Assembly (NCBI GenBank): GCA_964645765.1
Contig: CAZYBE010000007.1
Span: forward strand, 2,644 to 66,643
Reading direction: 5' to 3'
Origin: an uncultured Eubacteriales bacterium
Lineage (GTDB): Bacteria; Acidobacteriota; Aminicenantia; Aminicenantales; Aminicenantaceae
Length of the DNA: 64,000 bases
Shown here: positions 1 to 64,000 of the stretch, one piece after another
How positions within the stretch are numbered: position 1 is the first letter of the stretch
Layout: every line of letters starts with the position of its first letter
Position numbers and translations under genes: made by a program
Notes under the pieces: generated by a model
The model's input: the letters and a program-made list of their open reading frames with translations, nothing else
The model's database searches: none
What the model was told of the DNA's origin: nothing

Positions 1-151
1 GATAAACTGAAAGCCTGAATTTGACATCGTTTTTTTAAGTGTGCGGAAGGGATTCCCAAGACGCTTCTCCCGCTCAGCTTGCCGAGAAGCCAGAAGGGTT
101 ACAGTGCATTCATTCAAGATTTTCTGAATCTTGAGAAGAATTTTCCCTGGC

Positions 152-889
152 TTATTTTTCCTCTTCTCCATACCTGGAAAGGACATCAGAGTTGACCTTG
201 AGGAAGAGGTCATATCTGATTTTGACTCCCCGCTCTTTTTCCAGTTTCATCAAATAGGATTGGAGAAACTTGTTTCCTTCTGCCTCCAGCAGGTTTTCTT
301 TTTCCTTTTCTTTGGCTTTTTCAAAGTCTTCCTGAGTGACTTCTTTCCTGCTCAGGACCTTTATCAAGGCATAGCCGTCCTTAAACTCAATGGGCTCGCT
401 TCCTTCATTTAGAGGGAGAGAGAAAGCCAGCTCATCAATTTTTGAATTCTCTCCGATGATGCTGAGATACTGCCCCCGCTTATGCTCCTCTCCAGTCTTG
501 TATTCAAGCTTGTACTTTTCAGTCAGCTTTTCGAGTCCTATGGTTTTGAGCTCTGAACTGGCCTTTTTCATCTTTTCCAGAGCCGCTTCTTTTTTTCTAA
601 AGGCCACGAGTTCCACTTTGACCTTATCCTCCACTTCATCAAAATTCGCGAGACGCGGCACCTCGACCTTTTTCAGCTCGACAATTCCCACCCCTCGGTA
701 GGTAAAGATGGGAGAGGAAATCTGCTTCTCTTTGAGTTGGAAAAGGGTGTTGCTGACCATGCCTGAAGAGTCAATGTCTTCAAAGGTATCACCCTCTTTG
801 AGGAGGCCTGTGGTTATGATTTGAGGTCCCGCCAAAACACTCCAGCATTTTTGCGAACTACTGATAGACCAATTGTGTCGCGTTTCCAA
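152..889 (-). pseudogene. Truncated diverged duplicate of the ppiD 3' end (C-terminal ~225 aa) with an unrelated 22-aa N-terminus
   Basis: Translation is ~85% identical to the C-terminus of the 642-aa ORF at 2956..4884. DNA homology covers about 146..826 versus 2950..3630. The N-terminal SurA-like and parvulin region is missing. Confidence 0.55.
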
Positions 890-1001
890 TATACGAAATG
901 AATCGCTTTTAGGGGGTCAGGTCAAGCGGCTGCGCAATATCCAGTTTTATTAAAGTGCATATTTGACTGACTGATTTAAGTTTTTTTGTTATAAGTACTA
1001 T

Positions 1002-2477
1002 TTATTCAACATGCGAATCAATTTTTATATTAGGTTCAATATCCCCGCCTTTCCATTCAAATGCACCTAATTGTGCTCCTCCACCATAAATAGGATCAAA
1101 TACTTTTCTAGGCAAAAGTTCTGTGTCATCATCATAAATGATCAGATGATATGGGGTACAGTTCCCGAAATAGAAATACCTGACTCTTTCATCTTTATGA
1201 TTGATTAGATGGGCTCCTATAGTTACATCAACAGGCATCCAACCATAGGGTTCAAAATATACCTGTGCCCACGAATGTTGAGCATGATCCCTATCAGGTT
1301 GAACTCTCCATCCTCCTTGTGACCTGGCTGGTATTTTATTGATCCGACAAAGAGAAATAAATAGGTTAGACTTTGCACCACAATCCCCACGCTTATATTT
1401 TGCAGTATATTCTGCATTATCTCCCATAACAGGCTTTGGATCAGTCCATATAACATATTTACAAATCCATTCATATATTTTTTTTGCCTTCAGGTAATCG
1501 TTAGTCTCTTTACCAATTATTTCTTTGGACAATTTTTTCAAATACGGTGTAAATAAATTACTCTCTGTTTCTTTTGTATATTTTTTATAATCTTGATCCG
1601 AGACATTGTAAGGTTGAATATTGTTGGGGTCAACATTTTTATAATACCCTTTTGATTCATATTCGAAGATGAATTGACAGATAAAAGTGGAATCGCTGAT
1701 AGACGCAGGATTCTTCATTGGTGCAATCCAACTCTGTGAAGGTTTTGTGAAATAATTTCTCCATTCCGTATTTGAGTTATCCATTTTATCAATTACCTTT
1801 TCGAAATAGATCATTGAAGTCAAATTATCACTTTTTGGAAGTGTTATATTATTGATGCTTGAATGAACTATTCTAATATTCGATTGAAACTTATTTTCCC
1901 GAACATAAGGTATCCATGCTTTTAGTAAAGACTGATCGGGCAAACTTCTAATATCTTGAAAATAGCTGAATCCTACATTTATTTTTTTTGATAATATTGA
2001 ATCGTTCTCGAAAGAAGTAATTGTTTCGAGCGGGTATTTGGAAGCATCATAAACTTTGTCTTCCGGTATTTTTGCACGTCTGGCGGCTTCTTTATTAACC
2101 TGAAAGAGATCAAAAATACAGTTTGAGTAATATTTTTTTTCACCATCGATCAGGTAATATTCAAGGCTATAATCATCCTCCCATTTATTCATATCAACTT
2201 CCGACAAATCGGGGATTTTAGGATTTAATTCTTTATAAACAGAATCATAAGATAACGTGTATTCTCTTTTTACTGCCTGAATATCATTTAAATATTTCTG
2301 TAATATTTTAATCTCATTAACTGAAAGCTTAGTCTTGTTCTGTAGTTTAAGGTCTATTATTTTAATTGCTTCTGAAAACTCACCATTCTGAACTAATCGA
2401 TTCAAATTATCAGCTTCTTTATTACATGAAACAAAAAGTGCTATTATTATCGCAGAAAAAGTCAATAATTTTTTCAT
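1002..2477 (-). CDS. Transglutaminase-like cysteine-protease-domain lipoprotein
   Basis: Classic lipoprotein signal MKKLLTFSAIIIALFVSC. C-terminal transglutaminase core motifs GDCGAKSNLFISLCRINKIPAR and HSWAQVYFEPYGWMPVD. The gene is markedly AT-rich compared with its neighbours. An alternative upstream ATG at 2501 has an AGGGA Shine-Dalgarno. The track ORF runs to 2900 but the upstream part does not look coding. Confidence 0.6.
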   Translation of the reverse strand: MKKLLTFSAIIIALFVSCNKEADNLNRLVQNGEFSEAIKIIDLKLQNKTKLSVNEIKILQKYLNDIQAVKREYTLSYDSVYKELNPKIPDLSEVDMNKWEDDYSLEYYLIDGEKKYYSNCIFDLFQVNKEAARRAKIPEDKVYDASKYPLETITSFENDSILSKKINVGFSYFQDIRSLPDQSLLKAWIPYVRENKFQSNIRIVHSSINNITLPKSDNLTSMIYFEKVIDKMDNSNTEWRNYFTKPSQSWIAPMKNPASISDSTFICQFIFEYESKGYYKNVDPNNIQPYNVSDQDYKKYTKETESNLFTPYLKKLSKEIIGKETNDYLKAKKIYEWICKYVIWTDPKPVMGDNAEYTAKYKRGDCGAKSNLFISLCRINKIPARSQGGWRVQPDRDHAQHSWAQVYFEPYGWMPVDVTIGAHLINHKDERVRYFYFGNCTPYHLIIYDDDTELLPRKVFDPIYGGGAQLGAFEWKGGDIEPNIKIDSHVE

Positions 2478-2955
2478 TAAAGTTACATTTTGATGTGACA
2501 TGGGGATCCCTTTTTTGGAATTACATGGATTAGACAGCCCTATCGACCGTTCGGTTGACGGGCTCTTCAGAATGTCGTACGGCCAGGGAGAGACAAAGTT
2601 GGGACTGCAGAGGAAAGCTTCGCGATCCCCGCGATGACGTGGAGAACCAACACGATCGTCTTGAATCTGGCAGAATATAAGAAATTGGTTTTCGGCTGCG
2701 CTGGCCAAGTGGGCATCTCTGTCTCCGTACGCCCGTTCAATCATCGTGTGGGATTGTAAATCATGACAAAAAAAGATGTCAAGGACAGCTTGGGGGCGCG
2801 GGGTATGTCGGCAAAGCGATCCGAGGCGCCAAAAGTGCCTAAAATCACCCAGACCTCTCCTCCCGAGGAAAGAAAAGGCGATGGACTTCAGATAATCCAT
2901 CCGCTCCTAAAGGATTAAGGCCGATTTTCCGGCTGAGGAGAAGTATTCCCCTGGC

Positions 2956-4884
2956 TTATTTTTCCTCTTCTCCATACCTGGAAAGAACATCAGAGTTGAC
3001 CTTGAGGAAAAGGTCGTATCTGATTTTGACACCCCGCTCTTTTCTCAGTTTCAACAAGTAGGAATGGAGAAACTTGTTACTTTCTGCCTCCAGCAGGTTT
3101 TCTTTTTCCTTTTCCTTGTTTTTTTCAAATTCTTCCCGGCTGACTTCTTTTCTGCTCAGGACTTTTATCAGGACATAGCCGTCTTTAAACTCAATGGGTT
3201 CGCTTCCTTCATTCGGTGGGAGAGAAAAAGCCAGCTCATCGACCTTTGAATTCTCGCCGATGACGCCGAGATATTGCCCCCGCTTGTGCTCCTCTCCGGT
3301 CTTGTATTCAATCTTATACTTCTCAGCCAGCTTTTCGAGCGCTGTTGTCTTGAGTTCTACACTAACGTTTTTCATCTTTTCCAGAGCCGCTTCTTTTTTT
3401 CTCAAGCCGACGAGTTCCACGTTGACCTTATCCTCCACTTCATCAAAATTTGCCAGACGCGACGCCTCGACCTTTTCCAGCTCAACAATTCCCACCCCTC
3501 GGTAAGTAAAGATGGGAGAGGAAATCTGCTTCTCTTTGAGTTGGAAGAGGGTGTTGCTGATCATGCCTGAAGAGTCAACGTCTTCAAAGGTATCACCCTC
3601 TTTGAGGAGGCCTGTGGTTTTGATTTGAAAGCCATCTTTTTTTGCAGCGGCACCGAGGATTTTTTCTTTTCGAGCATCTTTCTCTAAGTCGGAAATCCTC
3701 TGTTCAGCCATCTCTCTTGCTTTCTGGTCTTGGAGGATGCTTTGGACCTTGTCTTTGACCTCCTCAAGGGGCCTGGTGAAAGAAGGCTTTTTTTCTGTAA
3801 CTTTAAGGATGGAGACGCCATCATCGAGTTCTAGAATGTCAGATGTTTCACCCCCGGAAAGCCTTTCAATTTCCTTCTGCTCTTGGGAAGATAAAGTCTT
3901 CCACTCATAAAGCCCCCAGTCTCCATTTTCCATGGCTTTTTTATCCTTGGAGTTTGTCTTTGCCAACGCGGCGAAGTCTTCGCCTTTTCGAATTTTCTCC
4001 AGGATGCTCTTGGCTTCTGCCGCGACGAGTTCCTTTTGTTTGTTTTCATAGGGAAGATAGATTCTGCTGACTCTCACTCTTTCTGGTTCCTGGAATTGAG
4101 ACAGGTTCGCTTTATAGTATTTCTCAATTTCTGACTTGAGGATTTTGACTTCCTTTTTTAGGCCATCCGTATTGAGGAAAACCAGGTTTCCTTCTCTTCT
4201 TTCAGGAATTTTGTAATTCTCTTTGTTCTTGTCAAAATATTCCCTGACTTCACTCTCCTCAGGCTCTTTTTTAATTTCCATCTTGTCTGTTTCGATGACG
4301 GCATATTCGATCTTGGCCGATTCATTATTATTTTTATAGCTTTTCCAGACCTCTTCCGGAGTGACGACGATTCCAGCCGTGACGACCTTGAGGAGCTTAT
4401 TTATAATGATTTCCTTTCTCAGGCTCTCTTCGAATTGATCGGTTGAAAGACGACTCCAATTCAGAATTCTCTTGTATTCTTCAAAGCCGATGAATTTTCC
4501 GTCCCTCTGGAACATAGTTTTTATTCTATCCCGAATTTCATCGTCCGAAGCTTGGATTCCCATAGCTCGAGCCGCCTGAAGGAGGAGATTCTGCTGGATG
4601 ATCTCCTCCAGGACCTGCTGGGGGATGTTGAGCTGTTGGATCAGATTTCTGTTGAGGTCTTTGTATTGTTCTTTTAAAGCTTCAAGCTTATCTCTGAGGG
4701 TTTGGAAGTATAAATCTTTTGAGATTTTTTTCCCGCCGACGCTGGCAAGAGTCGAGGGGCCTGCTCCTTTTCCCAATTGTTGCCCGCCTCCCCAGACAGC
4801 GAATATGGCGATGATGAAGACAGCAATCACTATCCATAAGGCAGGAGCCAAGAGCTTGAAGTGTTTTCTCATTGCTTTTAGCAT
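2956..4884 (-). CDS. ppiD: Periplasmic chaperone PpiD (peptidyl-prolyl isomerase D-like)
   Basis: 642 aa with an N-terminal membrane anchor (MLKAMRKHFKLLAPALWIVIAVFIIAIF), a SurA-like N-domain and a parvulin-like region. Position next to the acyl-CoA dehydrogenase gene in the operon. Confidence 0.8.
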   Translation of the reverse strand: MLKAMRKHFKLLAPALWIVIAVFIIAIFAVWGGGQQLGKGAGPSTLASVGGKKISKDLYFQTLRDKLEALKEQYKDLNRNLIQQLNIPQQVLEEIIQQNLLLQAARAMGIQASDDEIRDRIKTMFQRDGKFIGFEEYKRILNWSRLSTDQFEESLRKEIIINKLLKVVTAGIVVTPEEVWKSYKNNNESAKIEYAVIETDKMEIKKEPEESEVREYFDKNKENYKIPERREGNLVFLNTDGLKKEVKILKSEIEKYYKANLSQFQEPERVRVSRIYLPYENKQKELVAAEAKSILEKIRKGEDFAALAKTNSKDKKAMENGDWGLYEWKTLSSQEQKEIERLSGGETSDILELDDGVSILKVTEKKPSFTRPLEEVKDKVQSILQDQKAREMAEQRISDLEKDARKEKILGAAAKKDGFQIKTTGLLKEGDTFEDVDSSGMISNTLFQLKEKQISSPIFTYRGVGIVELEKVEASRLANFDEVEDKVNVELVGLRKKEAALEKMKNVSVELKTTALEKLAEKYKIEYKTGEEHKRGQYLGVIGENSKVDELAFSLPPNEGSEPIEFKDGYVLIKVLSRKEVSREEFEKNKEKEKENLLEAESNKFLHSYLLKLRKERGVKIRYDLFLKVNSDVLSRYGEEEK

Positions 4885-4967
4885 CGTATCACCTCAAATT
4901 TATTTATATTGCAGCGCGCATTTTGAGCAAAACAGCTTTCTCCTTAATTCATTATATCGCGCGTCGT

Positions 4968-6113
4968 TTATTGCTCTTGGAGAAGATGTCGGGATATGAC
5001 AAGTCTTTGAATTTCAGAAGTCCCTTCATAGATGGTTAAGACTCGGGCGTCCCTGTAGAGCTGTTCGATCAAGAATTCTTTGGAGTAGCCGTAACCTCCG
5101 TGAATTTGGAGAGCCAGGTAAGCGATTCTGTTAGCCGCTTCTGAAGCAAAGAGCTTGGCCATAGAAGCCTCTTTGGTAAAGGGCTTCCCGCGTTCATTTA
5201 AATCAGCAGCCTTATAGGCCAGGAGCCGTGACGCATCGGTGAGTGTGGACATGTCGGCAATCATGAACTGAATGGCCTGAAACTCGGAAATTTTTTTGCC
5301 GAACGCCTCCCTTTGCCGGGCAAATTTTACGGCTTCTTCTAAGGCTTGCTCGGCGAGGCCTACCGCCTGAGCAGCGATGCCGATTCTCGAGCAGTCGAGG
5401 CAGTGAAAGGCGACTGTTGTCCCCTTTCCTTCTTCTCCTAAGAGATTTTCTGCAGGAACCTGACAGTCTTCCAGGGCAAACTCTGCCGTGAGCGAGGAAT
5501 GGAGGCCCATCTTATCCTCAATCTTGGAAACCCGGAATCCTGGAGAATTTCTTTCAACGATAAATGCACTCGGCTTTGACACTCCGGCTGAAACTTCGCT
5601 CAGAGCAAAAATAATGGAAGCACCGGCCTCGCTTCCGCTGGTGACCCAGGCCTTTGTTCCGTTTAAAAGATAAACATCGCCTTTCTTTATAGCTTTTGTC
5701 TTCAAGTTTGCGGCATCCGACCCTGCGCCTGGCTCTGTTAGGGAAAAGGCTCCGAGTATCTCCCCCGTGGCCGCTTGGGGAAGGTATTTCTCCTTTTGCC
5801 TTTTGGTTCCAAACTTGAGGATGGAATAACAGAAGAGGGAACAGTGGACGCTGACGATGACCGCCAGCGAGGGAAAAGCCCGGCTGATTTCTTCCAGGGC
5901 AATGAGGAAAGAAAGATAGTCACTTTTTGTCCCCCCGTATTCAGGAGGAACAGTCATGCCCAGGATTCCAAGTTTCGCCAGCTCTTTTAAGAGTTCCCGG
6001 GGAAATTGGTGATTTTGCTCCAAAATCTTCGCTTTGGGGGCGATCTCTTTCTGGGCGAATTCGCTGATCATTTCCCGCAATAGCTTCTGGTCTTCTGTAA
6101 GCTCAAAATTCAC
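4968..6113 (-). CDS. Acyl-CoA dehydrogenase (short-chain/butyryl-CoA type)
   Basis: 381 aa with typical ACAD N-, middle and C-domain signatures (TEDQKLLREMISEFAQKEIAP, GAFSLTEPGAGSD, QIHGGYGYSKEF, YEGTSEIQ). Confidence 0.9.
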   Translation of the reverse strand: MNFELTEDQKLLREMISEFAQKEIAPKAKILEQNHQFPRELLKELAKLGILGMTVPPEYGGTKSDYLSFLIALEEISRAFPSLAVIVSVHCSLFCYSILKFGTKRQKEKYLPQAATGEILGAFSLTEPGAGSDAANLKTKAIKKGDVYLLNGTKAWVTSGSEAGASIIFALSEVSAGVSKPSAFIVERNSPGFRVSKIEDKMGLHSSLTAEFALEDCQVPAENLLGEEGKGTTVAFHCLDCSRIGIAAQAVGLAEQALEEAVKFARQREAFGKKISEFQAIQFMIADMSTLTDASRLLAYKAADLNERGKPFTKEASMAKLFASEAANRIAYLALQIHGGYGYSKEFLIEQLYRDARVLTIYEGTSEIQRLVISRHLLQEQ

Positions 6114-6185
6114 TTTTCTTCTCTTCCATGAGATTTGAAGCCTCTTGGCTCATTAAGGAGATTTGCGAGGAGCTAATTTTTCACC

Positions 6186-6677
6186 TCATTTTATCTTCTG
6201 AAAAAAAGGAAAGAGACGGTCATAGCTTGTTTTAAGGTCCTCGAGCATCACCTTTGTCTTGCCGACAATGGGCATGAAATTTGAGTCGCCTGTCCAGCGC
6301 AAGATGACGTGGAGGTGATAATGGTCGGCGACTCCTGCTCCTGCGCTTTGGCCCAAGTTCATGCCGGTGTTGAAGCCATGGGGTCGGTATACTTTTTTTA
6401 GAACTTTCAAGCTCAACTTGAGGAGGTCTGTCATTTCATCTGTCAAAGGTTTCTTTGCCTTCTCAAACGAAGCCACGTGTTTGTAAGGAGCGATTAAGAG
6501 ATGGGCCGTCGTGTAAGGATATTTATTCAGAAGGATGAAGTTGTGGGCGCCCCTGAAGAGGATGAAAGCCTCTCGGTCAGATTTGGCTTTGAGCGCTTGG
6601 CAAAAAATGCATCTGTTCATTTTCACAATTTTTCGGACATATTCCTCTCTCCAGGGAGCTGAGATATACTGCATCAT
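6186..6677 (-). CDS. HIT-family hydrolase/nucleotidyltransferase
   Basis: 163 aa with the histidine triad HYHLHVI near the C-terminus. 4-nt overlap with the upstream ihf-like gene. Confidence 0.7.
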   Translation of the reverse strand: MMQYISAPWREEYVRKIVKMNRCIFCQALKAKSDREAFILFRGAHNFILLNKYPYTTAHLLIAPYKHVASFEKAKKPLTDEMTDLLKLSLKVLKKVYRPHGFNTGMNLGQSAGAGVADHYHLHVILRWTGDSNFMPIVGKTKVMLEDLKTSYDRLFPFFQKIK

Positions 6678-6952
6678 TTGGTGTTGATCATGTTCTTTAG
6701 AATCTTACTCGGCTTGAAGTACAAGACCTTCTTGGAGGGGACATGAACTGGCTCCCCAGTCCGAGGGTTTCTCCCTGCTCTCGAATTTCTCTGCCTGAAG
6801 CGAAAGCTCCCAAAACCCCTCAATTCTATCTCTTCCCCCTTTAGGATGGCTTCTTTAATTGTTTCAAAGAAGAGATTCACTCCGCTTTCTGCTTCCTGTC
6901 TGGGAATGTTCATCTCTTTGGAAATTTTGTTGATTAGGTCGGCTTTAATCAT
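6674..6952 (-). CDS. HU/IHF-family DNA-binding protein (IHF beta-like)
   Basis: 92 aa. GFGSFRFRQRNSRAGRNPRTGEPVHVP arm motif typical of the HU/IHF family. Confidence 0.85.
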   Translation of the reverse strand: MIKADLINKISKEMNIPRQEAESGVNLFFETIKEAILKGEEIELRGFGSFRFRQRNSRAGRNPRTGEPVHVPSKKVLYFKPSKILKNMINTK

Positions 6953-8690
6953 CTTTTCCCTCCTTTTTTATCGCTTTTTGTGGAGAGCGGATTTGCTTGA
7001 GTTGCTCCTTAAAGACATCGCCGAGAGTCAGCCTTTTCTGGCTCTGAATATATTTTTGATACTCCAACTTCTGCAGATCGAACTGGGCCTGTCTGAAGCT
7101 GAGTGAAATTTTTTTCTCTCTGGGGCTCATCTTGATAATTTTGGCCAAGCGCTCTTCCCCCACAGAGAAAGCCTCTTTAGGATTTTCGATCCTGTTCTCG
7201 TCGAGCTCAGAGAGGAAGACAATGCCCTCGATTCCAGGAGTGATTTCAACGAAGACCCCAAAATCTGTCAGGCGGACAACCTTCACCTTGACCAGGTCTC
7301 CGACCTTCTGCCGCTCGAAGAAATCCTCCCAAATATCTCCCTCAAGCTGTTTAATGCCCAATGATAATTTTTGCTTTTCGACATCGATGTTCAAAATTAT
7401 GGCCTCTGTCTCCTGGCCAACCTTCAGTATCTGGGATGAATGTTTAATTCTTTCCCAGCTGATATCAGAAATGTGAATCAGCCCCTCCACCCCGGGCTCG
7501 ACTTCCATGAAGGCTCCAAAATCCGTTATGCTGGTTATGGTGCCTTTGACCCTCGAACCTGGGCTGTACTTCTGCTTGAGAATCTCAAGGGGATGAGGCG
7601 TCACCTGCTTAAGACCCAACGAGATTCTTTTTGCTGAAGAGTTGATATCCAGGACAGAAACCAAAACCTCTTCTCCTGGGCTGAGGACTTTTTTGGGATG
7701 GACGAGTTTTCTCGACCAGGTTAGGTCTGAAACATGGACCAAGCCTTCCACACCCTTTTCGAGCTCGATAAAAGCTCCGAAGTCTGTGAGACTTACCACC
7801 CTCCCCTTGTATTTTTGTCCGATTTTATATTTTTCCTCGATTTTTTCCCATGGATCAGGAGTTAATTGTTTATAACCGAGAGAGATTTTTTCCTCTTTTT
7901 CATTGAAGTCGAGCACCGTAACTTCAACTTCATCACCCACTTTGAAAAGCTCAGCGGGGTGATTAAGCTTCCCCCACGACATATCTGAGACGTGAAGCAG
8001 GCCTTCCACTCCTCCGATATCTATAAAAGCCCCGAAGTTTGTCAGGGATTTGACTTCTCCTTTTATCTTTTGCCCTCGGCTGAGCTGGCTGAACAGCCGC
8101 CTTTTTCTCTTTTCCTTTTCATCCTGGAGGAAAAGTTTTCGAGAGAGAACCGCATTCTCGGTCCTCCTGTCGAATTTTATGACTTTAAATTTAAAGTTGT
8201 TTCCTATGAGTTTCTCTGGCTCCTTGACGGCCCTGATGTCGGCATGGGAATCAGGAAGGAATGTGTCGATTCCGACGTTGACGGTGTATCCATTCTTTAT
8301 TTTTCCGGTGATTTTTCCAACGACCCATGTCTTCTGGTTAAAAGCTTTTTCCAGGTTGTTCAGGGCACTCAGGGCGACTGCTTTTTTATGGGAGAGGATG
8401 AGATAGCCGTCTTTTCGGTTGCTGCGCTCGAACATGGCTTCGACCTCATCACCAGGGCGAATGTCTTCGAGCTGCGCGCTTTTATCGAAATCCTCGATGG
8501 GAATGACTCCTTCTGACTTAAAGCCGATATCGAGAAGGACATGGCTGGGTGTGACTTTAATCACTTTTCCTTTGATGATTCTTCCTGGAACCAACTCCTT
8601 GGCGTTGAACTGGTACTTGTCTAGCCACTTTTCATAGTCTTCAGAAGAGTCTTTTTCATCTTTCTGGATGTTTTTCCTTACCTCTGACAT
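6945..8690 (-). CDS. rpsA: 30S ribosomal protein S1
   Basis: 581 aa with six repeated S1 OB-fold domains (GxV..TDFGAFI/V.. repeated). Confidence 0.9.
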   Translation of the reverse strand: MSEVRKNIQKDEKDSSEDYEKWLDKYQFNAKELVPGRIIKGKVIKVTPSHVLLDIGFKSEGVIPIEDFDKSAQLEDIRPGDEVEAMFERSNRKDGYLILSHKKAVALSALNNLEKAFNQKTWVVGKITGKIKNGYTVNVGIDTFLPDSHADIRAVKEPEKLIGNNFKFKVIKFDRRTENAVLSRKLFLQDEKEKRKRRLFSQLSRGQKIKGEVKSLTNFGAFIDIGGVEGLLHVSDMSWGKLNHPAELFKVGDEVEVTVLDFNEKEEKISLGYKQLTPDPWEKIEEKYKIGQKYKGRVVSLTDFGAFIELEKGVEGLVHVSDLTWSRKLVHPKKVLSPGEEVLVSVLDINSSAKRISLGLKQVTPHPLEILKQKYSPGSRVKGTITSITDFGAFMEVEPGVEGLIHISDISWERIKHSSQILKVGQETEAIILNIDVEKQKLSLGIKQLEGDIWEDFFERQKVGDLVKVKVVRLTDFGVFVEITPGIEGIVFLSELDENRIENPKEAFSVGEERLAKIIKMSPREKKISLSFRQAQFDLQKLEYQKYIQSQKRLTLGDVFKEQLKQIRSPQKAIKKEGKDD

Positions 8691-9556
8691 TGGACGATAT
8701 TCTCCCTATGAGATTGGTTTCTGAAGCTCGCCTTGATTTTAGACACAGCTTCTTGGATGGCTTCTGGAGGAGTCGAAGCCCCCCCTGACAGTCCTATTTT
8801 TTTTGCTCCTTCGAGCATTCGAGGAGTGATTTGCCCCGCGCTTTCGATGAAATATGTTTTGGGCAGGATCCTCTTTGAGATTTGGTAAAGCTTGTTGGTG
8901 TTGGAGCTCGACCTTCCGCCAACGATGAGCAAGGCGTCGACCTGAGATGCAAGCTCTGAAGTGGACTTTTGTCGAGTCTGGGTGGAGTGGCAGATGGTGT
9001 TGTAAACCCTCAATTGTTCTGTCTTCTCGATTAAAGCAGCAACAATTTTCTGGAAAAGATAGATGTCTTGAGTGGATTGAGCAAGCACGGCTCTTTTTTT
9101 TCGCTGAGGAAGGGAGCGTGCTTGTTCCTCGTTTTCAACGATGATTCCTTTTGTGCGGCTATATCCGATAAGTCCTTTAATCTCAGGGTGTTCTTTATTT
9201 CCGACGATGATGATTTCTGCTTTTTCCTTGGCCAGGCGCTCGACCAACCTCTGAATTTTTTTGACAATAGGACAGGTGGCATCGATGACTTCTATTTTTT
9301 TCTTGGCCAGGAGGCTATAGACCGCGGGCGAAACTCCATGGCTGCGGATGATGACCGTTCCTCGGCTGAGCTTTTCAAACTCGTCGATGGAATGAATTCC
9401 TTTTTTTTCCAGGTCGGCAATGATCTGAGGATTGTGGATCAGAGCTCCCAGGGTGAAAACTGCACCTTCTCTTTTTTCCCTTGTTTTCCTGACGATGTTC
9501 AAGGCTCTTCTAACTCCATAACAGAGACCAGAGTTTTTGGCGACTATGATTTCCAT
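8678..9556 (-). CDS. ispH: 4-hydroxy-3-methylbut-2-enyl diphosphate reductase
   Basis: 292 aa with N-terminal GLCYGVRRAL and the conserved Cys ligands of LytB/IspH. Overlaps the rpsA start. Confidence 0.9.
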   Translation of the reverse strand: MEIIVAKNSGLCYGVRRALNIVRKTREKREGAVFTLGALIHNPQIIADLEKKGIHSIDEFEKLSRGTVIIRSHGVSPAVYSLLAKKKIEVIDATCPIVKKIQRLVERLAKEKAEIIIVGNKEHPEIKGLIGYSRTKGIIVENEEQARSLPQRKKRAVLAQSTQDIYLFQKIVAALIEKTEQLRVYNTICHSTQTRQKSTSELASQVDALLIVGGRSSSNTNKLYQISKRILPKTYFIESAGQITPRMLEGAKKIGLSGGASTPPEAIQEAVSKIKASFRNQSHRENIVQCQR

Positions 9557-9684
9557 GTCTTTCAGGGTTGGATAATATTGATGAAATATACTATATTAGT
9601 CAAGCCTGTTTGTCAATCTTAACTATAGATAAAATCTTCACTTAGCTTCATTTCGGCGAGTTGAGAAGGGGAAGCCTTCTTCTC

Positions 9685-10233
9685 TTATTCTTCAAGGTCT
9701 GACTGCTCCTCCAAGATTTTCTTGATTTCTTCTGGAGAGGGGAGGTCGTCGAGTCTGTTAAGGCCAAAGTAGGCTAAGAATTTATCCGTCGTCCGGTAGA
9801 GGAGGGGGCTTCCAGGGCTTTTTTTCCTGCCCACGATTCTGATCAACTTTTTTTGGAGGAGAGTTTTCAGAGTGTGAGTAGAATCAACGCCTCTCAGAGC
9901 CGAGATTTCAGAAAGGGTTGTGGGCTGCTTGTAAGCGATGGCTGATAAAGTCTCGAGAGAGGCAGAAGAGAGTTTATTCTTTCTTTCCATCTTGAGAAGG
10001 CGCCTGACCCAGGGGTCATACTCTGGTTTTGTCGATAGAAGATAGCCCCCTGCTCGCTGGATGATTTGAATTCCATGGTCGTTTGAAGCATAGCTTTCTT
10101 GGAGCTCTTTGAAGGCCTGCTCGACCTCTTCCACAGGGAATTCTTGAAGGACCTCTTTCATCCTCTGCAAAGAGAGGGGTTCCTGGGAGATAAAGACCAA
10201 GGATTCAATGATTTCCTTAATCTTCGTGTCCAT
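9685..10233 (-). CDS. scpB: Segregation and condensation protein B
   Basis: 182 aa. ESLVFISQEPLSL and winged-helix repeats typical of ScpB. Lies immediately downstream of scpA. Confidence 0.85.
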   Translation of the reverse strand: MDTKIKEIIESLVFISQEPLSLQRMKEVLQEFPVEEVEQAFKELQESYASNDHGIQIIQRAGGYLLSTKPEYDPWVRRLLKMERKNKLSSASLETLSAIAYKQPTTLSEISALRGVDSTHTLKTLLQKKLIRIVGRKKSPGSPLLYRTTDKFLAYFGLNRLDDLPSPEEIKKILEEQSDLEE

Positions 10234-10973
10234 CAGTTGCTCTTGTAAGCCTTTTTTCTGAGCCAGACTTTAATCGGCTGAAAGTGGCTTTCCTGCGTGG
10301 CGATGATGATTCTTGATTTGATGAGCTCCAGGAGGCTGAAAAAAGCGATAAAGGCTTCTTCGAAGGATTCCTGCCGGTTAAAGTAGTCCAGAAAATCGAG
10401 ATAAGAATTCCTTTTTAATTCTTCGATGATTTCTCTCATCTTCTGTTCGAGAGAAATCTCCTCTCCTTTGATCGTCTTCGCTTCTTCCCTCTTCCTTTGC
10501 TTCATGAGCCTGAAAAAGGACTCTGCCAAATCGAAGAGGGAGACTTCGATGAAATCCATCTCATCGGTTTCAACGAGAGGAGGAAGAAAAGTTCTTCTCC
10601 ACATCTGAAGCTCTTCTTCCTCCTTCTCTTTCAGAAGGAGGCTGGCTGTTTTGATTTTTTGATAATCCACCAGGCGTTCTACGAGGAGTTGACGCAGGTC
10701 TTTTTCTTCCTCCAGGGTTTTCTCTCGGGGAAGAAGCATCTGAGATTTGATGTAGATGAGAAGCGCGGCGATGAGCAGGAATTCGGCTTCACGGTCGAGA
10801 TTCAACCTTTCTTTATGATTGAGGTATTCCAGATACTCTCTGGTGATGACGGCGATAGGGATATCATGGATATCGATTTTTCTTTTCTTGATCAGGAAGA
10901 GGAGAAGGTCAAGCGGGCCTTGAAAAGCTTCCAGCCTGACCTGGTAGGTTTCGGAAGCGTCCATAGTGTCCAA
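10233..10973 (-). CDS. scpA: Segregation and condensation protein A
   Basis: 246 aa. FQGPLDLLLFLIKKRKIDIHDIPIA N-terminal motif of ScpA kleisins. Confidence 0.85.
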   Translation of the reverse strand: MDTMDASETYQVRLEAFQGPLDLLLFLIKKRKIDIHDIPIAVITREYLEYLNHKERLNLDREAEFLLIAALLIYIKSQMLLPREKTLEEEKDLRQLLVERLVDYQKIKTASLLLKEKEEEELQMWRRTFLPPLVETDEMDFIEVSLFDLAESFFRLMKQRKREEAKTIKGEEISLEQKMREIIEELKRNSYLDFLDYFNRQESFEEAFIAFFSLLELIKSRIIIATQESHFQPIKVWLRKKAYKSN

Positions 10974-10981
10974 CTGGTCTT

Positions 10982-11974
10982 TTAAAAGCCGAGCCGAGCC
11001 CTGACTTCCTCCATCGTCTTTTGAGCTGCATCCCTTGCTCGCCTGTTTCCTTCTTCGAGGATATCCCAGACAAGCCGGGGGTTTTTCTTGAAGTTTTTCC
11101 TCTTTTCCCTGTAAGGAGAAAGGATTTCATCCAGCCTCTCGATGACGACATTCTTGCATTCCAAACAGCCAATGCCGGCTGTTCGGCACCCTTGAGCCAA
11201 TTCCTCTCTTTTTTCTTGAGTGACAAAAGCCTTATGCAGAGTAAAGGCTGGACAGTCTTCCGGCTCACCGGGGTCTGTCCTTCGTTTGCGCCTGATGTCG
11301 GTCATCATCGTTTCGATTTTTTGTCGCATGGTCTGCGGAGGATCCTGGAGGAAAATGGCGTTGCCGTAGGATTTACTCATCTTGCGACCGTCTATTCCAG
11401 CAAGCCTCGGAACTTCGCTGAGCAGAGTCTGAGGCTCAGGGAATGTCTTTCCGTAAAGCCGGTTGAAGCGCCTTGCCACTTCTCTGGTGAATTCGAGGTG
11501 ATAAACCTGGTCCTCTCCGACAGGGACGACATCTGCCTTGTAGATCAGGATATCAGCCGCTTGAAGCATGGGATAGCCGAGAAAGCCATAGGTATTGAGC
11601 TCTTTATCCGGGTTCTCCCGCTGCATCTCTTTGAAAGTCGGAACTCTTTCCAGCCAGGGAAGGGGAGTGACCATCGACAGAACGAGGTGCAGCTCAGCGT
11701 GCTCCTTGACCTCGGACTGAATGAAGAGAACAGATTTATTCGGGTCCAATCCGATGCTCATCCAATCCACGGCCAATTCGAGCGTGTATTCTTTGATGAC
11801 CTTCGAATTCTGGTATTCGGAGCTCAGGGCATGCCAAGTGACGATGGTATAAAAGCAGCGATATTCGTCTTGCATTTTAATCCAGTTGCGGAGCGGTCCG
11901 GCCAGATGGCCGAGATGGAGAGGGCCTGTCGGCCTCATCCCGCTGAGAACAACTTTTTTCTTTTTTCCCTTCAT
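10982..11974 (-). CDS. trpS: Tryptophan--tRNA ligase
   Basis: Class I aaRS HIGH (GPLHLGHL) and KMSKS motifs. Start taken at the internal ATG 11972-11974 (MKGKKKK), 1 nt after the upstream M50 protease stop. The track ORF extends to 12010. Confidence 0.9.
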   Translation of the reverse strand: MKGKKKKVVLSGMRPTGPLHLGHLAGPLRNWIKMQDEYRCFYTIVTWHALSSEYQNSKVIKEYTLELAVDWMSIGLDPNKSVLFIQSEVKEHAELHLVLSMVTPLPWLERVPTFKEMQRENPDKELNTYGFLGYPMLQAADILIYKADVVPVGEDQVYHLEFTREVARRFNRLYGKTFPEPQTLLSEVPRLAGIDGRKMSKSYGNAIFLQDPPQTMRQKIETMMTDIRRKRRTDPGEPEDCPAFTLHKAFVTQEKREELAQGCRTAGIGCLECKNVVIERLDEILSPYREKRKNFKKNPRLVWDILEEGNRRARDAAQKTMEEVRARLGF

Positions 11975-11975
11975 T

Positions 11976-12656
11976 TTAAATAAAGATAATGGTGTAAATG
12001 AGAAGCTCAATAGGCCTGATGATGATATTGAGAAGCCCGAGATAAATTAAAGCCAGGACAATGATAAAGCCGAAGGGACGGATCCTCTCATATTTTTGAG
12101 CAGCTTCGTCAGAGAGAAGACCCATCAGGACTCCGCTCCCATCCAGCGGCGGGATAGGAATGAGATTGAAGATTGCCAAGTAGGTATTGATCAATACGGC
12201 GTAGAAGAGGAGTAGAGTCAAGCCTTGAAGAGGATATAAGCCGCGGGGGAGAAAGCCATGGCCGAGGAGAAAAGACCCGAGAAAGGATTTGAGCTCAGGT
12301 TTCATAGTTTTGAAGAGGAGAATTCCAGCCAAAGCGATTGCAGCCGCAGCCAAGTTTGAGGCCGGGCCGGCTGCTGATATCCAGAGGTTGTCCCGCCGCG
12401 GATTTCTCAGGTTTATGGGGTTGACTGGAACTGGCTTAGCCCAGCCAAAAAGCGGAGCTTTGAGGATGAGGAGGATGAGGGGAAAGAGAATTGTGCCTAT
12501 TGGGTCGATGTGGGCTAATGGATTGAGTGAGACTCGGCCCAGATTGTAGGCTGTGGGGTCTCCCATTTTATGTGCTGCCCAGCCGTGAGAGGCTTCGTGG
12601 ATGGTTATGGCAAAGAGAAGGACGAAAACCGAGATGACAATCGAAACGATATTCAT
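11976..12656 (-). CDS. M50-family (site-2 protease-like) membrane metalloprotease
   Basis: 226 aa polytopic membrane protein with HEASHGWAAH (HExxH) in a transmembrane segment. Confidence 0.7.
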   Translation of the reverse strand: MNIVSIVISVFVLLFAITIHEASHGWAAHKMGDPTAYNLGRVSLNPLAHIDPIGTILFPLILLILKAPLFGWAKPVPVNPINLRNPRRDNLWISAAGPASNLAAAAIALAGILLFKTMKPELKSFLGSFLLGHGFLPRGLYPLQGLTLLLFYAVLINTYLAIFNLIPIPPLDGSGVLMGLLSDEAAQKYERIRPFGFIIVLALIYLGLLNIIIRPIELLIYTIIFI

Positions 12657-12704
12657 CTTAAACTAGAGCTATTTATAACATAAGAATGGCTTGGAGTAAA
12701 CTGT

Positions 12705-12925
12705 AAAAGCTGAATGGCTCTAAAACACGCCGCTTTTGCCCCAGCAAGCGAAGGCAGGGTGGTGAGAAAGCCGTGTGAAAGGCTGAGCGGGCATGGTTCC
12801 TCGACCGAAGGGAGAGGAGAGCGAAGCCTTGAACCGAGCCGCTTTTGCCTCGCCGGGGCAAAAGCGGCGTGCTTTCTCACCACCCTGCCTGAGCCATTCA
12901 AACGGTTTTCTCGCCATTCAGCTTT
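12705..12925. repeat. Structured intergenic repeat element, copy A (nested inverted repeats, MITE/REP-like)
   Basis: Terminal inverted repeat AAGCTGAATGGCTC / GAGCCATTCAGCTT. Inner arm CCGCTTTTGCC occurs three times (two direct, one inverted). The core GAAAGGCTGAGCGGGCATGGTTCCTCGACCGAAGGGAGAGGAGAGCGAAGCC is shared with the copies at 21.4, 26.4 and 53.0 kb. Confidence 0.6.
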
Positions 12926-12994
12926 TCCAGTTTATGAGATGAAAAAGGATTATGAAATTTTTTGCAAAAAAAGTTGCCTGTCCTCTTTTTTAGA

Positions 12995-14575
12995 TTAGCT
13001 TTTCAGGATTTTATCGACTTCTTCTCTATCGACTTCAGTTATGTAGGGAATACCGCTTATCTCTGCAGCATCCTTGGTCAAGGCAGCGATATCGTCGCGG
13101 CTGATGTAGCTCAGGTTGAACTTTCTGTTTCCAGCCATGAGCTGGCGCAAGCCTTGGCTGAGCCTCGAGAAATAGCTGAAGAGACCCATAGCACCGGTGG
13201 GTATTTCGCTGTACCTTTCTTGGTATTTCATCTTAAGTTCCGGCGCAGTGACAAAGATTTCTTCAGCCGTGCTGCCGAAGCGCTCGACATAGACCGGAAT
13301 CTGTCCTTCCTGGATTCTGCGGCCTATTGTTTTTCCGACCATGGTCGCTGCCAGAGGAGCTCTGGCCATTCCCACGGTTTTAAAATAAGGAGCTCCCAAG
13401 GCTAATGCTTTGTAAATTTGGTCTTCAAAAGTGATGCCGCCAGCGGCTGCTACATCCGGGATGTACTCTCCTTTTTCGTCGAGCCTGCGCAGGTATTGAT
13501 AGAGGAGGGACCAGATTTCGACGCTCGGAATTCCCCATTCGTTCATCATCCGCCAGGGGCTCATTCCTGTTCCGCCGCCAGCGCCGTCAACTGTTAAAAG
13601 GTCGATCTTGGCTTTTGAGGAGAATTTGACCGCCCTGGCCAAGTCCGCAGGCCTATAAGCTCCGGTCTTGAGGAAGACATATTTTGCACCTGCCTTTCTC
13701 AATTCCTCGACTCTTTTCATGAAGCCTTCCTCCTCGACCATTCCCAGCCTGGAGTGCCTCTCGAACTCCTTGAAGCTTCCCTTTTCAAAGGCCTGGATGA
13801 TACTCGGGTCATCAGGGTCGGGCAGGACAATATAGCCTCTTTTCTTCAATTCCTGGGCCTTCTTGAGGCTCTTGATCTTGACCTCTCCGCCGATGTCCTT
13901 GGCTCCTTGTCCCCATTTCAGCTCCACGGCTTCAACTCCCAATTTCTGGATGGCATACTCATGAACCCCAAGCCTTGTATCCTCGACATTGGCCTGGATG
14001 ACAACTGTTCCATAACGGTCTTCCTGGAAATCTTTGAAAAATTTGACCCTGGACTCCATGTCAGGAGAGCGGACGATCTTCCCATTCTTGATTTCAGATT
14101 CATCATCCATCCCGCAGACATTCTCTCCGATGGTGAGAATCGTCCCGGCTATGGCCGCTCCTTTGGCCAGGCCTTCCCAATTTTGCTTGGCCACGTTTGT
14201 TGAACCCATACCGCAAAGGATGAAGGGAACTTTTAGCTTAATTCCTTTGTCGTGTCCGACCGCGGTCTCGATGCTGACCTTAGGAAAGGTGGCTTTGTCG
14301 CTGTCGGCTTCAACGCCATAGGCTCCGACAGCCGTGCCCATGATGCTGAAGTGAGAAAGGTCCACAGGATACTCTTTCTCCGAGGCGGCGGTGATGATGC
14401 CAAAGGGCTGGGGATAGAGGACTTCGGGGCCGCGATAAGCAGATTTTCCTATTTCGCACATTCCGATGCAGCCGTCGACACAGGTCACGCACATTCCGCT
14501 GAAAGGACTGACCGAGCCTTCTGTTCTGTTCTTGGTCAAAGTGGCTGCGCTTCTGTTGAGTTTTGTATAAGCCAT
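12995..14575 (-). CDS. Glutamate synthase domain-2 (FMN-binding) family protein with N-terminal Cys cluster
   Basis: 526 aa. N-terminal CVTCVDGCIGMCEIG (Cx2Cx3Cx3C). Central GltB-like FMN barrel (DGAGGGTG, GIPSVE) matches the PF01645-type family. No amidotransferase or GXGXG domains. Confidence 0.75.
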   Translation of the reverse strand: MAYTKLNRSAATLTKNRTEGSVSPFSGMCVTCVDGCIGMCEIGKSAYRGPEVLYPQPFGIITAASEKEYPVDLSHFSIMGTAVGAYGVEADSDKATFPKVSIETAVGHDKGIKLKVPFILCGMGSTNVAKQNWEGLAKGAAIAGTILTIGENVCGMDDESEIKNGKIVRSPDMESRVKFFKDFQEDRYGTVVIQANVEDTRLGVHEYAIQKLGVEAVELKWGQGAKDIGGEVKIKSLKKAQELKKRGYIVLPDPDDPSIIQAFEKGSFKEFERHSRLGMVEEEGFMKRVEELRKAGAKYVFLKTGAYRPADLARAVKFSSKAKIDLLTVDGAGGGTGMSPWRMMNEWGIPSVEIWSLLYQYLRRLDEKGEYIPDVAAAGGITFEDQIYKALALGAPYFKTVGMARAPLAATMVGKTIGRRIQEGQIPVYVERFGSTAEEIFVTAPELKMKYQERYSEIPTGAMGLFSYFSRLSQGLRQLMAGNRKFNLSYISRDDIAALTKDAAEISGIPYITEVDREEVDKILKS

Positions 14576-14648
14576 AATGATTACCTCCTTGTTGTCAAAT
14601 TTATTTTATAAGCAGCGAAGAGCAATAAACTCAAAAATATTCTCATTT

Positions 14649-15368
14649 CTATTTGCTCGCTCTTGTCTGCTCCTTCTTTTCTGATTTTTCGCTCTTTTCT
14701 CGAACGCAAGTTCCGCAGCGGCCGACGTCATACATCCAGCACTGAAGCTCATCGTAATGGTCAAGGCAGGTTGGGTCCATGGTCAAACAGGCATTGCAGA
14801 CCGCTGTCTCTGCCTGAGGCCCCTGGCATCTCAACTGGCAAGCCGGACAGATGTACATACAGCCGCCGCAAAGCCGGCATTCCTCAGAGCGGATGTCGAA
14901 AGGAGTGGATATTTTTCTTCTATGGCCTCGCTTTTGAAAGCCAATCGCCCGGCCGTCCATCTGTTCCGCACACATCCGGACGCAGAGGCCGCAGAGGATG
15001 CATTCTTCGTTTCGAATCTTGAACCTGACCTGTTTGACTCCAAATTTAGAGGCTAGGTCTTGGATAATTTTTGAGTTTGGTGCGAGGGAAAGCATGAGCT
15101 CGATCATCATCTTTCGAGTTTCAATGACTCTGCGGGTATCGGTTCTGACCACGAGCCCTTCCTCCACAGGATAGGTGCAAGAAGAGACCAATTTGGACTT
15201 AGGTTCCTGACCTATCTCCACAAGACAAAGACGGCAGCCGCCAAAGCGGCTTAATCCTTCGTGGTAACAGAGGGTTGGTATTTCCATGCCGTAAAATCTA
15301 GCCGCATCTAAAATGGTTTGGCCTTTTTCTGCTTTAACTTCCAAGGCGTTTATATATAGTGTAATCAT
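14649..15368 (-). CDS. NuoG/HydA N-terminal-like Fe-S protein (2Fe-2S plus 4Fe-4S ferredoxin domains)
   Basis: Start taken at MITLYINALEV (ATG 15366-15368). Plant-type 2Fe-2S motif (CYHEGLSRFGGCRLCLVEI) followed by CILCGLCVRMC and CRLCGGCMYICP clusters. No molybdopterin or hydrogenase catalytic domain. Confidence 0.7.
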   Translation of the reverse strand: MITLYINALEVKAEKGQTILDAARFYGMEIPTLCYHEGLSRFGGCRLCLVEIGQEPKSKLVSSCTYPVEEGLVVRTDTRRVIETRKMMIELMLSLAPNSKIIQDLASKFGVKQVRFKIRNEECILCGLCVRMCAEQMDGRAIGFQKRGHRRKISTPFDIRSEECRLCGGCMYICPACQLRCQGPQAETAVCNACLTMDPTCLDHYDELQCWMYDVGRCGTCVREKSEKSEKKEQTRASK

Positions 15369-15375
15369 TTTTTCC

Positions 15376-17226
15376 TCACTCGATTTTAATCGCATCAAAG
15401 TTGCAAGCCTCACAGCAGGCTCCGCATTTAATGCATTTCACTGGATCGATAACATGGACTTTTTTTAATTCCCCAGAAATAGCTCCCTGGGGACAGACCT
15501 TCAGACAGGCTAAGCAGCCTGTGCATTTTTCTTCTATGATAGAGTATTGGATTAATTTTGTACAAACCCCTGCCGGACATTTTTTATCTTTTATGTGAGC
15601 TTCAAATTCATCCCTGAAGTACCGAATCGTGGAAAGGACTGGATTGGCAGCCGTTTGGCCCAGACCACACATGGAAGCATCCCTGGTGGCTTTAGCCAGA
15701 GCCATAAGGAACTCGAGGTCTCCTTCCTTTCCTCTTCCTTCTGAGATATCAGTGACCATTTCCCACATTCTTTGAGTCCCTTCCCGGCAGGAGAGACATT
15801 TGCCACAGGATTCATCTCTTAGAAAATTCAAGAAATATTTAGCCACGTCCACCATGCAGGTATTTTCATCCATAACGATCATCCCCCCAGACCCCATCAT
15901 CGAGCCAACTTCAGCCAGGCTCTCATAATCAATGGGCAGGTCAAGCTTTTCTTTAGGGATGCATCCGCCTGAGGGACCGCCGGTCTGAACAGCCTTGAAT
16001 TCTTTCCCCCCTGGGATTCCTCCGCCGATGTCAAAGATGATTTCTCTCAAGGTGATTCCCATTGGGACTTCCACCAGCCCTGTGTTATTGATTTTTCCGA
16101 CGAGTGAAAATATTTTGGTTCCCTTGCTTTTCTCTGTGCCTATTCTTGAGAACCAATCAGCCCCCCGGTTTATGATCGCAGGAGCATTAGCCCAAGTCTC
16201 GACATTATTAATATTCGTCGGCTTCCCCCAAAGTCCCTCTTGGGCGGGATAGGGAGGCCTCTGTTTGGGGATTCCAATTTTTCCTTCGATACAAGCCAAT
16301 AACGCTGATTCTTCGCCCGAGACAAACGCTCCAGCTCCTTTTGAGATTGAAATATCGAAGCTGAAGTCAGTGCCAAGTATATTTTTTCCGAGTAAGTTAT
16401 ATTCTCTGGCTTGGTCAAGAGCAATGGTGATATTTTCGACGGCAAGCGGATATTCTGCACGGACATAAATAATTCCTTCTTTTGCGCCTATGGCATAGGC
16501 TCCGATGAGCATACCTTCGATGACGCTATGGGGATTTCCCTCCAATAAACTTCTATCCATATAAGCACCTGGGTCACCTTCATCACAATTACAGACGATA
16601 TATTTTTTATCTCCCTTGGCTTTGCTTGTAAATTCCCATTTATATCCAGTGGGAAAACCTGCTCCACCTCGTCCTCTTAATCCAGATTTTTTGATTTCCT
16701 CTAAAACTCCATGGGGGGTCATGGTTTGCAGGGCTTTAGCGATGGCTGAATAGCCATTCACAGCTATGTAATCTTTGATTTCAGTGGGGTCGACGAAACC
16801 ATTGTTTCCAAAAATGATTCGTTTTTGTTCTTTATAGAAAGGGACTTCCTTTTCATACACAATCTTTTCTTCAGTTTGGGGATGAACATAAAGAAGGCGA
16901 TCAATAATTTTTTTCTCTTTAATTGTTTTTGAAATAACTTCTTTAATATCTTTAAGTTGAATTCGCTGGTAGAAAATTCCTTCAGGCTGGATGACGATGA
17001 TCGGCCCTCTTTCACAGAACCCATGACAGCCCGTCGTTCGAACTTCGGCGACATCCTGAAGATTTTGATTTTTAATTTCATCCTTGAAAGCCTGGGCAAC
17101 TTTTTGACATCCATATGCATGACAACCTGTTCCACTGCAGATGGTAATGATGGATTTCCCATTTTTGCGGGATTTTAGAATATCTTTTCTTAGCTCGTCT
17201 AATTTTTTGATATTCATACTTCCCAT
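15376..17226 (-). CDS. NuoF-like NADH-binding flavoprotein subunit (HydB/HndC architecture)
   Basis: 616 aa. N-terminal thioredoxin-like 2Fe-2S domain (CSGTGCHAYGC ... CHGFCERGP). 51-kDa core (GRGGAGFPTGYKWEF, SCGKCLSCREGT). Two C-terminal 4Fe-4S ferredoxin motifs. Confidence 0.85.
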   Translation of the reverse strand: MGSMNIKKLDELRKDILKSRKNGKSIITICSGTGCHAYGCQKVAQAFKDEIKNQNLQDVAEVRTTGCHGFCERGPIIVIQPEGIFYQRIQLKDIKEVISKTIKEKKIIDRLLYVHPQTEEKIVYEKEVPFYKEQKRIIFGNNGFVDPTEIKDYIAVNGYSAIAKALQTMTPHGVLEEIKKSGLRGRGGAGFPTGYKWEFTSKAKGDKKYIVCNCDEGDPGAYMDRSLLEGNPHSVIEGMLIGAYAIGAKEGIIYVRAEYPLAVENITIALDQAREYNLLGKNILGTDFSFDISISKGAGAFVSGEESALLACIEGKIGIPKQRPPYPAQEGLWGKPTNINNVETWANAPAIINRGADWFSRIGTEKSKGTKIFSLVGKINNTGLVEVPMGITLREIIFDIGGGIPGGKEFKAVQTGGPSGGCIPKEKLDLPIDYESLAEVGSMMGSGGMIVMDENTCMVDVAKYFLNFLRDESCGKCLSCREGTQRMWEMVTDISEGRGKEGDLEFLMALAKATRDASMCGLGQTAANPVLSTIRYFRDEFEAHIKDKKCPAGVCTKLIQYSIIEEKCTGCLACLKVCPQGAISGELKKVHVIDPVKCIKCGACCEACNFDAIKIE

Positions 17227-17708
17227 TATTCAGCTTTACTCCTTTTCTCAGGCCTGAATTTTTTAATGAGCTTGTCAACTTTTCTGATTTTCATTTGGCC
17301 GTAATAATCCCCATCGATGACAGCGATGGGTCCCAGAGCGCAGGCCCCTAAACAGTTGACGGTTTCTAATGTAAACAGGTTATCTTTCGTTGTTTCTCCG
17401 ACCTTTATGTTGAGCCTTCTTTTAAACTCTTCTAAGACCAGCGGAGCTCCTCTGACGTGACAAGCCGTGCCCATGCAAATGGTAATCAGATGCTTTCCCC
17501 GAGCGGTGAGGCTGAAAATATTATAGAAGGTGGCGATGCTTATCACATCCATCAGAGGAACTTCTAAAGCTTCTGATACCTTTATCAAAGCATTTTGAGG
17601 AAGATAATTAAATTTAGCCTGAATGTCTTGAAGGATGGGCATTAAGTATTTCTTTTCTTGGGGATGCTTTTTTATTATTGTATCGAATTCAGCGACTTCG
17701 GGTTGCAT
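17226..17708 (-). CDS. NuoE-like 24-kDa thioredoxin-like 2Fe-2S subunit
   Basis: 160 aa. CMGTACHVRG ... CLGACALGP motif. Confidence 0.85.
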   Translation of the reverse strand: MQPEVAEFDTIIKKHPQEKKYLMPILQDIQAKFNYLPQNALIKVSEALEVPLMDVISIATFYNIFSLTARGKHLITICMGTACHVRGAPLVLEEFKRRLNIKVGETTKDNLFTLETVNCLGACALGPIAVIDGDYYGQMKIRKVDKLIKKFRPEKRSKAE

Positions 17709-17972
17709 GAGTCTTCTCCAAATTTGATATTGTCTAAATTAAGGATTCTTTTGAATTGAGGGGAAGATTGATAATTGAATTATGAAATTTATAATTCCTC
17801 CTCTTAACTTTTAATATAAATAATATAAAAAATAAAAATTATTAACACTTTTTTATAACAGATATTCATTATTCTTGTCAAGAATTCGTGTTATTTAAAG
17901 TTGAAAAGTGTTATTTATGTTATTTAAAGTTGAATTCGAGGACGAATTCGAGGACGAGGACAAAAAGAATTC

Positions 17973-18001
17973 TTGACAGTGAATAGGAATTAGCCATAAT
18001 T
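17973..18001 (+). promoter_or_regulatory. Putative sigma-70 promoter for speH (TTGACA-N16-CATAAT)
   Basis: TTGACA at 17973-17978 and CATAAT at 17995-18000, about 30 nt upstream of the speH ATG. Embedded in an AT-rich region with direct and inverted repeats. Confidence 0.35.
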
Positions 18002-18029
18002 ACTTCCAAACTGTCCGAGGAGAAGAAGG

Positions 18030-18485
18030 ATGACAAAAAAGATTCACCGAGCCATAGGCCATCATTATATCGTCGAAGCATCCGGATGCGACCCCGAGGT
18101 GATCAGCAGCGTCGACAAAGTCCAGCAGATCTTGGTCAAAGCTGCAGAAATTGCCGGAGCTCAGGTCTGGTCTATTTCTGTCAACAGGTTTCCTCCTAAG
18201 GGAGTCAGTGGAGTCATCGTCATTTCTGAGTCTCATATTTCCACCCACACCTGGCCAGAATACAGGTATGGAGCTCTGGACTTTTACACCTGCGGCAGTT
18301 CTGTTGATCCAGAGAAGGCGGTGTTCTATGCTGTCGAAGCTTTTGGTGCCACGACTTCTCACGTCACGGAGATCACACGAGGAATTGAGGAAGGAGACAA
18401 AATTTTTTACCACAGCTTTATCACTTGGGAAGAGGATTTTGTCACCGAGAAAAAAAAGAGAATAGATGCCAAGAAGTTAAGCTAA
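18030..18485 (+). CDS. speH: S-adenosylmethionine decarboxylase proenzyme (class 1, SpeH type)
   Basis: 151 aa. ESHISTHTWPE self-cleavage/pyruvoyl motif. Confidence 0.85.
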   Translation: MTKKIHRAIGHHYIVEASGCDPEVISSVDKVQQILVKAAEIAGAQVWSISVNRFPPKGVSGVIVISESHISTHTWPEYRYGALDFYTCGSSVDPEKAVFYAVEAFGATTSHVTEITRGIEEGDKIFYHSFITWEEDFVTEKKKRIDAKKLS

Positions 18486-18762
18486 GATTCCAGAGAATAT
18501 TTCAAAATTCCCGGCTTCCTCCCTTCAGCTCTCTCTGTTAAGTTTCTTTACAATTTACGACTCATCATAATCCAACCTTGAATAAAATTCTGAGGGAATT
18601 CCCCAAAACAGGACGTTCATCTTTTGATTCAAATGGCATAAAAATTGCTATTTTTAGTCGAGGGCCAAAGATGAAGCTTATGGAAGGATGGGAGAAATCG
18701 AAACTTAGATTTCCTATTTTTTTAATAGATTTTCTTAAATTTGATATAATAAAAATAGAACA

Positions 18763-21372
18763 ATGAAAAAAAGATTCATCATTCAAGCCTTTGCTTTTTT
18801 GCTCCTTTTCCTTCTCTTAGCCTTTGAAGCTCGCTCGCAGGAAGATGCTGCGACCGGGCTGGTCGCTCAGATGCAAAAGTCCTTGAACGAGAGAGACATT
18901 CCGGCTTACCTGGAGAATTTCGAAGAGGAGCTCAGGGCCAAAGAGGAGGCAAGCATAAAAAGCAGGTTCGATCAATTCCTGATGGACAGCGTGACTTTGT
19001 ACAAAGCCGGGAAGCTGAGCCAGACCGCAGATGAAACAAAAATATTTCTTCAGGCTCTGTTTCAGAACTCTTTTTCAGTGATTATTGAAAACTGGCGGCT
19101 GAGCCTCATCGAGGTGGATGGACGATGGATGGTCAGCAAAAAGGACATCGTCGGGAGCGTCTCCACCCTTTATAAAATCAAAATCCCCTCTGAAAGGGCT
19201 GAAAGAGTCATGTCGATTGAAATCGAGCACGTGGATATGAAGCTCGTCTTTAAAGATGCCCTCGTCTTTTTTGACAACATTCCTGAGCTGGAAACAGCCT
19301 TGCTCGTCGTCGGTAAAGGTCATGTAACTTTTACTCCTTCAGACCCCGAAGAAAGACACCAGCTTGACCTCATCTATAAAAAAAGCTCTCTTGACGATGA
19401 GCTCTCCTGTGCCTATCTCAGGTTCTCCAGCTATTTTTTTCAGAATAACATCAGGATTGAAAAAGGCAAGGATGACCGCCAGGTTTCTGATTTAGAAAAA
19501 AACAACGCCTATTCTCTTTTTTCCAGGCATTATCCCAATTCCTTCACTATCGAACATTCCCTCAACAAGGAGCTGTATTCGACCTTGCCTCAAGGAGAAG
19601 AGGCTGCCATTGATTTTAATGGAAAGAAGTATGGGAACCTGACCTATATCTATACCCCTTTTTCAGATGAGGAGGTCCATCTTTATCGCTGGAAAGATGA
19701 GAAGATCATCAGCCTCTATTCGCCTTTCGTCGAAGACAAAAAGAAGAGAATGGTTGTGACTTTTGGCGAGATGTTCAATGTCACGAATTATAAAATTGAT
19801 GTTGATTTTAATCCCACGCAGTCTTTTCTTTCTGGAAAAGCAGAAGTTGAGATCAAGCCTAAGGTGGACTCCCTGGAAAGAGTCAAGCTTAAATTGAACT
19901 CCAAATTCGAAATTCTTCGTATCTATGACCAGGAGATGAATGAGCTTTTTTACAGCCGGGATAAATTGAGAGAGCTTCTTTATATTTACTTCATCAACCC
20001 TCCTTCTCGAGAGAGGCCTTGCACGATTGAGATTTTTTATCGAGGGAAAATTTCGCTTCCCGCGCAGGTTGAAGATTCCGTCAACCCCTATCAAGAGCAA
20101 CGCGAATCCCTTGTCTTCATTCCTCCAAAGTTTGACAGTTATCTCTTCACTCGACGCTCCTACTGGTATCCTTCTCCTTCAGATGATGATTATTTTACGG
20201 CAAGGTTGAGAATCATTGTTCCACCCGGATACAGCTGTGTTTCTAATGGTGATTTGATTGAGCAGGGCAAATTGGATAGAGCGGAGAGAGTCGAGGAAGT
20301 GGACAAAGTGGGGAGCTCTGTTTATATCTTCGAGACAAAATATCCTCTGAAATATCTCTCTTTTATTGTCGGAGACATCACCAAAGTCAAAGAAGATTCA
20401 GGCTCTCTCCCGCTCCAACTCTACTCCTCCTCTGAAATCTATTTTCAAAAGAGGGGCCTTGTCGAGGACGCCAAAAGGATTATTCAATTCTATGAAAGCA
20501 AGTTTGGGCCTTTTCCGTATGAGAAGTTGGGAATTGTCCAGAGAAATTGGTCTTCTAGCGGAGGGCACTCCTCCCCTTCCTTTATCGTTCTCAACGAGCT
20601 GCCCCAAGTCGCAGAAGGAGGGCATTATGTCAGTGTCCGGAGCCCCGTCGACCTCTCCCGCTGGAAAGAATATTTCATCGCTCACGAAATCGCCCACCAG
20701 TGGTGGGGGCAAGCTGTCACCTGGAAAACCTATCATGACCAATGGCTGAGCGAGGGATTGGCTCAATTTGCCGCGGCTCTCTATTTGAGAGAAAGCCATG
20801 GCCAGGACGCTTATTCCATTATCCTCAAGAGGTTCTCTCTATGGACGGAAAAATATTCAAAATGGGGTCCCATCAGCCTGGGCTCTCGCCTCAGCCTTTT
20901 TAATTTCAATGCTTACCAGTCCATCATTTATAACAAAGCTTCTCTGGTGTTAAATCTGCTTAAAGATTTTCTGGGCGAGGAAGTTTTCTTTGGGGGATTA
21001 AGAGAATTTTTTGAAAAATACAAATATAACACAGCCGGCACCCGAGATTTTCAGAGAATCATGGAAAATGTTTCAGGAAAAGACCTGACAATTTTCTTCA
21101 AGCATTGGTTTTCGTCCTATCTTCTTCCGGAACTCAAAGTTGCCCATTCTGTGAAAAAGGAAAAGGATGGATTGGTCCTGGAAGTCAGAGTGACCCAGCT
21201 CAGGGAGCAATTTGTTTTTCCGCTGTGGATAGAGTGGATGGAGAAGGGAGAGAAAGTCAGGAAAGTGCTCATTGTTGATGACAAGACTAAGGTTTTTGAG
21301 TTTAGGTTAGGGGAAAAACCGCAGAAGATAAGAGTGAATCCTGATAAAGCCCTGCCAGGAAAATTGTTATAG
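18763..21372 (+). CDS. Secreted M1-family zinc aminopeptidase (aminopeptidase N-like)
   Basis: 869 aa with a signal peptide. HEIAHQWWG ... WLSEGLAQF zinc-binding HExxH-x18-E signature. Confidence 0.8.
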   Translation: MKKRFIIQAFAFLLLFLLLAFEARSQEDAATGLVAQMQKSLNERDIPAYLENFEEELRAKEEASIKSRFDQFLMDSVTLYKAGKLSQTADETKIFLQALFQNSFSVIIENWRLSLIEVDGRWMVSKKDIVGSVSTLYKIKIPSERAERVMSIEIEHVDMKLVFKDALVFFDNIPELETALLVVGKGHVTFTPSDPEERHQLDLIYKKSSLDDELSCAYLRFSSYFFQNNIRIEKGKDDRQVSDLEKNNAYSLFSRHYPNSFTIEHSLNKELYSTLPQGEEAAIDFNGKKYGNLTYIYTPFSDEEVHLYRWKDEKIISLYSPFVEDKKKRMVVTFGEMFNVTNYKIDVDFNPTQSFLSGKAEVEIKPKVDSLERVKLKLNSKFEILRIYDQEMNELFYSRDKLRELLYIYFINPPSRERPCTIEIFYRGKISLPAQVEDSVNPYQEQRESLVFIPPKFDSYLFTRRSYWYPSPSDDDYFTARLRIIVPPGYSCVSNGDLIEQGKLDRAERVEEVDKVGSSVYIFETKYPLKYLSFIVGDITKVKEDSGSLPLQLYSSSEIYFQKRGLVEDAKRIIQFYESKFGPFPYEKLGIVQRNWSSSGGHSSPSFIVLNELPQVAEGGHYVSVRSPVDLSRWKEYFIAHEIAHQWWGQAVTWKTYHDQWLSEGLAQFAAALYLRESHGQDAYSIILKRFSLWTEKYSKWGPISLGSRLSLFNFNAYQSIIYNKASLVLNLLKDFLGEEVFFGGLREFFEKYKYNTAGTRDFQRIMENVSGKDLTIFFKHWFSSYLLPELKVAHSVKKEKDGLVLEVRVTQLREQFVFPLWIEWMEKGEKVRKVLIVDDKTKVFEFRLGEKPQKIRVNPDKALPGKLL

Positions 21373-21414
21373 TTCCCTTTGAGTTAGGCCCTTCCCCCAG
21401 GCTTCGTATTGTAA

Positions 21415-21700
21415 GGCGAAGGCGGATTGCTTCGAGAGCCGTATGAAAGGCTGAGCGGGCATGGTTCCTCGACCGAAGGGAGAGGAGAGACCTTGGAGGG
21501 GGAACCGCTTCGCGTTCCCCCTTCCAACGCTTCTGCTGCCTCCCCTTCTCGGACGCTTAAAAGCGTCCTGCGACCAAGGGGTCATACCCCCTTGGAACCC
21601 CCGCTGCTTTGCCGATGGGCAAAGCAGCGAAGCCTTGAATCGAGCCGCTTTTGCCTCGCTGGGGCAAAAGCGGCGTGCTTTCGAAGCAATCCGCCTGAGC
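21415..21700. repeat. Structured intergenic repeat element, copy B (extended, with four extra hairpin modules)
   Basis: Termini GGCGGATTGCTTCGA / TCGAAGCAATCCGCC. Shares the core GAAAGGCTGAGCGGGCATGGTTCCTCGACCGAAGGGAGAGGAGAG and the GCCGCTTTTGCCTCGCTGGGGCAAAAGCGGCGTG arm hairpin. Internal insert carries the hairpins GGGGGAAC/GTTCCCCC, GGACGC/GCGTCC, CCAAGGGG/CCCCTTGG and GCTGCTTTGCC/GGCAAAGCAGC. Confidence 0.6.
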
Positions 21701-21704
21701 CGAT

Positions 21705-23090
21705 TCAGGAGAGATTGGTGATATCGATATGCAGCCTTTTAATCATCTCATTCAGGGTGGTGGGCTTGACTCCCAAGAGGCTGGCAGCCTTTTTCTGAAC
21801 TCCTTTTGACTTGGCCAAGGCACTGATGATGGCTTTTTTCTGGAGGGATTGAATGTGTTCCCTGAGAGTGTGCTCGTTATCGGCCTGGGAGAATATTTTT
21901 TTCTCATCTTGAGAGGATAAGAGGAAAGGGGGAAGACTCTCTCTGCTGATGATTTTGGACTTGGTCAGGACAACGGCTCTCTCAATCAGGTTTTCCAATT
22001 CTCTGATGTTTCCCGGCCAGTTGTAGTTGATGAAAATTTCCATCACGTCTTCGGTGACACCAGTGATTTCTTTTTTGTTTTCTTTTCCGTAGATCGTGAG
22101 AAAATGTCTGACAAGAAGGGGAATATCCTCTTTTTTTTCCCGGAGCGGCGGGAGCACGATTTTTATGACATTCAGTCGGTAGAAAAGGTCTTGGCGGAAT
22201 CTCTTCTGTCCGATCAGCTCTTCCAGGTCGGCGTTGGTGGCAGCGATGACTCTAGCGTCGACTTTGATCGTTTTTGTCCCTCCCAATCTCATGAACTCTT
22301 TTCCCTGCATCACCCGCAGCAACTTCGCCTGGGTCTCTGGATTGAGGGAGGATATTTCATCAAAAAAGATTGTTCCTCTGTCAGCTGCCTCGAAGAGGCC
22401 CTGTTTATGACTGACAGCTCCGGTGAAGGCTCCTTTGACATGGCCGAAGAGGTGACTTTCCAGAAGGTCCGGCGGAAGGGAGCCGCTGTTGACGATGATG
22501 AAGGGGAATGCGGCCCGGTCGCTGTTTTGGTGGAGGGCTCTTGAAACGAGTTCCTTTCCTGTCCCGCTTTCGCCTTCGAGCAAAATGGTGCTTCGAGTCG
22601 GGGCAACGGCTTTTATCACCTCGAAGACGTCCTGCATGACTTTGCTTTTTCCGATGATATTTTCAAAGCTGAACTTCCTTTTGAGCTCGTCTTTCAAGCG
22701 GAGGTTTTCTTCCTGGAGTTTTTTATGCTCCAATGCTCTTTTGACCGTCAAGAGCAGCTCATCATGCTTGAAAGGCTTCTGGACGTAATCAAAGGCTCCG
22801 CTCTTCATCGCTGAAATGGCTGATTCCACGGAGGCGTAGGCGGTGATGATGATGATGGCGGCCTGGGGGTCAGCCTTCCTCAGATTTTTAAGGACTTCTA
22901 TTCCATCCAGTCCAGGCATGAGCAGGTCCAGAAGAACGAGGTCAAAAGGCTGGGAAGCGTGCTTTTCAAGAGCCACTTCGCCGCTCAGGGATTTTTCAAC
23001 TTCATAGCCTTCAGAGGTTAAGAGCTCTCCCAGAACTTCATGGATGATTTGCTCGTCATCGATGATGTGGATTTTCTCTTTTTTTTCCAT
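21705..23090 (-). CDS. Sigma-54-dependent response regulator (NtrC/PilR-like)
   Basis: 461 aa. Receiver domain, AAA+ sigma-54 interaction domain (GESGTGKE, GAFTGA) and C-terminal Fis-type HTH. Confidence 0.85.
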   Translation of the reverse strand: MEKKEKIHIIDDEQIIHEVLGELLTSEGYEVEKSLSGEVALEKHASQPFDLVLLDLLMPGLDGIEVLKNLRKADPQAAIIIITAYASVESAISAMKSGAFDYVQKPFKHDELLLTVKRALEHKKLQEENLRLKDELKRKFSFENIIGKSKVMQDVFEVIKAVAPTRSTILLEGESGTGKELVSRALHQNSDRAAFPFIIVNSGSLPPDLLESHLFGHVKGAFTGAVSHKQGLFEAADRGTIFFDEISSLNPETQAKLLRVMQGKEFMRLGGTKTIKVDARVIAATNADLEELIGQKRFRQDLFYRLNVIKIVLPPLREKKEDIPLLVRHFLTIYGKENKKEITGVTEDVMEIFINYNWPGNIRELENLIERAVVLTKSKIISRESLPPFLLSSQDEKKIFSQADNEHTLREHIQSLQKKAIISALAKSKGVQKKAASLLGVKPTTLNEMIKRLHIDITNLS

Positions 23091-23092
23091 TT

Positions 23093-25975
23093 TTATGCTG
23101 CCGAAATTTTATTCGTTTTTTTCTTGTCCAGATCCTTTGGAATATATATGGTGAAGAGAGAGCCTTTTCCCCGTTCGCTTTCCACAGTGATCTGTCCTTC
23201 ATGCTCTTTAATGATGGCATAGCTGATGGAAAGGCCGAGGCCAGTCCCTTTCCCCAGTCCTTTGGTGGTAAAGAATGGGTCAAAGATATGTGGCAAGTGC
23301 TGGTCCTTGATCCCGGTTCCTGTGTCCTCAATTTTTATCATGGCCTGGTTTGAATTCTCGCTGAGCGAGATTCTCAGAGTCCCGCCGTTGGGCATGGCAT
23401 CGATGGCGTTGAGGATGATGTTGATGAAGACTTGTTGGAGCTGTTCTCCCTGTGCCCAGAGGGGCCGAAGCTTCTCAAGTTTCAACTCCAGATTGATATT
23501 CATCGTTTTCAGCTTGTATCTAATCAGGGAGACGATCTCCTGCAGGTTGTCCTTGAGGTCAACTTTATGGAAAGATGATTCTGAAGGATTTCGAGCAAAG
23601 TTGAGGAGGTTTTTGATGATGCTGGCCACTCTTTCAGTTTGGGCTTCAATCTTTTCCAGGATTTGGCCATGAGGAGATTTGGAGAGCTTCTTCTGAAGGA
23701 TCTGGACATAGCTTGAAATTCCGGTCAAGGGCGTATTGATTTCATGAGCAACACCAGCAGAGAGGAGACCGATGGAAGCAAGTTTCTCTGAAGTCAGCAG
23801 CTGCTGCTGGAGAGATATTTTTTCTGTTATTTCCTCAAAGACGACGACCGTCCCGTAAGGGTTCATTCTGTTATCGAGGAGTGGAGTCTTGGCGATGTCG
23901 AATATTTTTTTCTCATTGGGTGCTATATCCAGGGTGATTTCGCTCAAGAGGCGAAAATCCTGCTGGCTTTCAAGAGGAAAGAGGGCTGAGAAATTTTTCG
24001 CTCCCAAGACTTCCATCAGAGTTTTGTTCACGACGATTTCTTTTTTCAGAGAAAAAGTTTCCTCAAGCACCCGATTCCAGCCAATGATTCTTCCTTGCTG
24101 GTCAAGGACGGCGACTCCAACAGTCAGGCTTTCGATGATGTTCTCGCTGTAATCTTTGAGCCTTCCCAGTTCCATGGCCCTGATGCTGGCCTGGTCGTAG
24201 AGATAGGCGTTTTCAAGGGCTAACGCCACTGGGGAAGAAATGGTGGTGAGAAGCTCCCAATCTTCGCTGTTGAGAAACCTGTTATCAACTTTCTTGCCCA
24301 TGGCCAGACAGCCGATGATGTTCTCTTCGACTTTCAAAGGCAAGTAATGGAAATAGGTCGAGGAGGAAAGACTTTCAAAATTCTTCTGGAGTTCTTTTCG
24401 CTCGGCAAAAGAATAAGAGGAAAGAAACTCTTTTTCTTTCAGCTCTTGATAGAGAGAGTCGTCAAAAGTAATTTTGTCTTCGCTCGACGACGATTGCCCT
24501 CTGGATTTCAGGATGGAGAATGAATTTTTTTCAGCGTCCACTGGAAGGAGAAGGGCTATGCACTTAAGAGAGAGGGCGTTGGCAATCAATTCCAGGAGAG
24601 ATTGGGAGAGTTTCTGGAGATTTCTCTCTCGACTGAGTTCTTTGCTTATCGAAAGAAGAGTCTTTCGGTATTGATAAGTCCTTTTATAAAAAGCCCTGTC
24701 CAGGATGGACTGGAAAAGTTTTTTCAACGGGGTGAAAAGCGTTGCCCCCAGAATAATGGCCAGGATTCCTAAAAAGAAAGCGTTGAGCTTGTTTTCGAGT
24801 GAAATTTTTGTCTGGGAAGTGGCGATGAAATAGATGATGGCCAAGATCACAGAGGAGGAAACCAGGGTCACGGCCTTCTTGAGAAGGAGCTCAAAATCCA
24901 TCAGCCTGTGCCTGGAAATGGAGTAGGAGAAAGTCAGAGGAATGAGGGCCTGGAGGATGACGGTGAGTTCCGCTGCTCTGGAAGGAATATGATTGAAGAG
25001 GAAAGGAATGATGTAGAAAAGGGTGAAGGGAATGATGCCAAGGCCGAGACCGTAGGCAATCCACCTCAGCTGTTTTTTGACCATCAGGTTTGAAGGCATG
25101 ACCGTGCTGTGGAGGATGGTCAACAAGGTCGCGATGGAAAAGATGGCAAAGTGGAGAAGACCCAGCTTCTCCGATGTGTCATGCAAACCGAGCATGAGGA
25201 CATCACTTGAATTCCGGAACATAGGAAGATGGAAGGATATTTTTAGCAAGAGAAGGGCTAAGCCAGGAAGGTAAAGGAAGAAGATTGAAGACGGCTTGGT
25301 TTTTAAAAATATTTTTCTTTGAGGGAAGATAGTGAAGAAATGAAGGAGTAGAGGAGGGAAGACCAGAAAGGAGATGCTGTCAAGCCAGTAGAAAAGGCTA
25401 TCCAGCTTGTCGAGCCTTCCTGTGGAAGAGAAGACGTCAAAGGAGTAAAAAACCAAAGAGATGAAGTAGAAGAAAACGTAAGGCATGGTAAAGGGCTTCT
25501 TTGAATTGATGAAAACAATCAAGCCTATGACCAGCGTGGTTAAGCCGATGAAAGCCAGAAAGAAGTAGATGACATTGACCCGTTTCTGCGCCAGATAGAA
25601 GGAGGGCGGGATGAGCTCTCCTTCTCTGATAATTTGGTATCTGACTTTTTGATTCGGGCTTGAAGCTTGCCATAGATTCTTTGCCAACTCTATTTTGTTT
25701 TTGACGGGATTGTTGTTGATGGATAAGAGGACGGTTCCTTTCTTGATGCCGTTCAAATAGCCAGGGCTATTGACATCAACTTTAATTGCGGTCAAACCTT
25801 GGGGTCTTTCGTCCCAGATAACGCCATCTGTCGGCTCTGTCCAAGTCGCCTTTTTATAGACATTCAGTCCACCCAATAGGAGAAGGATGAGGACGAAAAG
25901 CATGGCCGTGGAAATTTTGATTTTCTCCAGGAAGTTCTTTCTCCCTTTTTCTGATAATCCAAAAAATTGAATCAT
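23093..25975 (-). CDS. Multi-domain sensor histidine kinase (PilS-like partner of the sigma-54 regulator)
   Basis: 960 aa. N-terminal periplasmic and polytopic membrane region, GAF/PAS-like domains, HisKA (HEINTPLTGI) and HATPase_c (GTGLGLSI). Confidence 0.8.
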   Translation of the reverse strand: MIQFFGLSEKGRKNFLEKIKISTAMLFVLILLLLGGLNVYKKATWTEPTDGVIWDERPQGLTAIKVDVNSPGYLNGIKKGTVLLSINNNPVKNKIELAKNLWQASSPNQKVRYQIIREGELIPPSFYLAQKRVNVIYFFLAFIGLTTLVIGLIVFINSKKPFTMPYVFFYFISLVFYSFDVFSSTGRLDKLDSLFYWLDSISFLVFPPLLLHFFTIFPQRKIFLKTKPSSIFFLYLPGLALLLLKISFHLPMFRNSSDVLMLGLHDTSEKLGLLHFAIFSIATLLTILHSTVMPSNLMVKKQLRWIAYGLGLGIIPFTLFYIIPFLFNHIPSRAAELTVILQALIPLTFSYSISRHRLMDFELLLKKAVTLVSSSVILAIIYFIATSQTKISLENKLNAFFLGILAIILGATLFTPLKKLFQSILDRAFYKRTYQYRKTLLSISKELSRERNLQKLSQSLLELIANALSLKCIALLLPVDAEKNSFSILKSRGQSSSSEDKITFDDSLYQELKEKEFLSSYSFAERKELQKNFESLSSSTYFHYLPLKVEENIIGCLAMGKKVDNRFLNSEDWELLTTISSPVALALENAYLYDQASIRAMELGRLKDYSENIIESLTVGVAVLDQQGRIIGWNRVLEETFSLKKEIVVNKTLMEVLGAKNFSALFPLESQQDFRLLSEITLDIAPNEKKIFDIAKTPLLDNRMNPYGTVVVFEEITEKISLQQQLLTSEKLASIGLLSAGVAHEINTPLTGISSYVQILQKKLSKSPHGQILEKIEAQTERVASIIKNLLNFARNPSESSFHKVDLKDNLQEIVSLIRYKLKTMNINLELKLEKLRPLWAQGEQLQQVFINIILNAIDAMPNGGTLRISLSENSNQAMIKIEDTGTGIKDQHLPHIFDPFFTTKGLGKGTGLGLSISYAIIKEHEGQITVESERGKGSLFTIYIPKDLDKKKTNKISAA

Positions 25976-25999
25976 GTTGGCAAAAAATATATGGATGGC

Positions 26000-26275
26000 T
26001 TAGTCTAAGATATGTCTTTTTCCAGCTCTCACCGCCCATTTTGCGCTGGACTGCTTCAGAAGCTTCTTCAACGTCAAATCTTCTTTTAGCCCCAGAGGGT
26101 TTGTGTTTCTGGAGAGAAAGGTGCTCATATAGTCGTAATTGGGTTTTTTGGCCGGAGCGGTCTGAGGCTCAGGCGCTGAGTTTTTCGAAAGGGATAATCC
26201 CTTTAAGGCCAGGCTCTTATAGAAAAAGGCGAGGAGGAGAAACAGGAGGACAACCACCCAAATCTTTTTTTTCAC
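26000..26275 (-). CDS. Small hypothetical secreted protein
   Basis: 91-aa ORF with a hydrophobic signal-like N-terminus (MKKKIWVVVLLFLLLAFF). No recognisable domain. Confidence 0.3.
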   Translation of the reverse strand: MKKKIWVVVLLFLLLAFFYKSLALKGLSLSKNSAPEPQTAPAKKPNYDYMSTFLSRNTNPLGLKEDLTLKKLLKQSSAKWAVRAGKRHILD

Positions 26276-26341
26276 AGTCTTAAAAATAAATCTTTCAATT
26301 TAAATTGTCAATATATGGGTTAGCATCTTTTTTTCCATGAT

Positions 26342-26586
26342 GGAAAACCGCGTTATGGCTCAGGCTGGGTGTTTCGAAAACACGCAGGCTTTGCATCACC
26401 AAGCTAAGGCAGAGTGGCGAGGAAGCCGTGTGAAAGGCGGAGCGGGCACGGTTCCTCGACCGAAGGGAGAGGAGAGCGAAGCCTTGAACCGAGTCGCTTT
26501 TGCCTCGCTGGGGCAAAAGCGGCGTGCCTTCGAATCACTCTGCCGGAGCCATTCAAACGGTTTTCTTAAACACCCAGCCTGAGCCT
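26342..26586. repeat. Structured intergenic repeat element, copy C
   Basis: Termini GGCTCAGGCTGGGTGTTT / AAACACCCAGCCTGAGCC and GAAAACCG / CGGTTTTC. Same core and CCGCTTTTGCC arm hairpin as copies A, B and D. Confidence 0.6.
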
Positions 26587-26804
26587 TTCACATCACGGAT
26601 TCGTGGATGGTTCCAATATATGGCAGCAAGTGACTTTTTTGATTGGGCAGAAAAAATAAACAATAAGGTTCATTTTAAATTAAATATCACCTCTTTAGAG
26701 TATATAAAACTCACCTTAAAAGCTGATTGACTTATTCTATATATATTTAATAAAATTACATTTAAAATAGATAAAAATACAGAGTTTTTGAAAATAGCCG
26801 CGGG

Positions 26805-26892
26805 AAAAAAGGGGACAGTCCCTTTTTTTCGTCGCGGTGTCGTGTCATTGTAGCGACCATATATAAAAAAGGGGACTGTCCCCTTTTCTGAG
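26805..26892. terminator. Two tandem A-run/GC-palindrome/T-run hairpins (AAAAAAGGGGACAGTCCCTTTTTTT and AAAAAAGGGGACTGTCCCCTTTT)
   Basis: Palindromes flanked by A and T tracts in the AT-rich region upstream of pilC. They have the form of bidirectional intrinsic terminators. A related GGGGACAGC..GCTGTCCCC hairpin occurs at 52214. Confidence 0.35.
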
Positions 26893-26934
26893 CGGAAGAG
26901 GAAATGCTCACTGACAGATCATCGACTTAAAAAG

Positions 26935-28143
26935 ATGCCTTATTATTTTTGTCGCTTGGCCGGTGAAGATGGAAAGGTATTCAGCGAATCCTATCTTTCC
27001 TCTTCCCGGGATGAATGCCGAAAGCATTTCGAGCAGCGGGGTTTCTGCATCCTGTCTGTCAAAAAAGACTGGAAGAAACTCACGATTCCCACTCAGGTTT
27101 TTGGAAAGAAGATTAAAGACAAGGATATCATCATGTTTAACCAGGAGCTTGTGGCTCTCATCCGAGCAGGCTATCCTGTGCTCCGCTCGATTGAAATCAT
27201 CGGCAGCCGGGTGAAGAGCATCCATCTCCAAGAGCTATTGGTGAAGGTCGAGAATGAGATTAGACAAGGAAAATCCCTGTCAGAAGCCTTTGCTCCCTTT
27301 GAGAGAGTTTTTACTCCGGTTTACACGGCCTCTCTTATGGCTGGAGAGCGAAGCGGAAACTTGGTCGGCACGATCAGCCGCTATATCGATTATGCCAAGA
27401 ATATTTCCCAGACAAAATCCAGGGTGAAGTCTGCTCTGACTTATCCGGCCCTTCTCCTCATCTTTGCTCTTATTCTTATCGGCATTTTAGTCAATTTTAT
27501 CCTTCCTCGGTTTTCCGAGTTTTATGCCGATTTTCAATCTCAACTTCCGGGCATAACCCGGGGGCTTGTCTCTTTTTCTTTGGCCGCAAGGAAAAATATT
27601 TTTTTCTTGCTCGGTTTTGTCATTTTACTTGTCTTAATCTATCTTCGGCTCAAAAAGAGTGAGAGATTCCTTGCCTTTCGAGATAAACTCAAGATTAAAT
27701 CCCCTTACGGAGGGCCAATCTGGCTAGAAGGCGGGATTGCCCTTTTCAATCGGACGCTGAGCCTTCTTCTCGGAGCAGGAATCACGCTCCTCCAGTCCAT
27801 CGGCATTGCCATTCAAGCTGTTCCTAATAAATTTCTCATCCAAAGAATGAGAAATCTGCCTGACCATATCAAGGACGGGAATAGCCTATCGGATTCCCTC
27901 TCCAAGGCAGGAGTTTTTCCTACGCTTTCCATAGACATGATTCGAATCGGGGAGACATCCGCCAACCTGGAAGGCATGCTGAGAGATGTGGCCGAGCTCT
28001 ATGAGGAGAGGATAAGAGCAAAAATCGATAATTTTGTTTCCCTCATTCAGCCCGTCATCATCATTTTCATGGGTCTCGTTGTGGCCGCCATGCTCCTCTC
28101 GGTTTATCTCCCTATTTTTAATATAATAAGAGTTGTACGATGA
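26935..28143 (+). CDS. pilC: Type IV pilus inner-membrane platform protein PilC (GspF family)
   Basis: 402 aa with two GspF-type repeats and three transmembrane segments. Confidence 0.85.
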   Translation: MPYYFCRLAGEDGKVFSESYLSSSRDECRKHFEQRGFCILSVKKDWKKLTIPTQVFGKKIKDKDIIMFNQELVALIRAGYPVLRSIEIIGSRVKSIHLQELLVKVENEIRQGKSLSEAFAPFERVFTPVYTASLMAGERSGNLVGTISRYIDYAKNISQTKSRVKSALTYPALLLIFALILIGILVNFILPRFSEFYADFQSQLPGITRGLVSFSLAARKNIFFLLGFVILLVLIYLRLKKSERFLAFRDKLKIKSPYGGPIWLEGGIALFNRTLSLLLGAGITLLQSIGIAIQAVPNKFLIQRMRNLPDHIKDGNSLSDSLSKAGVFPTLSIDMIRIGETSANLEGMLRDVAELYEERIRAKIDNFVSLIQPVIIIFMGLVVAAMLLSVYLPIFNIIRVVR

Positions 28144-29759
28144 ACAAGACAAAAAAAGAAGAACAAGAGAAAGCGTCTATCTCTGAAGAAGAGAAAACAA
28201 AAAAAATAGCAGCCCGGTACAACATTCCTTATGTTGACCTTTCAGCCCGCAGTTTGAGCCGGGAACTCGTCCAGTCCTTCCCCCCTGATTTTCTCTACCG
28301 CTCGAACTTCATTCCTTTTGAAGACAACGAGAATGTGCTGAAAATTGCCATCGCCGACCCTTCTGATATCGCTACCATCGACGCCATCGAATCTTATATT
28401 GGAAAGAAGGTGGAAGTCTATGCGGCCCCGTTGAGGGCTATCCATGAAGCGCTGCGAAAGAGCGAGACTGCGCTTCAGGTCCTCAAAGATGCAACAGAAG
28501 GATTCATCACCCAGGTTGTGGAGAAGGAAGGAGGCGAAGAGAAGGAAGTCATCTCGGTGGAGACGCTGGCTGACCAGGACGGCTCAATCATCAAGCTGGT
28601 GAACTCGATCATCTTCACCGCTGTCCAGAAAAGGGCCAGTGATATCCATATCGAATCCAAAGAAGAAGGCGTGATCATCAAATTCCGCATCGACGGTGTT
28701 CTGGGCGAAGCCATGGAGGCGATTAACAAGAAATTTCAGGCTTCGATTATCTCCAGAATCAAGGTCATGTCTGACCTTGATATTGCTGAGCGAAGAGTCC
28801 CTCAGGATGGAAGGTTCAGGCTGAAGATCAGGGATAAGACCATCGATTTTCGTATCTCGATCATGCCCTCCATCTACGGCGAGGATGCTGTCATCCGCAT
28901 CCTCGACAAAGAGATGATCACTGAGGCCATCTCGGAGTTGAGGCTGGATCTCCTCGGTTTTTCCGACGAAGTTCTGGCAAAGTTCAGAAGATATATCACC
29001 CAGCCCTACGGAATGGTGCTCGTAACCGGCCCGACAGGAAGCGGAAAGACGACCACCCTGTACGCCGCTTTGACCGAGATCAAATCTCCTGAGGATAAAA
29101 TCATCACCATCGAAGACCCTGTCGAATACCAGATCGAGGAAATAACCCAGATTCCTGTCAATGAGAAGAAAGGCCTGACCTTTGCCCGCGGCTTGCGCTC
29201 CATCTTGAGGCATGACCCGGACAAAATCATGGTGGGAGAGATCAGGGACCCGGAAACAGCCCAGATCGCCATTCAATCAGCCTTGACCGGACACCTTGTT
29301 TTCACCACTGTCCATGCCAACAACGTCTTCGATGTCATCGGGCGCTTCCTCCATATGCAGGTCGACCCTTACAGTTTCATCTCAGCTCTGAATTGTATCC
29401 TGGCTCAAAGGCTGGTCAGGGTCCTCTGCCCGAAATGCAAGAGCCCTGTCCATTATGGACCGGACCAATTGCGTGAGTCAGGGCTCGACCCGAAAAGATT
29501 CGCAGAAAAAACTTTCTATGAGGTTCGGGGGTGCGGCGACTGCTTCTACACCGGCTTCAAAGGGAGAACAGCCATTGCCGAGCTCCTCGAGCTTTCTGAC
29601 CCGATCCGGGTGATGATTCTGGAGAAAAAGCCCCTTTCCGAGGTGAAGAAGAGGGCCAAGAGTGAAGGCGTGGTTTTCTTGAGAGAGGTGGGGATGCAGA
29701 AAGTCTTAAAAGGCGTAACGAGCCTCAAAGAATTGAACAAAGTCACTTTTGTCGAGTAA
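28140..29759 (+). CDS. pilB: Type IV pilus assembly ATPase PilB (GspE family)
   Basis: 539 aa. N-terminal GspII_E domain, Walker A VTGPTGSGKTTTLYAAL, Asp/His boxes and a tetracysteine CPKC..CGDC zinc motif. Confidence 0.9.
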   Translation: MNKTKKEEQEKASISEEEKTKKIAARYNIPYVDLSARSLSRELVQSFPPDFLYRSNFIPFEDNENVLKIAIADPSDIATIDAIESYIGKKVEVYAAPLRAIHEALRKSETALQVLKDATEGFITQVVEKEGGEEKEVISVETLADQDGSIIKLVNSIIFTAVQKRASDIHIESKEEGVIIKFRIDGVLGEAMEAINKKFQASIISRIKVMSDLDIAERRVPQDGRFRLKIRDKTIDFRISIMPSIYGEDAVIRILDKEMITEAISELRLDLLGFSDEVLAKFRRYITQPYGMVLVTGPTGSGKTTTLYAALTEIKSPEDKIITIEDPVEYQIEEITQIPVNEKKGLTFARGLRSILRHDPDKIMVGEIRDPETAQIAIQSALTGHLVFTTVHANNVFDVIGRFLHMQVDPYSFISALNCILAQRLVRVLCPKCKSPVHYGPDQLRESGLDPKRFAEKTFYEVRGCGDCFYTGFKGRTAIAELLELSDPIRVMILEKKPLSEVKKRAKSEGVVFLREVGMQKVLKGVTSLKELNKVTFVE

Positions 29760-30702
29760 GAAAATGTCTTTGCTTCTGGAGCGAGTGAAAAATTATTTCA
29801 TCCAAGAACCTCTTCCCCACTCGGCTATTCAACTTGCTTCCTCTTACATCAGCGGCATTCGTGTTTCAGCTAAGGAAAAAAAGGTCAAGAGCTATTTTAT
29901 CCTTCCCCTGGAGAAAGGGGTGATCGAGCCCTCCTTCAACCAAAAGAATATCAAAGACCCTTCGCTTCTTGAAAGAAGAGTTAAAGAAGGGCTGGACAGG
30001 CTTCATCTTTCCGAGCGGCGCGTGGCTTGTCTCATTCCGGAGCTATCTCTCAAGGTCTTTGTTTTTTCCTTTGATTCTCTTCCTCCATCCCGTAAGGAAA
30101 GAGAGCAGCTCATCCGCTTCCGGGTGAAAAAGCAGCTTCCCTTGCTTCCTGATGATGCCCGCTTTTCTTTTGATGTCGTTCGCTCCTCGAATTCTCTGAG
30201 AGTTTTGGCTGCAGTCGCCCGCTCGGCTACTATCGGCGAATACGAAGATTTCTTCGCTCGCTTCAATCTAAAAGTCAGAACCCTTGGAATCCCCTCCTTA
30301 AGCCTGAGCCATTTGATGGCCAAGCACAGTGAAGAAGACTTTTTGCTGGTCAACATCGAAGAGGATTTTTTCAGCCTCCTCGCCATACTGGACTCTGGAG
30401 TTTCGCTCTACCGCTCGAAGTCTTTTATGGCCGAGTCTCAGAGAAATTTTTCGGAGCTTCAGAGAGTTGAGCATATCATTAAAGAAGTGGAGAATACTGT
30501 CAATTTCGTCGAGGACAGAGAGAAGAAGAGAGTCAGGTCTTTTTGGGTCCGTCTTGGGCTCTTGGAGAAAGCGACAGAGTCGGCCTCTCTCCTTCGAGAA
30601 AAATCCCCTTTTGCCCTGATGGAGATGGATGCCGCGAAAACTTCGGGGCTGGGTGAAAAAGAAAGGAAGATGTTGTCTCCTCTCATCGGACAAATTCTAT
30701 GA
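29749..30702 (+). CDS. pilM: PilM-like pilus assembly protein
   Basis: 317 aa. Position between pilB and the pilNOPQ genes, with translational coupling. Actin-like PilM is the expected gene here. TTG start at 29749, or ATG at 29764. Confidence 0.5.
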   Translation: MSSKKMSLLLERVKNYFIQEPLPHSAIQLASSYISGIRVSAKEKKVKSYFILPLEKGVIEPSFNQKNIKDPSLLERRVKEGLDRLHLSERRVACLIPELSLKVFVFSFDSLPPSRKEREQLIRFRVKKQLPLLPDDARFSFDVVRSSNSLRVLAAVARSATIGEYEDFFARFNLKVRTLGIPSLSLSHLMAKHSEEDFLLVNIEEDFFSLLAILDSGVSLYRSKSFMAESQRNFSELQRVEHIIKEVENTVNFVEDREKKRVRSFWVRLGLLEKATESASLLREKSPFALMEMDAAKTSGLGEKERKMLSPLIGQIL

Positions 30703-31262
30703 TGGCCGCTAAAAGACTAAGCTTGAATTTAGCCACATATCCCTTGCGGAACAGGAGATTCTTTTTTTTGCTCCTCTCTGTTATGGCCGCTACACTTCTC
30801 CTCATCAGCTATCTGGCCGCAAGAAATTATATTAAATATCGGAGCGAGGCTCAAAAGGTCAGAGCCTCCATCGACAACATCGACCAACTGATTATGGTTG
30901 CCGGAACTGAGGAAAAGAATTTTCGCCGGAAAGTCGAGGAGGCGGTGCGTCAAGATAAGAATAAAATCGATTTGGTTAACAGCATCATCTTGAGAAAAGT
31001 TTTTTCCTGGACAGAGCTTCTCTCCACTCTCGAAAACTCCCTTCCCGACTCAAGCTACATTCTTTCTCTGGCACCGACTCTCACTGAGGATTCAAGGCTG
31101 CAGTTGAGGTTGAGAGTCGTCTCGCAGGATTTGGATAAGCTTTTGGAGTTCTTGACCAAATTAAAAGCCTTAAAGTTCAGGATTAGAATAGAAGGAGAAA
31201 TGGAGAGCGAAAGAGGATTGCTCATTTCTGAGGTTTCTTTGAGCTATGAAAGAGGTATTTGA
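30699..31262 (+). CDS. pilN: PilN-like protein
   Basis: 187 aa with an N-terminal TM anchor followed by a coiled-coil. Synteny within pilMNOPQ. Confidence 0.5.
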   Translation: MMAAKRLSLNLATYPLRNRRFFFLLLSVMAATLLLISYLAARNYIKYRSEAQKVRASIDNIDQLIMVAGTEEKNFRRKVEEAVRQDKNKIDLVNSIILRKVFSWTELLSTLENSLPDSSYILSLAPTLTEDSRLQLRLRVVSQDLDKLLEFLTKLKALKFRIRIEGEMESERGLLISEVSLSYERGI

Positions 31263-31803
31263 TTTATTGGACAGACGGGAAAAGAGAATAACAATCCTTC
31301 TCTGCTCGCTGCTTGGAGTGGCCCTTATCTTCTTCTTGCTCGGCTCCCTGCCGCAGATAAGGCATTATTCCAAGCTGGCCTCTTCCCTCCGCTCCAAAGA
31401 GAAGAGTTACCAGACTGCCGGCCAGAAGACTTCGGAAAGAAGAGAGGAATGGCTGAGGTGGCAACAGGCTCAAAAAGACCTGGAGGATTTAAGAAAAAAA
31501 TATTTTTATGATAAGGACGTTCAGCCCAAGCTCCGGCTTGACCTGGAGCGAATCTTCAGTGAGGCTGGCGTTCGTGTTTCCTCGATAGAATTTACCTATT
31601 TTGAACTGAAGAAGGAAAAAACAAACAGAATCAACATCACCTTCAACCTGAGAAGCTCTTATCCATCCTTGAAAAAGTTCATCCATTTGGTCGAGAAATT
31701 TCCAAAATTTCTGGTTATAGAAAAAATCGATTTCCTGAGCAGCGAGAGTAGCCAGGAAGTCTTGGAGTTAAGGGTTATTTTGGCAGGCTATTATGAGAGC
31801 TAA
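31246..31803 (+). CDS. pilO: PilO-like protein
   Basis: 185 aa with an N-terminal TM anchor and a coiled-coil. Synteny. Confidence 0.5.
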   Translation: MKEVFDLLDRREKRITILLCSLLGVALIFFLLGSLPQIRHYSKLASSLRSKEKSYQTAGQKTSERREEWLRWQQAQKDLEDLRKKYFYDKDVQPKLRLDLERIFSEAGVRVSSIEFTYFELKKEKTNRINITFNLRSSYPSLKKFIHLVEKFPKFLVIEKIDFLSSESSQEVLELRVILAGYYES

Positions 31804-32275
31804 AACTCCGCTCGTTTGTCTTGCGCTCTTTCTTTTCGCCGCTTCTCTTTTGTGCGGGCAGGAAGAGACATCCAAGAAAAAAGATGTTGGGGAAGGAGAA
31901 GGGAAGAGCCTTATCCGGAAAGAGTTATTGTTGAAAGAGAAAAAAGGGCTTCCACTACCGCGACGAAACATCTTCTCCCCCCGAAGAACAGGATTGAGTC
32001 CGTCGGAGCCAAAAGGACCGGCCCTTCAAAAGAATCCAGGTACCGTTGAGCCGGAGCCTTCCCGCGCTTCTTTAAACCTGAGCTACATCGGATACATCGT
32101 TTCCGGGGAGAAGATCATTGCCCTGATTGTTCTTGAAGGGGATATTCTCTACGTGGAGAAGGGAGACATGATTCAAGAGGGAATCAGAATTGGAGAGATT
32201 ACGGCCTCGGAAATAGAAGTCATCGGCCCAGGCTCTGAAAAAAAGAAATTTATGATACAAGGAGACTCGGAATGA
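31793..32275 (+). CDS. pilP: PilP-like lipoprotein
   Basis: 160 aa. Lipobox (LLCGQ). Small periplasmic protein immediately upstream of the secretin gene. Confidence 0.45.
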   Translation: MRAKTPLVCLALFLFAASLLCGQEETSKKKDVGEGEGKSLIRKELLLKEKKGLPLPRRNIFSPRRTGLSPSEPKGPALQKNPGTVEPEPSRASLNLSYIGYIVSGEKIIALIVLEGDILYVEKGDMIQEGIRIGEITASEIEVIGPGSEKKKFMIQGDSE

Positions 32276-34422
32276 AAAAAGCAGTCCTTTTGGCGATAAT
32301 CGCTTTGATCGGCTGGGGATGCGCCACATTCAGCGCAAGTTATAAATTGGGGACCAAGGCTGCACTCAATAAAGATTGGGATAAGGCCATTCGCTATTAT
32401 GAAAGGGCTGTCCGGGATAACCCCGACAATCCTATTTACACGACATCTCTGCTAAGGGCCAAAGTTGCTGCCTCTTATTTTCACCTCAATAAAGCCCGGG
32501 AGCTCGCCTCTCGCCAGAAGATTGAGGAGGCGCGGGCTGAGTATGAAAAAACTCTCTCCTACGGCGTTTTGAACAAGTCTGTGGCCGATGAGGCGGAGGC
32601 TCTGGGCAAGGAGAAAGCCAAGGAAGAGATAGTGAAGGAAGTCAGGATCGAGCCTCCGGTCAAGCTTAAAGTCGACAAACAAAAGATCGAGCTGAGGTTC
32701 CCTGTCCAGGCTCCTCTCAAATCGATTTTTGAAGCCTTGGGAAAGCAAGCTCGAATAAATGTTCTCTTTGATGATCAATTCAGGGATATTCCCAATTTTA
32801 CCTTCAACCTCGCTGATGTGACTTTCGAGGAGGCTCTCAGTCACCTCTGCCTTTCTTCCAGGAATTTTTATGCTATTATCGATGAGAAGACGGTCATGAT
32901 TGCTCCTGACAATCCTCAGAAGAGAGTTCAGTATGAGCTGAATGTCATCAAGACCTTCTATCTCTCCAACGTCAACGCTGATGAGGTTCGTGTCAGCCTG
33001 CAGCAGATGCTCCGCAGCCAGTACAGGCAGCCCCAGGTCACTGTTGATAAGAATTTAAACTCGGTCACTATCAGAGATATTCCGGCTGTAGTCGAGCTGG
33101 CCGAGAAGATTCTCCGCTCCTGGGACAAGGCCAGAGGCGAGGTCTACATCGACCTGGAAATAATGGAAATCTCAAGAATTAGGGTGAGACAGATCGGTGT
33201 GGACCTGGCGCTGGCGACCCAGGCGGTTGGGTTGAAATACATCGGGCCGACGGCTCCCAGTGATAGCTGGTTCAACCTGAAGGGTATTGATTTTTCCAAA
33301 AAGGAATATTTTCAGATCACGCTTCCCACGGCTTATCTGCAGTTTCTGGAATCTGATTCAGACACCAGGATCATCGCCCAGCCCCGGCTTCGAGGAATTG
33401 AGGGTGAGGATATAACCTATCTGGTCGGAGATAAGGTCCCTGTTCCCAGAACGACTTTCTACCCTATCGCCGCCGGAGGCCAGGGCTCGCAACCGATGGT
33501 GAGCTACGATTACCAGGATGTGGGCATCGATGTCAAGATCAAGCCCAGGATACATTCTGAGAAGGAAGTGACTCTGGAGCTGGAGATAAAAATAAAGTCT
33601 TTGTCAGGAACAGGCGTAGCCGACATTCCCATCATCTCCACCAGAGAAGTGAAGAACATCATCAGGCTCAAGGACGGCGAGACAAACCTTCTGGCCGGGC
33701 TGTTAAGGGATGAAGAGAGGAAAACAAAGACCGGGATAGCCGCCCTGAAGGACATTCCTATCCTGGGAGGGCTTTTCTCGAGCACAGACCAGACCATCCA
33801 GCAGACAGATGTCATCCTGACCATTACTCCCCATATCGTCCGCTCGATTTCTCTCGGCGAGCAAGACCTGAAGCCCATCTGGGTTGGACCTGAGGGAGTG
33901 TCAACCGGTGAGAGGGTGAGCGAAGCCGTTTCCGAAGAGGCGTCTGCGGAGAGAAGGGCAAGGCAGAGGGCAGAGCAGGAAGAGACAGCGAGGAGAGAGG
34001 AAAGAGGCCAGAACCGCATTGCCCTCACTCCTTCCAATATTCCGGTTGCCCAGAACCAAGAATTCAGGGTCAATATCAACCTGGCCACCCAGGAGGAGAT
34101 TTCGTCTCTTTCTCTGAGCATAAGCTTTGATTCAAGGCTGGCAAAGTTAAAGGAAGTTGCAAAAGGCGGCCTGCTCGCTCAGCTCGGGGAAGAGGCGCCT
34201 TTCTTGAAGAGCATTGATAATTCTTCCGGCTCCTGCACCATCGGCTTTACCAGCCCTGCCACAGGCAAAGGGATTAGAGGCGTTGGAGTTTTAGCCACCC
34301 TCATCTTTCAAGCCCAGGAAAAAGGTGAGGGCCTGGTCTCAGTCACGGACTCTACGGCCAGCAGTCCATCAGGAAAACCTCTGGCCTTCGAATCCACCCC
34401 CTCTCGGCTCAACGTGAGATAA
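32272..34422 (+). CDS. pilQ: Type IV pilus secretin PilQ with N-terminal lipobox/TPR-like region and C-terminal cohesin-like domain
   Basis: 716 aa. Lipoprotein signal (LIGWGCA). Secretin core (GETNLLAGLLRDEERKTKTGIAALKDIPILGGLFS ... VILTITPHIV). A ~170-aa C-terminal extension resembles a cohesin domain. Confidence 0.85.
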   Translation: MKKAVLLAIIALIGWGCATFSASYKLGTKAALNKDWDKAIRYYERAVRDNPDNPIYTTSLLRAKVAASYFHLNKARELASRQKIEEARAEYEKTLSYGVLNKSVADEAEALGKEKAKEEIVKEVRIEPPVKLKVDKQKIELRFPVQAPLKSIFEALGKQARINVLFDDQFRDIPNFTFNLADVTFEEALSHLCLSSRNFYAIIDEKTVMIAPDNPQKRVQYELNVIKTFYLSNVNADEVRVSLQQMLRSQYRQPQVTVDKNLNSVTIRDIPAVVELAEKILRSWDKARGEVYIDLEIMEISRIRVRQIGVDLALATQAVGLKYIGPTAPSDSWFNLKGIDFSKKEYFQITLPTAYLQFLESDSDTRIIAQPRLRGIEGEDITYLVGDKVPVPRTTFYPIAAGGQGSQPMVSYDYQDVGIDVKIKPRIHSEKEVTLELEIKIKSLSGTGVADIPIISTREVKNIIRLKDGETNLLAGLLRDEERKTKTGIAALKDIPILGGLFSSTDQTIQQTDVILTITPHIVRSISLGEQDLKPIWVGPEGVSTGERVSEAVSEEASAERRARQRAEQEETARREERGQNRIALTPSNIPVAQNQEFRVNINLATQEEISSLSLSISFDSRLAKLKEVAKGGLLAQLGEEAPFLKSIDNSSGSCTIGFTSPATGKGIRGVGVLATLIFQAQEKGEGLVSVTDSTASSPSGKPLAFESTPSRLNVR

Positions 34423-34462
34423 ATTGACTTCACCCTGGCGTTCGACTAAAATCTAACCCGCT

Positions 34463-34536
34463 GGCGGTGTAGCTCAGTTGGTCAGAGCATGCGGCTCATA
34501 TCCGCAGAGTCGGGGGTTCAAATCCCTCCACCGCCA
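34463..34536 (+). tRNA. tRNA with CAT anticodon (elongator Met, or Ile2 if lysidinylated)
   Basis: Cloverleaf with a 7-bp acceptor stem GGCGGTG/CACCGCC, D-arm GCTC..GAGC, anticodon stem TGCGG/CCGCA with loop CTCATAT, and T-arm GGGGG-TTCAAAT-CCCTC. G1-C72 argues against an initiator. tilS lies 90 bp downstream. Confidence 0.85.
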
Positions 34537-34625
34537 CTCCAAAGCTGCCATTGCCAACCAAAGAAAATTCCGTGTTGGGATGATGCGAATTCTTCCTCCA
34601 AAAAAATCTAAGAAGAGCCGCTGAG

Positions 34626-35990
34626 ATGATTTTAGAGAAAGTCAGACAAACGATTGAAGATTACAAGCTCCTCCGAAAAAAAGATAAGATTCTCATTGCC
34701 TGTTCAGGCGGGCCGGATTCCACAGGCTTGCTCCACCTGCTCCTTGAGCTTCGTCAGGAATGGTCTTTTGAGCTTTTCTTAGCCCTTTTTAACCACAGGC
34801 TTCGCCCCTCTTCAGAAGAGGATGAGAAGTTTGTTAAGAGCATGGCTGGCTACCTATCCCTTCCCATTTTTACTGGAAGCAAGGATGTTCGCTCCTATGC
34901 CTGCCAGAAGCGAATGAACATCGAAGAAGCAGGGAGAGAACTCCGCTATGATTTCCTGAAAAGAACCGCGCTTGAAGTTGGCGCAGACAAGATTGCCACC
35001 GGCCACACCATGACCGACCAGGCCGAGACTTTTCTGATGAGACTTTTAAGGGGAAGCGGCCTGAGAGGGCTGGCAGGAATCTTTCCTGCAGTCGAAGGAA
35101 AAATTGTCAGGCCCCTCATCCAGGTCGAGCGCGAAGAAGTCAGGGTTTATCTCGAAGAGAAGGGAATAGAGTTCCGAGTTGACGAGACCAACCTTGACCG
35201 CCGCTTCCTCCGGAATAGAATCAGGCTGGACCTTATTCCTTATGTTAAAGAACATTTTGAGCCCAGAATCATTCTTCATCTCGGCCGACTGGCTTCCATT
35301 GTTCGCGAAGATGATAGGCTTCTTGAAACTGTAGCCCGAGAGAAAAGCCGCCAGGGAATCTTAAAAATGGATGACCGTCTCTCGCTGGATTATAATTTTC
35401 TCTCCTCCCTTCTCCCCGGCTTAGCGAGGCGGGTGGTAAGGGAGTTCATCCTGCAGCTGAGAGGCGACCTGAGAGGGGTCTCCTTTAGAGATGTTGATTC
35501 TATTTTAAATATCAGGGAGGGGAAGGAATACCCTTTGAGAAAAGGCATGATCTTGCGGCGAGAACATGGTCGGCTATTCTTGAAAGAGAAGGCTCCGGCA
35601 AGGGTTCGCTATGAATACACCTGGAATGCGCAAGAGCCTCTTGAGATAAAAGAGACTGACTTGAAATTCATCGGAAAAAAAATCAAGAGAGGTGATTTTC
35701 TCCCTGATTTCGACGACCAGAGAAGAGTTTTCCTCGATTTGGGAAAGCTTAATTTTCCTCTATGGGTTCGAAATCGCCGAGAAGGAGACCGGTATCAGCC
35801 AATAGGAGCTCCCGGAAGAAAGAAGCTCAGAGAGATAATGAGAGCCAAGCGTCTTCCTCTGCGTCAGCGAGAAAAGCAGCCGGTCTTTCTTTCAGGACGT
35901 GAGATAGTCTGGGTTCTGGGCTTCCCGGTCTCCGAGCGCTTTAAAGTCAATGAAGGAACAGGCGAGATTTTTGTGATAGAAAGGCTCTAA
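34626..35990 (+). CDS. tilS: tRNA(Ile)-lysidine synthetase
   Basis: 454 aa. PP-loop SGGPDS near the N-terminus and C-terminal TilS substrate-binding domains. Confidence 0.85.
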   Translation: MILEKVRQTIEDYKLLRKKDKILIACSGGPDSTGLLHLLLELRQEWSFELFLALFNHRLRPSSEEDEKFVKSMAGYLSLPIFTGSKDVRSYACQKRMNIEEAGRELRYDFLKRTALEVGADKIATGHTMTDQAETFLMRLLRGSGLRGLAGIFPAVEGKIVRPLIQVEREEVRVYLEEKGIEFRVDETNLDRRFLRNRIRLDLIPYVKEHFEPRIILHLGRLASIVREDDRLLETVAREKSRQGILKMDDRLSLDYNFLSSLLPGLARRVVREFILQLRGDLRGVSFRDVDSILNIREGKEYPLRKGMILRREHGRLFLKEKAPARVRYEYTWNAQEPLEIKETDLKFIGKKIKRGDFLPDFDDQRRVFLDLGKLNFPLWVRNRREGDRYQPIGAPGRKKLREIMRAKRLPLRQREKQPVFLSGREIVWVLGFPVSERFKVNEGTGEIFVIERL

Positions 35991-36216
35991 ATGTTATTAA
36001 CCCTTTAAGGTGAGAAAAATCCCCCTTAAAAGACTGCAAGAGGGAGAAAAAACCACCTGGGAATTCATCCTTTGCGGCTATTGACGGGAGCAGAGCAAAC
36101 GATTATTAATTAATTGCTTATTATATATTATTAAGAGGGACAAATTTAGGCATAAACTGTCTAAAATATTTAAAAATGAAAAAATCCTTGAGATTAAAAA
36201 GAGGATTTCCAAGGTT

Positions 36217-36231
36217 TGGAAAGGAAGGGGC
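36217..36231 (+). promoter_or_regulatory. Candidate sigma-54 (-24/-12) promoter upstream of the minor-pilin operon
   Basis: TGGaaaggaagGGGC has GG-N10-GC spacing, about 27 nt upstream of the GTG start at 36258. It overlaps the palindrome TTCCAAGGTTTGGAA at 36207-36221. A sigma-54 activator and kinase pair lies at 21.7-26.0 kb. Confidence 0.25.
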
Positions 36232-36257
36232 CCAGATTTTTTTAGGCGAGGAGTAAG

Positions 36258-36806
36258 GTGAGTAAAAAAATAATCGCTTCTTCTTCAAACAATCAAAAGG
36301 CCAGATTTTCATCGGCTGAAAAAGGCTTGACCCTGGTCGAGATTGTGGTCGTTATGGCCATCATGGGCGTTTTGGCCATGGTCTTATACTCCAACTTCAG
36401 AAGCACCACGGTGTTAAGAGAGCTGGAGGGCTCGGCAAGGGACATTCAGACAACTTTGCAGAGAGCCAGATTCCAGGCTGTCAGAATGCGTATGAATCAC
36501 CGAGTGACCTTCGTCGAGCAAAATAACACCTGGTATTTCAATATAGAGAGAGAAGATAGCCCGGGTGGCTGGAACGCTATACCAGGTTCCATAAAAAAAG
36601 CCATACCCACGAAATTCAACGTGACCGTGAACTTTCCCAATCAGACGGTCATGTTCTCGCCCCTCGGCTTCATCTCGAACTTTAATTCCTCTCAAAACGG
36701 CATCAGTCTTCAGTCTGCTGAGCTGCTGCGCAATAAACAGCCTGACCTGAGAGTGATCAATATTTATGCCGGAGGGGCTATTAAATACGCCAAAACAGCC
36801 AGTTAG
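36258..36806 (+). CDS. FimT/GspH-like minor (pseudo)pilin
   Basis: 182 aa. Prepilin motif KG|LTLVEIVVVMAIMGVLA after a 22-aa leader. FimT-like ARDIQTTLQRARFQAVR segment. Confidence 0.7.
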   Translation: MSKKIIASSSNNQKARFSSAEKGLTLVEIVVVMAIMGVLAMVLYSNFRSTTVLRELEGSARDIQTTLQRARFQAVRMRMNHRVTFVEQNNTWYFNIEREDSPGGWNAIPGSIKKAIPTKFNVTVNFPNQTVMFSPLGFISNFNSSQNGISLQSAELLRNKQPDLRVINIYAGGAIKYAKTAS

Positions 36807-36817
36807 GGAGTGAGGAG

Positions 36818-37309
36818 ATGAGTCAAAGAATAAAATTTGGATTTTTGCGGTTTCAAAATAATAAGAGGTCTTTGAAAAAGACTAAATCCAAAGGCACAGA
36901 AGAGAAGGGCTTTTCCTTGATAGAGGTTCTAATCGGAATTGCTCTTATCGGAATTGGCTTGTTAAGCCTGGCCCAGATGTTCTATTTGGGGGTGATGAAC
37001 AATACCAAGTCTGATAGGTTGACTCAGGCTACTTTTTTGGCCCAGCAGCAGATTGATTTTCTGCGCGGCCTCAACGCACAAGAGCTGAATGACCTGGCCG
37101 CCAACAGGATTGACGAAAATATAGATGTCAACGGCGATGGAGTCATCGATGCCAGAAGAATAACCCAGATTGTGCCTGCTGGATTTAGCTACAATGTGAC
37201 TGTTCTTGTTTTCTCAAGAGAGCGGAAAGATGATGACATCAATAACCTCGCTGCTGACCCAGTCAGATACCGTGTCCGAGCAGCCATCAATACAATTATC
37301 AGCAGGTGA
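36818..37309 (+). CDS. pilV: PilV-like minor pilin
   Basis: 163 aa. Prepilin motif KG|FSLIEVLIGIALIGIGLL after an unusually long (~31 aa) basic leader. Confidence 0.65.
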   Translation: MSQRIKFGFLRFQNNKRSLKKTKSKGTEEKGFSLIEVLIGIALIGIGLLSLAQMFYLGVMNNTKSDRLTQATFLAQQQIDFLRGLNAQELNDLAANRIDENIDVNGDGVIDARRITQIVPAGFSYNVTVLVFSRERKDDDINNLAADPVRYRVRAAINTIISR

Positions 37310-38478
37310 TAAATATGAACAAGCCTAAAAAACAGAAAAACGGGTTTACTATAGTGGAACTTTTAGCGGGGAGCGTCATCATGCTGGCCATCATCCTGAT
37401 GACTCTGACTCTTTATTCAAGGAGCAACAAGTTATCGGTTGACCAGCAGCAGCTTTCCGATGTTCAGCATGAGATTCGTTTTGCCATGTATTATATTTCT
37501 AGGGATATCAAGAACGCGGGAGCCGGCTTGCCCGACCAGTTTGCCGGGTATTTTCTTCAGGGAGTCAACAATGACGAGAATCAGATAAGCGGCGATCCCG
37601 ATAAGCCTGGCTATCAGTTTCAACCCGACAAGTTGACGATACTCGGGAACTCAGACCCATTAAGGCTTCTCATCCAGAGCTACAATCCAGGCTCAGGGCT
37701 TGTTCAACTGGAGGCAGCCCAATTGAGCCTCTATCCTTATAACGCCCACTCCTACCCGACTGACGCTCTTGGCTATATCAACAGACTCATCCTCATTCTT
37801 CCCAACCCGGAGTTGAACACCCTAAACGGGGAGCTGGGCCAAATCACGAACGTCGATTTCGGCACAAACCAGGTCTCATTCAATCGAATCGATGTGCCTC
37901 TGCCCAATAACTTGCAGCCAGGCGGAAATTCAGACGCCTACAATAAGGGCACTGTGAATTTTATCGAGCTCAGAACATACTGGCTGGATATCAACGGCAG
38001 TACCACCGGTCTTGTTGCCGGACAGGATGGCTATCTTGGAGTGCCCGGTGTTTTCTATCTCTCCCAGTATAATACCCTGACCAACGGCTTTGAGCACATG
38101 GCTCTGGCTCAGGGGGTTGAGGATTTCCAGGTTCAGTACCTTGGCGACCTCGACCATGACGGGAATCTGGACGACAATAACACCGATGGAGTCATCAATA
38201 ATCAAGACTACCAGAACTGGGATGAGACCAACTGGACAAATAACCCTGGAGTGGTCTCTGGAATTCGCAGCTTAAGATTCTGGGTTCTGGGAAAAACAGA
38301 GAGAGCCTTTACCAGCATTTCAGGGCTCACTCCGGACCAGATGAGGAATGTCTTCGGCAAGCCGAGCTTGGCTGATTCCCCTGCCGGGTCTCAAGCAGAC
38401 AAGCACCGAAGGTTTCTGCTGGAGTCAACAGTCAACATAAGGAATATGTCTTTGAGCCTCTACAATCTGGGAAGATAA
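37306..38478 (+). CDS. pilW: PilW-like minor pilin
   Basis: 390 aa. Prepilin motif NG|FTIVELLAGSVIM. Size and position fit PilW. Confidence 0.65.
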   Translation: MINMNKPKKQKNGFTIVELLAGSVIMLAIILMTLTLYSRSNKLSVDQQQLSDVQHEIRFAMYYISRDIKNAGAGLPDQFAGYFLQGVNNDENQISGDPDKPGYQFQPDKLTILGNSDPLRLLIQSYNPGSGLVQLEAAQLSLYPYNAHSYPTDALGYINRLILILPNPELNTLNGELGQITNVDFGTNQVSFNRIDVPLPNNLQPGGNSDAYNKGTVNFIELRTYWLDINGSTTGLVAGQDGYLGVPGVFYLSQYNTLTNGFEHMALAQGVEDFQVQYLGDLDHDGNLDDNNTDGVINNQDYQNWDETNWTNNPGVVSGIRSLRFWVLGKTERAFTSISGLTPDQMRNVFGKPSLADSPAGSQADKHRRFLLESTVNIRNMSLSLYNLGR

Positions 38479-38482
38479 GGAG

Positions 38483-39076
38483 TTGGCGATGAGAAAAAAG
38501 ATGGGATTCGATGGAAAAAAGGAGAAGGGGTCGGCTCTGGTCGTTGTGCTCCTTGTTCTTGCCTTTTTACAGATTGTCGGAATTGTGCTTTTAACGGTGA
38601 CGAGCAGTGGACCGAAAGTCGCTGAGAACGTGCGGGCACAGCAGCAGGCATCCAATGCGGCTGAGGCAGGTTTTGATGCTGTCTGGGCAAGCATTGAGGA
38701 GCTTTTTGCCCTGGGCACATGGGTCAACTTTGACGGACATTATTTCGTTGAGCCGACAGGCATCGACAATCCTCAGTCGAGCAATTACTTCAGAAAGTTA
38801 ACCGATGCAGAAATTTTGAGCCTGATCGACCCTGACGGAGACAAGAATCCTAATTTAAACAATGTCTATTGCTTTCGCCAGTCTTTCATTCAAAAGACTG
38901 ACGGCTCAGCGGATACCCGATTTTCCTTCACTGCCTTTTTTATCGATGACGAGGCCGGAGGCGGTGTGTCCGAGCCTGAGGATGCTCTTCTAGTCTGCAT
39001 CGGGGTTGTCGAGATGGGGAAAAACATCACAACGACAAGGATTGAAGTTGAGGTTGTCCTTGAATCAGGGACATGA
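38483..39076 (+). CDS. pilX: PilX-like minor pilin
   Basis: 197 aa. N-terminal hydrophobic helix (GSALVVVLLVLAFLQIVGIVLL). Position between pilW and pilY1. Confidence 0.5.
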   Translation: MAMRKKMGFDGKKEKGSALVVVLLVLAFLQIVGIVLLTVTSSGPKVAENVRAQQQASNAAEAGFDAVWASIEELFALGTWVNFDGHYFVEPTGIDNPQSSNYFRKLTDAEILSLIDPDGDKNPNLNNVYCFRQSFIQKTDGSADTRFSFTAFFIDDEAGGGVSEPEDALLVCIGVVEMGKNITTTRIEVEVVLESGT

Positions 39077-39098
39077 GCTATAGATAAAGAGGTGAAAG

Positions 39099-42000
39099 AT
39101 GAGTAAAAAAACAAAAACTTTTATGCTGTCCATTCCTTTAATTATAATTCTCTTCATCGCTATCTGCGTCTTCAGCCCGAGATTCTGGGCTCAAGAGACG
39201 TGCACTGAATACACCTCCACCTTCACCGAGGATTTTCACAACGACGCCTACAAGGACAAAACATACTCCTCTGTATCCTTCTGGCCGCCCGGACCAGTGA
39301 CTCTTGGCTGGCTTGGCGGACAATTAGCAATCTCCCAGCCGGCGGGGATGGGAGCCAAGATTCTGGTCTGTGATAGCGGTGACTTTACCGGCGACGGCTT
39401 GCCTGATTTAATAGGCTATGATATCAGCTTGCATACCGAATTGGACAAAACGAAAGGAAGATTAGTCCTTGTCAGGAATAAATTTGTGGATGCTAATAAA
39501 GATGGAGCCGACGATGATGGAGTCATTTTTCAAATCGATACAACAAAAATTTTCGACACGAATATAACAGGCGAGGTCGCTTCCATTACTGTCGGAGATT
39601 ATAACGGCGACGGACTTCTCGATTTTTTCTTTTGCATCAACAATCGAGACGATGCCGTTTTTAGTAGTACTTTTCGTGCTGTCATGTATATTAATTACGG
39701 GTCGGCTACTGACCCGAAATTCAAAGTGTACACCCAATCCCCCAACCTTAATTTCACAACGAAGTTCAAGAATGCCTTTATCTATATCCGCTGGTTGGGT
39801 GACCATATGTCTTCTGTGGACATCGACAAGGACGGAGATAAAGACATCCTCTTTGTCAGCCAGGATAAAATCTTTGTGGTCAGAAACCCGGGTAAAAGTA
39901 ATTGGAGCCTCAACAATTTTACAATCTCTGAGCTCAGTTATAACCAGCGTCCGGGCTTTCCCACCGGCGCACTCATGGGCGGTTCGGCCATCGAAGCCGC
40001 TGACTTCGACCGTGACGGAAACCTGGACGTCGTGGTCGGCTCAGTCGAGTGGGTTGACCATCTTGTTTATTATTCGAATGACGGCACAGGAAACTTTACC
40101 CGCTATGTCATTCCCATTACCGACAGCAGCTGTATCGGCACGACCGGCATTACTGCTGGAGACTTCAATAACGACGGCCTAATGGACCTCATGTGCTCGA
40201 ACGACCAATGGCGCACTCTCAATCTGGCCAGGCTTTACATGTACAAGAATAAAGGGAATATTGGAGGAGGCGGCATTCCTGTCAATTTCGAGTTTAAGTG
40301 CTGGAACGACTGTAACCCGATCAATCCCCCCATATACGATGATGACGTTATCGTTGCCGTTGATGTTGACAGTGACGGTGATATGGACATAATCACCGCA
40401 GATGCCAACGACTCTGGCAACTATTTCATGTTCACCAACGGATTATCTAACGTTTACACCCTGTTTGGCGAAGCCCGCTCGACCAACATCAGGGCCGGAC
40501 TGGATGAGAATCTCTATGCCGTGACCAAGGCCAAGATTAAAAACCTTCGCCAGGGAATCAAGGGGGGGTCTAGTTCCGGGCTTAAGATCACCTTCTACCT
40601 GTCGAATAACGGCTTGGATTGGGAGCTTTTCGCCACTTACGAAGGCTCTAATATCCATGATTACTCAGACCTTCCCGTCCACAAATTCGAGCACTTCGGC
40701 TCGAAGCTTTTCTGGAAGGCGGTGATGAGCGCTCCCGAAGACCCGATGTCAGACTTCGACAGTGCTTCCTATGATTCCCCTTGCATTTCCTCGATTGAGT
40801 TTGAGTGTATTCATGTCGAGCGGAAAGAGTATTCTCGGACATCAGCGGCGGCAACATATGTCGATTATAGAGGAAGCACCAGGAACTGTGTCATCGGCAG
40901 CTCATTCTACTACCCTGGCTGGCAGGGTCATTTAAGGGCCTACGATGTCTCCGCGATGACTCCTGAGAATTCGCCGTATTCTGTGCTGCGGACGGTCACC
41001 CAGTCAAACTTCTCTTCTCCGACAGGGAGAGAGATCCTGGTCGAGGGAGTTGAGATTCTATGGGATGCCGGGCAGCTTTTGAATCTCCGCTCGGCTGACG
41101 ATAGAAAAATCTACACCGCTATTCCTTCAGGGGAAAGATTGACGAGAGTCGATTTCACTGAGAGCTATGTCGATACTTTAGGGCCGATCATAAAGGATGT
41201 GAACAACGATAATGCGGCGCTGATCAACTTTGTCCGGGGCGCAGGCCGCAACTGGAAGTTGGGGGACAGCAACCACTCCACTCCGGTGGTCGTCGGCCCT
41301 CCGGAAGAGAATGCTTCGATGATGGGGAGCGGATACCAGAAGTTCAAGGATGACTTGAAGGAGCGGCACAAAGTCCTTTACCTCGGCGCCAACGACGGAA
41401 TGCTTCACTGCTTTGATATCGTCACTGGTGAAGAATTGTGGGCCTTCATACCCTACAACCTGCTGCCCAAATTGAGGAACATGTGCGACATTATTCCCGA
41501 TACTGGAGAGAGAACGTACATCAGGGATACTTATGTCGACGGCAGCCCGACTGCTGCCGATGTTTATGTCGACGCCACTGGAGACGGTATAAAAGAATGG
41601 ATTACTATTCTTGTCTGCGGTCAAGCTCAGGGTAAAGGAAGCACACTTGGCGGTGGATTGAACTATTATTTTGCTCTTGATGTCACCGACCCCAATATCC
41701 CCAAGCCTCTCTGGGAGTTTAAAGATAGCGCGATGGGTGAGACCTGGTCAGTTCCAGAGATCGGCAAAGTCCTCAAGGGAGGCAACATCACCTGGGCGGG
41801 CTTTGTCGGCTCAGGCTACGATAACGACAGCGACCATGTTGTCGGCAATCGATTCTATGTTGTTGACCTGGAGACCGGCAGCTCCTTCTGGAGTTTTACC
41901 GATTCTGGAGTCGATACCAGGACAAAACACGGCTTCACCTGGGATATTCAGAATGCCTTTGTGAGCTCTCCCTCCATAATGGACGTTGACCAGGATGGCC

Positions 42001-42716
42001 GTGTCGACCGCGTCTATTTTGCCGACCTTGACGGCCGAGTCTGGAGAGCAAATGTGAGCGCAGATTTTCAAAACGAAAGCTCCTGGTCGGCAACAAAAAT
42101 CTATGAAGATGCAAAGAATTTCCCGATTTCGAGCAAGCCTGCGGCCTTGATGAAATCCGGCGGATATCCCAGGATTTATTTCGGGACAGGCGGGGATGAT
42201 ACGGCTCCGAGCGATGTCAAATATTCCTTTGTCGCCCTTATCGATAAGGCGACTCCTGAAGTGGAGTGGTATCTCGGCGACCCGCTGCTCCTCAATCTTC
42301 CTGTCAGCAAACGTTCGGGCGTTTTAGACGCTGGCGAGAAAGTGTGGGGTGACCCGGTTATAGCCAATTCCGTCTGCTATTTCAACACCTTGAAAGGAAA
42401 CATAGAGAGCGTGGACCCCTGCGAAAACATCATCGGAGTCGGGAAACTTTACGCCAGGTATGTCGAGTCAATCGCAGGAGCGATTTTCGGAGCAACCGCT
42501 CTCAAAATTGAAACAGGGCCTACTGAGTCTCTTCAGCTTGAGATCAAAACCAGGGCTGCTGTGACTCTGGGTGAAAGGCAGACAACAGGGAGCGGGGTCA
42601 GGAAGAGGGCAGTCTACATTCAAGAATACAATTCGACCATCCAGAAGATGGAGCAGGCGGTCCTTTCTTCATTGAAAATCAGGTCGTGGAGAGAGATTTT
42701 CAGGATTATGAAATAA
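39099..42716 (+). CDS. pilY1: PilY1-like pilus tip adhesin, paralog 1 (N-terminal FG-GAP repeats plus C-terminal PilY1/PilC beta-propeller)
   Basis: 1205 aa with a signal peptide. Repeated FG-GAP/integrin-alpha-like motifs (TVGDYNGDGLLDFFF, ADFDRDGNLDVVVGS, AGDFNNDGLMDLMCS, DVDSDGDMDIITAD). C-terminal hallmark VLYLGANDGMLHCFDIVTGEELWAFIPYN and a Ca-binding-type loop DVDQDGRVD. Confidence 0.75.
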   Translation: MSKKTKTFMLSIPLIIILFIAICVFSPRFWAQETCTEYTSTFTEDFHNDAYKDKTYSSVSFWPPGPVTLGWLGGQLAISQPAGMGAKILVCDSGDFTGDGLPDLIGYDISLHTELDKTKGRLVLVRNKFVDANKDGADDDGVIFQIDTTKIFDTNITGEVASITVGDYNGDGLLDFFFCINNRDDAVFSSTFRAVMYINYGSATDPKFKVYTQSPNLNFTTKFKNAFIYIRWLGDHMSSVDIDKDGDKDILFVSQDKIFVVRNPGKSNWSLNNFTISELSYNQRPGFPTGALMGGSAIEAADFDRDGNLDVVVGSVEWVDHLVYYSNDGTGNFTRYVIPITDSSCIGTTGITAGDFNNDGLMDLMCSNDQWRTLNLARLYMYKNKGNIGGGGIPVNFEFKCWNDCNPINPPIYDDDVIVAVDVDSDGDMDIITADANDSGNYFMFTNGLSNVYTLFGEARSTNIRAGLDENLYAVTKAKIKNLRQGIKGGSSSGLKITFYLSNNGLDWELFATYEGSNIHDYSDLPVHKFEHFGSKLFWKAVMSAPEDPMSDFDSASYDSPCISSIEFECIHVERKEYSRTSAAATYVDYRGSTRNCVIGSSFYYPGWQGHLRAYDVSAMTPENSPYSVLRTVTQSNFSSPTGREILVEGVEILWDAGQLLNLRSADDRKIYTAIPSGERLTRVDFTESYVDTLGPIIKDVNNDNAALINFVRGAGRNWKLGDSNHSTPVVVGPPEENASMMGSGYQKFKDDLKERHKVLYLGANDGMLHCFDIVTGEELWAFIPYNLLPKLRNMCDIIPDTGERTYIRDTYVDGSPTAADVYVDATGDGIKEWITILVCGQAQGKGSTLGGGLNYYFALDVTDPNIPKPLWEFKDSAMGETWSVPEIGKVLKGGNITWAGFVGSGYDNDSDHVVGNRFYVVDLETGSSFWSFTDSGVDTRTKHGFTWDIQNAFVSSPSIMDVDQDGRVDRVYFADLDGRVWRANVSADFQNESSWSATKIYEDAKNFPISSKPAALMKSGGYPRIYFGTGGDDTAPSDVKYSFVALIDKATPEVEWYLGDPLLLNLPVSKRSGVLDAGEKVWGDPVIANSVCYFNTLKGNIESVDPCENIIGVGKLYARYVESIAGAIFGATALKIETGPTESLQLEIKTRAAVTLGERQTTGSGVRKRAVYIQEYNSTIQKMEQAVLSSLKIRSWREIFRIMK

Positions 42717-42843
42717 GAATGTCTTCTTCGTTGCCCATTCTAGGCCGTTTTTTTTGCCAAAGCAAAGAGTCGTCAAAAATCAAGATTAAAAGTCTGGGTT
42801 GTGCTTGAACGAGGGATGCGAGTTATAGTAAAAGAGGTAAAAA

Positions 42844-45800
42844 ATGAGTAAAAAAACAAAAAATTTTATCCTGTCTATTCCTTTAATTATAATCCTCTTC
42901 ATCGCTATCTCCGTCTTCGGCCCGAGATTCTGGGCTCAAGAGATGTGCACCGAATTCACGTCCCTCTTTACCGAGAATTTTCACAGCGAGGACTATAAGG
43001 ACAAAACATACTCTTCTGTATCCTTCTGGCCGCCCGGGCCAGTGACTCTCAGCTGGCTTGGCGGACAATTAAACATCTCCCAGCCGGTCGGGATGGGAGC
43101 TATGATTTATGTCTGCGATAAGGGTGACTTTGACAGCGACGGCTTGCCTGATTTGATAGGTTATGATATCAGCGCAGGCTACGCGAATGGACAATTGGTC
43201 CTTGTCAGGAATAAGTTTGTGGATGCTAACCATGACGGAATCGACGATGACGGAATCATTTTTCAAGTCGATACCTCAAAAATTTTCGAGCAGAATATAG
43301 CAGGCCAGGTCCCTTCCATTACTGTCGGAGATTATAACGGCGACGGGCTTCTCGATTTTTTCTTCTGCGTCAACAATCAAGACGTGGCAATATACGATCA
43401 ATTTCGCGCCCACATGTATATTAATACTGGAACAGCGACTAACCCGAATTTCAACACCTACACCTCAGCCCCCAACCTCGACTTCACATCAAAGTTCCAG
43501 AGCAAGCCTATTTATATCCGCTGGGCAGGTGACCATATGTGCTCTGTGGACATCGATAAGGACGGGGATACAGACATTCTCTTTATGGGCCAGAATAAGA
43601 TTTGGCTGGTAAGAAACCCGGGTCCGGGTAATTTCAGTCTTGCCAATTTTACAATCGCTGAAGTGAGCTATAACACGCGTCCGGGCTTTCCCACCTACTC
43701 ATACATGGGCGGTTCGGCCATCGATGCTGCTGACTTCGACCGTGACGGAGACCTGGACATCGTTGTCGGCTCAGTCGAGTGGGTCGACCACCTTGTTTAT
43801 TATTCGAACGACGGCACGGGAAACTTCACCCGCTATGATATTCCCATTTCCAACAGCAGCTGTATCGGCACCACTGCCATTTCTTCTGGAGACTTCGATA
43901 ACGATGGCCGAATGGACCTCATGTGCTCAAACGACAGCCACCGCACTGGGAATCTGGCCAAGATTTATATGTTCAAGAATAAAGGAAATAATGAAGGAGG
44001 CGGCATTCCTGTCAATTTCGAGTTTAAGTGCTTAAACGACTGCAACCCGATCAACCCCCCAGAAAACGATGATGACGTTCTCGTTGCCATTGATTACGAC
44101 CAAGACGGCGATATGGATGTCATCACCGCTGATGCTAACGATTCAGGCGACTATTTCATGCTCACCAACGGGTTAGCCGACGTTTACACCCTCTATGGCG
44201 AAGCCTGCTCAACCAACGTCCTGACTGGAATGGACGAGAGTCTCTATGCCGTGACCAAGGTCGGGATTAAAACCCTTCAGCAGGGAATAAGGGGAGGGAC
44301 CAGTTACGGGCTTACAATCACCTACTACCTGTCGAATAACGGGATAGATTGGGAGCTTTTCGCCACTTACGAGGGCTCTAATATCCATGACTACTCCAAC
44401 CTTCCCCCCCACACCTTCGAGCACTATGGCTCGAAGCTTTTCTGGAAGGCGGTGATGAACGCCCCTGAAGACCAGATGTCAGACTTCACCAGTGCTTCCT
44501 ATGACACTCCTTACATTTCCTCGATTCAGTTTGAATGCTTTCATGTTGAGCGGAAAGAGTATTCTCGGACGTCAGCGGCGGCAACATTTGTCAGTCATGA
44601 AGGCAGCCTCAGGACCTACATCATCGGCAGCTCATTCTACTATCCGGGCTGGCAGGGCCATTTAAGGGCCTATGATATGTCCGCGATGACTCCTGAGAAT
44701 TCGCCGTATTCTGTGCTGCGGACCATCACCCAGTCAAACTTCTCCTCTCCGACAGGGAGGAACATCCTGGTCGAAGGAGTCGAGATCGTGTGGGATGCCG
44801 GGCAGCTTTTGAGTCTCCGCTCGGCTGACGACAGAAAAATCTACACCGCTATTCCTTCAGAGACAAGATTGATAAGAGTCGATTTCACCGCGAGCAATGC
44901 CGAAACTTTAGGGCCGATAATAAAGGATGTGAACAACGATAATGCTGCGCTGATCAACTTTGTCCGGGGCGCAGGCCGCGACTGGAAGTTGGGGGACAGC
45001 AACCACTCCACTCCGGTGGTCGTCGGCCCTCCGGAAGAGAATGCTTCGATGATGGGGAGCGGATACCAGAAGTTCAAGGATGACTTGAAGGAGCGGCACA
45101 AAGTCCTTTACCTCGGCGCCAACGACGGAATGCTTCACTGCTTTGATATCGTCACTGGTGAAGAATTGTGGGCCTTCATACCCTACAACCTGCTGCCCAA
45201 ATTGAGGAACATGTGCAACATTGATCCCGATACCGGAGAGAGGACTTACACCAGGGATACCTATGTCGACGGCAGCCCGACTGCTGCCGATGTTTATATC
45301 GACGCCAATGGAGACGGTATAAAAGAATGGATTACTATTCTTGTCTGCGGTCAAGCGCAGGGTAAAGGAAGCACACTTGGCGGCGGATTGAACTATTATT
45401 TTGCTCTTGATGTCACCGACCCCAATAGCCCCCAGCCTCTCTGGGAGTTTACAGATAGCGCAATGGGAGAGACCTGGTCGGTGCCGGCTATTGGAAAAAT
45501 CGTTAAAAACGGCAGTGAGGCCTGGGTAGGCTTTATCGGCTCGGGCTATGACAATGATCCCGACAATGTTGCCGGCAATCGATTCTATGCTGTTGACCTT
45601 GAGACTGGCAGCTCCTTCTGGAGTTTTACCGATTCTGGGGTCGATACCAGGACAGAACACGGCTTCACCTGGGATATTCAGAACGCCTTTGTGGGTTCTC
45701 CTTCCACAATTGATATTGACCAGGACGGCCGTGTCGACCGGGTCTATTTTGTCGACCTTGACGGCCGAGTCTGGAGAGCGTATGTGAGTCTGAATTTTCA

Positions 45801-46446
45801 AGATGAAAGCTCCTGGCCGGTGACAAAAATCTATGAGGATGCAAAGAATTTCCCTATCTTGAGCAAGCCTGCGGTCTGGATGAAATCCGGCGGATATCCC
45901 AGGATATACTTCGGGACAGGAGGAGATGAGAGGGCTCCGGCCGATGTCAAATATTCCTTTGTCTCCCTTATCGATAAGCCGACTCCTGAAGTGGAGTGGT
46001 ATCTCGGCGACCCAGCAGTCCTTGACCTTCCTGTCAACAAAGATCTTGGCGATTTGGAGGTTGGGGAGAAAGTGTGGGTTGACCCGGTCATAGCCAATTA
46101 CATCTGCTATTTCAACACCTTGAAAGGAAATATAGAGAGCGTAGACCCCTGCGAAAATATCATCGGAATCGGGAGGCTTTATGCCAGGTATGTCGAGTCA
46201 GTCGCAGGAGCGATTTTCGGAGCAACGGCCCTGAGAACTGAAACTGGAGCTGTGGAGTCTCTTCAGCTTGAGATCAAGACCAGGGGCGCTGGGACTCTGG
46301 CTGAAAGACAGACAACAGGCACCAGCGGCAGGAAGAGGGCGGTCTATATTCAGGAATACAATTCGACCATCCAGAAGATGGAGCAGACTGTTCTTGCGAC
46401 TCTGAAAATAAAGTCCTGGAGAGAGATTTTCAGGATTATGAAATAA
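42844..46446 (+). CDS. pilY1: PilY1-like pilus tip adhesin, paralog 2 (tandem diverged duplicate)
   Basis: 1200 aa, about 80% identical to paralog 1 with the same domain order. Substitutions cluster in the N-terminal FG-GAP region and in surface loops. The RBS region is duplicated (GAGTTATAGTAAAAGAGGTAAAAAATG versus GAGCTATAGATAAAGAGGTGAAAGATG). Confidence 0.75.
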   Translation: MSKKTKNFILSIPLIIILFIAISVFGPRFWAQEMCTEFTSLFTENFHSEDYKDKTYSSVSFWPPGPVTLSWLGGQLNISQPVGMGAMIYVCDKGDFDSDGLPDLIGYDISAGYANGQLVLVRNKFVDANHDGIDDDGIIFQVDTSKIFEQNIAGQVPSITVGDYNGDGLLDFFFCVNNQDVAIYDQFRAHMYINTGTATNPNFNTYTSAPNLDFTSKFQSKPIYIRWAGDHMCSVDIDKDGDTDILFMGQNKIWLVRNPGPGNFSLANFTIAEVSYNTRPGFPTYSYMGGSAIDAADFDRDGDLDIVVGSVEWVDHLVYYSNDGTGNFTRYDIPISNSSCIGTTAISSGDFDNDGRMDLMCSNDSHRTGNLAKIYMFKNKGNNEGGGIPVNFEFKCLNDCNPINPPENDDDVLVAIDYDQDGDMDVITADANDSGDYFMLTNGLADVYTLYGEACSTNVLTGMDESLYAVTKVGIKTLQQGIRGGTSYGLTITYYLSNNGIDWELFATYEGSNIHDYSNLPPHTFEHYGSKLFWKAVMNAPEDQMSDFTSASYDTPYISSIQFECFHVERKEYSRTSAAATFVSHEGSLRTYIIGSSFYYPGWQGHLRAYDMSAMTPENSPYSVLRTITQSNFSSPTGRNILVEGVEIVWDAGQLLSLRSADDRKIYTAIPSETRLIRVDFTASNAETLGPIIKDVNNDNAALINFVRGAGRDWKLGDSNHSTPVVVGPPEENASMMGSGYQKFKDDLKERHKVLYLGANDGMLHCFDIVTGEELWAFIPYNLLPKLRNMCNIDPDTGERTYTRDTYVDGSPTAADVYIDANGDGIKEWITILVCGQAQGKGSTLGGGLNYYFALDVTDPNSPQPLWEFTDSAMGETWSVPAIGKIVKNGSEAWVGFIGSGYDNDPDNVAGNRFYAVDLETGSSFWSFTDSGVDTRTEHGFTWDIQNAFVGSPSTIDIDQDGRVDRVYFVDLDGRVWRAYVSLNFQDESSWPVTKIYEDAKNFPILSKPAVWMKSGGYPRIYFGTGGDERAPADVKYSFVSLIDKPTPEVEWYLGDPAVLDLPVNKDLGDLEVGEKVWVDPVIANYICYFNTLKGNIESVDPCENIIGIGRLYARYVESVAGAIFGATALRTETGAVESLQLEIKTRGAGTLAERQTTGTSGRKRAVYIQEYNSTIQKMEQTVLATLKIKSWREIFRIMK

Positions 46447-46462
46447 GAACAAAGAAAAGCCA

Positions 46463-47239
46463 TCAGTAAGTCAGCCCCCGGAACAGTCCGAGATAAGCCG
46501 TGATCAGCTCTTTTCCCCAGACAAGGGAGACAAAAGCCGAGGGCGCTAAAAAGGTTCCGAAGGGAAGAGAGTACTGGAAGCTTTTTTTTCTGAAGATGAT
46601 GAAGAAAACGCCGACTATCGCCCCGGCGAAAGAGGCGATAATCAGGGTTAAAAAAGCCTGCTTCCAGCCAAGATAAGCGCCTATCATCAGCATCAAAGTC
46701 ACATCGCCCATTCCCAGACCCTCTTTTTTTCTTAAGAAATAATAGGCGGCGTAGATGAAAAGCAGGAATCCCGCTCCGGCCACTGCCCCGACCAGAGCTT
46801 GAGTCAGATTTAAATCTTTGCGGAAAAAGGAGTAGATGACGGCCAGAACAAGCCCTGGCAGGGTTATCTCATCGGGCAAAACCTGGTGGCCATAATCGAT
46901 GAAGGCCAGGACGACGAGTGCGCTGGAGAAGAGGCAGGAGGCAAAGAAGAAGAAACTCAAGGAATGATGAGCATAGAGGAGAATAAAGCTCGAGGGGGTT
47001 AAGAATTCGACCAGCGGATAAGTGAAGGATATTCTTTCCCGGCAATAGCGGCACCTTCCTCGCAGGACCAGGAAAGAGATAAGGGGAATGTTGTCATAGA
47101 ACTTTATCCTCTGCCTGCAGCGAGGGCAGGAGGATGGAGGCTTGATGATGCTCATTCCCAGCGGAAGCCTGTAGATCACGACATTGAGGAAACTTCCCCA
47201 GGCAAGTCCAAACAGGATGATGAAGACTATCTCTTCCAT
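46463..47239 (-). CDS. pilD: Prepilin peptidase PilD (A24 family)
   Basis: 258 aa. N-terminal zinc-ribbon CPRCRQ..CRYC and polytopic membrane peptidase domain. Convergent with pilY1. Confidence 0.85.
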   Translation of the reverse strand: MEEIVFIILFGLAWGSFLNVVIYRLPLGMSIIKPPSSCPRCRQRIKFYDNIPLISFLVLRGRCRYCRERISFTYPLVEFLTPSSFILLYAHHSLSFFFFASCLFSSALVVLAFIDYGHQVLPDEITLPGLVLAVIYSFFRKDLNLTQALVGAVAGAGFLLFIYAAYYFLRKKEGLGMGDVTLMLMIGAYLGWKQAFLTLIIASFAGAIVGVFFIIFRKKSFQYSLPFGTFLAPSAFVSLVWGKELITAYLGLFRGLTY

Positions 47240-48102
47240 GGAATTGTCGGAGCCTTCGCTTCCCCGCTCTTCGGGTCATAAAGGTAGTCTTTTCCGTCCA
47301 GGTCCTTGGGCAGGGAGCTGAGAAACCCGGCCCTGACCAGTTGGCTCAGGTCCATCGGGTTTCGCCCAAATTTACCCTTGAATTTTTCCACAGCCTCCTT
47401 GATCTTCTGGGTATCGATGGTGGCTTTGGCCCGGTAGAGATGATTGGAGGCAATTTTCTTGATTCTGTCGTCTGTTGCTGTCTGGTAAATCTCAAGCCAG
47501 GCCTGCAAGGCACTTTGGTAGTCCATGGCCTTGTAGAGAGAGTCAGCATAAAGCCGCCGGACAATGTCCGGAGCGCCTTTGACCTCCATCGCCTTCTTGT
47601 AATATTCCTGAGCCAGCTTCTGGTCCTTTTTTACCCTCTGGGCATAATGTCCGCCTGTGTAAGGGAAAAGCCACTGGTCTGGATTATTCTCCAGGCCCTT
47701 GTCCAGAATTTTTAAAGCTAAATTTACGTCCCTGGCCTCGTAGGCGGCGATCAAAGCTCCGATATCATAGGGGTCAAGATAGTGCGGGTCCAGCTCAGAG
47801 ATGACGGAAAAGATATGGTCAAGATACTCGAACCTGTTAGGGATGTTGTAATCGCTGTAATACTGGATGGCCCAGACGTAGATGATGTCTGCCAAGATGG
47901 AAGAGTAGCCGAAGGTCACGAACTTGAGGTATTTTCCCGAAGGAATGTAGATGATGGAAGAGCCGGGGATTTTTTTTCTCAAGATGCTGTCGGTTTCAAC
48001 CTTCAAGGCCATGAAAATGCCGCAGCTCAGGATGAGGAAGAAGGCCAAGAAAATAGTGCTGAAATCTTTATCGACTCTTGATTTTTTTCTTGCAGCCATC
48101 AA
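47227..48102 (-). CDS. Membrane-anchored helical-repeat protein (possible PilG-like accessory of the ABC module)
   Basis: 291 aa. N-terminal TM anchor plus TPR-like helical repeats. Translationally coupled between the ABC permease and pilD. Confidence 0.4.
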   Translation of the reverse strand: MMAARKKSRVDKDFSTIFLAFFLILSCGIFMALKVETDSILRKKIPGSSIIYIPSGKYLKFVTFGYSSILADIIYVWAIQYYSDYNIPNRFEYLDHIFSVISELDPHYLDPYDIGALIAAYEARDVNLALKILDKGLENNPDQWLFPYTGGHYAQRVKKDQKLAQEYYKKAMEVKGAPDIVRRLYADSLYKAMDYQSALQAWLEIYQTATDDRIKKIASNHLYRAKATIDTQKIKEAVEKFKGKFGRNPMDLSQLVRAGFLSSLPKDLDGKDYLYDPKSGEAKAPTIPWKR

Positions 48103-48863
48103 ATGAAGTCTCTCTTCCTGAAAACAAGAAGGGCCAAGGTCAGGATAAAGGCGGTGTAGAAAATGCCGTAGAGGGTGGAGAAGAGGTAAATCTTCGGCGG
48201 GATGGGAAGATTTTGCACAATCTCCGTCTTAAAATTGAAATTCTCAAGGTCTGGGACAAAATGGTAGAGGAGCTGAGCCAGGGTCTTTCCCACTCCCGGC
48301 TTGACCTTTTTGATGAGAGTCTCAAGCCCCCAGGAGAAATGGCCGATGAGATAAAAGGCGAGGGAGAAAAGGGAACTCAGGATCGGCGTTGAGAAGCAAG
48401 AGAAGAGAAGGGCGACAGAGGTGATGAGGCAGAGCTCAAGAAAAATGAAGAGGATGGCGACGAGCATCTTCCATTCAATCTTGAAGGTGTGGAGAAAGAT
48501 GACAGCAAGATAGATGAGGCTCATCAGGAGGAGCATGACCAGAAGGGTTAAGACCAGTCCAAAATATTTTCCCAAGAGAAACTGGTAGCGGTGGATGGGC
48601 TTGACCAAAAGGCTGTGAATTGTTTTTTTGTCGATTTCTTTGTAGACCAGCCCCACGCCCATCAATATGGCCATTAAAGCCCCGAAGAGGGAAAGGGAGG
48701 AAAGGCCGACGTCCTTGATGATTTTCACCCGGTCGCCAACTGTGAGCAGGGCTAAGATGCGGGAAAAGACAATGCAAACTGCGGCAAAGAAAAGGAGGAG
48801 GTAGAGGATGCGGTCACGGATGGCTTCTTTGAAGGTGTTGAGAGCAATCGCCGCTATTTTCAT
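48099..48863 (-). CDS. ABC-2 family transporter permease (PilI-like)
   Basis: 254 aa with six predicted TM helices. Start overlaps the stop of the ABC ATPase gene. Confidence 0.7.
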   Translation of the reverse strand: MKIAAIALNTFKEAIRDRILYLLLFFAAVCIVFSRILALLTVGDRVKIIKDVGLSSLSLFGALMAILMGVGLVYKEIDKKTIHSLLVKPIHRYQFLLGKYFGLVLTLLVMLLLMSLIYLAVIFLHTFKIEWKMLVAILFIFLELCLITSVALLFSCFSTPILSSLFSLAFYLIGHFSWGLETLIKKVKPGVGKTLAQLLYHFVPDLENFNFKTEIVQNLPIPPKIYLFSTLYGIFYTAFILTLALLVFRKRDFI

Positions 48864-49777
48864 CTTTGCTTGACCACCTCCACAAATATATCCTCGAGGG
48901 TTTCAGTCCTTGGGGTAATGCTGTGGATTTTTCCTTTTTGAGACCAGACAAGCTCCAGGATTTTCTCCAGGTTTTCTTCCCTCAAGACTCTGAGCAGTAT
49001 TCTCCCCCCCTTCACCGAAAAGCTCTCAGCCAGGCCCTTGAGCTTGTTCTCCTCGATGCCGGAAAGGATGACTTCTGTAAAATAGATTTTTTCAGAGACA
49101 AGCTCGTGAAGGGCTCCTTGGCTAACGACCTCTCCGCTGACGATGATGGCCACCCTGTCACAGACCATCTCGATGTCCTGGAGGATGTGGGAGGAGAGAA
49201 AAACGGTCTTTCTTTCTTCTTTGAGCCGGACGATAATGTCCCTTACTTCTTTCCTTCCCAGCGGGTCAAGGCCTCCAAGCGGCTCATCGAGGATAACCAA
49301 GGAAGGGCTGTTAAGAAGGGCTTGGGCCAGGCCTACTCTCTGCAGCATGCCGCGAGAGAACTTTCGAAGCTGGAGGTCTAAAGCATTTTCCAGGCCGACA
49401 AGCTGAAGAAGTTCTTTGACCCTCTCCTCTCTCTCCTTTTTTCCCATGAGAAAGAGCTGGCTACAAAAATCGAGAAATTCTGAAGCAGTCAGATAATCAT
49501 AGAAATAGGGATTCTCAGGAAGGTATCCGATTTTTTCTTTGGCCTGGAGGGAAAAAGGGTGAAGGCCGAAAATCTCTATGTTTCCTTTCTCAGGGCGGAC
49601 GAGGCCAAGGATGCACTTGATGGTTGTGGTTTTGCCTGCTCCATTCGGGCCGAGGTAACCAAAGATTTCTCCCTCCTCGACGGAGAGCGATATGCCCTTG
49701 AGGATTTTCTTTGTTTTTGGAATAAAGCCGAGCTTGAAGGATTTATGGAGGTCTTCAACTTTTAATACGACAGCCAT
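48860..49777 (-). CDS. ABC transporter ATP-binding protein (PilH-like)
   Basis: 305 aa. Walker A GPNGAGKTTT, ABC signature LSRGMLQRVGLA, and Walker B ILDEP. Confidence 0.85.
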   Translation of the reverse strand: MAVVLKVEDLHKSFKLGFIPKTKKILKGISLSVEEGEIFGYLGPNGAGKTTTIKCILGLVRPEKGNIEIFGLHPFSLQAKEKIGYLPENPYFYDYLTASEFLDFCSQLFLMGKKEREERVKELLQLVGLENALDLQLRKFSRGMLQRVGLAQALLNSPSLVILDEPLGGLDPLGRKEVRDIIVRLKEERKTVFLSSHILQDIEMVCDRVAIIVSGEVVSQGALHELVSEKIYFTEVILSGIEENKLKGLAESFSVKGGRILLRVLREENLEKILELVWSQKGKIHSITPRTETLEDIFVEVVKQR

Positions 49778-49810
49778 GAAAACTCGTCCCTATTATACGG
49801 AAATCAGCAA

Positions 49811-52186
49811 TTATTTCAAATTCTCTTCAAACAGCTTGAAGATTCGCTTGTATTCATCCGCCCAGGAGGAGCTGTTATGAAAGGTATGATTTTCTACTGG
49901 ATAGAATGCCACCTCCCAGTTTTCTTTCTTGAGTTCTATCAGGCGCTGGACGAGCCTCGCCGTATCCTGAAAATGGACGTTGGTGTCGACCATGCCGTGG
50001 CAGATGAGCAGAGCGCCTTTGAGCCCTTCGGCAAAATAAATGGGAGAGCTCTGTTTATAGGCTTCGCTGTCCTTCTGGGGAAGGTTAAGAATATCGACCG
50101 TGTAGCCTGGATGGTAGTGAGCCCAGTCGCTGACAGGCCTCAGGGCAGCTCCTGCCTTGAACTTTTCTGGAGTCTTGAACATGGCCATCAGCGTCAGAAA
50201 GCCTCCATAGCTCCCGCCATAGAGCCCGATTCTCTCCGGATTGACGTTCAATTCCTTGACCAGGTAGCTCGAAGCATCGACGATATCGTCAAGGTCCTTT
50301 CCTCCCATGTGGCGGTAGATGGCTACGCGGCAGTCTCGTCCGTAGCCGGCGCTTCCTCTGTAATCGACTTCCAGGACAAGATATCCATTTTTAATCAAAA
50401 AATTATGGAACAGGTATTCCCTGAAGTAAGTGCTGCTCCAGCCCTTGTGCGCATTCTGGAGGTAGCCGGCACCGTGGATGAAGATAACCGCCGGCCTTTG
50501 GGGATGCCAGTTTTTCGGTCTGTAAAGCCGGCAATAGACATCAAATCCGTCGCGGGCCTTGAAGGAGAGGACCTCAGGCTCATACCAGGGATAAGAGCGG
50601 AATTCTTCTGTTGTCGACAGGGTCAGCTTGCGGGCCTCAGCGCCGGACTTGTTTGCCTGGATGTAGAGTTCAGGAGGCTTGTTGCTCGAAGAGTAGAGAA
50701 TGGCAAGATGCGATTCGTCAGGTGAGAGAAAGACTTCGTTGTGGCCGGTCATCGAAGTGATTTTCGTCCTCTTCCCTCCTTCCACAGGCATGGAATAGAA
50801 ATGATGCTCGCCTGGGTGCTCTTCATTGGAGGCGAGATACCATCGCTTTCCGTCCTTGGAGAGCTGGGCTACGTAGACTTCAAACTTGCCATCAATGAGC
50901 TTCGTCTTCTCTTTTCCGTCAAGCGATGCCCTGTAGAGATGGGCAAAGCCATCTTTCTCAGAGATGTAATAGATGGATTGGCTCGAAGGCGCCCAAATAA
51001 TATCTGTCAGCCCCAAATCGCCAATCCAGGCGTCGTCATGAACATTCTCGATAACGGTTGTTTTTCCGCTCTCCAGCTCAAGAAGCAGAAGCCATTCATC
51101 TTTGCGGTCTTCGGAGTTGGCAGTCAGAGCACATTTTTTCCCATCCGGAGACCAGTAGAAACTCGAGGGAAAGATTTTTCTTTCCCCTTGATTGTAATCG
51201 AGCCATTTCACCTCGCCATTTGAGACAGACATAATCCCGGCCTTGTATTCATTAGAGGATTGAGCAGCCTTGGTGTGCGATTCAATCGTTTCAGTGAATC
51301 CGGTTCTGGTGACGTAGTTGGGGACAATCGTCGTCTTGGCCTGGGGCACTTTTTCTGAGATTCTGAAGATGACATACTTTTCATCCGGGGAAAGGTCGAG
51401 AGAGACAACATCCTGCTCCTCGCTCAGAAAAAAGGGCTTTCTTCGAGTCTGGCTGCCAAAAAAGGGAAACATCCCCCTCTGGCCCGTTCTCTGTTCAGCT
51501 CTGCTGAATTCTTGAAAAAGCTCCCGCTGCTGGTCTGTGTACCATTTTTCGACTTCATCCGGTTTCTTTGCCGGAGGAGGAGCCTTTTTCGAGAAAGATG
51601 TCATCTGGCGCAGGCCTCGGTCCTGAAGAGAAAGCAGGAAGAGGTTGCCTTGGCTGGTAAAATAGATTTTTTCCTGGTCAAAGGTGAAATTGACGTTTGT
51701 CTCCCTTTCATCGGTGGTGATGAGCTCAGTCATTTTTCCTGAAGGAATGTCGAGAAGGCTGATGTCGCCTCCCCGGACCAAAAGGGCTCTTTTTTGCTCT
51801 CTATCGAATTTAATCTCTATGCCAGGAAAGCCGAAGCCCGAAAAGCGGGAGAAGAAAGAGGAGGGCGCGGGCGGGAGCTTGAGAATGTCATCCAGAGTAA
51901 CTTTCTGGGGGATTAACTCTGTCTTTGATAGTGCGTAGAACTCTGCACTTTTTTCTCCAGGTTTTTGCCAGCGGAAGTAGAGCTTTTTTCCGTCCACAGA
52001 CCAGAGAATGCTTGAGGGAGAATTGCCGACGAGCTCCGGGCCTTCCATGATGCCATCGATGGTCAGTTTAAATTCTTTTGGCTTTTCTTTTTTCTCCTGA
52101 GCTTGAGCGCCTCTAAAAATGATCAGAGGAATAAGGATTAAGAGAAAAAGATGTTTTTTTGTAAATTGTTTCATTTCGTCCTCCAT
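49811..52186 (-). CDS. Secreted S9-family serine peptidase with N-terminal beta-propeller (prolyl oligopeptidase/DPP-like)
   Basis: 791 aa with a signal peptide. TolB/WD-like propeller repeats. C-terminal alpha/beta hydrolase with GGSYGG nucleophile motif, Asp and His. Confidence 0.8.
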   Translation of the reverse strand: MEDEMKQFTKKHLFLLILIPLIIFRGAQAQEKKEKPKEFKLTIDGIMEGPELVGNSPSSILWSVDGKKLYFRWQKPGEKSAEFYALSKTELIPQKVTLDDILKLPPAPSSFFSRFSGFGFPGIEIKFDREQKRALLVRGGDISLLDIPSGKMTELITTDERETNVNFTFDQEKIYFTSQGNLFLLSLQDRGLRQMTSFSKKAPPPAKKPDEVEKWYTDQQRELFQEFSRAEQRTGQRGMFPFFGSQTRRKPFFLSEEQDVVSLDLSPDEKYVIFRISEKVPQAKTTIVPNYVTRTGFTETIESHTKAAQSSNEYKAGIMSVSNGEVKWLDYNQGERKIFPSSFYWSPDGKKCALTANSEDRKDEWLLLLELESGKTTVIENVHDDAWIGDLGLTDIIWAPSSQSIYYISEKDGFAHLYRASLDGKEKTKLIDGKFEVYVAQLSKDGKRWYLASNEEHPGEHHFYSMPVEGGKRTKITSMTGHNEVFLSPDESHLAILYSSSNKPPELYIQANKSGAEARKLTLSTTEEFRSYPWYEPEVLSFKARDGFDVYCRLYRPKNWHPQRPAVIFIHGAGYLQNAHKGWSSTYFREYLFHNFLIKNGYLVLEVDYRGSAGYGRDCRVAIYRHMGGKDLDDIVDASSYLVKELNVNPERIGLYGGSYGGFLTLMAMFKTPEKFKAGAALRPVSDWAHYHPGYTVDILNLPQKDSEAYKQSSPIYFAEGLKGALLICHGMVDTNVHFQDTARLVQRLIELKKENWEVAFYPVENHTFHNSSSWADEYKRIFKLFEENLK

Positions 52187-52213
52187 TTTTTATTAATCAC
52201 ACAAAATCGGGGA

Positions 52214-52246
52214 ACTGTAAAAAGGGGACAGCAGGCTGTCCCCTTT
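52214..52246 (-). terminator. Intrinsic terminator hairpin downstream of the flavin reductase gene
   Basis: GGGGACAGC-AGG-GCTGTCCCC 9-bp stem followed by a T-run on the minus strand (and an A-run on the other side, so potentially bidirectional). Confidence 0.45.
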
Positions 52247-52358
52247 TTCTCCAAAATGAGGGAACTGTCTCTATTTTTTAAAGTCCCTATTTTTTAATCT
52301 TGTCATCGATTTTCATCGCAAGAGAAGGCTTATTGAGACATGTCTTTCACTTGAAAGC

Positions 52359-52919
52359 TCAGTCAGGAAGAACATGTTTGAGACTGTGCGAGTTGATGGT
52401 GATGTAGAAATCGCTTCCGAGATAAAGAAGAGGATGAATTTTTCTTGTGTTGAGGACTCCCTCTTCGCTGAAACTCTTCTCTTCTTCGTGGATGGCCAAG
52501 ACTTGACCGACAAAAAGGTCATGATCTCCGTAGGGTCTCGTTTCCACCAATTTGCATTCAAAAGAGACATAGGCCTCTTCCAGAATAGGGGATTTGATAA
52601 TTTTTGAAGGTGAAAGCTTGACCTGGAATTCTTTGATTTTATCCACATCGTGCCCGGACCTTCTCCCCATTTGGGCTGAGAGTTTCACCCGTCTGCAATC
52701 GATGAAATTAACAGTAAATTCTTTCGCCTCAGAAATGACATGATGGGTGAATCTCTTTTTGGAGATGAGGATGCCAAAGAGAGGAGGGTCAAAGGAAAGG
52801 GCCGTGTGCCAGGCGCAGGACATGTAGTTGACTTGATTCCTTGAAGAAGCGCCGACAATGGCCGCAGTGTAGGGATAAAAATGCTGGAATTTTTTGATTT
52901 GAGTGCTTACTTTTTTCAA
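52359..52919 (-). CDS. Flavin reductase-like (FMN-binding split-barrel) protein
   Basis: 186 aa. YTAAIVGASSRNQVNYMSCAWHTALSFDPPLFGILI matches the flavin reductase-like domain. Confidence 0.7.
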   Translation of the reverse strand: MKKVSTQIKKFQHFYPYTAAIVGASSRNQVNYMSCAWHTALSFDPPLFGILISKKRFTHHVISEAKEFTVNFIDCRRVKLSAQMGRRSGHDVDKIKEFQVKLSPSKIIKSPILEEAYVSFECKLVETRPYGDHDLFVGQVLAIHEEEKSFSEEGVLNTRKIHPLLYLGSDFYITINSHSLKHVLPD

Positions 52920-52977
52920 TCACATCTCCTCACGGTTTTTTTGAATTATAGTTATTTTTCGAGCAAAAGCAAAATTG

Positions 52978-53122
52978 GAGGCTCAGGCTGAGTAGTTAGA
53001 AAACACGCCGCTTTTGCCCCAGCGAGGCAAAAGCGGCTCGGTTTCAGGCTTCGCTCTCCTCTCCCTTCGGTCGAGGAACCATGCCCGCTCAGCCTTCAAA
53101 CGGTTTTCTAACTACTCAGCCT
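52978..53122. repeat. Structured intergenic repeat element, copy D (short form, inverted orientation)
   Basis: Termini GGCTCAGGCTGAGTAGTTAGAAAAC / GTTTTCTAACTACTCAGCC. Contains the CCGCTTTTGCC arm hairpin and the core in reverse complement. Confidence 0.6.
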
Positions 53123-53231
53123 TCGCCTTAAAGAGTCCATAGCTTTTGTCCTTATAATTTTTCCTGTATAATCCTCTTGCCTTTCTGCGCGAGGGCAGAG
53201 ATATCTTTTTAAATTCCTTAGGAGAAAACAA

Positions 53232-54095
53232 ATGACAGACTTTGGAGGGGCGATAAAGCAGAGTCAGGATTACAACATTGCTATCATCGGAATTCCCTTT
53301 GATGAGAAGTCGTGCTACCTGAGAGGAGCGTCGAAAGGGCCGCAGGCTATCCGCGCTGCTTCAACCGGAAAAGCGATCAATGCCTGGACCGAGCTCGGTC
53401 GAAACTTGGAGGTCGATGGAGTTTTGGTTGACCTGGGGGATGTTGATGCAACAGGAAATTTCGAACAGGTTTTTTCTCGAATTGAAAGAAGCATTCTCGA
53501 GATACTGGAGAAAAAGGCCGTGCCTGTTGTCTTGGGTGGTGACCATTCTATCAGCTACCCGGTGGTCAAAGCCTTTGCCAAAAAATTCAAGCCCTTGGAC
53601 ATCCTTCATTTCGACGCCCATCCGGATTTGTACGAGGAGCTCTACGGCGACCGCTTTTCCCACGCCTGCCCTTTTGCCCGGATCATGGAACAGGGCTTGG
53701 CTGAGAATCTCGTCCAAGTCGGGATTAGGGCAGCCACGGGCGAGCACAGGGCGAAGGCCCGCGAGCACGGAATCCGGATGATCGAGATGAAGGATATCAA
53801 TGATAACCTTTCTCTTGAGTTTTCCAACCCCCTCTACATCTCCTTTGACTTGGATTCGCTTGACCCTGCCTTTGCTCCTGGAGTCTCCCACCACGAGCCA
53901 GGGGGCCTTTCCACCCGTCAGGCACTGGGCATCCTTCAGACACTCAAAGCCAGAATCGTTGGCCTGGATGTGGTCGAGCTCAACCCAGAGAGGGATGTCT
54001 CAGGAATAACAGCCGCAGCTGCGGTGAAGCTCATCAAGGAAGTGGCGGGAAAAATTATCATCGGCAACAGGTCGGAATCGAAGGAGGAATCATAA
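53232..54095 (+). CDS. speB: Agmatinase / ureohydrolase (arginase family)
   Basis: 287 aa. GGDHSISYP, HFDAHPDL and SFDLDSLDPAFAPGVSHHEPGG manganese-binding motifs. Confidence 0.85.
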   Translation: MTDFGGAIKQSQDYNIAIIGIPFDEKSCYLRGASKGPQAIRAASTGKAINAWTELGRNLEVDGVLVDLGDVDATGNFEQVFSRIERSILEILEKKAVPVVLGGDHSISYPVVKAFAKKFKPLDILHFDAHPDLYEELYGDRFSHACPFARIMEQGLAENLVQVGIRAATGEHRAKAREHGIRMIEMKDINDNLSLEFSNPLYISFDLDSLDPAFAPGVSHHEPGGLSTRQALGILQTLKARIVGLDVVELNPERDVSGITAAAAVKLIKEVAGKIIIGNRSESKEES

Positions 54096-54143
54096 AGCTC
54101 ATTTTTTCCAACTGGAGCATATAAAAAAAATCGATGAGGACCT

Positions 54144-54601
54144 TTAGATCAATCTTATAATTTTCTCCAGCCACTCTTTATCAACTTCTGAAAAAGCATC
54201 GAATTTTCTGCTGTCGATATCGAGCACGGCCCAGACTTGGTTGCCCTTATCGAAAAGGGGAATGACTATCTCTGAGTTAGAGCGGCTGTCACAGGCAATG
54301 TGGTCCGGGAATTCATGGACATCAGGGACGATGATTGTTTTTTTGCCTCTGACTCCAGCCCAGCAGACTCCCTTGTTTTTCTCCAGCACCTGGCAGGCCA
54401 GCGGGCCTTGGTAAGGACCGACAATCAGTTCTCCTTCGACGAGAATATAAAATCCTGTCCAGAAGAACCAGGGCATCTTGTGGTGAAGGAGTGCGGCGAC
54501 AGTGGCCATGCGCGCAATCTTGTTTCGAGTTTTGGACAAGAGTGCCTGGAGTTGCCTGTAAATTCTTTTGTACCTTTCTTCAATTTTTTTCTCGTCGGAC
54601 A
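54144..54601 (-). CDS. GAF-domain protein (free methionine-R-sulfoxide reductase-like)
   Basis: Start taken at MSDEKK (ATG 54599-54601). ~150-aa single GAF domain with conserved Cys residues, as in the fRMsr/YebR family. The track ORF extends 33 codons upstream. Confidence 0.65.
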
Positions 54602-55065
54602 TGGGCACTCTCCATAGAGAGAGAGTGCGGGCTGTTGTCAGCAAAAGGGGGGTTGATGATGGGAACCAAAAAGGTGGGGATTCTCTCCAGCCCGCCAAAG
54701 AGAACCGTTCTTAATATACAGGAAAAGAAATCAATTGTAAAGAGGGAAATTAAAAAAATTTTTATTTTTTTAACATGAACAAAAACAAGGACTTAGCTCA
54801 GAAAAATAAATATTTCTTCAATTTTCATTCCCTCTGCTTATTTTGAATTTAAGAAAATCAGAAGCTCTTTTGGTCTTCAAAAACACTTGCTGAGCAGAGG
54901 AGATTGACTTTCGAGCTCTAAGGAAGAGTTGAGATTTTTTTGACAAATTTATCTTGACAATGGCCTCTATTTCTTATAAATACTTGAGACAGACTTAAGA
55001 GGTGATTTGAAACACCCAAACTAAAGATCCAAAAAAAGGAGGAATTAATTATTAGGAAGGAGGCT

Positions 55066-56406
55066 TTGATGAAAAGAAAAGTTTTTCTAATAACATTGTC
55101 TTTTCTGGTTTTTTTAGGTGTTAGCTCCTTGGTTCGTGGCGGTGGTTTTCTCATCTATGAGCATGGAGCAGCAGCCATGGCCATGGGAGGTGCTTTTGTT
55201 GCCATCGCCAACAATCCCACGGCTGTCTTCCACAACCCTGCTGGCATTGCCTGGCTGGAGGGAACACAGGTTTCCGTGGGCACAACTTTGATCATGCCCA
55301 AGGCAACCTTAGACATGCCCTACGCCCCTCTCATCAATCCTGCCTATTCTAATTCTTACGAGGCAAAAAAGCAGCTTTTCTATCCCTCAACGGCTTATAT
55401 CACGCATAAATTAAGCGATAAAATCGTTGCTGGCTTCGGATTCTTTTCTCCTTACGGCTTGGGAACCAAATGGTCTGATCCTGATGAGGTTACATTTCCC
55501 TTAAGATTTCTCTCCACCAGGGATGATATGAAAACATTTGTCTTCAATCCGGTTATCGCCTACAAGGTCAGCGATAAATTCTCTTTAGGCGTTGGCGCCT
55601 TCTATGTCCGTTCAACAATAAAGTTTGATCTCGTTCAAGCTGTAGACCTCAGACTTTATGGTGGAAGCATATACGAAGTGCCGACTTCGATAACAGACGG
55701 TAAGGGCAGTGGCTGGGGATGGAATGCTGGCGCACTTTTCAAGGGAGAGAAAGTTTCCTTAGGCCTCAATTTCCGCAGTGGCTTCAAGCTCGATTTCGAA
55801 GGAAATATCACACTTGATAGATCAAATGTTCCTACTACGCCTGTTACACCTTCTCTAACTTTACGGGACTTGGTTCCAACCGGAGGCCCTGTTGCCACGT
55901 CTTTTAATTTTCCAAATATTTTCTGTGCGGGCGTTGCTTTCAATTTAACTCCAAAGCTTCTCCTTTCGGCAGATATCAACTATGTCTTCTGGAATACCTA
56001 TGATAAATTCGACATCGCCATCGATTTTCCCGCTCCCTATCCTGACCAAGTTCAAACGTTTGAGGAAAACTGGGATATTTCCTTCCTCTTTCGAGCAGGC
56101 GTGCAGTATCAATTGAACGAAAAATTTTCCCTGAGGGGAGGATTCCTTTATGACCAAACTCCCCAGCCAACCGATACCATGGACCCCATTCTTCCTGATG
56201 CAGACCGCATGGCGTTCACTGCAGGCTTTGGCTATAAGGTTGGTAAGTTTGTTATTGATGTCGCGGGTCAGTACGAGATTTTCTCTGACAGGATGAGTCC
56301 AAATAGGAAGATAGCCGCTTATCAAGTCGGCGGAATGAACCTTGGAGAGGGCACTTACTCGACAAAGGCCCTGCTTATCGGTATCAGCTTAGGCTTTGTT
56401 TTCTAG
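55066..56406 (+). CDS. FadL/TodX-family outer-membrane hydrophobic-compound transporter
   Basis: 446 aa with a signal peptide. N-terminal GGGFLIYEHGAAAMAMGGAFVA...NPAG hatch motif. Beta-barrel pattern ending in the aromatic terminal F. Confidence 0.75.
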   Translation: MMKRKVFLITLSFLVFLGVSSLVRGGGFLIYEHGAAAMAMGGAFVAIANNPTAVFHNPAGIAWLEGTQVSVGTTLIMPKATLDMPYAPLINPAYSNSYEAKKQLFYPSTAYITHKLSDKIVAGFGFFSPYGLGTKWSDPDEVTFPLRFLSTRDDMKTFVFNPVIAYKVSDKFSLGVGAFYVRSTIKFDLVQAVDLRLYGGSIYEVPTSITDGKGSGWGWNAGALFKGEKVSLGLNFRSGFKLDFEGNITLDRSNVPTTPVTPSLTLRDLVPTGGPVATSFNFPNIFCAGVAFNLTPKLLLSADINYVFWNTYDKFDIAIDFPAPYPDQVQTFEENWDISFLFRAGVQYQLNEKFSLRGGFLYDQTPQPTDTMDPILPDADRMAFTAGFGYKVGKFVIDVAGQYEIFSDRMSPNRKIAAYQVGGMNLGEGTYSTKALLIGISLGFVF

Positions 56407-56435
56407 CCAATAAATTCATTCTGGAGGTAAAATAA

Positions 56436-56633
56436 ATGGCTTATGAATTCACTAATTCCAAAGGGGTTAAGTACTATCTCCATTTCAAGGATGTCAATCT
56501 GAAAGGCGGTCGTATTCAGAGAATCTATTTTTTTGCTCGAGATGTCAGGCAAGGGGCACTTAATTCTGTTCCTGCTGGCTATAAAGTCGTAGAGACAAAG
56601 AAGACAGGAATGCCCATCCTGAAGAAGGCTTAG
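56436..56633 (+). CDS. Small hypothetical protein
   Basis: 65-aa ORF with an RBS-like GGAGG 8 nt upstream. No recognisable domain. Confidence 0.3.
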   Translation: MAYEFTNSKGVKYYLHFKDVNLKGGRIQRIYFFARDVRQGALNSVPAGYKVVETKKTGMPILKKA

Positions 56634-56809
56634 GCTTATAAAAATTTAAGAATTTTTATTCATTTTCTTATCGAGAGGATTGCTCCGAGAAGAGTTTTCC
56701 CTCTTATATTATTTATTTTTAAACCTTCTCTTTTCTTGTCGCCGGCGAAGCCAAGGATTTATTATTTTTGTTGTCTAACTAATCATAGAGCTTAGATAGG
56801 AGGTTTAAG

Positions 56810-57373
56810 ATGAGAAAATATGCACTCTTTGTAACTATCGCCTGCGCCATCTTGAGTTTCACTTTTTTCTCTGCCAGTCTTCTTGGCCAGGCAGAACGGA
56901 GTCCTTTATTTAAAAAGAAAGCGGCAAAGGAAGAATCGAAAGGGTATCCTCCTCAGAGGAGCTTCCTTGATTTAGGCGCTGAGCAGAAATCGAAATTGGA
57001 AGAATTCAGAAAGATTCGTCAGGAGGAGATGAAACAATTCCAGGAAAAGATGAAGCCGCTCCGCGAAAAGCTCCAAACCCTGCTCCGTGACCCCAATTCT
57101 GACCTGAAAGAAATCAATGCTCTCATCGACCAGACATCCAATCTTGGTGCGGATCATCAGAAGAAAGTTATCGCCCAGAGAAGGGAGATAAGAAAGATTT
57201 TCACTCCTGAACAGCTGGAAAAATTGGAAAGATTCAGGAGATTTGCCGGAGCCAGGTTCTTTGGAAGGAGAGGATTTGGGATGTTTCCTCCAATGGGCAG
57301 AATGGGCTTCTTTGGGGGAAGAGGCGGTCCCGGAAGAGGCTTTCCTTTTATGATGAGGCGCTGGCGCTGGTAA
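56810..57373 (+). CDS. Periplasmic Spy/CpxP-like (LTxxQ-motif) protein with Gly/Arg-rich tail
   Basis: 187 aa with a signal peptide. LxxEQ/LTxxQ-type motifs (LGAEQKSKLEEF, FTPEQLEKLERF). C-terminal RGG/FG-rich low-complexity tail. Confidence 0.5.
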   Translation: MRKYALFVTIACAILSFTFFSASLLGQAERSPLFKKKAAKEESKGYPPQRSFLDLGAEQKSKLEEFRKIRQEEMKQFQEKMKPLREKLQTLLRDPNSDLKEINALIDQTSNLGADHQKKVIAQRREIRKIFTPEQLEKLERFRRFAGARFFGRRGFGMFPPMGRMGFFGGRGGPGRGFPFMMRRWRW

Positions 57374-57633
57374 AGCATAAGCTTCAAGAAACAAAGCTTA
57401 GACAGCTCAGAATTTTTTGGCCCGATTCAAATCGGGCCATTTTTTTATTTATGGCACGAATGACAAGGAAAGACAGTCATAAGGCAAGGGGAGGTTCAAT
57501 CAGCATTCGGCTGACTCAATAAGTTGTCAACTGTCCTTTAACCAGGACAGGATTGACTTTTCTTTCCTCACCCGCTACGAAAAAAATTCTGGCATGATTT
57601 TTGCTGCTTTTTTTGAGCAGAAGAGGAAATAAA

Positions 57634-59574
57634 ATGAAAAAGACATTATTTTTCATTGTTTTTGCTGCCTTTTTTGTTTCCTCCGGCTTTTCCTATGGCC
57701 AGGAAGATTATTCAGACTATGCTTTTGCTCGGTTGAGCTACGTCAAGGGAGATGTCTATATCCAGAGGGCAGCTGATTTGGGCTATGAAGAAGGAGTTGT
57801 GAACTTGCTTATCGTCGAAGGCGACAAGCTGGGAACTCGAGAGGGCCGGGCAGAAGTTCATTTTGGAAAAAGAAACTATCTCCGCATCGATAGCGACACT
57901 CAGGTCGATTTTGTCAAGCTTCCTCAAAATGGCGAAGGGGAAGTGAAGCTTCATCTGCTTTCAGGAAAGATTTACTTGAGGATAAACTTTTTGGATGGGG
58001 AAAGAAGCTTTGAGGTTCATTCTCCTGATGCCTCTTTCTATATTATCGAAGAGGGGCTTTGTCGACTCGAGGCCAGGGAGGGCGGAGAGACTGAGCTTTT
58101 TGTCTTCGAGGGTAAAGTGGAGGCTGCAGGAGAAGATAGTTCCTTGGAGGTGGAGAGCGAGGAGAAGGTCGTCTCTTCCAACGGGTATTTCCTTTCAGAA
58201 CCTGTTCTTTTTTATGAAAGCCGGGATGACAGCTTCGCTCAATGGAATGACTCCAGAGATTCACTCCACCAGCGCGTTATCAGCCGAAGATACCTTCCCT
58301 CTGAACTCGAGGATTACGAAGTTGAGTTGGTTGACAGCGGGCGCTGGGTCTATGAACAGCCTTATGGCTATGTCTGGACTCCCTACGTTTCTTATAGCGA
58401 CTGGAGGCCCTACTATTATGGGAGATGGGTCTGGTATCCTCTTTCGGGCTGGACATGGGTTTCCTACGAACCTTGGGGATGGTGCGTTTACCACTATGGC
58501 AGATGGCACTGGAGGTTAGGCCTGGGCTGGTACTGGATACCTCAACGCGTTTGGAGCCCTGCATGGGTTCATTGGTACTGGGGTTACGATTATATTGGCT
58601 GGTGCCCTTTAAGTTATTTCGGATATCCGGTGGTCATCATCAACAACAATTTTTACGGACATGACTACGGCCGCTATTATCCTTCCCATTCACGCGCTCT
58701 AACTGTGGTTCGCAAAGACCAATTGCGGTCCAGGACTATCTCCCAAATGGCGTTGAGCCAGGATAAAATCCTTCGTCTTGGAAAAATCTCTCTCTCATCC
58801 AAGCAGCCTGATTATCGGCCAGCTTTGAAACAGCTCAGCGCGGAAGACATTAAAGCAGCCCAAGTCCTTTCGAGGTCAAATCTTCGTCCGGTGAGCAAAA
58901 GCTACAGCTCAGGGAAGAATCTTTCCCACACTCAGTTGAAGTCATTGCCTTCCAGGAAGTCATCCAACGATATTTCTCGTTCAATCTCTGAATCTAGGGC
59001 CGAAGGCGCGTCGGATAAAATTCGAAGAGTTGCAAATTCAAGGATATCCCCCCGAATCTTCGAGAGCCGCTTATCCAGCTCATCACCGAGAAAATCTGAG
59101 GCCGTTCGTCGCGGCCAGGCCAGTTCCGACCGAAGCGGAAGCGCTGTCTCGGCACCGAGGGTCTACCCTTCGAGGATGTCTCGGCCATCGCCCCGTTCAA
59201 TTTCCCCTCCTCCGTCTTCGTCAAGGGAAGAGCGGCCTTTTTCCTTTAGAATCGAAAGGGAGCGTTCCAACCCGCCTTCCTCCAACACTTTTTCCCCCAG
59301 GTTAGATGCAAGACCTCATTCTGAAAAAATTCGGCCTTCTTTATCCTTCAGGTCAGGGTCTTCCTCGCCTTCCTCTTCATTCCGTTCGTCTTCATCAAGT
59401 TCCATTCCTTCTCGAAGCGAAAGAAGCTTTTCATCAAGGGCACACTCAGCTCCTGGCTCGAGGAGTTCGACTCCAAGCTCCAGAAGCTCAACTTCAGGCT
59501 CTGCTGTGAGTCACTCCTCAACTCGGAGCTCCTCTTCGAATTCCCCATCGGGCAAGAACATAAAGAAAAATTAG
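57634..59574 (+). CDS. FecR-domain protein with Trp/Tyr-rich WXXGXW-type repeats and long Ser/Arg/Pro-rich disordered tail
   Basis: Start at MKKTLFF (ATG 57634, RBS GAGGAAAT). Signal peptide, FecR-like beta region, W/Y-rich block (GWTWVSYEPWGWCVYHYGRWHW...), then ~270 aa of S/R/P low complexity. Confidence 0.6.
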   Translation: MKKTLFFIVFAAFFVSSGFSYGQEDYSDYAFARLSYVKGDVYIQRAADLGYEEGVVNLLIVEGDKLGTREGRAEVHFGKRNYLRIDSDTQVDFVKLPQNGEGEVKLHLLSGKIYLRINFLDGERSFEVHSPDASFYIIEEGLCRLEAREGGETELFVFEGKVEAAGEDSSLEVESEEKVVSSNGYFLSEPVLFYESRDDSFAQWNDSRDSLHQRVISRRYLPSELEDYEVELVDSGRWVYEQPYGYVWTPYVSYSDWRPYYYGRWVWYPLSGWTWVSYEPWGWCVYHYGRWHWRLGLGWYWIPQRVWSPAWVHWYWGYDYIGWCPLSYFGYPVVIINNNFYGHDYGRYYPSHSRALTVVRKDQLRSRTISQMALSQDKILRLGKISLSSKQPDYRPALKQLSAEDIKAAQVLSRSNLRPVSKSYSSGKNLSHTQLKSLPSRKSSNDISRSISESRAEGASDKIRRVANSRISPRIFESRLSSSSPRKSEAVRRGQASSDRSGSAVSAPRVYPSRMSRPSPRSISPPPSSSREERPFSFRIERERSNPPSSNTFSPRLDARPHSEKIRPSLSFRSGSSSPSSSFRSSSSSSIPSRSERSFSSRAHSAPGSRSSTPSSRSSTSGSAVSHSSTRSSSSNSPSGKNIKKN

Positions 59575-59734
59575 CTCTGTCTTCTCCTGTCTGCGCCAAC
59601 CCTAATTTCTTCTTTACTTTTATTTTTTTCAGTGGTATAAAAAAAGTTCGAAGAAATGGGATATTTACCAAGAAGAGAGAGGATTCATTTCCCCGATGAA
59701 TATTTGAATGATTAAAGTTTTGGAGGTATGCGCC

Positions 59735-60541
59735 ATGGCTTTTAGAGCATTCATTTCAAACAGAGAAAAAAATCCGGCTGAAAAGATCGTTCGGCTTCTG
59801 GGATTGAGTCTGTTCGTCATTTGGCTTGCGGTTGGAGGGTCAATTTCCTGCAAGAAAAAAGCAGCAGCACCAGAGGCAGCAGCTCAGGAGAAGAAAGGAT
59901 TTGAAATCAAAGAAGGCATAAATGATTTTGAAGGTGTGGTCAAGGTTGCCCTTGGGAAATATCTTTATATACCTTCTGTCCAGGGATTTGATGTTATTGT
60001 CCAGGGTCAGATAGAATCAGGAGATACGAGCACGCTGGTCGACAAAGAGGTTAGAGGAAAAGGAGAGTTCACTCCTGACAAACCCTCCATTTTAGTGGCT
60101 GACAGCATCGAGGTTAAAGAAGAGAACAAAGCTTGGAAAACCGTTTTTACAAGAAGCGGGGAAGCTGTGCTTGATGACTACCTGGACTTACGAGCAAGAG
60201 ATGAATTTCAGACTTTAAAAGACGTGGCTTATGATAAACCAGAAAGCTGGGAAGGGAAAGGCAAGGTGAAGGTTTTTGGCAAGCTGGTCACAGAGACGGT
60301 TACCGAAGGCGGGCAGCAGAAAGAGGTCAGCAAGATCATTATTCTTGACAAGGAAAATAAGGCCGTGGGCAATGTCGTTGTTGACCGCATGACAGATTTT
60401 GCTCAGTACTACCTGAAAAAATTGAGGCTTTTTGATAATTTATGGTTTTATGTGACCATTAAGGATACAGTCGATTGGAAGACAAGACGGGTGACTGACG
60501 ACCTCTTCCATGCCGACGCTCTTTATTGCGGGCTTTTCTGA
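59735..60541 (+). CDS. Hypothetical lipoprotein
   Basis: Start at MAFRAF (ATG 59735, GGAGG 8 nt upstream). Hydrophobic signal ending in a SISC lipobox-like motif. No recognisable domain. The track ORF begins at 59708. Confidence 0.45.
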   Translation: MAFRAFISNREKNPAEKIVRLLGLSLFVIWLAVGGSISCKKKAAAPEAAAQEKKGFEIKEGINDFEGVVKVALGKYLYIPSVQGFDVIVQGQIESGDTSTLVDKEVRGKGEFTPDKPSILVADSIEVKEENKAWKTVFTRSGEAVLDDYLDLRARDEFQTLKDVAYDKPESWEGKGKVKVFGKLVTETVTEGGQQKEVSKIIILDKENKAVGNVVVDRMTDFAQYYLKKLRLFDNLWFYVTIKDTVDWKTRRVTDDLFHADALYCGLF

Positions 60542-60556
60542 TTCAAAAGAAGGAAT

Positions 60557-62254
60557 TCAGAGCAGAGAAGCAATTTTTTTCAATCCCGCAGAAATATCCT
60601 GATGAAGGTGAAAGCGGACGACTCTCCTCCCTGCTTCCTTTAATGCTTCCCAATCTCCCCTTTCCTGGGCTTTTTTGAGGATTCCGAATGAGAGCGAGGA
60701 GAAGGCGGCGCCGGCCTCATCGGGAATGGGAGCATCTTCCAGGTCATCGGCTGTCAGTTGGATGAAAAGTCCATTGCCCCTGTCTCCTTTGTGAAGCTGT
60801 CCTGTGGAATGGAGGTAGCGGGGCCCATAGCCTGTCGTTACAGGGAGCTTCGCCTTCTTCTCCAGAGTCTTCCTTAATTCCCTGAGATGTTTTTCTGTTT
60901 CCGATGCAGGCTGAAGAAAGGCCTGGATGGCGATGTAATCTCCTTCTCGGGCTTCACCAAGGAAGGCTTGAATGCTTTCTCTGAGGGAAGAGGCAGAAAA
61001 GTCTGAAAAAAGAGAAATGTCCTTTTGAGAGAGCTTTGGAATTTCAAGAGGCAGGCGCTTTTTTTCTCTAAAGCCTTGAATGAATTCTTGAGCTTTTTTC
61101 TTTGATTGGGCGACGTTCGGCTGGTCAAAAGGATTAATCTTTAAGAAGAATCCGGTGATAGCCGTGGCCATCTCCCAGAGGAAAAATTGACTTCCGAGCG
61201 AATAGAAATCTTTAAGGTTGAGCTTGAGATAAGGCTGCCCAGCTCTTTTGAGAGCCTCGATTAAGGAATAACGGCTTTTGTCGCTGTCAAGCAAGATGAA
61301 GATGAAAAATCGGTCGCCAAGCTCAGAGTCGAGGACCGTCTCGTCTGCTCCCAAAACAGGAAGAATGCCCTTGCCTTCTTTGCCTGTGCTTTCAGCAAGG
61401 AGCTGTTCCAGCCAGGAAGCGAAGCCTTCTATCTGTGGTGAGAGAATAAGAGTCGCCTTGTCTCGGCCAGATTGAGCCATCAAGGCCAGTATCGTCCCTA
61501 AAAGAATTCCTGGGTTGTCTTCTGGAGCTTGCCGGCAGGAACGAGCCGTTTCCTGGCCTCTTTCCAGCAACCTTTTGATTTCAACTCCGCTGAAAGCTGC
61601 TGGGACCAGACCAAAGGATGAGAGAGCGGAAAACCGACCGCCGACATCAGGGTCGCCGGCAATCATTTGACGGAAGCGATGCTGGCGAGCCAATTTCTCT
61701 AAAGGAGTTCCTGGGTCGGTGATGGCGATAAAGTAGTCGCCAGCAAGCTCTTTTCCAAGGGATTCGCAAACCCGGTTGAAAAAGTACTTGAAGAGCGAGA
61801 TTGTTTCTAAGGTTGTTCCGGATTTGGAAGAGACGATGAAGAGTGTTTTTTCCGGTCGAAGCTTATTTTTAAACGATAAAACAGAAGCCGGGACTGTGCT
61901 ATCCGAAATTTCGAGTTTGAGATGCCCTTTGGCTGTGCCGAACACCTTGACAAGAACCTCAGGAGCCAGACTTGAGCCGCCCATGCCAAGAAGAAGCGCA
62001 TGCCTGTAGCCTGCAGCTCGGACTTGATGGACCAGTTTATCAACCTCGGGCAGGGCCTTGACCATTTGCTCCGCTGAAGTCAACCAACCCAGCCGGTTAG
62101 ATATCTCCTTGTCCTCTTCCTTCCAGATTGTGAAATCTTTATTCCAGATTCGCTCCACGACTTTTTCTTCTGAGATTCTCTGAATTGCCGCTTTCAGAGC
62201 TCTTCCGTAGCTTTCCATGTTCGCGGTTTGGATCACTTCATTTTTCTCTTCCAT
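60557..62254 (-). CDS. pgi: Glucose-6-phosphate isomerase
   Basis: 565 aa. SIS-domain motifs GMGGSSL and SKSGTTLET characteristic of PGI. Confidence 0.85.
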   Translation of the reverse strand: MEEKNEVIQTANMESYGRALKAAIQRISEEKVVERIWNKDFTIWKEEDKEISNRLGWLTSAEQMVKALPEVDKLVHQVRAAGYRHALLLGMGGSSLAPEVLVKVFGTAKGHLKLEISDSTVPASVLSFKNKLRPEKTLFIVSSKSGTTLETISLFKYFFNRVCESLGKELAGDYFIAITDPGTPLEKLARQHRFRQMIAGDPDVGGRFSALSSFGLVPAAFSGVEIKRLLERGQETARSCRQAPEDNPGILLGTILALMAQSGRDKATLILSPQIEGFASWLEQLLAESTGKEGKGILPVLGADETVLDSELGDRFFIFILLDSDKSRYSLIEALKRAGQPYLKLNLKDFYSLGSQFFLWEMATAITGFFLKINPFDQPNVAQSKKKAQEFIQGFREKKRLPLEIPKLSQKDISLFSDFSASSLRESIQAFLGEAREGDYIAIQAFLQPASETEKHLRELRKTLEKKAKLPVTTGYGPRYLHSTGQLHKGDRGNGLFIQLTADDLEDAPIPDEAGAAFSSLSFGILKKAQERGDWEALKEAGRRVVRFHLHQDISAGLKKIASLL

Positions 62255-62415
62255 AGAAGTTTCGCTCCTGAATTTTTTTTAAAAAAATCTTGTTTGAAAT
62301 CATCTTAAATCGCAAACTCTATTTGTCAAGCTTCTCTTCCACAAAATTATAATCATAGATTAATCTTTCTTTTTTTGCTATTATCTCATCTTCAAGCGAA
62401 GATGGAGGTTTATAA

Positions 62416-62835
62416 ATGACGGCTAAATGGTCAACAGTCTCTGCATTGGGTCTCTTCCTCGTTATTTCGCTTTCTTCTCCAGCGGCACAAAATCAGGCAG
62501 CTCCGGATTATGGAAAAATCCTTGGAACCTGGGACGTTGAAGTCAATGCCAATGGGGAATATTATTATCTTACCGTGAACATCGAGAAGTCAGAGGAGGG
62601 TCTGAAAGGAAAGGTCAGCGAATCGACAGGAGCTTTCAGTGACGTTCCACTCAAGGAAATTCAGTATGACGGCCAGACCTTGAAATTCCAATTTACATCC
62701 CCCACTCCGCCCGATGGTTTAGAGCGGCTGGTGAAAGCGGATTTTAAAGTCGGCGATAACAAGCTTGAAGGGACAGTGGCCGTGGAAGACATGGGAATTT
62801 CTGTTCCAGCCACTGCTACCAAAAAAGTTAAATAA
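62416..62835 (+). CDS. Hypothetical secreted protein
   Basis: 139 aa with a signal peptide (LGLFLVISLSSPAAQ). Beta-rich. No recognisable domain. Confidence 0.4.
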   Translation: MTAKWSTVSALGLFLVISLSSPAAQNQAAPDYGKILGTWDVEVNANGEYYYLTVNIEKSEEGLKGKVSESTGAFSDVPLKEIQYDGQTLKFQFTSPTPPDGLERLVKADFKVGDNKLEGTVAVEDMGISVPATATKKVK

Positions 62836-63128
62836 AAAGGTTCTCTTCCATTCTGTGTGGGTTCTATGAACACCCTATTCGGAATGGCCTCGCTCCCAAT
62901 CAGGTTTTTAACGCCGTTCCCTCACCGCCCTTCTCGGCGGCTGCGGAACTCGCTCCGCTCAGACATCCTCGCCGCCCGGCAAGGCCGGGTTCCCTCGAAG
63001 GACAGCTCGGGAAGGCTAAACCTTCAATGGTCGCTACGGCCATTTCGAATAGGTGTTTTTAATGGCTCGCCACATATTCTTCACCCAGACAACTTGGAAG
63101 AGATTCAATAAAAAAAATAGATATATTT

Positions 63129-64000
63129 TTAAGCTGCTCTGGATTCAAGGTCAATCTTTTCCAAGATGCCGCCTTCACGCTTGTCTGCTTTTTTGAGAAG
63201 CACAGCGAAGATGAGTCCCAAGAATCCCAGGCTGGCGAACATGAGCATGCTGCTGGTGTAGGTTTTAGTCAAATCACGAAGCACACCGTTGGCATACGCG
63301 AAGAAGCCAAGCCCAAAGTTCTGGATGGCTGTCATCAGCCCGAAGGCCATTCCCACCCGCTCTTTACGCACAATAAGCGGAATTGAAGGCCACATCGCAG
63401 CTGGAACCAGGACGAAAGAGGCTCCAAGAACGATCATCGGGTAGGCAGGATAAATCTTGGTCAGCCCCATGAGCGCATGGCTGGGAATCATGAGCAATGA
63501 ACCGATAATCATCAGAGTTGCCCTTTTCCCAATCCTGTCCACCATCCGGCCGGCAAAAGGAGCGAGGACCATCGAAGCGAAGATGATGATCGAAGAGATT
63601 CCTCCCGCAGTGCTGAACATATGGAGGAGATTGCTGAAAACTCTGTAGAGAAATCCTCCGCTCCCTTCAGCCACTCGGGCGATTCCCCACTTATCCACAA
63701 AAAAGTCAGTAGAAAGGGCAGTGAAGGGGAAAATGGCTGAATAGAAGGTGAGGCAAAGCATTGTCACGTACCAGAAGGTCGGTTTAAATTCTTTAATATC
63801 CCTGAGCACAATCTTCTCCGCAGCGCTTTCATCTTTCAGTTTGAGAACGCGTTCACCACGGCGGTCCAGTATTATATAAACGATGTTGGCGACAAGCGAG
63901 ACGAGGCAGAAGACCGCAGCTGCAAAAAGGGCATAGCGAAAGCTTCCAAAATAACTAGTTATCAGTTCTCCTGTGTTAAAGGCAAAGAGAGTTCCAAGGC
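63129..64000 (-). CDS. MFS transporter (5' part continues beyond the window end)
   Basis: Multiple TM helices and an MFS-like loop (GRMVDRIGKR). The reading frame stays open upstream of the listed GTG through to position 64000. Confidence 0.6.
   Translation of the reverse strand, partial: LGTLFAFNTGELITSYFGSFRYALFAAAVFCLVSLVANIVYIILDRRGERVLKLKDESAAEKIVLRDIKEFKPTFWYVTMLCLTFYSAIFPFTALSTDFFVDKWGIARVAEGSGGFLYRVFSNLLHMFSTAGGISSIIIFASMVLAPFAGRMVDRIGKRATLMIIGSLLMIPSHALMGLTKIYPAYPMIVLGASFVLVPAAMWPSIPLIVRKERVGMAFGLMTAIQNFGLGFFAYANGVLRDLTKTYTSSMLMFASLGFLGLIFAVLLKKADKREGGILEKIDLESRAA

Follow-up and report, generated by a model that had tools for sequence, protein, structure and literature searches.

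Campbell-type integration and homology-facilitated illegitimate recombination have been described for Acinetobacter, pneumococcus and E. coli, and single crossovers with circular molecules in E. coli left the foreign DNA between duplicated stretches of the homologous locus, 109-950 bp long (PMC3240628). The locus described here appears to be a clear and well-preserved natural example of this known and ordinary recombination process. It lies in a 64,000-nt stretch of DNA (hereafter, the window) from a metagenome-assembled contig (114,804 nt) of an Aminicenantes-like bacterium, where the 3' end of a ppiD-like gene is directly duplicated on either side of 2.1 kb of DNA absent from relatives. All genes at the locus are on the minus strand, and its features are as follows.

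2956-4884, minus strand: intact ppiD-like chaperone gene (642 aa; Pfam PF13624 and PF13145)
2946-3630, minus strand: repeat copy A, comprising the terminal 224 codons and stop codon of the intact ppiD plus 10 nt (A-type allele; ungapped repeat)
2885-2945: native-type intergenic sequence with a remnant of the final ~7 codons of a convergent acyltransferase gene (from alignments to L061, L008 and L082)
2568-2884: host-type non-coding filler, GC about 50% (palindrome-arm match; no Rfam or Pfam match)
2478-2567, minus strand: 5' leader co-travelling with the lipoprotein gene (shared with L007, partly with L001 and L004)
1002-2477, minus strand: the cargo, a transglutaminase-like (putative cysteine protease) lipoprotein gene (491 aa; PF01841; GC 32.5%)
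883-1001, minus strand: 3' flank co-travelling with the lipoprotein gene (shared with L007, partly with L073)
827-882: 56-nt junction fragment between cargo and relic (BLAST match to L001)
142-826, minus strand: repeat copy B, the relic of a B-type ppiD 3' end (codons in 152-826; frame open)
112-141: intergenic sequence of the native type found downstream of ppiD, joined to the relic (BLAST matches to L008, L030, L061 and L082)

A lone AT-rich lipoprotein gene in unrelated genomes

The lipoprotein gene has a GC content of 32.5% and a GC3 of 26%, compared with means of 47.5% (sd 2.6) and 55% (sd 5.6) for the 46 other ORFs in the window (z = -5.8 for GC and -5.1 for GC3). It forms the lowest-GC 1.5 kb of the window, in a contig with an overall GC of 47%, and an alternative start is possible at 2501. 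The product matched PF01841 (Transglut_core) at residues 315-417 (E = 2e-23; 83 bits versus a gathering cut-off of 23). A homologue search with the protein returned 69 homologues, and Cys366, His401 and Asp417 were invariant across 43 homologues. These measurements bear out the preliminary description of a strongly AT-rich gene that encodes a lipoprotein with a transglutaminase-like Cys/His/Asp core. The N-terminus (MKKLLTFSAIIIALFVSC) carries a signal peptide ending in LFVSC, a lipobox call made by eye against the consensus, and the VSC motif at its end is kept in 8 of 8 loci. The sequence thus predicts an exported, transglutaminase-fold Cys-His-Asp lipoprotein, which may act as a cysteine protease or transglutaminase, either secreted or anchored in the outer membrane. 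Searches of PADLOC and NCBIfam gave no match for the protein.

An AlphaFold model of the lipoprotein (pLDDT 91) had PDB 3ISR and TgpA as its nearest structures. The fold of 3ISR, a PF01841 protein from Cytophaga hutchinsonii (Bacteroidota), matched with a Foldseek E of 2e-14 and a TM of 0.66 on the target, and the periplasmic domain of Pseudomonas TgpA (PDB 6G49) has a related transglutaminase-like fold. Both are like the lipoprotein in their conserved Cys-His-Asp triad and in being exported; however, sequence identity is 14%, and a ~300-residue N-terminal helical/beta region of the lipoprotein is without a characterised counterpart.

The gene is also present (77-89% amino acid identity) in seven other, unrelated contexts (L001, L004, L007, L073, L074, L078 and L080), whose hosts span at least three phyla; the source names or neighbouring genes of these copies point to Bacteroidota, Ignavibacteriales and Thermodesulfovibrionales. 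In each of the seven, the neighbours differ and the gene (GC 32-48%) is a sharp one-gene trough between flanks of 41-65%. It is a frequent traveller, found on its own with low GC in many genomes that are not related, and its family has been transferred among Acidobacteriota, Bacteroidota/Ignavibacteria and Nitrospirota-named genomes. Such cross-phylum transfer hints that the gene confers a selective advantage at the cell surface that is portable between hosts.

The nearest copy lies on an Ignavibacteriales-like contig (L007; 93.5% nucleotide identity), and the dS separating it from the window copy is 0.125, below the 0.29 that separates the two ppiD ends. The copies in L007 and in L001, a contig named Bacteroidota, have a GC of 34-37% in surroundings of 48-51%. 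Since the gene stands out as a GC trough in these contigs as well, we regard L007 and L001 as fellow recipients. The link to Bacteroidota proposed at the outset thus holds for the nearest copies, though not as a demonstrated source. Searches of plasmid, phage and IMG/VR sequences with the lipoprotein returned either nothing or distant relatives at 24-31% identity, and thus pointed to no vehicle.

Short non-coding stretches are shared along with the gene. The full 90 nt of the 5' leader is common to L007, and about 24-38 nt of it to L001 and L004; the 3' flank (883-1001) is 84-87% identical to L007, and positions 934-989 also occur in L073. In the five other loci, shared sequence stops at the stop codon. 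In L007, 39-nt inverted repeats that are 82% complementary bracket the gene, and 895-933 of the window is the counterpart of the right arm. It is conceivable, although we consider it very doubtful, that the gene is a self-contained "nomadic" unit of leader, ORF and trailer, sometimes with the 39-nt inverted repeats, and that genomes of different phyla have taken it up again and again by a mechanism not yet recognised; recombination would then be anchored preferentially at gene ends, the ppiD 3' end among them, and the AT-richness, which persists even in hosts of 63-65% GC, would be retained for functional reasons and would not signal recent arrival.

Two ppiD alleles in a direct repeat

The direct repeat of the ppiD 3' end was confirmed as 142-826 and 2946-3630, which match without a gap at a constant offset of 2804 nt. 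The coordinates first proposed (146-826 and 2950-3630) had located the repeat correctly but fell 4 nt short at the stop-codon end. Beyond either end of the repeat, identity drops to background (7-40%) within a few bases; a peptide likeness ("GLQ.IH") that seemed to carry the repeat past 142/2946 scored 25 against a shuffled mean of 24 and was rejected. Over 675 coding nt, copies A and B are 89.8% identical (69 differences), corresponding to 86.7% at the protein level, and their longest identical run is 41 nt.

The gene that contains copy A is intact. Its 642-aa product matches its orthologues in L008, L009 and L082 in length; in architecture it combines an N-terminal membrane helix with SurA_N and parvulin/rotamase domains (PF13624, 1e-36; PF13145, 2e-29). 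The NCBIfam PpiD model PRK10788 aligned over 17-622 but scored 177 bits versus a cut-off of 493. Because the Pfam architecture is that expected while the PRK10788 score is under its cut-off, the predicted product is best called PpiD-like. Copy B corresponds to the terminal part of the gene, remains open across 152-826 with no stop or frameshift, and is annotated by NCBI as a 227-aa protein (P0190). The outcome is thus an intact ppiD and a 3' relic, as had been described.

Two histories could account for the ~10% divergence between the copies: they may descend from separate strains, or the ppiD 3' end may have been doubled in place at the time of insertion, with the downstream copy diverging since then as a pseudogene. 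The pattern of differences argues for the former. The dN/dS between the copies is 0.24, resembling the 0.13-0.20 of true orthologue pairs; 39 of the 69 differences fall at third codon positions, and the 675 nt contain no indel or stop. At sites where A and B differ, L008 shares the base of A in 36 cases and that of B in 29, and the corresponding counts for L009 are 30 and 33. Approximately half of the differences are derived in A and shared with L061 and L082, and at these the relic keeps the state of the outgroups. In addition, the A-type allele exists elsewhere as a normal single gene (L082, P0229, P0191 and P0212): over 3630-3070, L082 differs from copy A at 11 of 561 sites and from the relic at 60. 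Because of this dN/dS, the absence of indels and stops, the split among the outgroups and the occurrence of the A-type allele as a single gene, we interpret copies A and B as two alleles from ~10% diverged strains that were joined by recombination.

Both types also meet in a functional gene, since a B-type tract lies inside the ppiD of L061 (19 versus 4 differences in 3304-3167; runs test p < 1e-5). A reciprocal mosaic of A and B relative to L061 was dropped when L082 showed that L061 is the recombinant. The final 114 nt of ppiD diverge by 6-10% among all four close sequences (A, B, L061 and L082); population-level recombination has blurred the record there.

Some observations fit a duplication in place. 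The copies are each other's closest match overall, L061 and L082 excepted, and the private changes of the relic are mostly non-synonymous (11 non-synonymous to 4 synonymous, versus 5 to 8 in copy A), which we take as a modest sign of relaxed selection on the relic. However, relatives that are only 2-3% diverged from copy A keep the ancestral order of ppiD and acyltransferase, and duplication in place would require that they had lost the insert precisely and regained the neighbour. Together with the differences described above, this makes duplication in place quite improbable. The peptide identity of ~85% had been read as evidence of an old event; that reading is not supported, because the dN/dS, the intact frame and the outgroups that side with the relic at half of the sites give the signature of two functional alleles from separate lineages.

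Empty sites, junctions and mobility machinery

Nine single-copy relatives each have one ppiD 3' end and lack the lipoprotein gene. L008, L009, L030-L033, L061 and L082 gave no match to 827-2945 except for a palindrome arm (L009 and L032). L061 is 98% identical to the window upstream of the repeat. L082 is 97% identical over 5742-2899 and carries an A-type ppiD followed by the ancestral neighbour, an intact acyltransferase gene. In the 64-kb window, neither this gene nor the dipeptidase and NhaC genes were found anywhere. Comparison of the ppiD-downstream junction thus yielded no relative in which the gene sits in the same place. The deviant composition, these nine empty sites and the copies in unrelated genomes together make it well supported that the lipoprotein gene was horizontally acquired, as the preliminary description had suggested.

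The 468-nt spacer between the gene and ppiD (2478-2945) had been described as GC-rich; its length stands, but its GC of 50% is host-like. Nor is the spacer foreign; it contains native intergenic sequence, the last codons of the acyltransferase gene and a palindrome arm known from relatives. Its homology to L061 and L082 extends to 2899, and 2677-2792 matches one arm of a ~230-nt palindromic element that lies 2.4 kb downstream of ppiD in L009 and L032 (76.5-76.7% by BLAST to both L009 arms, 7053-7167 and 7174-7285). The L009 element has a folding z of -9; the spacer, folded over 478 nt, has a z of -1.4 and is not unusually structured. Facing the lipoprotein gene is a site that resembles a promoter and comes close to the consensus (TTGACA-18-TACAAT, 2782 to 2753, minus strand), this consensus match being the only evidence for it. 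An ORF that runs from 2900 in frame into the lipoprotein gene (632 aa) was treated as chance, because it has no Pfam match and overlaps the non-coding palindrome arm. Rfam gave nothing in the region at gathering score on the whole window or at permissive E-values on 800-3000, and a 17.7-bit match to a Drosophila lncRNA model was judged spurious.

On the other side of the gene, the junction fragment (827-882) is 81.6% identical over 49 nt (BLAST) to an intergenic sequence of L001 that lies 7.8 kb from L001's own copy of the gene. Past the relic, BLAST homology to relatives ends near 112-119 (L008, L030 (116), L061 (117) and L082 (119)), ~35 nt beyond the relic stop codon and where the acyltransferase gene of the relatives would start, which leaves 1-111 beyond the homologous stretch.

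These junctions bear on whether the contig is a chimera, i.e., whether A-type and B-type strains were stitched together near a contig end, leaving the relic and 1-151 unlinked to the lipoprotein gene. The source contig is metagenome-assembled, the whole relic falls in the first 830 nt of the window, whose start may be a contig end, and A-type and B-type sequences co-occur in the population, as the tract in L061 indicates. Furthermore, the L061 and L062 contigs, from related samples, both break inside ppiD, and no second, independent contig reproduces the ppiD-cargo-relic arrangement. The preliminary description had held that divergence between the copies excludes an assembly artefact; it excludes only a collapsed repeat. 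However, no overlap of k-mer length links the 826/827 junction to ppiD sequence upstream of the repeat, and the sequences on its two sides are fully diverged within a few bases. A mis-join in an assembly graph normally follows shared sequence rather than creating a novel junction with a 56-nt third-party fragment, and with 41 nt as the longest identical run, usual k-mer sizes would separate the copies. A chimera is therefore unlikely, although it is the rival we take most seriously.

The locus (1-5000) contains no mobile-element machinery, whether of the integron, integrase-island or MIC/MITE kind. No integrase or transposase ORF was found in 1-5000, Pfam searches of the spacer ORFs gave no matches, and no attC core (GTTRRRY or its complement) occurs in 827-1001. 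Target-site duplications are likewise absent from the locus. There are no Rfam or tRNA features at the locus, and the single tRNA detected by ARAGORN, a tRNA-Met, is distant from it. Elements that integrate into gene 3' ends carry substitute ends, and the locus could accordingly be imagined as an island at the ppiD 3' end that brought a replacement end, or as a transposase-less inverted-repeat cassette mobilised in trans. The movement of the gene among many genomes with no obvious vehicle would fit this idea, as would the inverted repeats of L007, of which the right-hand one is kept in the window. However, a 685-nt repeat at 90% identity is not the short, near-identical core of an att site. 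The 39-nt inverted repeats occur in L007 only and lack target-site duplications there. The sequence that the window shares with L007 extends 12 nt beyond the right inverted repeat and breaks off within the left one; since it overruns one and truncates the other, they are not the ends of a shared unit. The five loci that share sequence only to the stop codon likewise speak against an element, as does the lack of an integrase or transposase in 1-5000 and of an attC core in 827-1001. Integration by such an element is thus highly improbable.

Proposed origin and comparison with known systems

We favor two events as the probable origin of the locus: a cross-phylum transfer of the gene, and a separate recombination that paired two ppiD alleles. 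In the first, a gene of about 1.7 kb with its leader and trailer (883-2567) would have entered an Aminicenantes-like lineage across phyla and inserted in the variable region that directly follows ppiD, displacing the acyltransferase neighbour. In the second, recombination between ~10% diverged strains would have set the two alleles side by side, with one homologous join, inside or beyond the ppiD 3' end, and one illegitimate join, at 826/827. The likeliest routes, which have the same expected product, would be a single crossover of the Campbell type, in which a circularised fragment of 2.8 kb brought in the cargo together with a ppiD 3' end, or homology-facilitated illegitimate recombination of a linear fragment; both the route and its direction are what we infer from the arrangement. 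The end state would be an intact A-type ppiD, the cargo and a truncated, non-functional B-type end that is starting to drift. A simple Campbell model would place the native neighbour after the relic, whereas native intergenic sequence follows for only ~35 nt; because homology to relatives stops there, at least one further rearrangement is needed.

The locus shows how a single foreign gene can be fixed in an uncultured lineage with no mobile-element machinery. A further lesson is that what looks like a "diverged duplication" next to an insert can consist of the alleles of two strains, which matters when transfers are dated by repeat divergence. Genomic islands at gene 3' ends (with att sites in tRNA or protein genes) are similar in that the target stays intact and a partial copy lies beyond the insert; they differ from the present locus, in which an integrase is absent, a 685-nt, 10%-diverged repeat takes the place of a short exact att and the cargo is a single gene. 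Relative to Campbell-type integration and homology-facilitated illegitimate recombination (PMC3240628), the case is a natural one, from an uncultured Aminicenantes-like bacterium, in which the donor was ~10% diverged, and the downstream flank of the relic does not run into the expected native neighbour. In other respects the locus resembles these systems: foreign DNA lies beside one-sided homology, a direct duplication of several hundred bp flanks the insert, no recombinase gene or specific site is required, and the two copies correspond to donor and recipient.

The ppiD repeat and the gene it encloses

The low-GC lipoprotein gene lies between two direct copies of the 3' end of ppiD, and every relevant gene of the locus is read from the minus strand. 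Compared with itself at a fixed 2804-nt offset, the sequence shows an ungapped repeat, with 83-100% identity in most 30-nt windows (70% in one) and a drop to 7-40% just beyond its ends. These results bear out the preliminary description of a direct repeat around the lipoprotein gene, with slightly corrected coordinates (142-826 and 2946-3630; 86.7% amino acid identity), and its reading of the copies as an intact ppiD and a 3' relic.

Main features of the locus
2956-4884, minus strand: intact PpiD-like gene, 642 aa, with SurA_N and rotamase domains; its orthologues are of equal length
2946-3630, minus strand: copy A, the upstream copy, at the end of the intact PpiD-like gene
1002-2477, minus strand: lipoprotein gene, 491 aa, with a Transglut_core domain (83 bits)
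142-826, minus strand: copy B, the downstream copy and relic, a truncated 3' end with codons in 152-826 and a frame that is still open

The NCBI source assembly lists the relic (152-832) as a protein of its own, P0190 (227 aa), on a contig of 114,804 nt, so the window is only part of the contig.

The lipoprotein gene is the lowest-GC 1.5 kb in the window (GC 32.5%, GC3 26%) and deviates strongly from the 46 other ORFs (mean GC 47.5%, GC3 55%; z = -5.8 and -5.1, respectively). Its product has a lipoprotein signal peptide ending in LFVSC, and Cys366, His401 and Asp417 are invariant across 43/43 homologues; the gene is thus as AT-rich, and its Cys/His/Asp core as transglutaminase-like, as first proposed. 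The structures nearest to its AlphaFold model (pLDDT 91) are a Cytophaga putative cysteine protease (3ISR) and the TgpA periplasmic domain, from which we infer a putative exported Cys-His-Asp hydrolase or transglutaminase. Upstream, the reading frame runs open across the ~50% GC spacer for a further 141 codons, yielding a 632-aa ORF (1002-2900, minus strand). This extended ORF has no Pfam match and its composition is not protein-like; it is probably due to chance and could misdirect gene callers.

Two alleles versus an old duplicate

The preliminary description took the repeat for an old event, and four lines of evidence instead indicate that it represents two alleles. Copies A and B differ at 69 of 675 coding nt (89.8% nucleotide identity), with 39 of the differences at third codon positions and a dN/dS of 0.24, compared with 0.13-0.20 for true orthologue pairs. 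Over these 675 nt there is no indel and no stop. At the differing sites, outgroups are split between the copies (A:B matches 36:29 for L008 and 30:33 for L009), which places roughly half of the divergence on the A side. Six changes are common to A and the related contig L061, against B and the outgroups. Finally, other samples contain the A-type allele as a normal single gene (contig L082 and proteins P0229, P0191 and P0212). The relic has 15 private changes, 11 non-synonymous and 4 synonymous (codon positions 6/4/5), while copy A has 5 and 8, a modest sign of relaxed selection on the relic since truncation.

The functional ppiD of L061 contains a B-type tract of ~140 nt: in 3304-3167, L061 has 19 differences from A against 4 from B, and in 3630-3305 it has 8 from A against 34 from B (runs test, p < 1e-5). 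Comparison with L082 identifies L061, not copy A, as the recombinant. The last 114 nt of ppiD diverge by 6-10%, mostly synonymously, among all four close sequences, and L061 and L082, otherwise 97-100% identical, share only 87-94% from the ppiD end through the intergenic region to the facing acyltransferase end (L061 ~600-1100). A variable region thus has a recombination-prone border at this gene end, and these alignments indicate frequent strain-level recombination there.

The insertion site in relatives

Relatives of ppiD from collected genomes and metagenomes assign the host to an Aminicenantes-like lineage (54-56% protein identity to Aminicenantes-named MAGs; 83-85% for the nearest relatives). 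As the proposed horizontal acquisition would predict, nine related loci (on L008, L009, L030-L033, L061 and L082) have a single ppiD 3' end, and 827-2945 has no counterpart at any of them beyond the palindrome arm matched in L009 and L032. A convergent acyltransferase gene follows ppiD in L008, L030, L061 and L082, with a dipeptidase-like and then an NhaC-like gene beyond it in L008 and L061. A different gene stands there in L009 and L032, so the site is variable. L082 is 97% identical to 5742-2899 and then continues into an intact acyltransferase gene. None of these downstream neighbours is present anywhere in the 64-kb window.

Segments between and beside the copies
2945 to ~2885: native intergenic region and what is left of the final ~7 acyltransferase codons, by alignment with relatives
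2884-2568: non-coding filler
2567-883: block common to the window and L007 (92%), comprising a 90-nt leader, the ORF and a 119-nt trailer
882-827: 56-nt junction fragment, of which ~49 nt resemble an intergenic stretch of L001
from 826 on: relic, then ~35 nt of native-type intergenic sequence; homology to relatives stops before 1-111

The spacer (2478-2945, 468 nt), previously called GC-rich, has a host-like 50% GC. Within the filler, 2677-2792 matches either arm of a near-perfect ~230-nt palindrome (76.5-76.7%) located 2.4 kb 3' of ppiD in L009 (7053-7285) and L032 (4137-4369), with a DNA fold of -60.6 kcal/mol (z = -9). The window retains this one arm only, beside the insertion; the palindrome may mark a fragile site, or it may be a small repeat element of the lineage. 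The arm remnant also contains a sigma-70 promoter-like site, TTGACA-18-TACAAT (2753-2782, minus strand; 11/12 by consensus match only), directed at the lipoprotein gene ~275 nt 5' of its start. The foreign gene may thus be driven by host-type DNA from this candidate promoter.

At the other junction, 827-873 is 82% identical over a 49-nt sequence to 155-201 of the Bacteroidota-named contig L001, where it is intergenic and 7.8 kb from that contig's own lipoprotein gene. The sequence contains a 7-bp hairpin.

Spread of the lipoprotein family and probable route of integration

Database searches recovered 69 lipoprotein homologues, many at 60-89% identity; plasmids, phage records and IMG/VR contigs yielded no close relative. 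In the seven further genomic contexts read (L001, L004, L007, L073, L074, L078 and L080), the gene always forms a sharp one-gene GC trough (32-48% versus 41-65% in flanks) and its neighbours vary, an upstream ECF-sigma operon being common to L074 and L080 only. Source names include Bacteroidota (P0002, on L001) and Thermodesulfovibrionales (P0017), and an AsnA 92% identical to an Ignavibacteriales MAG protein points to an Ignavibacteriales-like host for L007. The suggested link to Bacteroidota holds in part: copies occur in L001 and L007, but the gene is a GC trough in these contigs as well. The window and L007 genes are 93.5% identical, with lower synonymous divergence (dS 0.125) than A and B (dS 0.29).

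Flank shared with the window
L007: 90 nt upstream, 119 nt downstream
L073: ~55-75 nt downstream (934-989 by BLAST)
L001, L004: ~24-38 nt upstream, 3 nt downstream
L074, L078, L080: none visible past the ORF

These varying flanks fit successive capture and flank decay rather than a precise mobile unit. Inverted repeats of 39 nt (82% complementary) lie on both sides of the L007 gene (2685-2723 and 4345-4383), and the window has the right arm (895-933) and only ~12 nt of the left. These repeats do not coincide with the limits of the segment in common, and no target-site duplications adjoin them. Directly 3' of the L007 gene, in low-GC DNA (4398-4679), is an apparent PIN-domain (VapC-like) gene fragment, judged by eye, so the foreign segment may be longer there than in the window.

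In L074 (3644-7488) and L080 (3207-7476), where flanks have ~60-65% GC, an apparent operon ends with the low-GC lipoprotein gene and also includes an ECF sigma factor (L080 and a further contig, L081), a 214-aa protein and a 526-562-aa protein. It starts directly after the preceding stop codon in L074 and 12 nt after it in L080, which hints at a functional link or a common insertion hotspot.

Together, the outlying composition, the empty sites in relatives and the copies in unrelated contexts support horizontal acquisition well, and sequence comparisons portray the gene as a repeated traveller among genomes of several phyla. A widely transferred family whose function is only inferred is worth keeping in view. 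The locus revealed no ORF for an integrase or transposase, no tRNA or Rfam family, and no attC core. The foreign DNA thus lies between two directly repeated copies, several hundred bp long, of a homologous segment; the copies are different alleles, and no recombinase accompanies them. Exactly this structure would result if a circularised fragment entered the chromosome by a single crossover; a linear fragment joined by one-sided homologous plus illegitimate recombination would give the same. The relic flank does not lead to the expected neighbour gene, which implies one or more additional rearrangements. An assembly chimera is a possible alternative, as this is a metagenome contig with the relic close to the window start, and no second contig reproduces the arrangement; however, the junction has no k-mer in common and identical runs between A and B do not exceed 41 nt. 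On the integration reading, the locus offers a well-preserved example of a process already known: single crossovers in E. coli experiments likewise produced a direct duplication of the homologous locus, over 109-950 bp (PMC3240628).

Follow-up and report, generated by a model that had tools for sequence, protein, structure and literature searches.

BIMEs of enterobacteria are built of simple REP palindromes of 35-40 nt arranged as blocks in alternating orientation. Other small intergenic repeats, such as the Correia elements of Neisseria, the ERIC elements of enterobacteria and the RUP elements of pneumococcus, are conserved at their termini, and those with a known mechanism also have target-site duplications and a cognate insertion sequence (IS). 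IS200/IS605 derivatives (PATEs) and integron attC sites are recognised as a folded single strand in which non-Watson-Crick features discriminate between the strands; systems of this type leave no target duplication, and their orientation is tied to replication. Transposons of the IS200/IS605 type go in 3' of a set tetra- or pentanucleotide, and their left and right ends bear distinct subterminal hairpins. Elhai et al. in 2008 reportedly described small dispersed repeats in cyanobacteria, which enter hairpins as well as their own copies and thereby become nested. One end of each REP bears a GTAG (or CGTC) tag that is left unpaired (Di Nocera et al. 2013, PMC3733652), and a REPIN consists of two inverted, highly conserved REPs at the ends of a less conserved spacer (Bertels & Rainey 2011, PMC3116915). 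In the repeat family described here, this usual logic of palindromic repeats is reversed, as a branched core is conserved and the ends drift.

The family was recognised in a 64-kb stretch of DNA, hereafter called the window, which is the whole sequence that was analysed. A covariance model run with its filters off found four copies (A, B, C and D) and no others in these 64 kb, exactly the four of the original prediction. A 52-nt core, whose chance expectation in the window is 0, was matched exactly in copy A (12777-12828, + strand) and with two mismatches each in copies C (26432-26483, + strand) and D (53047-53098, - strand). In copy B, the first 43 nt of the core were exact at 21447-21489 and the rest (AGCGAAGCC...) resumed from ~21626, past a 137-nt insert; that all four copies share the core is correct for B only if this interruption is allowed. 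The arm motif CCGCTTTTGCC was enriched as predicted (13 occurrences with at most one mismatch, 1.6 expected), but the proposed arrangement of two direct arms and one inverted arm was found in copy A only (12730, 12839 and 12857), copies B, C and D having one direct and one inverted arm each. Further predicted details proved real, namely the copy-specific outer inverted repeats of A, B (21415-21439/21677-21701) and D (52979-53004/53103-53128), the sequence GAGCCATTCAAACGGTTTTC common to A and C, and the GGCTCAGGC/GCCTGAGCC termini recurring in the window copies. So did, with crude ORF calls, the operon-internal context of A, the convergent context of B and the divergent context of C and D, with copies in both orientations (the sense strand is + for A, B and C and - for D). 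The earlier coordinates were roughly right, and the extents of A, C (approximate at both ends) and D are slightly larger (Table 1).

Table 1. Positions of the repeat copies, their layers and the E2 insert in the 64-kb window.
Feature	Position	Strand	Evidence
Copy A, whole two-layer composite (outer inverted repeat and inner unit)	12697..12934	+	repeat 12697-12726/12905-12934, 87% complementary
Copy A, left outer shell	12709..12748	-	local alignment to D: antisense 56, sense 30
Copy A, inner complete unit, P1 to P4	12744..12897	+	covariance model 178.3 bits; P1 arms GGCAGGGTGGTGAGAAAGC / GCTTTCTCACCACCCTGCC fully complementary
Copy A, right outer shell	12889..12925	-	local alignment: antisense 44, sense 24
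Copy B, simple unit, core interrupted by E2	21412..21703	+	covariance-model matches 21412-21529 and 21553-21703 (54.8 + 48.8 bits)
E2, second small GC-rich structured repeat	21490..21626	+	inserted in the core of B just 3' of an AGCGA motif
Copy C with third, outermost layer (..CCATGATGG.. / ..CATCACGG..)	26330..26600	.	flanking pair recurs in other MAG loci
Copy C, two-layer composite, GGCTCAGGC to GCCTGAGCC	26357..26585	+	shell alignments: antisense 50, 51; sense 34, 37
Copy C, inner complete unit	26399..26552	+	covariance model 156.2 bits
Copy D, simple complete unit, best match to the family model	52978..53130	-	182.7 bits; RNA fold -85.4 kcal/mol, z -9.1

On its sense strand, the unit folded into a three-way junction composed of a P1 stem, a P2-P3 arm and a P4 hairpin. 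P1 (20-30 bp) drifts in sequence, keeps its pairing and holds conserved tandem G.A pairs. The P2-P3 arm contains an asymmetric and highly conserved internal loop, RAGCGGGCAYGG opposite AGAGCGRAGC, and P4 has a conserved loop, YCGCYGG, with a conserved CGAR on its 5' side. Copy D, a simple 146-nt unit, illustrates this organisation: its - strand begins with (A)GGC-GA-AGGC, the P1 5' arm, CCGTTTGA, AGGCT, GAGCGGGCATGG and TTCCTC-GA-CC-GAA-GG-GA-GAGGAG, and continues with AGCGA, AGCCT, GAAACCGA, GCCGCTTTTGCC, TCGCTG, GGCAAAAGCGGC, GT, the P1 3' arm and GCCT-GA-GCC(T).

This fold was examined in two alignments. Alignment A2 held 61 copies from the window and seven MAG species, and its P3 served as the search pattern and so could not vary; alignment A6 was an independent and more divergent metagenome set (~78 copies) retrieved with a pattern that left P3 free. 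In A2, RNAalifold detected compensatory changes in 21 of 40 pairs, and 89% of the cells were paired, compared with 37-47% when the 3' partners were slid. Changes on both sides had occurred in 28 pairs, and 0 of 500 shuffles reached the observed values; since the copies are related, these shuffle counts are not probabilities, and covariance-model E-values are likewise rough. In A6, 84% of the cells were paired, compared with 37-49% after sliding, and 41 of 45 pairs had double changes; because A6 was fitted to the model, its pair counts favour the structure, a bias that the slid controls mitigate. P3 was among the changed helices (pair 60-97, C-G 48 versus U-A 24; pair 66-91, C-G 62 versus G-C 10). 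The conservation of the internal loop, CGAR and the P4 loop was not imposed by whichever search pattern was used. Every helix thus covaried in A2/A6, giving the family the conserved structure expected of it, and the combination by which a structured RNA is recognised, covariation with conserved unpaired nucleotides, was present.

Several properties distinguished one strand from the other. Three conserved tandem G.A/A.G pairs lay within covarying helices (mid-P1, the base of P1 and P3), and cells with G.A outnumbered those with C.T at paired positions by 180 to 5 in A2 and by 295 to 9 in A6. G.U also exceeded A.C on one strand (79 versus 53 in A2 and 72 versus 45 in A6, the invariant U.G pair left out), and the sense-strand fold was 10-21 kcal/mol better than the antisense fold, with z down to -9. 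The core was essentially unchanged across genomes of 45%-72% GC. The covariation of all helices, the loops and junction fixed over this GC range, the tandem G.A motifs and G.U excess of one strand and the better fold of the sense strand are what would be expected if the repeat were a gene for a structured RNA (a small RNA acting in trans, an RNA that binds a protein or a ribozyme that processes itself) that had multiplied and whose core was kept for its RNA function. Rfam 15 gave this idea no match: with the window, each copy type and 10 divergent loci as queries, at gathering and permissive thresholds, only tRNA passed, and the best sub-threshold matches over the copies (E 0.002 to 2) were to unrelated families, in agreement with the novelty originally claimed. 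By eye, we saw no likeness to the cores of known self-cleaving ribozymes (hammerhead, twister, pistol and hatchet) or of group II domain V. A candidate pseudoknot between AGCGA of the internal loop and UCGCU of the P4 loop was set aside because its variable positions did not covary.

Part of the stem covariation probably arose at the DNA level, by template switching from arm to arm, and not by selection. Template switching reportedly creates and maintains hairpins in this manner (PMC8794818). Symmetrised variants in which GA had become TC, two adjacent bases at once, were found in P1 and P3 and look like the product of such arm-to-arm switching. That the G.A pairs persist despite a homogenising process of this kind suggests that they matter.

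We then considered how the family is distributed. The exact P3 23-mer occurred at 78 loci in seven species-level MAGs, four titled Candidatus Aminicenantes and three titled 'uncultured Eubacteriales', the latter being syntenic with the window; as the MAGs are fragmentary, these copy numbers are lower bounds. A relaxed pattern retrieved 81 metagenome stretches, about 75 of them real, and the covariance model had 78 matches in the 80 loci of the metagenome set, extending the multicopy character of the family far beyond the window. Nothing similar to the repeat was found in viral, phage and plasmid collections, and an origin in such replicons was rejected on these grounds. A full-text literature search on the core sequence, and on repeats or structured RNAs of Aminicenantes, also returned nothing.

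Copies also bore signs of mobility. About 16 contigs ended inside a copy, and Logan contigs with the arginase gene that neighbours D likewise broke inside D; the repeats visibly fragment short-read assemblies of this Aminicenantes-type lineage. In MAG CAZJYC, two recent bursts had produced 14 and 9 near-identical copies at separate loci, with arms that were at least 90% identical and had the same mismatches. Because these copies share imperfect arms, copying takes in the entire unit, frequently together with its shell. In the remaining genomes, the arms differed in every copy, with a median identity of 68-75% for the arms versus 90-95% for the core, and between low-GC and GC-rich copies the medians were 37% and 70%, respectively. 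One orthologous intergenic site measured 16 nt in one species (locus L031) and 411 nt, with the element, in another (locus L047); the flanks of this pair are too diverged to place boundaries. An exact empty site was not recovered among the loci compared, and look-ups by exact protein sequence yielded only short contigs that broke at the repeat. Together with the nesting at orthologous sites described below, this filled and empty site, the lineage-specific bursts and the contigs ending in copies bear out the mobile-element behaviour that had been predicted.

The orthologous pair of copy B and L011, which share the subfamily-specific TATG/AATCG variants, showed how unevenly a unit can change. 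Compared by eye, their cores were identical at ~100 of 100 nt, whereas the arms differed at 7 of 19 positions (four of them compensated) and the flanks at ~30%. This pattern is in line with purifying selection for a function at each locus, and homogenisation among copies could also have produced it. It is also a point in favour of an RNA gene, whose core would be held constant while arms and flanks diverged.

Next, the composite copies were analysed. The shells around the inner units of A and C matched the antisense strand of the unit better than its sense strand in all four alignments (Table 1). The left shell of A is what remains of an opposite-strand unit, the 3' arm being followed by ACG, by an orphan P4 arm (CCGCTTTTGCC at 12730) and by the loop, and its right shell contained a P2 remnant, TTCAAACGG and the 5' arm. 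The shells of A and C followed this order (3' arm, ACG, P4 arm and loop on the left; AGCC, TTCAAACGG and 5' arm on the right), and the extra palindromes flanking A and C are, judged by their sequence, what is left of an inverted unit. The flanking pair AAATCCGTGATG ... CATCACGGAAAAA of C was also found around copies in L006, L022, L026, L053 and L076, and the third layer of C (also recorded as ..CCGTGATG.. / ..CATCACGG..) was common to copies in several MAGs.

Orthologous sites caught this nesting in place. A simple unit in MAG CAZJYC (L035) and a nested composite in MAG CAZGMN (L001) occupied one orthologous site with identical outer boundaries, and in the composite a complete inverted unit that had arms of its own stood in place of the core. 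The orthologue of copy D in L059 was the outermost shell of a copy with three layers, so that a simple unit in one species corresponds to a two- or three-layer onion in another. These comparisons demonstrate that a complete unit can lie, inverted, in the middle of a resident one and that repeated inverted nesting yields concentric onions such as A and C. At the nesting joints, the resident GGCTGAG... and ...GCCTCGC resembled the incoming ends GGCTCAG... and ...GCCTTCGC.

Nesting also accounts for the mutually exclusive hairpins that had been proposed from the extra arm. Copy A folded into concentric hairpins (DNA dG -76.3 kcal/mol, z -10.7), and its third arm is the orphan P4 arm of the opposite-strand outer shell; the alternative pairing exists in A because the shell retains this arm. 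The orphan arm was unused in the predicted fold of A and degenerate in most other nested copies. We therefore rejected the alternative hairpins as a by-product of nesting.

A second repeat, E2, took part in similar rearrangements. Alignment of copy B showed a clean insert, the orthologous copy in L011 was uninterrupted, and the E2 insert of B was present at the identical site in L031 and L051. Related E2 copies were found elsewhere, solitary or in arrays. E2 thus enters units and builds mosaic arrays together with them, as in L107, where an array of two E2 copies and a unit was repeated twice. Deletion variants without P4 and copies in which other sequence replaced P3 were also present.

We next examined the genes around the copies. 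By crude longest-ORF calls, all copies were intergenic, and their flanking genes were unrelated housekeeping genes. In the MAG set, 19 copies were antisense and 11 sense to codirectional neighbours, 14 were divergent and 8 convergent; the corresponding numbers in the metagenome set were 8, 12, 4 and 12. When both sets were pooled, codirectional copies were sense in 23 and antisense in 27 cases, and the coding-strand majority around the copies was split 44 versus 43, indicating no bias. At least a dozen copies lay 0-15 nt from the stop codon of a convergent gene.

The proximity to stop codons, the strictly intergenic location and the persistence at orthologous sites between species would be in line with a domesticated cis element serving its neighbour genes, either as an mRNA-stabilising or terminating hairpin or as a site for a nucleoid protein or topoisomerase, as proposed for REP/BIME. 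In some low-GC subfamilies, P4 was followed by GUGUUUUC and looked terminator-like, which also fits; however, the U-tract was absent in GC-rich subfamilies. Moreover, 18 of the 88 classified copies had divergent genes on their two sides, a setting in which a terminator or 3' stabiliser would be pointless, the neighbour genes were unrelated, and a plain hairpin leaves the invariant internal loop and the P4 loop unexplained. We give such a cis role little chance.

The same observations bear on whether the repeat is transcribed as an RNA of its own. A riboswitch-like association with particular genes was dismissed in GC-rich genomes, where the downstream genes were unrelated (YchF, aldehyde ferredoxin oxidoreductase and a class I tRNA synthetase). 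Scans for promoters at the copies found no sigma-70-like sites, and both an intrinsic terminator and a promoter of the repeat's own were rejected, the terminator-like tail being confined to some subfamilies. With random orientation, unrelated neighbours and no promoter-like sites, the copies had no fixed transcriptional context of the kind found in an RNA class. Of the two possibilities originally offered, a mobile element or a multicopy small RNA, the mobile side is upheld, and the small RNA gains nothing from gene orientation or promoter scans.

Conversely, the copies were biased with respect to base composition. The sense strand lay on the locally C-rich strand at 57 of 84 independent loci, orthologous flanks being merged (p = 0.0014). 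If GC skew is taken as a proxy for replication direction, the bias places the better-folding strand on the leading-strand template. Since a skew bias was present and a gene-strand bias absent, the orientation follows GC skew and not transcription, which points to replication. The skew bias may instead be due to selection against stable hairpins on the lagging-strand template.

Taken with the GA-to-TC symmetrisation, the skew bias is a DNA-level signature and speaks against the RNA gene, as do the near-even codirectional and coding-strand counts, the lack of sigma-70-like promoters and the patchy terminator-like tail. Inverted insertion into its own kind and a burst to 14 near-identical copies are likewise not the behaviour of an RNA gene. 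Despite the structural evidence in its favour, we regard an RNA gene as a possible but unlikely account of the family; it is not mutually exclusive with a mobile element.

To see how copies might be mobilised, we looked at their ends and surroundings. Inspection by eye of at least 15 simple copies revealed no target-site duplication at their boundaries. The termini were not conserved, and pairing often ran a few bases into copy-specific sequence. In one subfamily, (A/G)GCGA preceded the AGGC end, and in another G(A/C/G)TC stood there; AGCGA was also found 5' of E2 inserts and at nesting joints. From its recurrence in the sequence, the AGCGA-type motif may be a target or cleavage motif, though the other subfamily differs. 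Junctions next to the arms read CGT(T/G/C/A) and GCGTG in A2 and A6, and by eye we noted no conserved GTAG/CGTC.

The ~1.1 Mb of DNA around ~130 copies was also searched by tblastn, with approximate IS200, IS608 and RAYT sequences and the real Y1 protein of L156 as queries. It contained no linked mobilising enzyme and a single Y1_Tnp gene (L156 2669-3334, Pfam E = 4.8e-8), which lay 1.1 kb from a unit and was flanked by 21-bp inverted repeats unrelated to the units. No IS or transposase with the ends of the repeat was present in the flanking DNA, and clustering of the neighbouring ORFs revealed syntenic orthologues and spurious ORFs across repeats, with no recurrent protein family.

These results weigh heavily on the idea of an ordinary MITE, that is, a deletion derivative of a DDE-type IS that moves by cut-and-paste through terminal inverted repeats. 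The repeat is MITE-like in its size, its want of coding sequence, the inverted repeats at its ends, its spread over many intergenic sites and its nested insertions. However, target-site duplications were not visible, the terminal arms were the least conserved part, as the comparison of low-GC with GC-rich copies showed, with pairing that entered copy-specific sequence, the ~1.1 Mb of flanking DNA contained no IS or transposase with these ends, and nothing similar to the repeat occurred in the plasmid, phage and viral collections. An ordinary MITE therefore has hardly any chance of being the correct explanation.

The repeat is a non-coding, multicopy, intergenic and structured family with lineage-specific expansion, a filled and an empty site, self-nesting and a partner, E2. 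We read it as a non-autonomous, structure-dependent mobile repeat of ~146 nt that multiplies as DNA in Aminicenantes-type genomes and behaves like REP/REPIN/BIME elements, and assign this reading a probability of about 0.6. Since the core is conserved and the ends drift, the copying machinery would have to read the fold and the core, not terminal repeats. An unlinked enzyme would make the copies in trans, recognising the single strand in its folded form together with the conserved core. A single-stranded-DNA route, as with HUH/tyrosine enzymes, seems the most likely one, because target-site duplications were not seen, the non-Watson-Crick features are strand-specific and the bias is linked to replication; we hold this route with much less confidence than the reading as a whole.

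Several observations sit less easily with a mobile repeat. A mobilising enzyme was not found in the ~1.1 Mb searched, the ends and the target are placed at less than base resolution, and the centre is conserved, unlike in REPINs and MITEs. The near invariance of the core at 45-72% GC and the core identity of B and L011 belong here as well.

A bolder proposal is that the three-way-junction core is itself an active module, either a ribozyme- or DNAzyme-like catalyst or the handle of an unlinked enzyme, which directs site-specific insertion into matching internal sites of other copies. We consider this quite improbable. If true, the family would be a new class of mobile element, structure-guided and self-targeting, with vertical persistence across a bacterial phylum and no gene of its own within or next to it.

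The mobile repeat adds to a widespread uncultured lineage a defined repeat family with a consensus structure, an alignment ready for covariance modelling and a partner repeat, E2. Its concentric inverted layers, growing in situ at orthologous sites, record a site-specific reaction and make the mechanism testable. The family should also be useful for separating selection on structure from the self-correction of palindromes by template switching.

How does the family compare with known systems? The cyanobacterial small dispersed repeats differ in being ~21-27 nt long, in lacking a conserved branched core and in belonging to a different phylum. Correia, ERIC and RUP elements resemble it in size class, inverted repeats, intergenic location, longer variants generated by internal insertion and co-transcription in operons, but their conserved termini, target-site duplications and cognate IS were not seen here. 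A classical MITE was rejected for the corresponding reasons (no target-site duplication, conserved terminal repeats or parent IS), so that, of the MITE/REP-like behaviour in the original prediction, the REP-like part stands and the classical MITE part falls.

This element resembles the systems that act on single strands in its strand-specific mismatches and its GC-skew bias. IS200/IS605 elements and attC sites differ in that TnpA, TnpB and integrase are unlinked here and separate left-end and right-end hairpins are lacking. The skew bias runs counter to the one reported for IS608/ISDra2, and attC sites mark cassette boundaries in arrays, whereas the copies of this family are scattered between housekeeping genes.

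BIMEs likewise form mosaic clusters, with palindromic units and other conserved motifs (in this family, E2) in alternation; they differ in that the blocks of this family are multi-hairpin structures of 146 nt and ~115-135 nt, with unrelated sequences and in a different phylum. Inverted self-nesting is not known to be a feature of REPINs. Like REPs and REPINs, the family consists of palindromic repeats that are short, extragenic and non-coding and that number tens to hundreds (PMC3116915, PMC3733652). It shares with them a predicted long ssDNA/RNA hairpin, compensatory stem changes, the lack of target-site duplication, higher-order clusters and vertical persistence with lineage-specific expansion. 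It nevertheless falls outside the REPINs: REPINs have conserved ends and a variable spacer, whereas here the arms vary and a branched centre of 75-100 nt is conserved; and a single-copy RAYT (Y1_Tnp) gene is flanked by repeats in REP-RAYT systems, whereas no RAYT was linked within ~1.1 Mb here. The GTAG/CGTC tag of REPs was not noted by eye in A2/A6. The family therefore matches no described one and is not a member of the REP/REPIN/BIME group, to which it is nevertheless closest in behaviour.

A second small repeat family, E2, was found within and alongside the units, the ~146-nt structured repeats. E2 copies are GC-rich, about 115–137 nt long, and built from four hairpins whose stems vary from copy to copy. 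Conserved linkers connect the hairpins, among them TCGCAGG and GAGAAGGGGAGGCAG (read on the purine-rich strand of E2). Two sites within units are preferred for E2 insertion, one after AGCGA and the other in the 5′ arm of the P4 hairpin; on GC-rich contigs, E2 also occurs in tandem arrays with the pattern [E2][E2][unit].

We also found a 22-nt palindrome, AAAAAGGGGAC(A/T)GTCCCCTTTT, of which no copy is expected by chance, at two positions spaced 60 nt apart upstream of a T2SSF/PilC-like gene in the window. The same palindrome takes the place of P3 in one unit at locus L019. It could act as a terminator in both directions or represent a third small mobile palindrome.

In a divergent unit at locus L113, P3 is entirely Watson–Crick (UUCCCGGC/GCCGGGAA), the loop is CUUAA in place of GAA, and the tandem G.A pairs are missing, while AGCGGGCA and AGAGCGA are retained, indicating that neither the P3 loop nor the G.A pairs are strictly required. 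A segment of locus L015 consists of nothing but stacked 5′ halves of units; the orthologous site in L013 holds a full composite, and the stacked halves look like decayed or truncated remnants.

Positions of the repeats and genes described in this part
Feature	Location	Positions	Strand
E2	window	21490-21626	
E2	L107	175-963	
E2	L031, L051, L020, L094, L135, L104, L119, L147		
22-nt palindrome	window	26806-26828	
22-nt palindrome	window	26866-26888	
Unit with palindrome as P3	L019	3659-3833	
Divergent unit	L113	6413-6559	
Stacked 5′ halves	L015	5215-5483	reverse
Full composite	L013	6506-6950	
Tandem paralogues	window	39099-42716, 42844-46446	
Adjacent paralogues	window	142-441, 2946-3245	
Y1_Tnp gene with its flanking inverted repeats	L156	2594-3420	

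Cumulative GC skew in the window declines to about 8–21 kb and rises steadily afterwards. The long ORFs are minus-strand as far as 17.7 kb and predominantly plus-strand from 26.9 kb onwards. Such a pattern, seen here at about 8,000–27,000, would be expected around a replication origin or other strand-switch point. The window also holds a tandem pair of paralogues, each about 1200 aa long with a PilY1 beta-propeller plus FG-GAP repeats, whose genes share 84–87% DNA identity, and another pair of adjacent paralogues with 89% identity across 300 nt. The unit family is present in three MAGs whose title is 'uncultured Eubacteriales bacterium' (CAZGMN, CAZJYC, and CAZJXZ), and these show synteny to the window, with 72–87% identity in DNA. 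A further alignment, at 77%, links the window to a MAG that bears the title Candidatus Aminicenantes. 'Eubacteriales' is probably a mislabel.

Locus L156 carries a low-GC Y1_Tnp (IS200/RAYT-like) gene between perfect 21-bp inverted repeats, GGGGGACACAATACTTAATTC, which are unrelated to the unit and of which one additional copy was detected in L124. Thus, a tyrosine/HUH transposase is present in the clade, but with its own ends.

Follow-up and report, generated by a model that had tools for sequence, protein, structure and literature searches.

A conserved four-gene cluster encoding a bifurcating-type NADH/ferredoxin module with a glutamate synthase-like flavoprotein as its putative catalytic subunit

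We have identified four adjacent minus-strand genes that encode an electron-splitting NADH/ferredoxin module of the hydrogenase type (BfuABC) together with a distant relative of the glutamate synthase flavin domain, and we propose that the products form a single soluble complex that may link NADH, ferredoxin and glutamate/2-oxoglutarate chemistry. The gene set is conserved in hundreds of anaerobic species and its order holds in at least 15 bacterial and archaeal phyla, yet we found no description of it in the literature that we searched. The genes lie in a 64-kb stretch of DNA (hereafter the window), and their coordinates and those of flanking features are collected in Table 1. A preliminary description of the locus had proposed a Bfu/HydABC-type NuoEF plus ferredoxin module whose catalytic partner is a stand-alone GltS-like FMN protein acting on an unknown substrate, and our analysis supports this interpretation with the corrections given below.

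Table 1. Positions of the four genes and of neighbouring features in the window
Positions	Strand	Feature	Description
17226..17708	-	bfuC-like gene	160 aa; NuoE/HydC/HoxE-type thioredoxin-like [2Fe-2S] subunit
15376..17226	-	bfuB-like gene	616 aa; HydB-type NADH/FMN subunit with N-terminal [2Fe-2S], NuoF core with [4Fe-4S] and C-terminal 2x[4Fe-4S]
14649..15368	-	bfuA-like gene	239 aa; minimal BfuA with [2Fe-2S] (A1), two [4Fe-4S] (A2, A4) and a Cys-rich C-terminal domain
12995..14575	-	gene for GltS-like FMN protein (GLTS)	526 aa; GltS-like FMN (beta/alpha)8 iron-sulfur flavoprotein, putative catalytic subunit; conserved QGAK, GGTGMSP and GG..ED..KALALGA motifs
17852..17955	-	putative promoter region	TTGACA (17881-17876), 18-nt spacer, TATAAA (17857-17852), preceded by two 22-nt direct repeats and 2x GAATTCGAGGAC
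12697..12934		nested inverted-repeat element	about 240 nt, just downstream of the operon; possible terminator or mobile palindromic element

All four open reading frames were confirmed. BfuC matched PF01257 (2Fe-2S_thioredx) with an E value of 9e-50, and its best NCBIfam matches were HoxE/NuoE models (E 1e-40), although these fell below their curated cut-offs. In BfuB we detected an N-terminal 2Fe-2S_thioredx domain, Complex1_51K, a weak sub-threshold SLBB match, NADH_4Fe-4S and a C-terminal dicluster with two Cx2Cx2Cx3C motifs. BfuA contains Fer2_4 plus one 4Fe-4S dicluster domain (Fer4_7), but no NADH-G_4Fe-4S_3 (His-ligated cluster) and no catalytic domain; the length given in Table 1 assumes translation from an ATG preceded by a GAGG ribosome-binding site, and the 254-aa reading frame that begins at a GTG is an over-extension. 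Twelve cluster cysteines of BfuA are 100% conserved in 64 orthologues, and eight further cysteines at its C-terminus (positions 178-222 in the numbering of the conservation analysis, 177-221 in the 239-aa protein) are 88-100% conserved. With regard to the preliminary description of the four genes as translationally tight, this holds for the first three, where there is a 1-nt overlap between the bfuC stop and the bfuB start at 17226 and a 7-nt spacer between bfuB and bfuA; the fourth gene follows a 73-nt spacer and has its own AAGGAGG.

BfuB aligned end to end with the bifurcating HydB of Acetomicrobium mobile (7t2r_B, E 1.4e-253, residues 27-613), including the N-terminal 2Fe-2S, the HIKDKKCPAGVC region and both C-terminal 4Fe-4S motifs, and it also matched HydB of the A. 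woodii and T. kivui enzymes and of T. maritima, as well as NfnB. The best solved relative of BfuA was WorA (9mqx_A, 247 aa, E 1.2e-34), the minimal A subunit that plugs a separate catalytic module into BfuBC in the tungsten aldehyde oxidoreductase Bfu complex (PMC12318220). All of the domains that define BfuB, BfuC and BfuA (PMC9304861) are present, and the architecture is that of the 'type 2' Bfu layout, in which a WorA-like minimal BfuA is combined with a separate catalytic subunit, rather than one in which the HydA catalytic domain has been replaced (PMC9304861; PMC12318220).

The 526-aa protein scored 71.6 bits against PF01645 (Glu_synthase; cut-off 20.4), but the best stretch covered only profile positions 185-308 of 369, and the sequence is too diverged to hit solved GltS. 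An AF2 model (pLDDT 81.6) predicts an FMN TIM barrel. The N-terminal CVTCVDGCIGMC motif (C29-x2-C32-x3-C36-x3-C40) is invariant in 76 orthologues, whereas the Cx5Cx4C 3Fe-4S site of GltS is absent, and there is no GATase or GXGXG domain. The protein is a member of a divergent sister family and not, as the preliminary description implied, a cut-out GltB domain. More distant paralogues (31-55% identity) are stand-alone genes without Bfu genes.

The linkage of this protein to the Bfu genes is strongly conserved. We examined 80 species-level loci encoding orthologues (68-93% identity) from Aminicenantes, Zixibacteria, Ignavibacteria, Planctomycetota, Dehalococcoidia, Bacteroidetes, Latescibacterota, Acetothermia, Bacillota, Desulfobacterota-type lineages, Thermoplasmata and Altiarchaeales, and found that the order BfuC-BfuB-BfuA-GLTS was almost always kept: BfuA lay less than 400 nt upstream in 75/76 loci, BfuB in 61/62 and BfuC in 54/56. 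Notably, between close relatives BfuA (83%) and GLTS (93%) stay conserved while BfuBC is swapped (69% and 57%; short versus long BfuB), which fits a BfuA-GLTS unit with exchangeable input modules.

Given these data, we consider it very likely that the four proteins, including the FMN protein, make up one Bfu-type complex, although assembly of the FMN protein with BfuA is inferred from synteny only, in the absence of biochemical data. In the form found in the window, the proposed electron path is as follows: (i) BfuB binds NADH at its FMN and ferredoxin at its C-terminal 2x[4Fe-4S] domain; (ii) BfuC supplies the mobile [2Fe-2S] cluster; (iii) the minimal BfuA wires the BfuBC core through its A1, A2 and A4 clusters to the fourth subunit and (iv) the GltS-like FMN barrel takes electrons through its own N-terminal Cys4 iron-sulfur cluster and passes them to FMN. 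That the complex bifurcates, rather than transferring electrons linearly, is in our view more likely than not, but like the direction of the reaction this is an inference. In the long form of the operon seen in relatives, the ferredoxin-binding domain of BfuB is replaced, so the coupling partners may differ between forms.

As for the third reaction, we favor, tentatively, a reversible reductive amination of 2-oxoglutarate with free ammonia, that is, glutamate synthase chemistry without the glutaminase. The overall reaction would be 2 NADH + Fd(ox) + 2-oxoglutarate + NH4+ <-> 2 NAD+ + Fd(red) + glutamate. With an acceptor couple at about -130 mV and ferredoxin at about -500 mV, values that would straddle NADH at -320 mV, the coupled reaction should be close to equilibrium, and it could either conserve the energy of glutamate synthesis as reduced ferredoxin or use reduced ferredoxin to pull glutamate oxidation. 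The substrate itself is somewhat less certain than an even chance, and the reading as a whole is about evenly balanced.

Our reasoning for this substrate is that, in addition to PF01645 membership, the QGAK, GGTG.SP and GG..D..KA.ALGA motifs are conserved, and K226, R246 and E151, which we aligned by hand to the catalytic Lys/Arg/Glu of GltS, are at least 95% invariant. Consistent with this idea, we found that: (i) glutamate dehydrogenase (GDH) is the commonest metabolic neighbour, occurring in 16/80 loci, with 8 downstream plus 7 upstream within two genes; (ii) glutamine synthetase occurs in 6 loci and NrpR in 4, with PII next to NrpR in one locus; (iii) sigma-54 NtrC-type regulators occur in 20 loci, and a -24/-12 element lies in the intergenic region in 11/15 cases, against 7% of background windows and (iv) 37 of 61 loci carry a GltD-like Fer4_20 + Pyr_redox_2 domain fused to BfuB. 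Interestingly, an independent 38%-identical family member (P0230) is fused to an F420-type FrhB module and sits beside two GDH genes, which echoes the putative F420-dependent glutamate synthases of methanogens (PMC3448663, PMC3087415). However, only 23/80 loci have GDH, GlnA or NrpR within 10 kb, and the window itself has none. In addition, the GltS 3Fe-4S cysteines are missing, the lack of an amidotransferase means that the protein cannot be a glutamine-dependent GOGAT, an ammonia-dependent reaction would duplicate the adjacent GDH, and the GDH, NrpR and PII neighbours would equally fit another 2-oxoglutarate reaction.

We cannot rule out that the same four-subunit complex acts on a different third substrate, although we regard this as the less likely alternative. 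Candidates are the interconversion of a 2-oxo acid and a 2-hydroxy acid (2-oxoglutarate/2-hydroxyglutarate, pyruvate/lactate, glyoxylate/glycolate) or the reduction of another C=N or C=C bond. The predicted fold is as close or closer to FMN alpha-hydroxy-acid oxidases/dehydrogenases and IDI-2 than to GltS, the 2-oxoglutarate-centred neighbours would also fit 2-oxoglutarate/2-hydroxyglutarate, and the pyruvate/lactate couple, at roughly -190 mV, would fit NADH/ferredoxin bifurcation equally well, as in the Ldh-EtfAB system. On the other hand, the sequence motifs (QGAK, GGTG.SP) and the only above-threshold Pfam family are GltS-type; IMPDH is below its cut-off and FMN_dh does not appear among the families reported. 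Furthermore, the glutamine synthetase, NrpR and PII neighbours and the fused GltD-like domains point to nitrogen assimilation, and no 2-hydroxyglutarate-pathway genes were seen among the commonest neighbour families.

It is also possible, but unlikely, that the complex is a linear NADH-dependent reductase in which electrons run from BfuB through BfuA to the FMN protein and ferredoxin plays no part, the extra clusters being vestigial or storage sites. Reduction of an acceptor at about -130 mV by NADH would need no coupling, and the 37/61 loci in which the C-terminal ferredoxin-type domain of BfuB is replaced by a GltD-like NAD(P)H module indicate that ferredoxin is dispensable in at least that form. 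Nevertheless, BfuB of the window keeps every cluster motif that separates bifurcating BfuB from non-bifurcating NuoF/HoxF homologues (PMC9304861), it is nearest to proven bifurcating enzymes and far above NuoF (E 1e-253 versus 1e-117), and these features are kept under strong conservation across phyla.

An ordinary split, archaeal-type, glutamine-dependent glutamate synthase, with its amidotransferase (domain 1) and GXGXG (domain 3) subunits encoded elsewhere and NuoEF-like proteins merely replacing GltD, is very unlikely. There is precedent for proposing split GltS with separate subunits and alternative electron-input subunits in methanogens (PMC3448663, PMC3087415), and the protein does belong to PF01645. 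However, although whole genomes were not searched, no amidotransferase, central or GXGXG homologue is encoded in the 64-kb window or within 10 kb in any of the 80 loci, and none is listed among the 25 commonest families in each table of neighbour Pfam counts. The absence of the 3Fe-4S site and the low, partial PF01645 score further indicate that the protein is not an orthologue of GltS domain 2. Least likely of all is that the FMN protein is only a co-transcribed neighbour of a BfuABC that serves as a free-standing NADH:ferredoxin oxidoreductase or has another partner, since, even though the stand-alone paralogues show that the fold can work with a soluble donor, adjacency holds in 75/76 loci across bacteria and archaea, BfuA and GLTS are co-conserved even where BfuBC is exchanged, and a minimal BfuA with no catalytic domain has no function without a partner (PMC12318220).

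Among characterized systems, WorABCSL (Acetomicrobium mobile / Eubacterium limosum; PDB 9mqx) has a BfuBC core, with 9mqx_B also a top match to BfuB, plus a minimal BfuA of about 245 aa that has A1, A2 and A4 clusters and a Cys-rich C-terminus, lacks A3/A5 and the HydA-type C-terminal domain, and serves a catalytic site on a separate subunit. In the present case the catalytic module is a single FMN/Fe-S TIM-barrel protein and not WorSL (tungstopterin plus polyferredoxin), the C-terminus of BfuA has 8 conserved Cys where WorA has a 4-Cys zinc finger plus an adaptor helix, and the expected substrate potential is high, not very low. The NiFe-HydABCSL and FeFe-HydABC electron-bifurcating hydrogenases (PDB 7t2r, 7q4v, 8a6t, 7p5h) have close homologues of BfuB and BfuC with the same cofactor motifs and the same C-B-A gene order, but here there is no H-cluster or NiFe subunits, BfuA is truncated and the third substrate is not H2. 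NfnABC / Stn (Nfn-Bfu transhydrogenase; PDB 9n5u) combines a Bfu core with a GltD/NfnB-like FAD + 2x[4Fe-4S] module of the kind present in the long-BfuB form of this operon; in Nfn-Bfu, however, the GltD-like domain is fused to BfuA and is itself the third-substrate site, whereas in relatives of the present operon, but not in the window, it is fused to the C-terminus of BfuB in place of the ferredoxin domain and an extra FMN protein is present.

Bacterial NADPH- and ferredoxin-dependent glutamate synthases (GltBD; PDB 1ea0, 1ofd, 6s6s) share with the 526-aa protein an FMN (beta/alpha)8 'synthase' barrel of PF01645 with QGAK and GGTG.SP motifs, and electrons enter through an iron-sulfur cluster from a GltD-type or ferredoxin donor, but the Cx5Cx4C site is replaced here by the N-terminal Cx2Cx3Cx3C and the amidotransferase, central and GXGXG domains are lacking. 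The putative methanogen enzyme FGltS likewise has a GltS-type synthase unit served by a non-canonical electron-input module; it was proposed to be glutamine-dependent with separate GltS subunits (PMC3448663, PMC3087415), whereas the P0230 locus (where the relative is fused to Fer4 + FrhB), like this one, shows no amidotransferase or GXGXG gene. Ldh-EtfAB and Bcd-EtfAB belong to an unrelated protein family (Etf versus Bfu) but would follow the same thermodynamic logic, NADH electrons being split reversibly between a high-potential organic acceptor and ferredoxin.

The putative promoter upstream of bfuC was read directly from the sequence and its function is inferred only; the hexamer pair was not listed by a consensus scan whose rule requires T at position 6 of the second hexamer. 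The element downstream of the operon consists of nested inverted repeats with a predicted RNA fold of -123 kcal/mol (z -8.9); it matched no Rfam family, and a related element lies at 26357-26585.

The four consecutive minus-strand ORFs and the other features to which we refer are listed in the table below. The second gene starts on the last base of the stop codon of the first, and the third starts 7 nt after the stop of the second, behind a GAGG; the GTG ORF of the third gene listed from 15413 is an over-extension. The fourth gene follows a 73-nt spacer with an AAGGAGG. Downstream of the operon are genes for an M50 peptidase, TrpRS, ScpA, ScpB and LytB, while upstream lie a divergent AdoMet decarboxylase gene, an M1 peptidase, a sigma-54 activator and a GAF-PAS histidine kinase. 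Nothing in the 64 kb resembles GltS domains 1 or 3, GltD, GDH or GlnA, and the closest database proteins (83-98% identity) come from Candidatus Aminicenantes MAGs. The preliminary description, which had reported a tight set of NuoE-like, NuoF-like and ferredoxin genes followed by a stand-alone glutamate-synthase FMN domain with an N-terminal Cys cluster, is therefore confirmed with small corrections.

Coordinates of the operon and of other features in the window and in related loci (positions in L-numbered loci are those of the locus)
Sequence	Position	Strand	Feature
Window	17226-17708	-	Gene 1, bfuC-like, 160 aa
Window	15376-17226	-	Gene 2, bfuB-like, 616 aa
Window	from 15368 (ATG)	-	Gene 3, bfuA-like, 239 aa
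Window	12995-14575	-	Gene 4, GltS-like FMN protein, 526 aa
Window	12697-12934		Nested inverted-repeat element
Window	26357-26585		Nested inverted-repeat element
Window	12653-12901		82-aa ORF inside the first inverted-repeat element, probably spurious
Window	17884-17955		Direct repeats and tandem repeat, possible regulator binding sites
Window	18634-18649	+	Sigma-54-type -24/-12 motif
Window	18763-21372	+	M1-family peptidase gene, 869 aa
Window	21705-23090	-	Sigma-54 NtrC-type activator gene
Window	23093-25975	-	GAF-PAS histidine kinase gene, 960 aa
Window	26935-46446		Type IV pilus / type II secretion cluster
L090	8001-10403		P0230, Fer4 + FrhB/FdhB fused to a GLTS-like domain, 800 aa
L090	4355-7585		Neighbours of P0230
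L056	7537-9969		810-aa ORF covering both BfuB and BfuA
L074	about 8284-11859		Two GLTS-like genes in tandem

The electron-input module satisfies every feature that we could test of the BfuABC (HydABC-type) electron-bifurcating family as defined by Schut et al. 2022 (PMC9304861). The product of the first gene is a NuoE/HydC/HoxE-type thioredoxin-like [2Fe-2S] protein, i.e. a BfuC (PF01257, E 9e-50), although its best NCBIfam matches, which are HoxE/NuoE models, all fall below their curated cut-offs. The 616-aa BfuB has an N-terminal thioredoxin-like 2Fe-2S domain (E 1.2e-9), the NuoF FMN/NADH core (PF01512, E 7.5e-46), the NuoF 4Fe-4S region (PF10589, E 1.4e-31) and a C-terminal dicluster ferredoxin domain with two Cx2Cx2Cx3C motifs (Fer4, E 9.5e-9); the SLBB domain was detected only weakly (E 9.6e-5, 22.6 bits, below its cut-off of 27). 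BfuB aligns over its full length with the solved HydB of the A. mobile NiFe-HydABCSL enzyme (7t2r_B; E 1.4e-253, 846 bits, residues 27-613) and next best with HydB of the A. woodii, T. kivui and T. maritima enzymes and with NfnB, whereas non-bifurcating NuoF proteins align only with the core, at about E 1e-117. The N-terminal 2Fe-2S cysteines, the HIKDKKCPAGVC segment and both C-terminal 4Fe-4S motifs are in place in these alignments, the segment and the two C-terminal motifs aligning with those of 7t2r_B, 7q4v_B and 8a6t_B. Notably, these are the features (an N-terminal [2Fe-2S], the B2 Cys/His site and a C-terminal 2x[4Fe-4S]) that Schut et al. use to separate bifurcating BfuB from non-bifurcating NuoF/HoxF homologues.

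BfuA has a plant-type 2Fe-2S domain (Fer2_4, E 2.5e-18) and one 4Fe-4S dicluster domain (Fer4_7, E 2e-7), but lacks any catalytic domain. It also lacks the His-ligated cluster of NuoG/HydA: there is no PF10588 hit, and the segment ELMLSLAPNSK has no His or Cys where HydA/NuoG bind the cluster. Its closest solved match is WorA (9mqx_A, 247 aa, E 1.2e-34), the minimal BfuA of the tungsten aldehyde oxidoreductase complex, which keeps clusters A1, A2 and A4, lacks A3 and the HydA-type C-terminal domain, and uses a Cys-rich C-terminus to dock a separate catalytic module (PMC12318220). In 64 orthologues of the window's BfuA the 12 cluster cysteines are invariant and 8 further C-terminal cysteines are 88-100% conserved. 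The module is thus a 'type 2' Bfu in the published classification, that is, BfuABC plus an extra catalytic subunit. A hydrogenase reading was rejected as BfuA has no H-cluster or NiFe partner.

The 526-aa protein belongs to the PF01645 (Glu_synthase) superfamily but is far from canonical glutamate synthase. It scores 71.6 bits against a cut-off of 20.4, yet the best stretch covers only profile positions 185-308 of 369, and membership is therefore at superfamily level only. Neither a phmmer search with the sequence nor an hmmsearch with a 16-member family profile hit any solved GltS in the PDB (only chance or designed TIM barrels were returned), and the E. coli GltB FMN domain gave no tblastn hit against any related locus. 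An AlphaFold model (pLDDT 81.6; the N-terminal 35 residues with the Cys motif are unmodelled, as expected without the cluster) is an FMN (beta/alpha)8 barrel, for which Foldseek gave similar E-values (about 1e-10) to flavocytochrome b2, lactate/glycolate oxidases and Synechocystis GltS. With regard to FMN-dependent alpha-hydroxy-acid oxidases/dehydrogenases (PF01070), however, the requirement for a significant FMN_dh profile match and the catalytic His-x-x-Arg motif was not fulfilled.

Profile-to-sequence alignment of the FMN protein with E. coli GltB covers only the C-terminal half, where DGAGGGTGMSP aligns to GYDGGTGASP and AAGGITFEDQIYKALALGAP aligns to VDGGLKTGVDIIKAAILGAE. In the same alignment the segment of the GltS 3Fe-4S motif (C-x5-C-x4-C), ALGCKYLRICHLNNC, aligns to MVGKTIGRRIQ, which has no Cys. 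For the half not covered, we aligned ELKWGQGAKDIGGE...AQELKKR with GltB IKVAQGAKPGEGGQ...IAKLR, and IGENV with SGEGGE, by hand. This would place K226, R246 and E151, all at least 95% conserved in 76 orthologues, at the positions of what are probably the GltS catalytic Lys, Arg and Glu, but this step is an inference resting on manual motif alignment only. The protein begins with CVTCVDGCIGMC, a Cx2Cx3Cx3C motif. These four N-terminal cysteines (C29, C32, C36 and C40) are the only conserved ones; they are 100% conserved in orthologues and nearly so in distant paralogues. The family therefore has its own iron-sulfur entry site.

The operon is present in at least 592 species-level genomes. The best 80 have 68-93% identity to the window protein and come from Aminicenantes, Zixibacteria, Ignavibacteria/Melioribacteraceae, Bacteroidetes, Planctomycetota/Phycisphaerae, Latescibacterota, Acetothermia, Dehalococcoidia, Bacillota (including Dethiobacter), Syntrophorhabdus, Syntrophaceae and other Desulfobacterota-type lineages, Riflebacteria, Thermoplasmata, 'Methanobacteriota' and Altiarchaeales. 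The FMN protein is about 70% identical between bacterial and archaeal phyla, which suggests a core metabolic role. When tblastn with the window's proteins was restricted to loci with enough upstream DNA, BfuA was found on the same strand less than 400 nt upstream of the FMN gene in 75/76 loci, BfuB within 4.5 kb upstream in 61/62 and BfuC upstream in 54/56, and the gene order C-B-A-GLTS (GLTS being the FMN-protein gene) is the same everywhere. More distant family members (31-55% identity) were checked for the same context and are stand-alone genes without any Bfu gene; the linkage is therefore specific to the orthologous clade at 68% identity or more. The single ORF in L056 (a Riflebacteria locus) is either a fusion or an assembly artefact, L074 with its two GLTS-like genes is from Altiarchaeales, and L018 (Dethiobacter) has a second GLTS-like copy flanked by IclR-type regulator genes and a further NuoF-like gene.

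BfuB occurs in two forms, a short HydB-type form of about 616-700 aa in 24 loci, as in the window, and a long form of about 1050 aa in 37 loci. In the long form the C-terminal ferredoxin domain is replaced by a GltD/NfnB-like Fer4_20 + Pyr_redox_2 module; E. coli GltD hits 46 loci. Interestingly, close relatives within Aminicenantes differ in the BfuBC module. Between the window and its close relative L001, the FMN protein (93%) and BfuA (83%) are conserved, but BfuB (69%, long form with a fused GltD-like domain) and BfuC (57%) are not, and another Aminicenantes locus, L014, has long and short BfuC-BfuB sets and two BfuA genes in tandem before one FMN-protein gene. This suggests a unit of BfuA and the FMN protein with exchangeable BfuBC input modules.

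Genomic context offers clues to the substrate, as the neighbours point to 2-oxoglutarate, ammonia and glutamate: (i) glutamate dehydrogenase is the commonest metabolic neighbour, being found in 16/80 loci and the top enzyme family both downstream (8) and upstream (7); (ii) glutamine synthetase occurs in 6 loci, directly upstream of the operon in three Aminicenantes relatives; (iii) the 2-oxoglutarate-sensing regulator NrpR occurs in 4 loci, with PII next to NrpR in one of the related loci, L046; and (iv) twenty loci have a sigma-54 NtrC-type response regulator upstream, 15 of them with a histidine kinase. In total, however, only 23/80 loci have GDH, GlnA or NrpR within 10 kb. An independent relative gives the same hint. 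P0230 (38% identity) is fused to a Fer4 + FrhB (F420-reactive) module and lies directly after two GDH genes and a small ferredoxin, with PylC/PylD-like genes also nearby and again without GATase or GXGXG genes. FrhB-type subunits were earlier proposed to feed a putative, never purified, F420-dependent glutamate synthase in methanogens (PMC3448663, PMC3087415).

A strict scan for sigma-54 promoters (TGGYAY-N5-TTGCW) found almost nothing near BfuC, but a relaxed scan restricted to the regulator-to-BfuC intergenic regions found a good -24/-12 element in 11 of 15 loci, against 7% of random windows. The regulator is often followed by a conserved small Cys-rich ORF of about 90-150 aa with no Pfam family, which sits just upstream of BfuC (in L024, L036, L039, L047, L058, L062, L070, L072 and L079) and usually downstream of the predicted promoter; in the same loci BfuC is about 280-340 aa long, with a C-terminal Cys-rich (zinc-ribbon-like) extension. 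The window's own operon shows a sigma-70-like promoter instead, and upstream of this putative promoter are two 22-nt direct repeats (ATT[CT][GA]TGTTATTTAAAGTTGAA, 29 nt apart) and a tandem 2x12-nt GAATTCGAGGAC. The window does carry a sigma-54-type motif (TGGCATAAAAATTGCT), but about 130 nt upstream of the M1-family peptidase gene; the homologues of the activator and histidine kinase next to that gene form the regulator pair that, in other phyla, sits directly upstream of the Bfu-GLTS operon.

Given these findings, we favor a model in which the four proteins form one complex, and we consider this likely. NADH would bind at the BfuB FMN and ferredoxin at the C-terminal clusters of BfuB, and the FMN-B1-B5-C1 site would split electron pairs, one branch running through the A1, A2 and A4 clusters of BfuA (and perhaps its Cys-rich C-terminus) to the N-terminal Cys4 cluster and FMN of the fourth subunit. 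That the complex bifurcates appears somewhat more probable than not. At the fourth subunit 2-oxoglutarate + NH3 (as 2-iminoglutarate) would be reduced to glutamate, although this choice of substrate is inferred and we give it slightly less than even weight. If the 2-oxoglutarate + NH4+/glutamate couple lies near -130 mV, NADH at -320 mV and ferredoxin near -500 mV, the reaction 2 NADH + Fd(ox) + 2-oxoglutarate + NH4+ = 2 NAD+ + Fd(red) + glutamate is close to equilibrium. The enzyme could then store the roughly 35 kJ/mol of reductive amination as reduced ferredoxin or, in peptide fermenters such as Aminicenantes, could instead use reduced ferredoxin to pull the otherwise unfavourable NAD-dependent oxidation of glutamate, which would be analogous to Ldh-EtfAB for lactate. 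In the long form the GltD-like module may bring NADPH into play instead of ferredoxin.

Of the alternatives, the same complex acting on another 2-oxo/2-hydroxy acid or C=N substrate is supported by the fold similarity of the modelled FMN protein to alpha-hydroxy-acid oxidases. It is also possible that the complex is a linear NADH-dependent reductase. A glutamine-dependent split GOGAT is unlikely: E. coli GltB domain 1 gave no tblastn hit in the window or in the 80 loci with 10-kb flanks, central-domain and GXGXG homologues were likewise not found there, and the 25 commonest Pfam families for the two genes on either side include no such family, although missing subunits encoded elsewhere in these genomes cannot be excluded. 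The system lacks three of five structural features of glutamate synthase (the amidotransferase, the GXGXG and central domains, and the 3Fe-4S site), at least within these regions, and should therefore not be filed as a GOGAT, although it may work like the synthase half of one. Mere co-transcription of the FMN gene with the Bfu genes is the least likely alternative.

Bfu enzymes are a recently defined and mechanistically unresolved class of electron-bifurcating complexes for which the known third substrates are H2, formate, NADPH and aldehydes, and others such as pyruvate, CO, F420, peroxide and quinones have been predicted. The family survey (PMC9304861) lists hydrogenase, formate dehydrogenase, Nfn, F420, Wor, Bam, Por, Codh, Rub, Mbh and Nuo partners and leaves 17 BfuB clades unassigned, and neither its text nor its supplement mentions glutamate synthase. 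Full-text searches, which were confined to open-access papers, likewise found no description of a Bfu + GltS-like operon, nor does a GltS-like flavoprotein partner appear in the later structural papers that we could search. What appears to be new is therefore a Bfu complex with a new class of catalytic subunit, whose substrate is still inferred. We would tentatively raise the further possibility that this is a widespread, previously unrecognised enzyme, an ammonia-dependent, electron-bifurcating glutamate synthase/dehydrogenase ('Glt-Bfu') that couples NADH oxidation to simultaneous reduction of ferredoxin and 2-oxoglutarate + NH3, or runs in reverse. Anaerobes in more than 15 phyla, including archaea, would then have an energy-conserving link between central nitrogen assimilation or amino-acid catabolism and the ferredoxin pool. 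In the Bfu family the acceptor would lie on the high-potential side of NADH, so the complex would behave as a canonical-style NADH bifurcator and could be compared in mechanism with the known enzymes. As it stands, these genes are named NuoE/NuoF/'hydrogenase'/'FMN-binding glutamate synthase family protein' and may be misread as a hydrogenase or as complex I fragments.

The two nested inverted-repeat elements, each of about 230-240 nt, lie in intergenic DNA, the first of them downstream of the operon. This first element has a 20-nt perfect arm pair plus outer and inner arms (RNA fold -123 kcal/mol, z -8.9), and the second has 18-nt perfect arms; they share GGCTCAGGCNGGGTG. There is no Rfam match, and they may be a MITE/REP-like palindromic element or a large terminator. 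The type IV pilus / type II secretion cluster encodes a PilC-like T2SSF, a PilB-like ATPase and a secretin with a cohesin domain, and it includes two paralogous proteins of about 1200 aa with FG-GAP repeats and a PilY1 beta-propeller.
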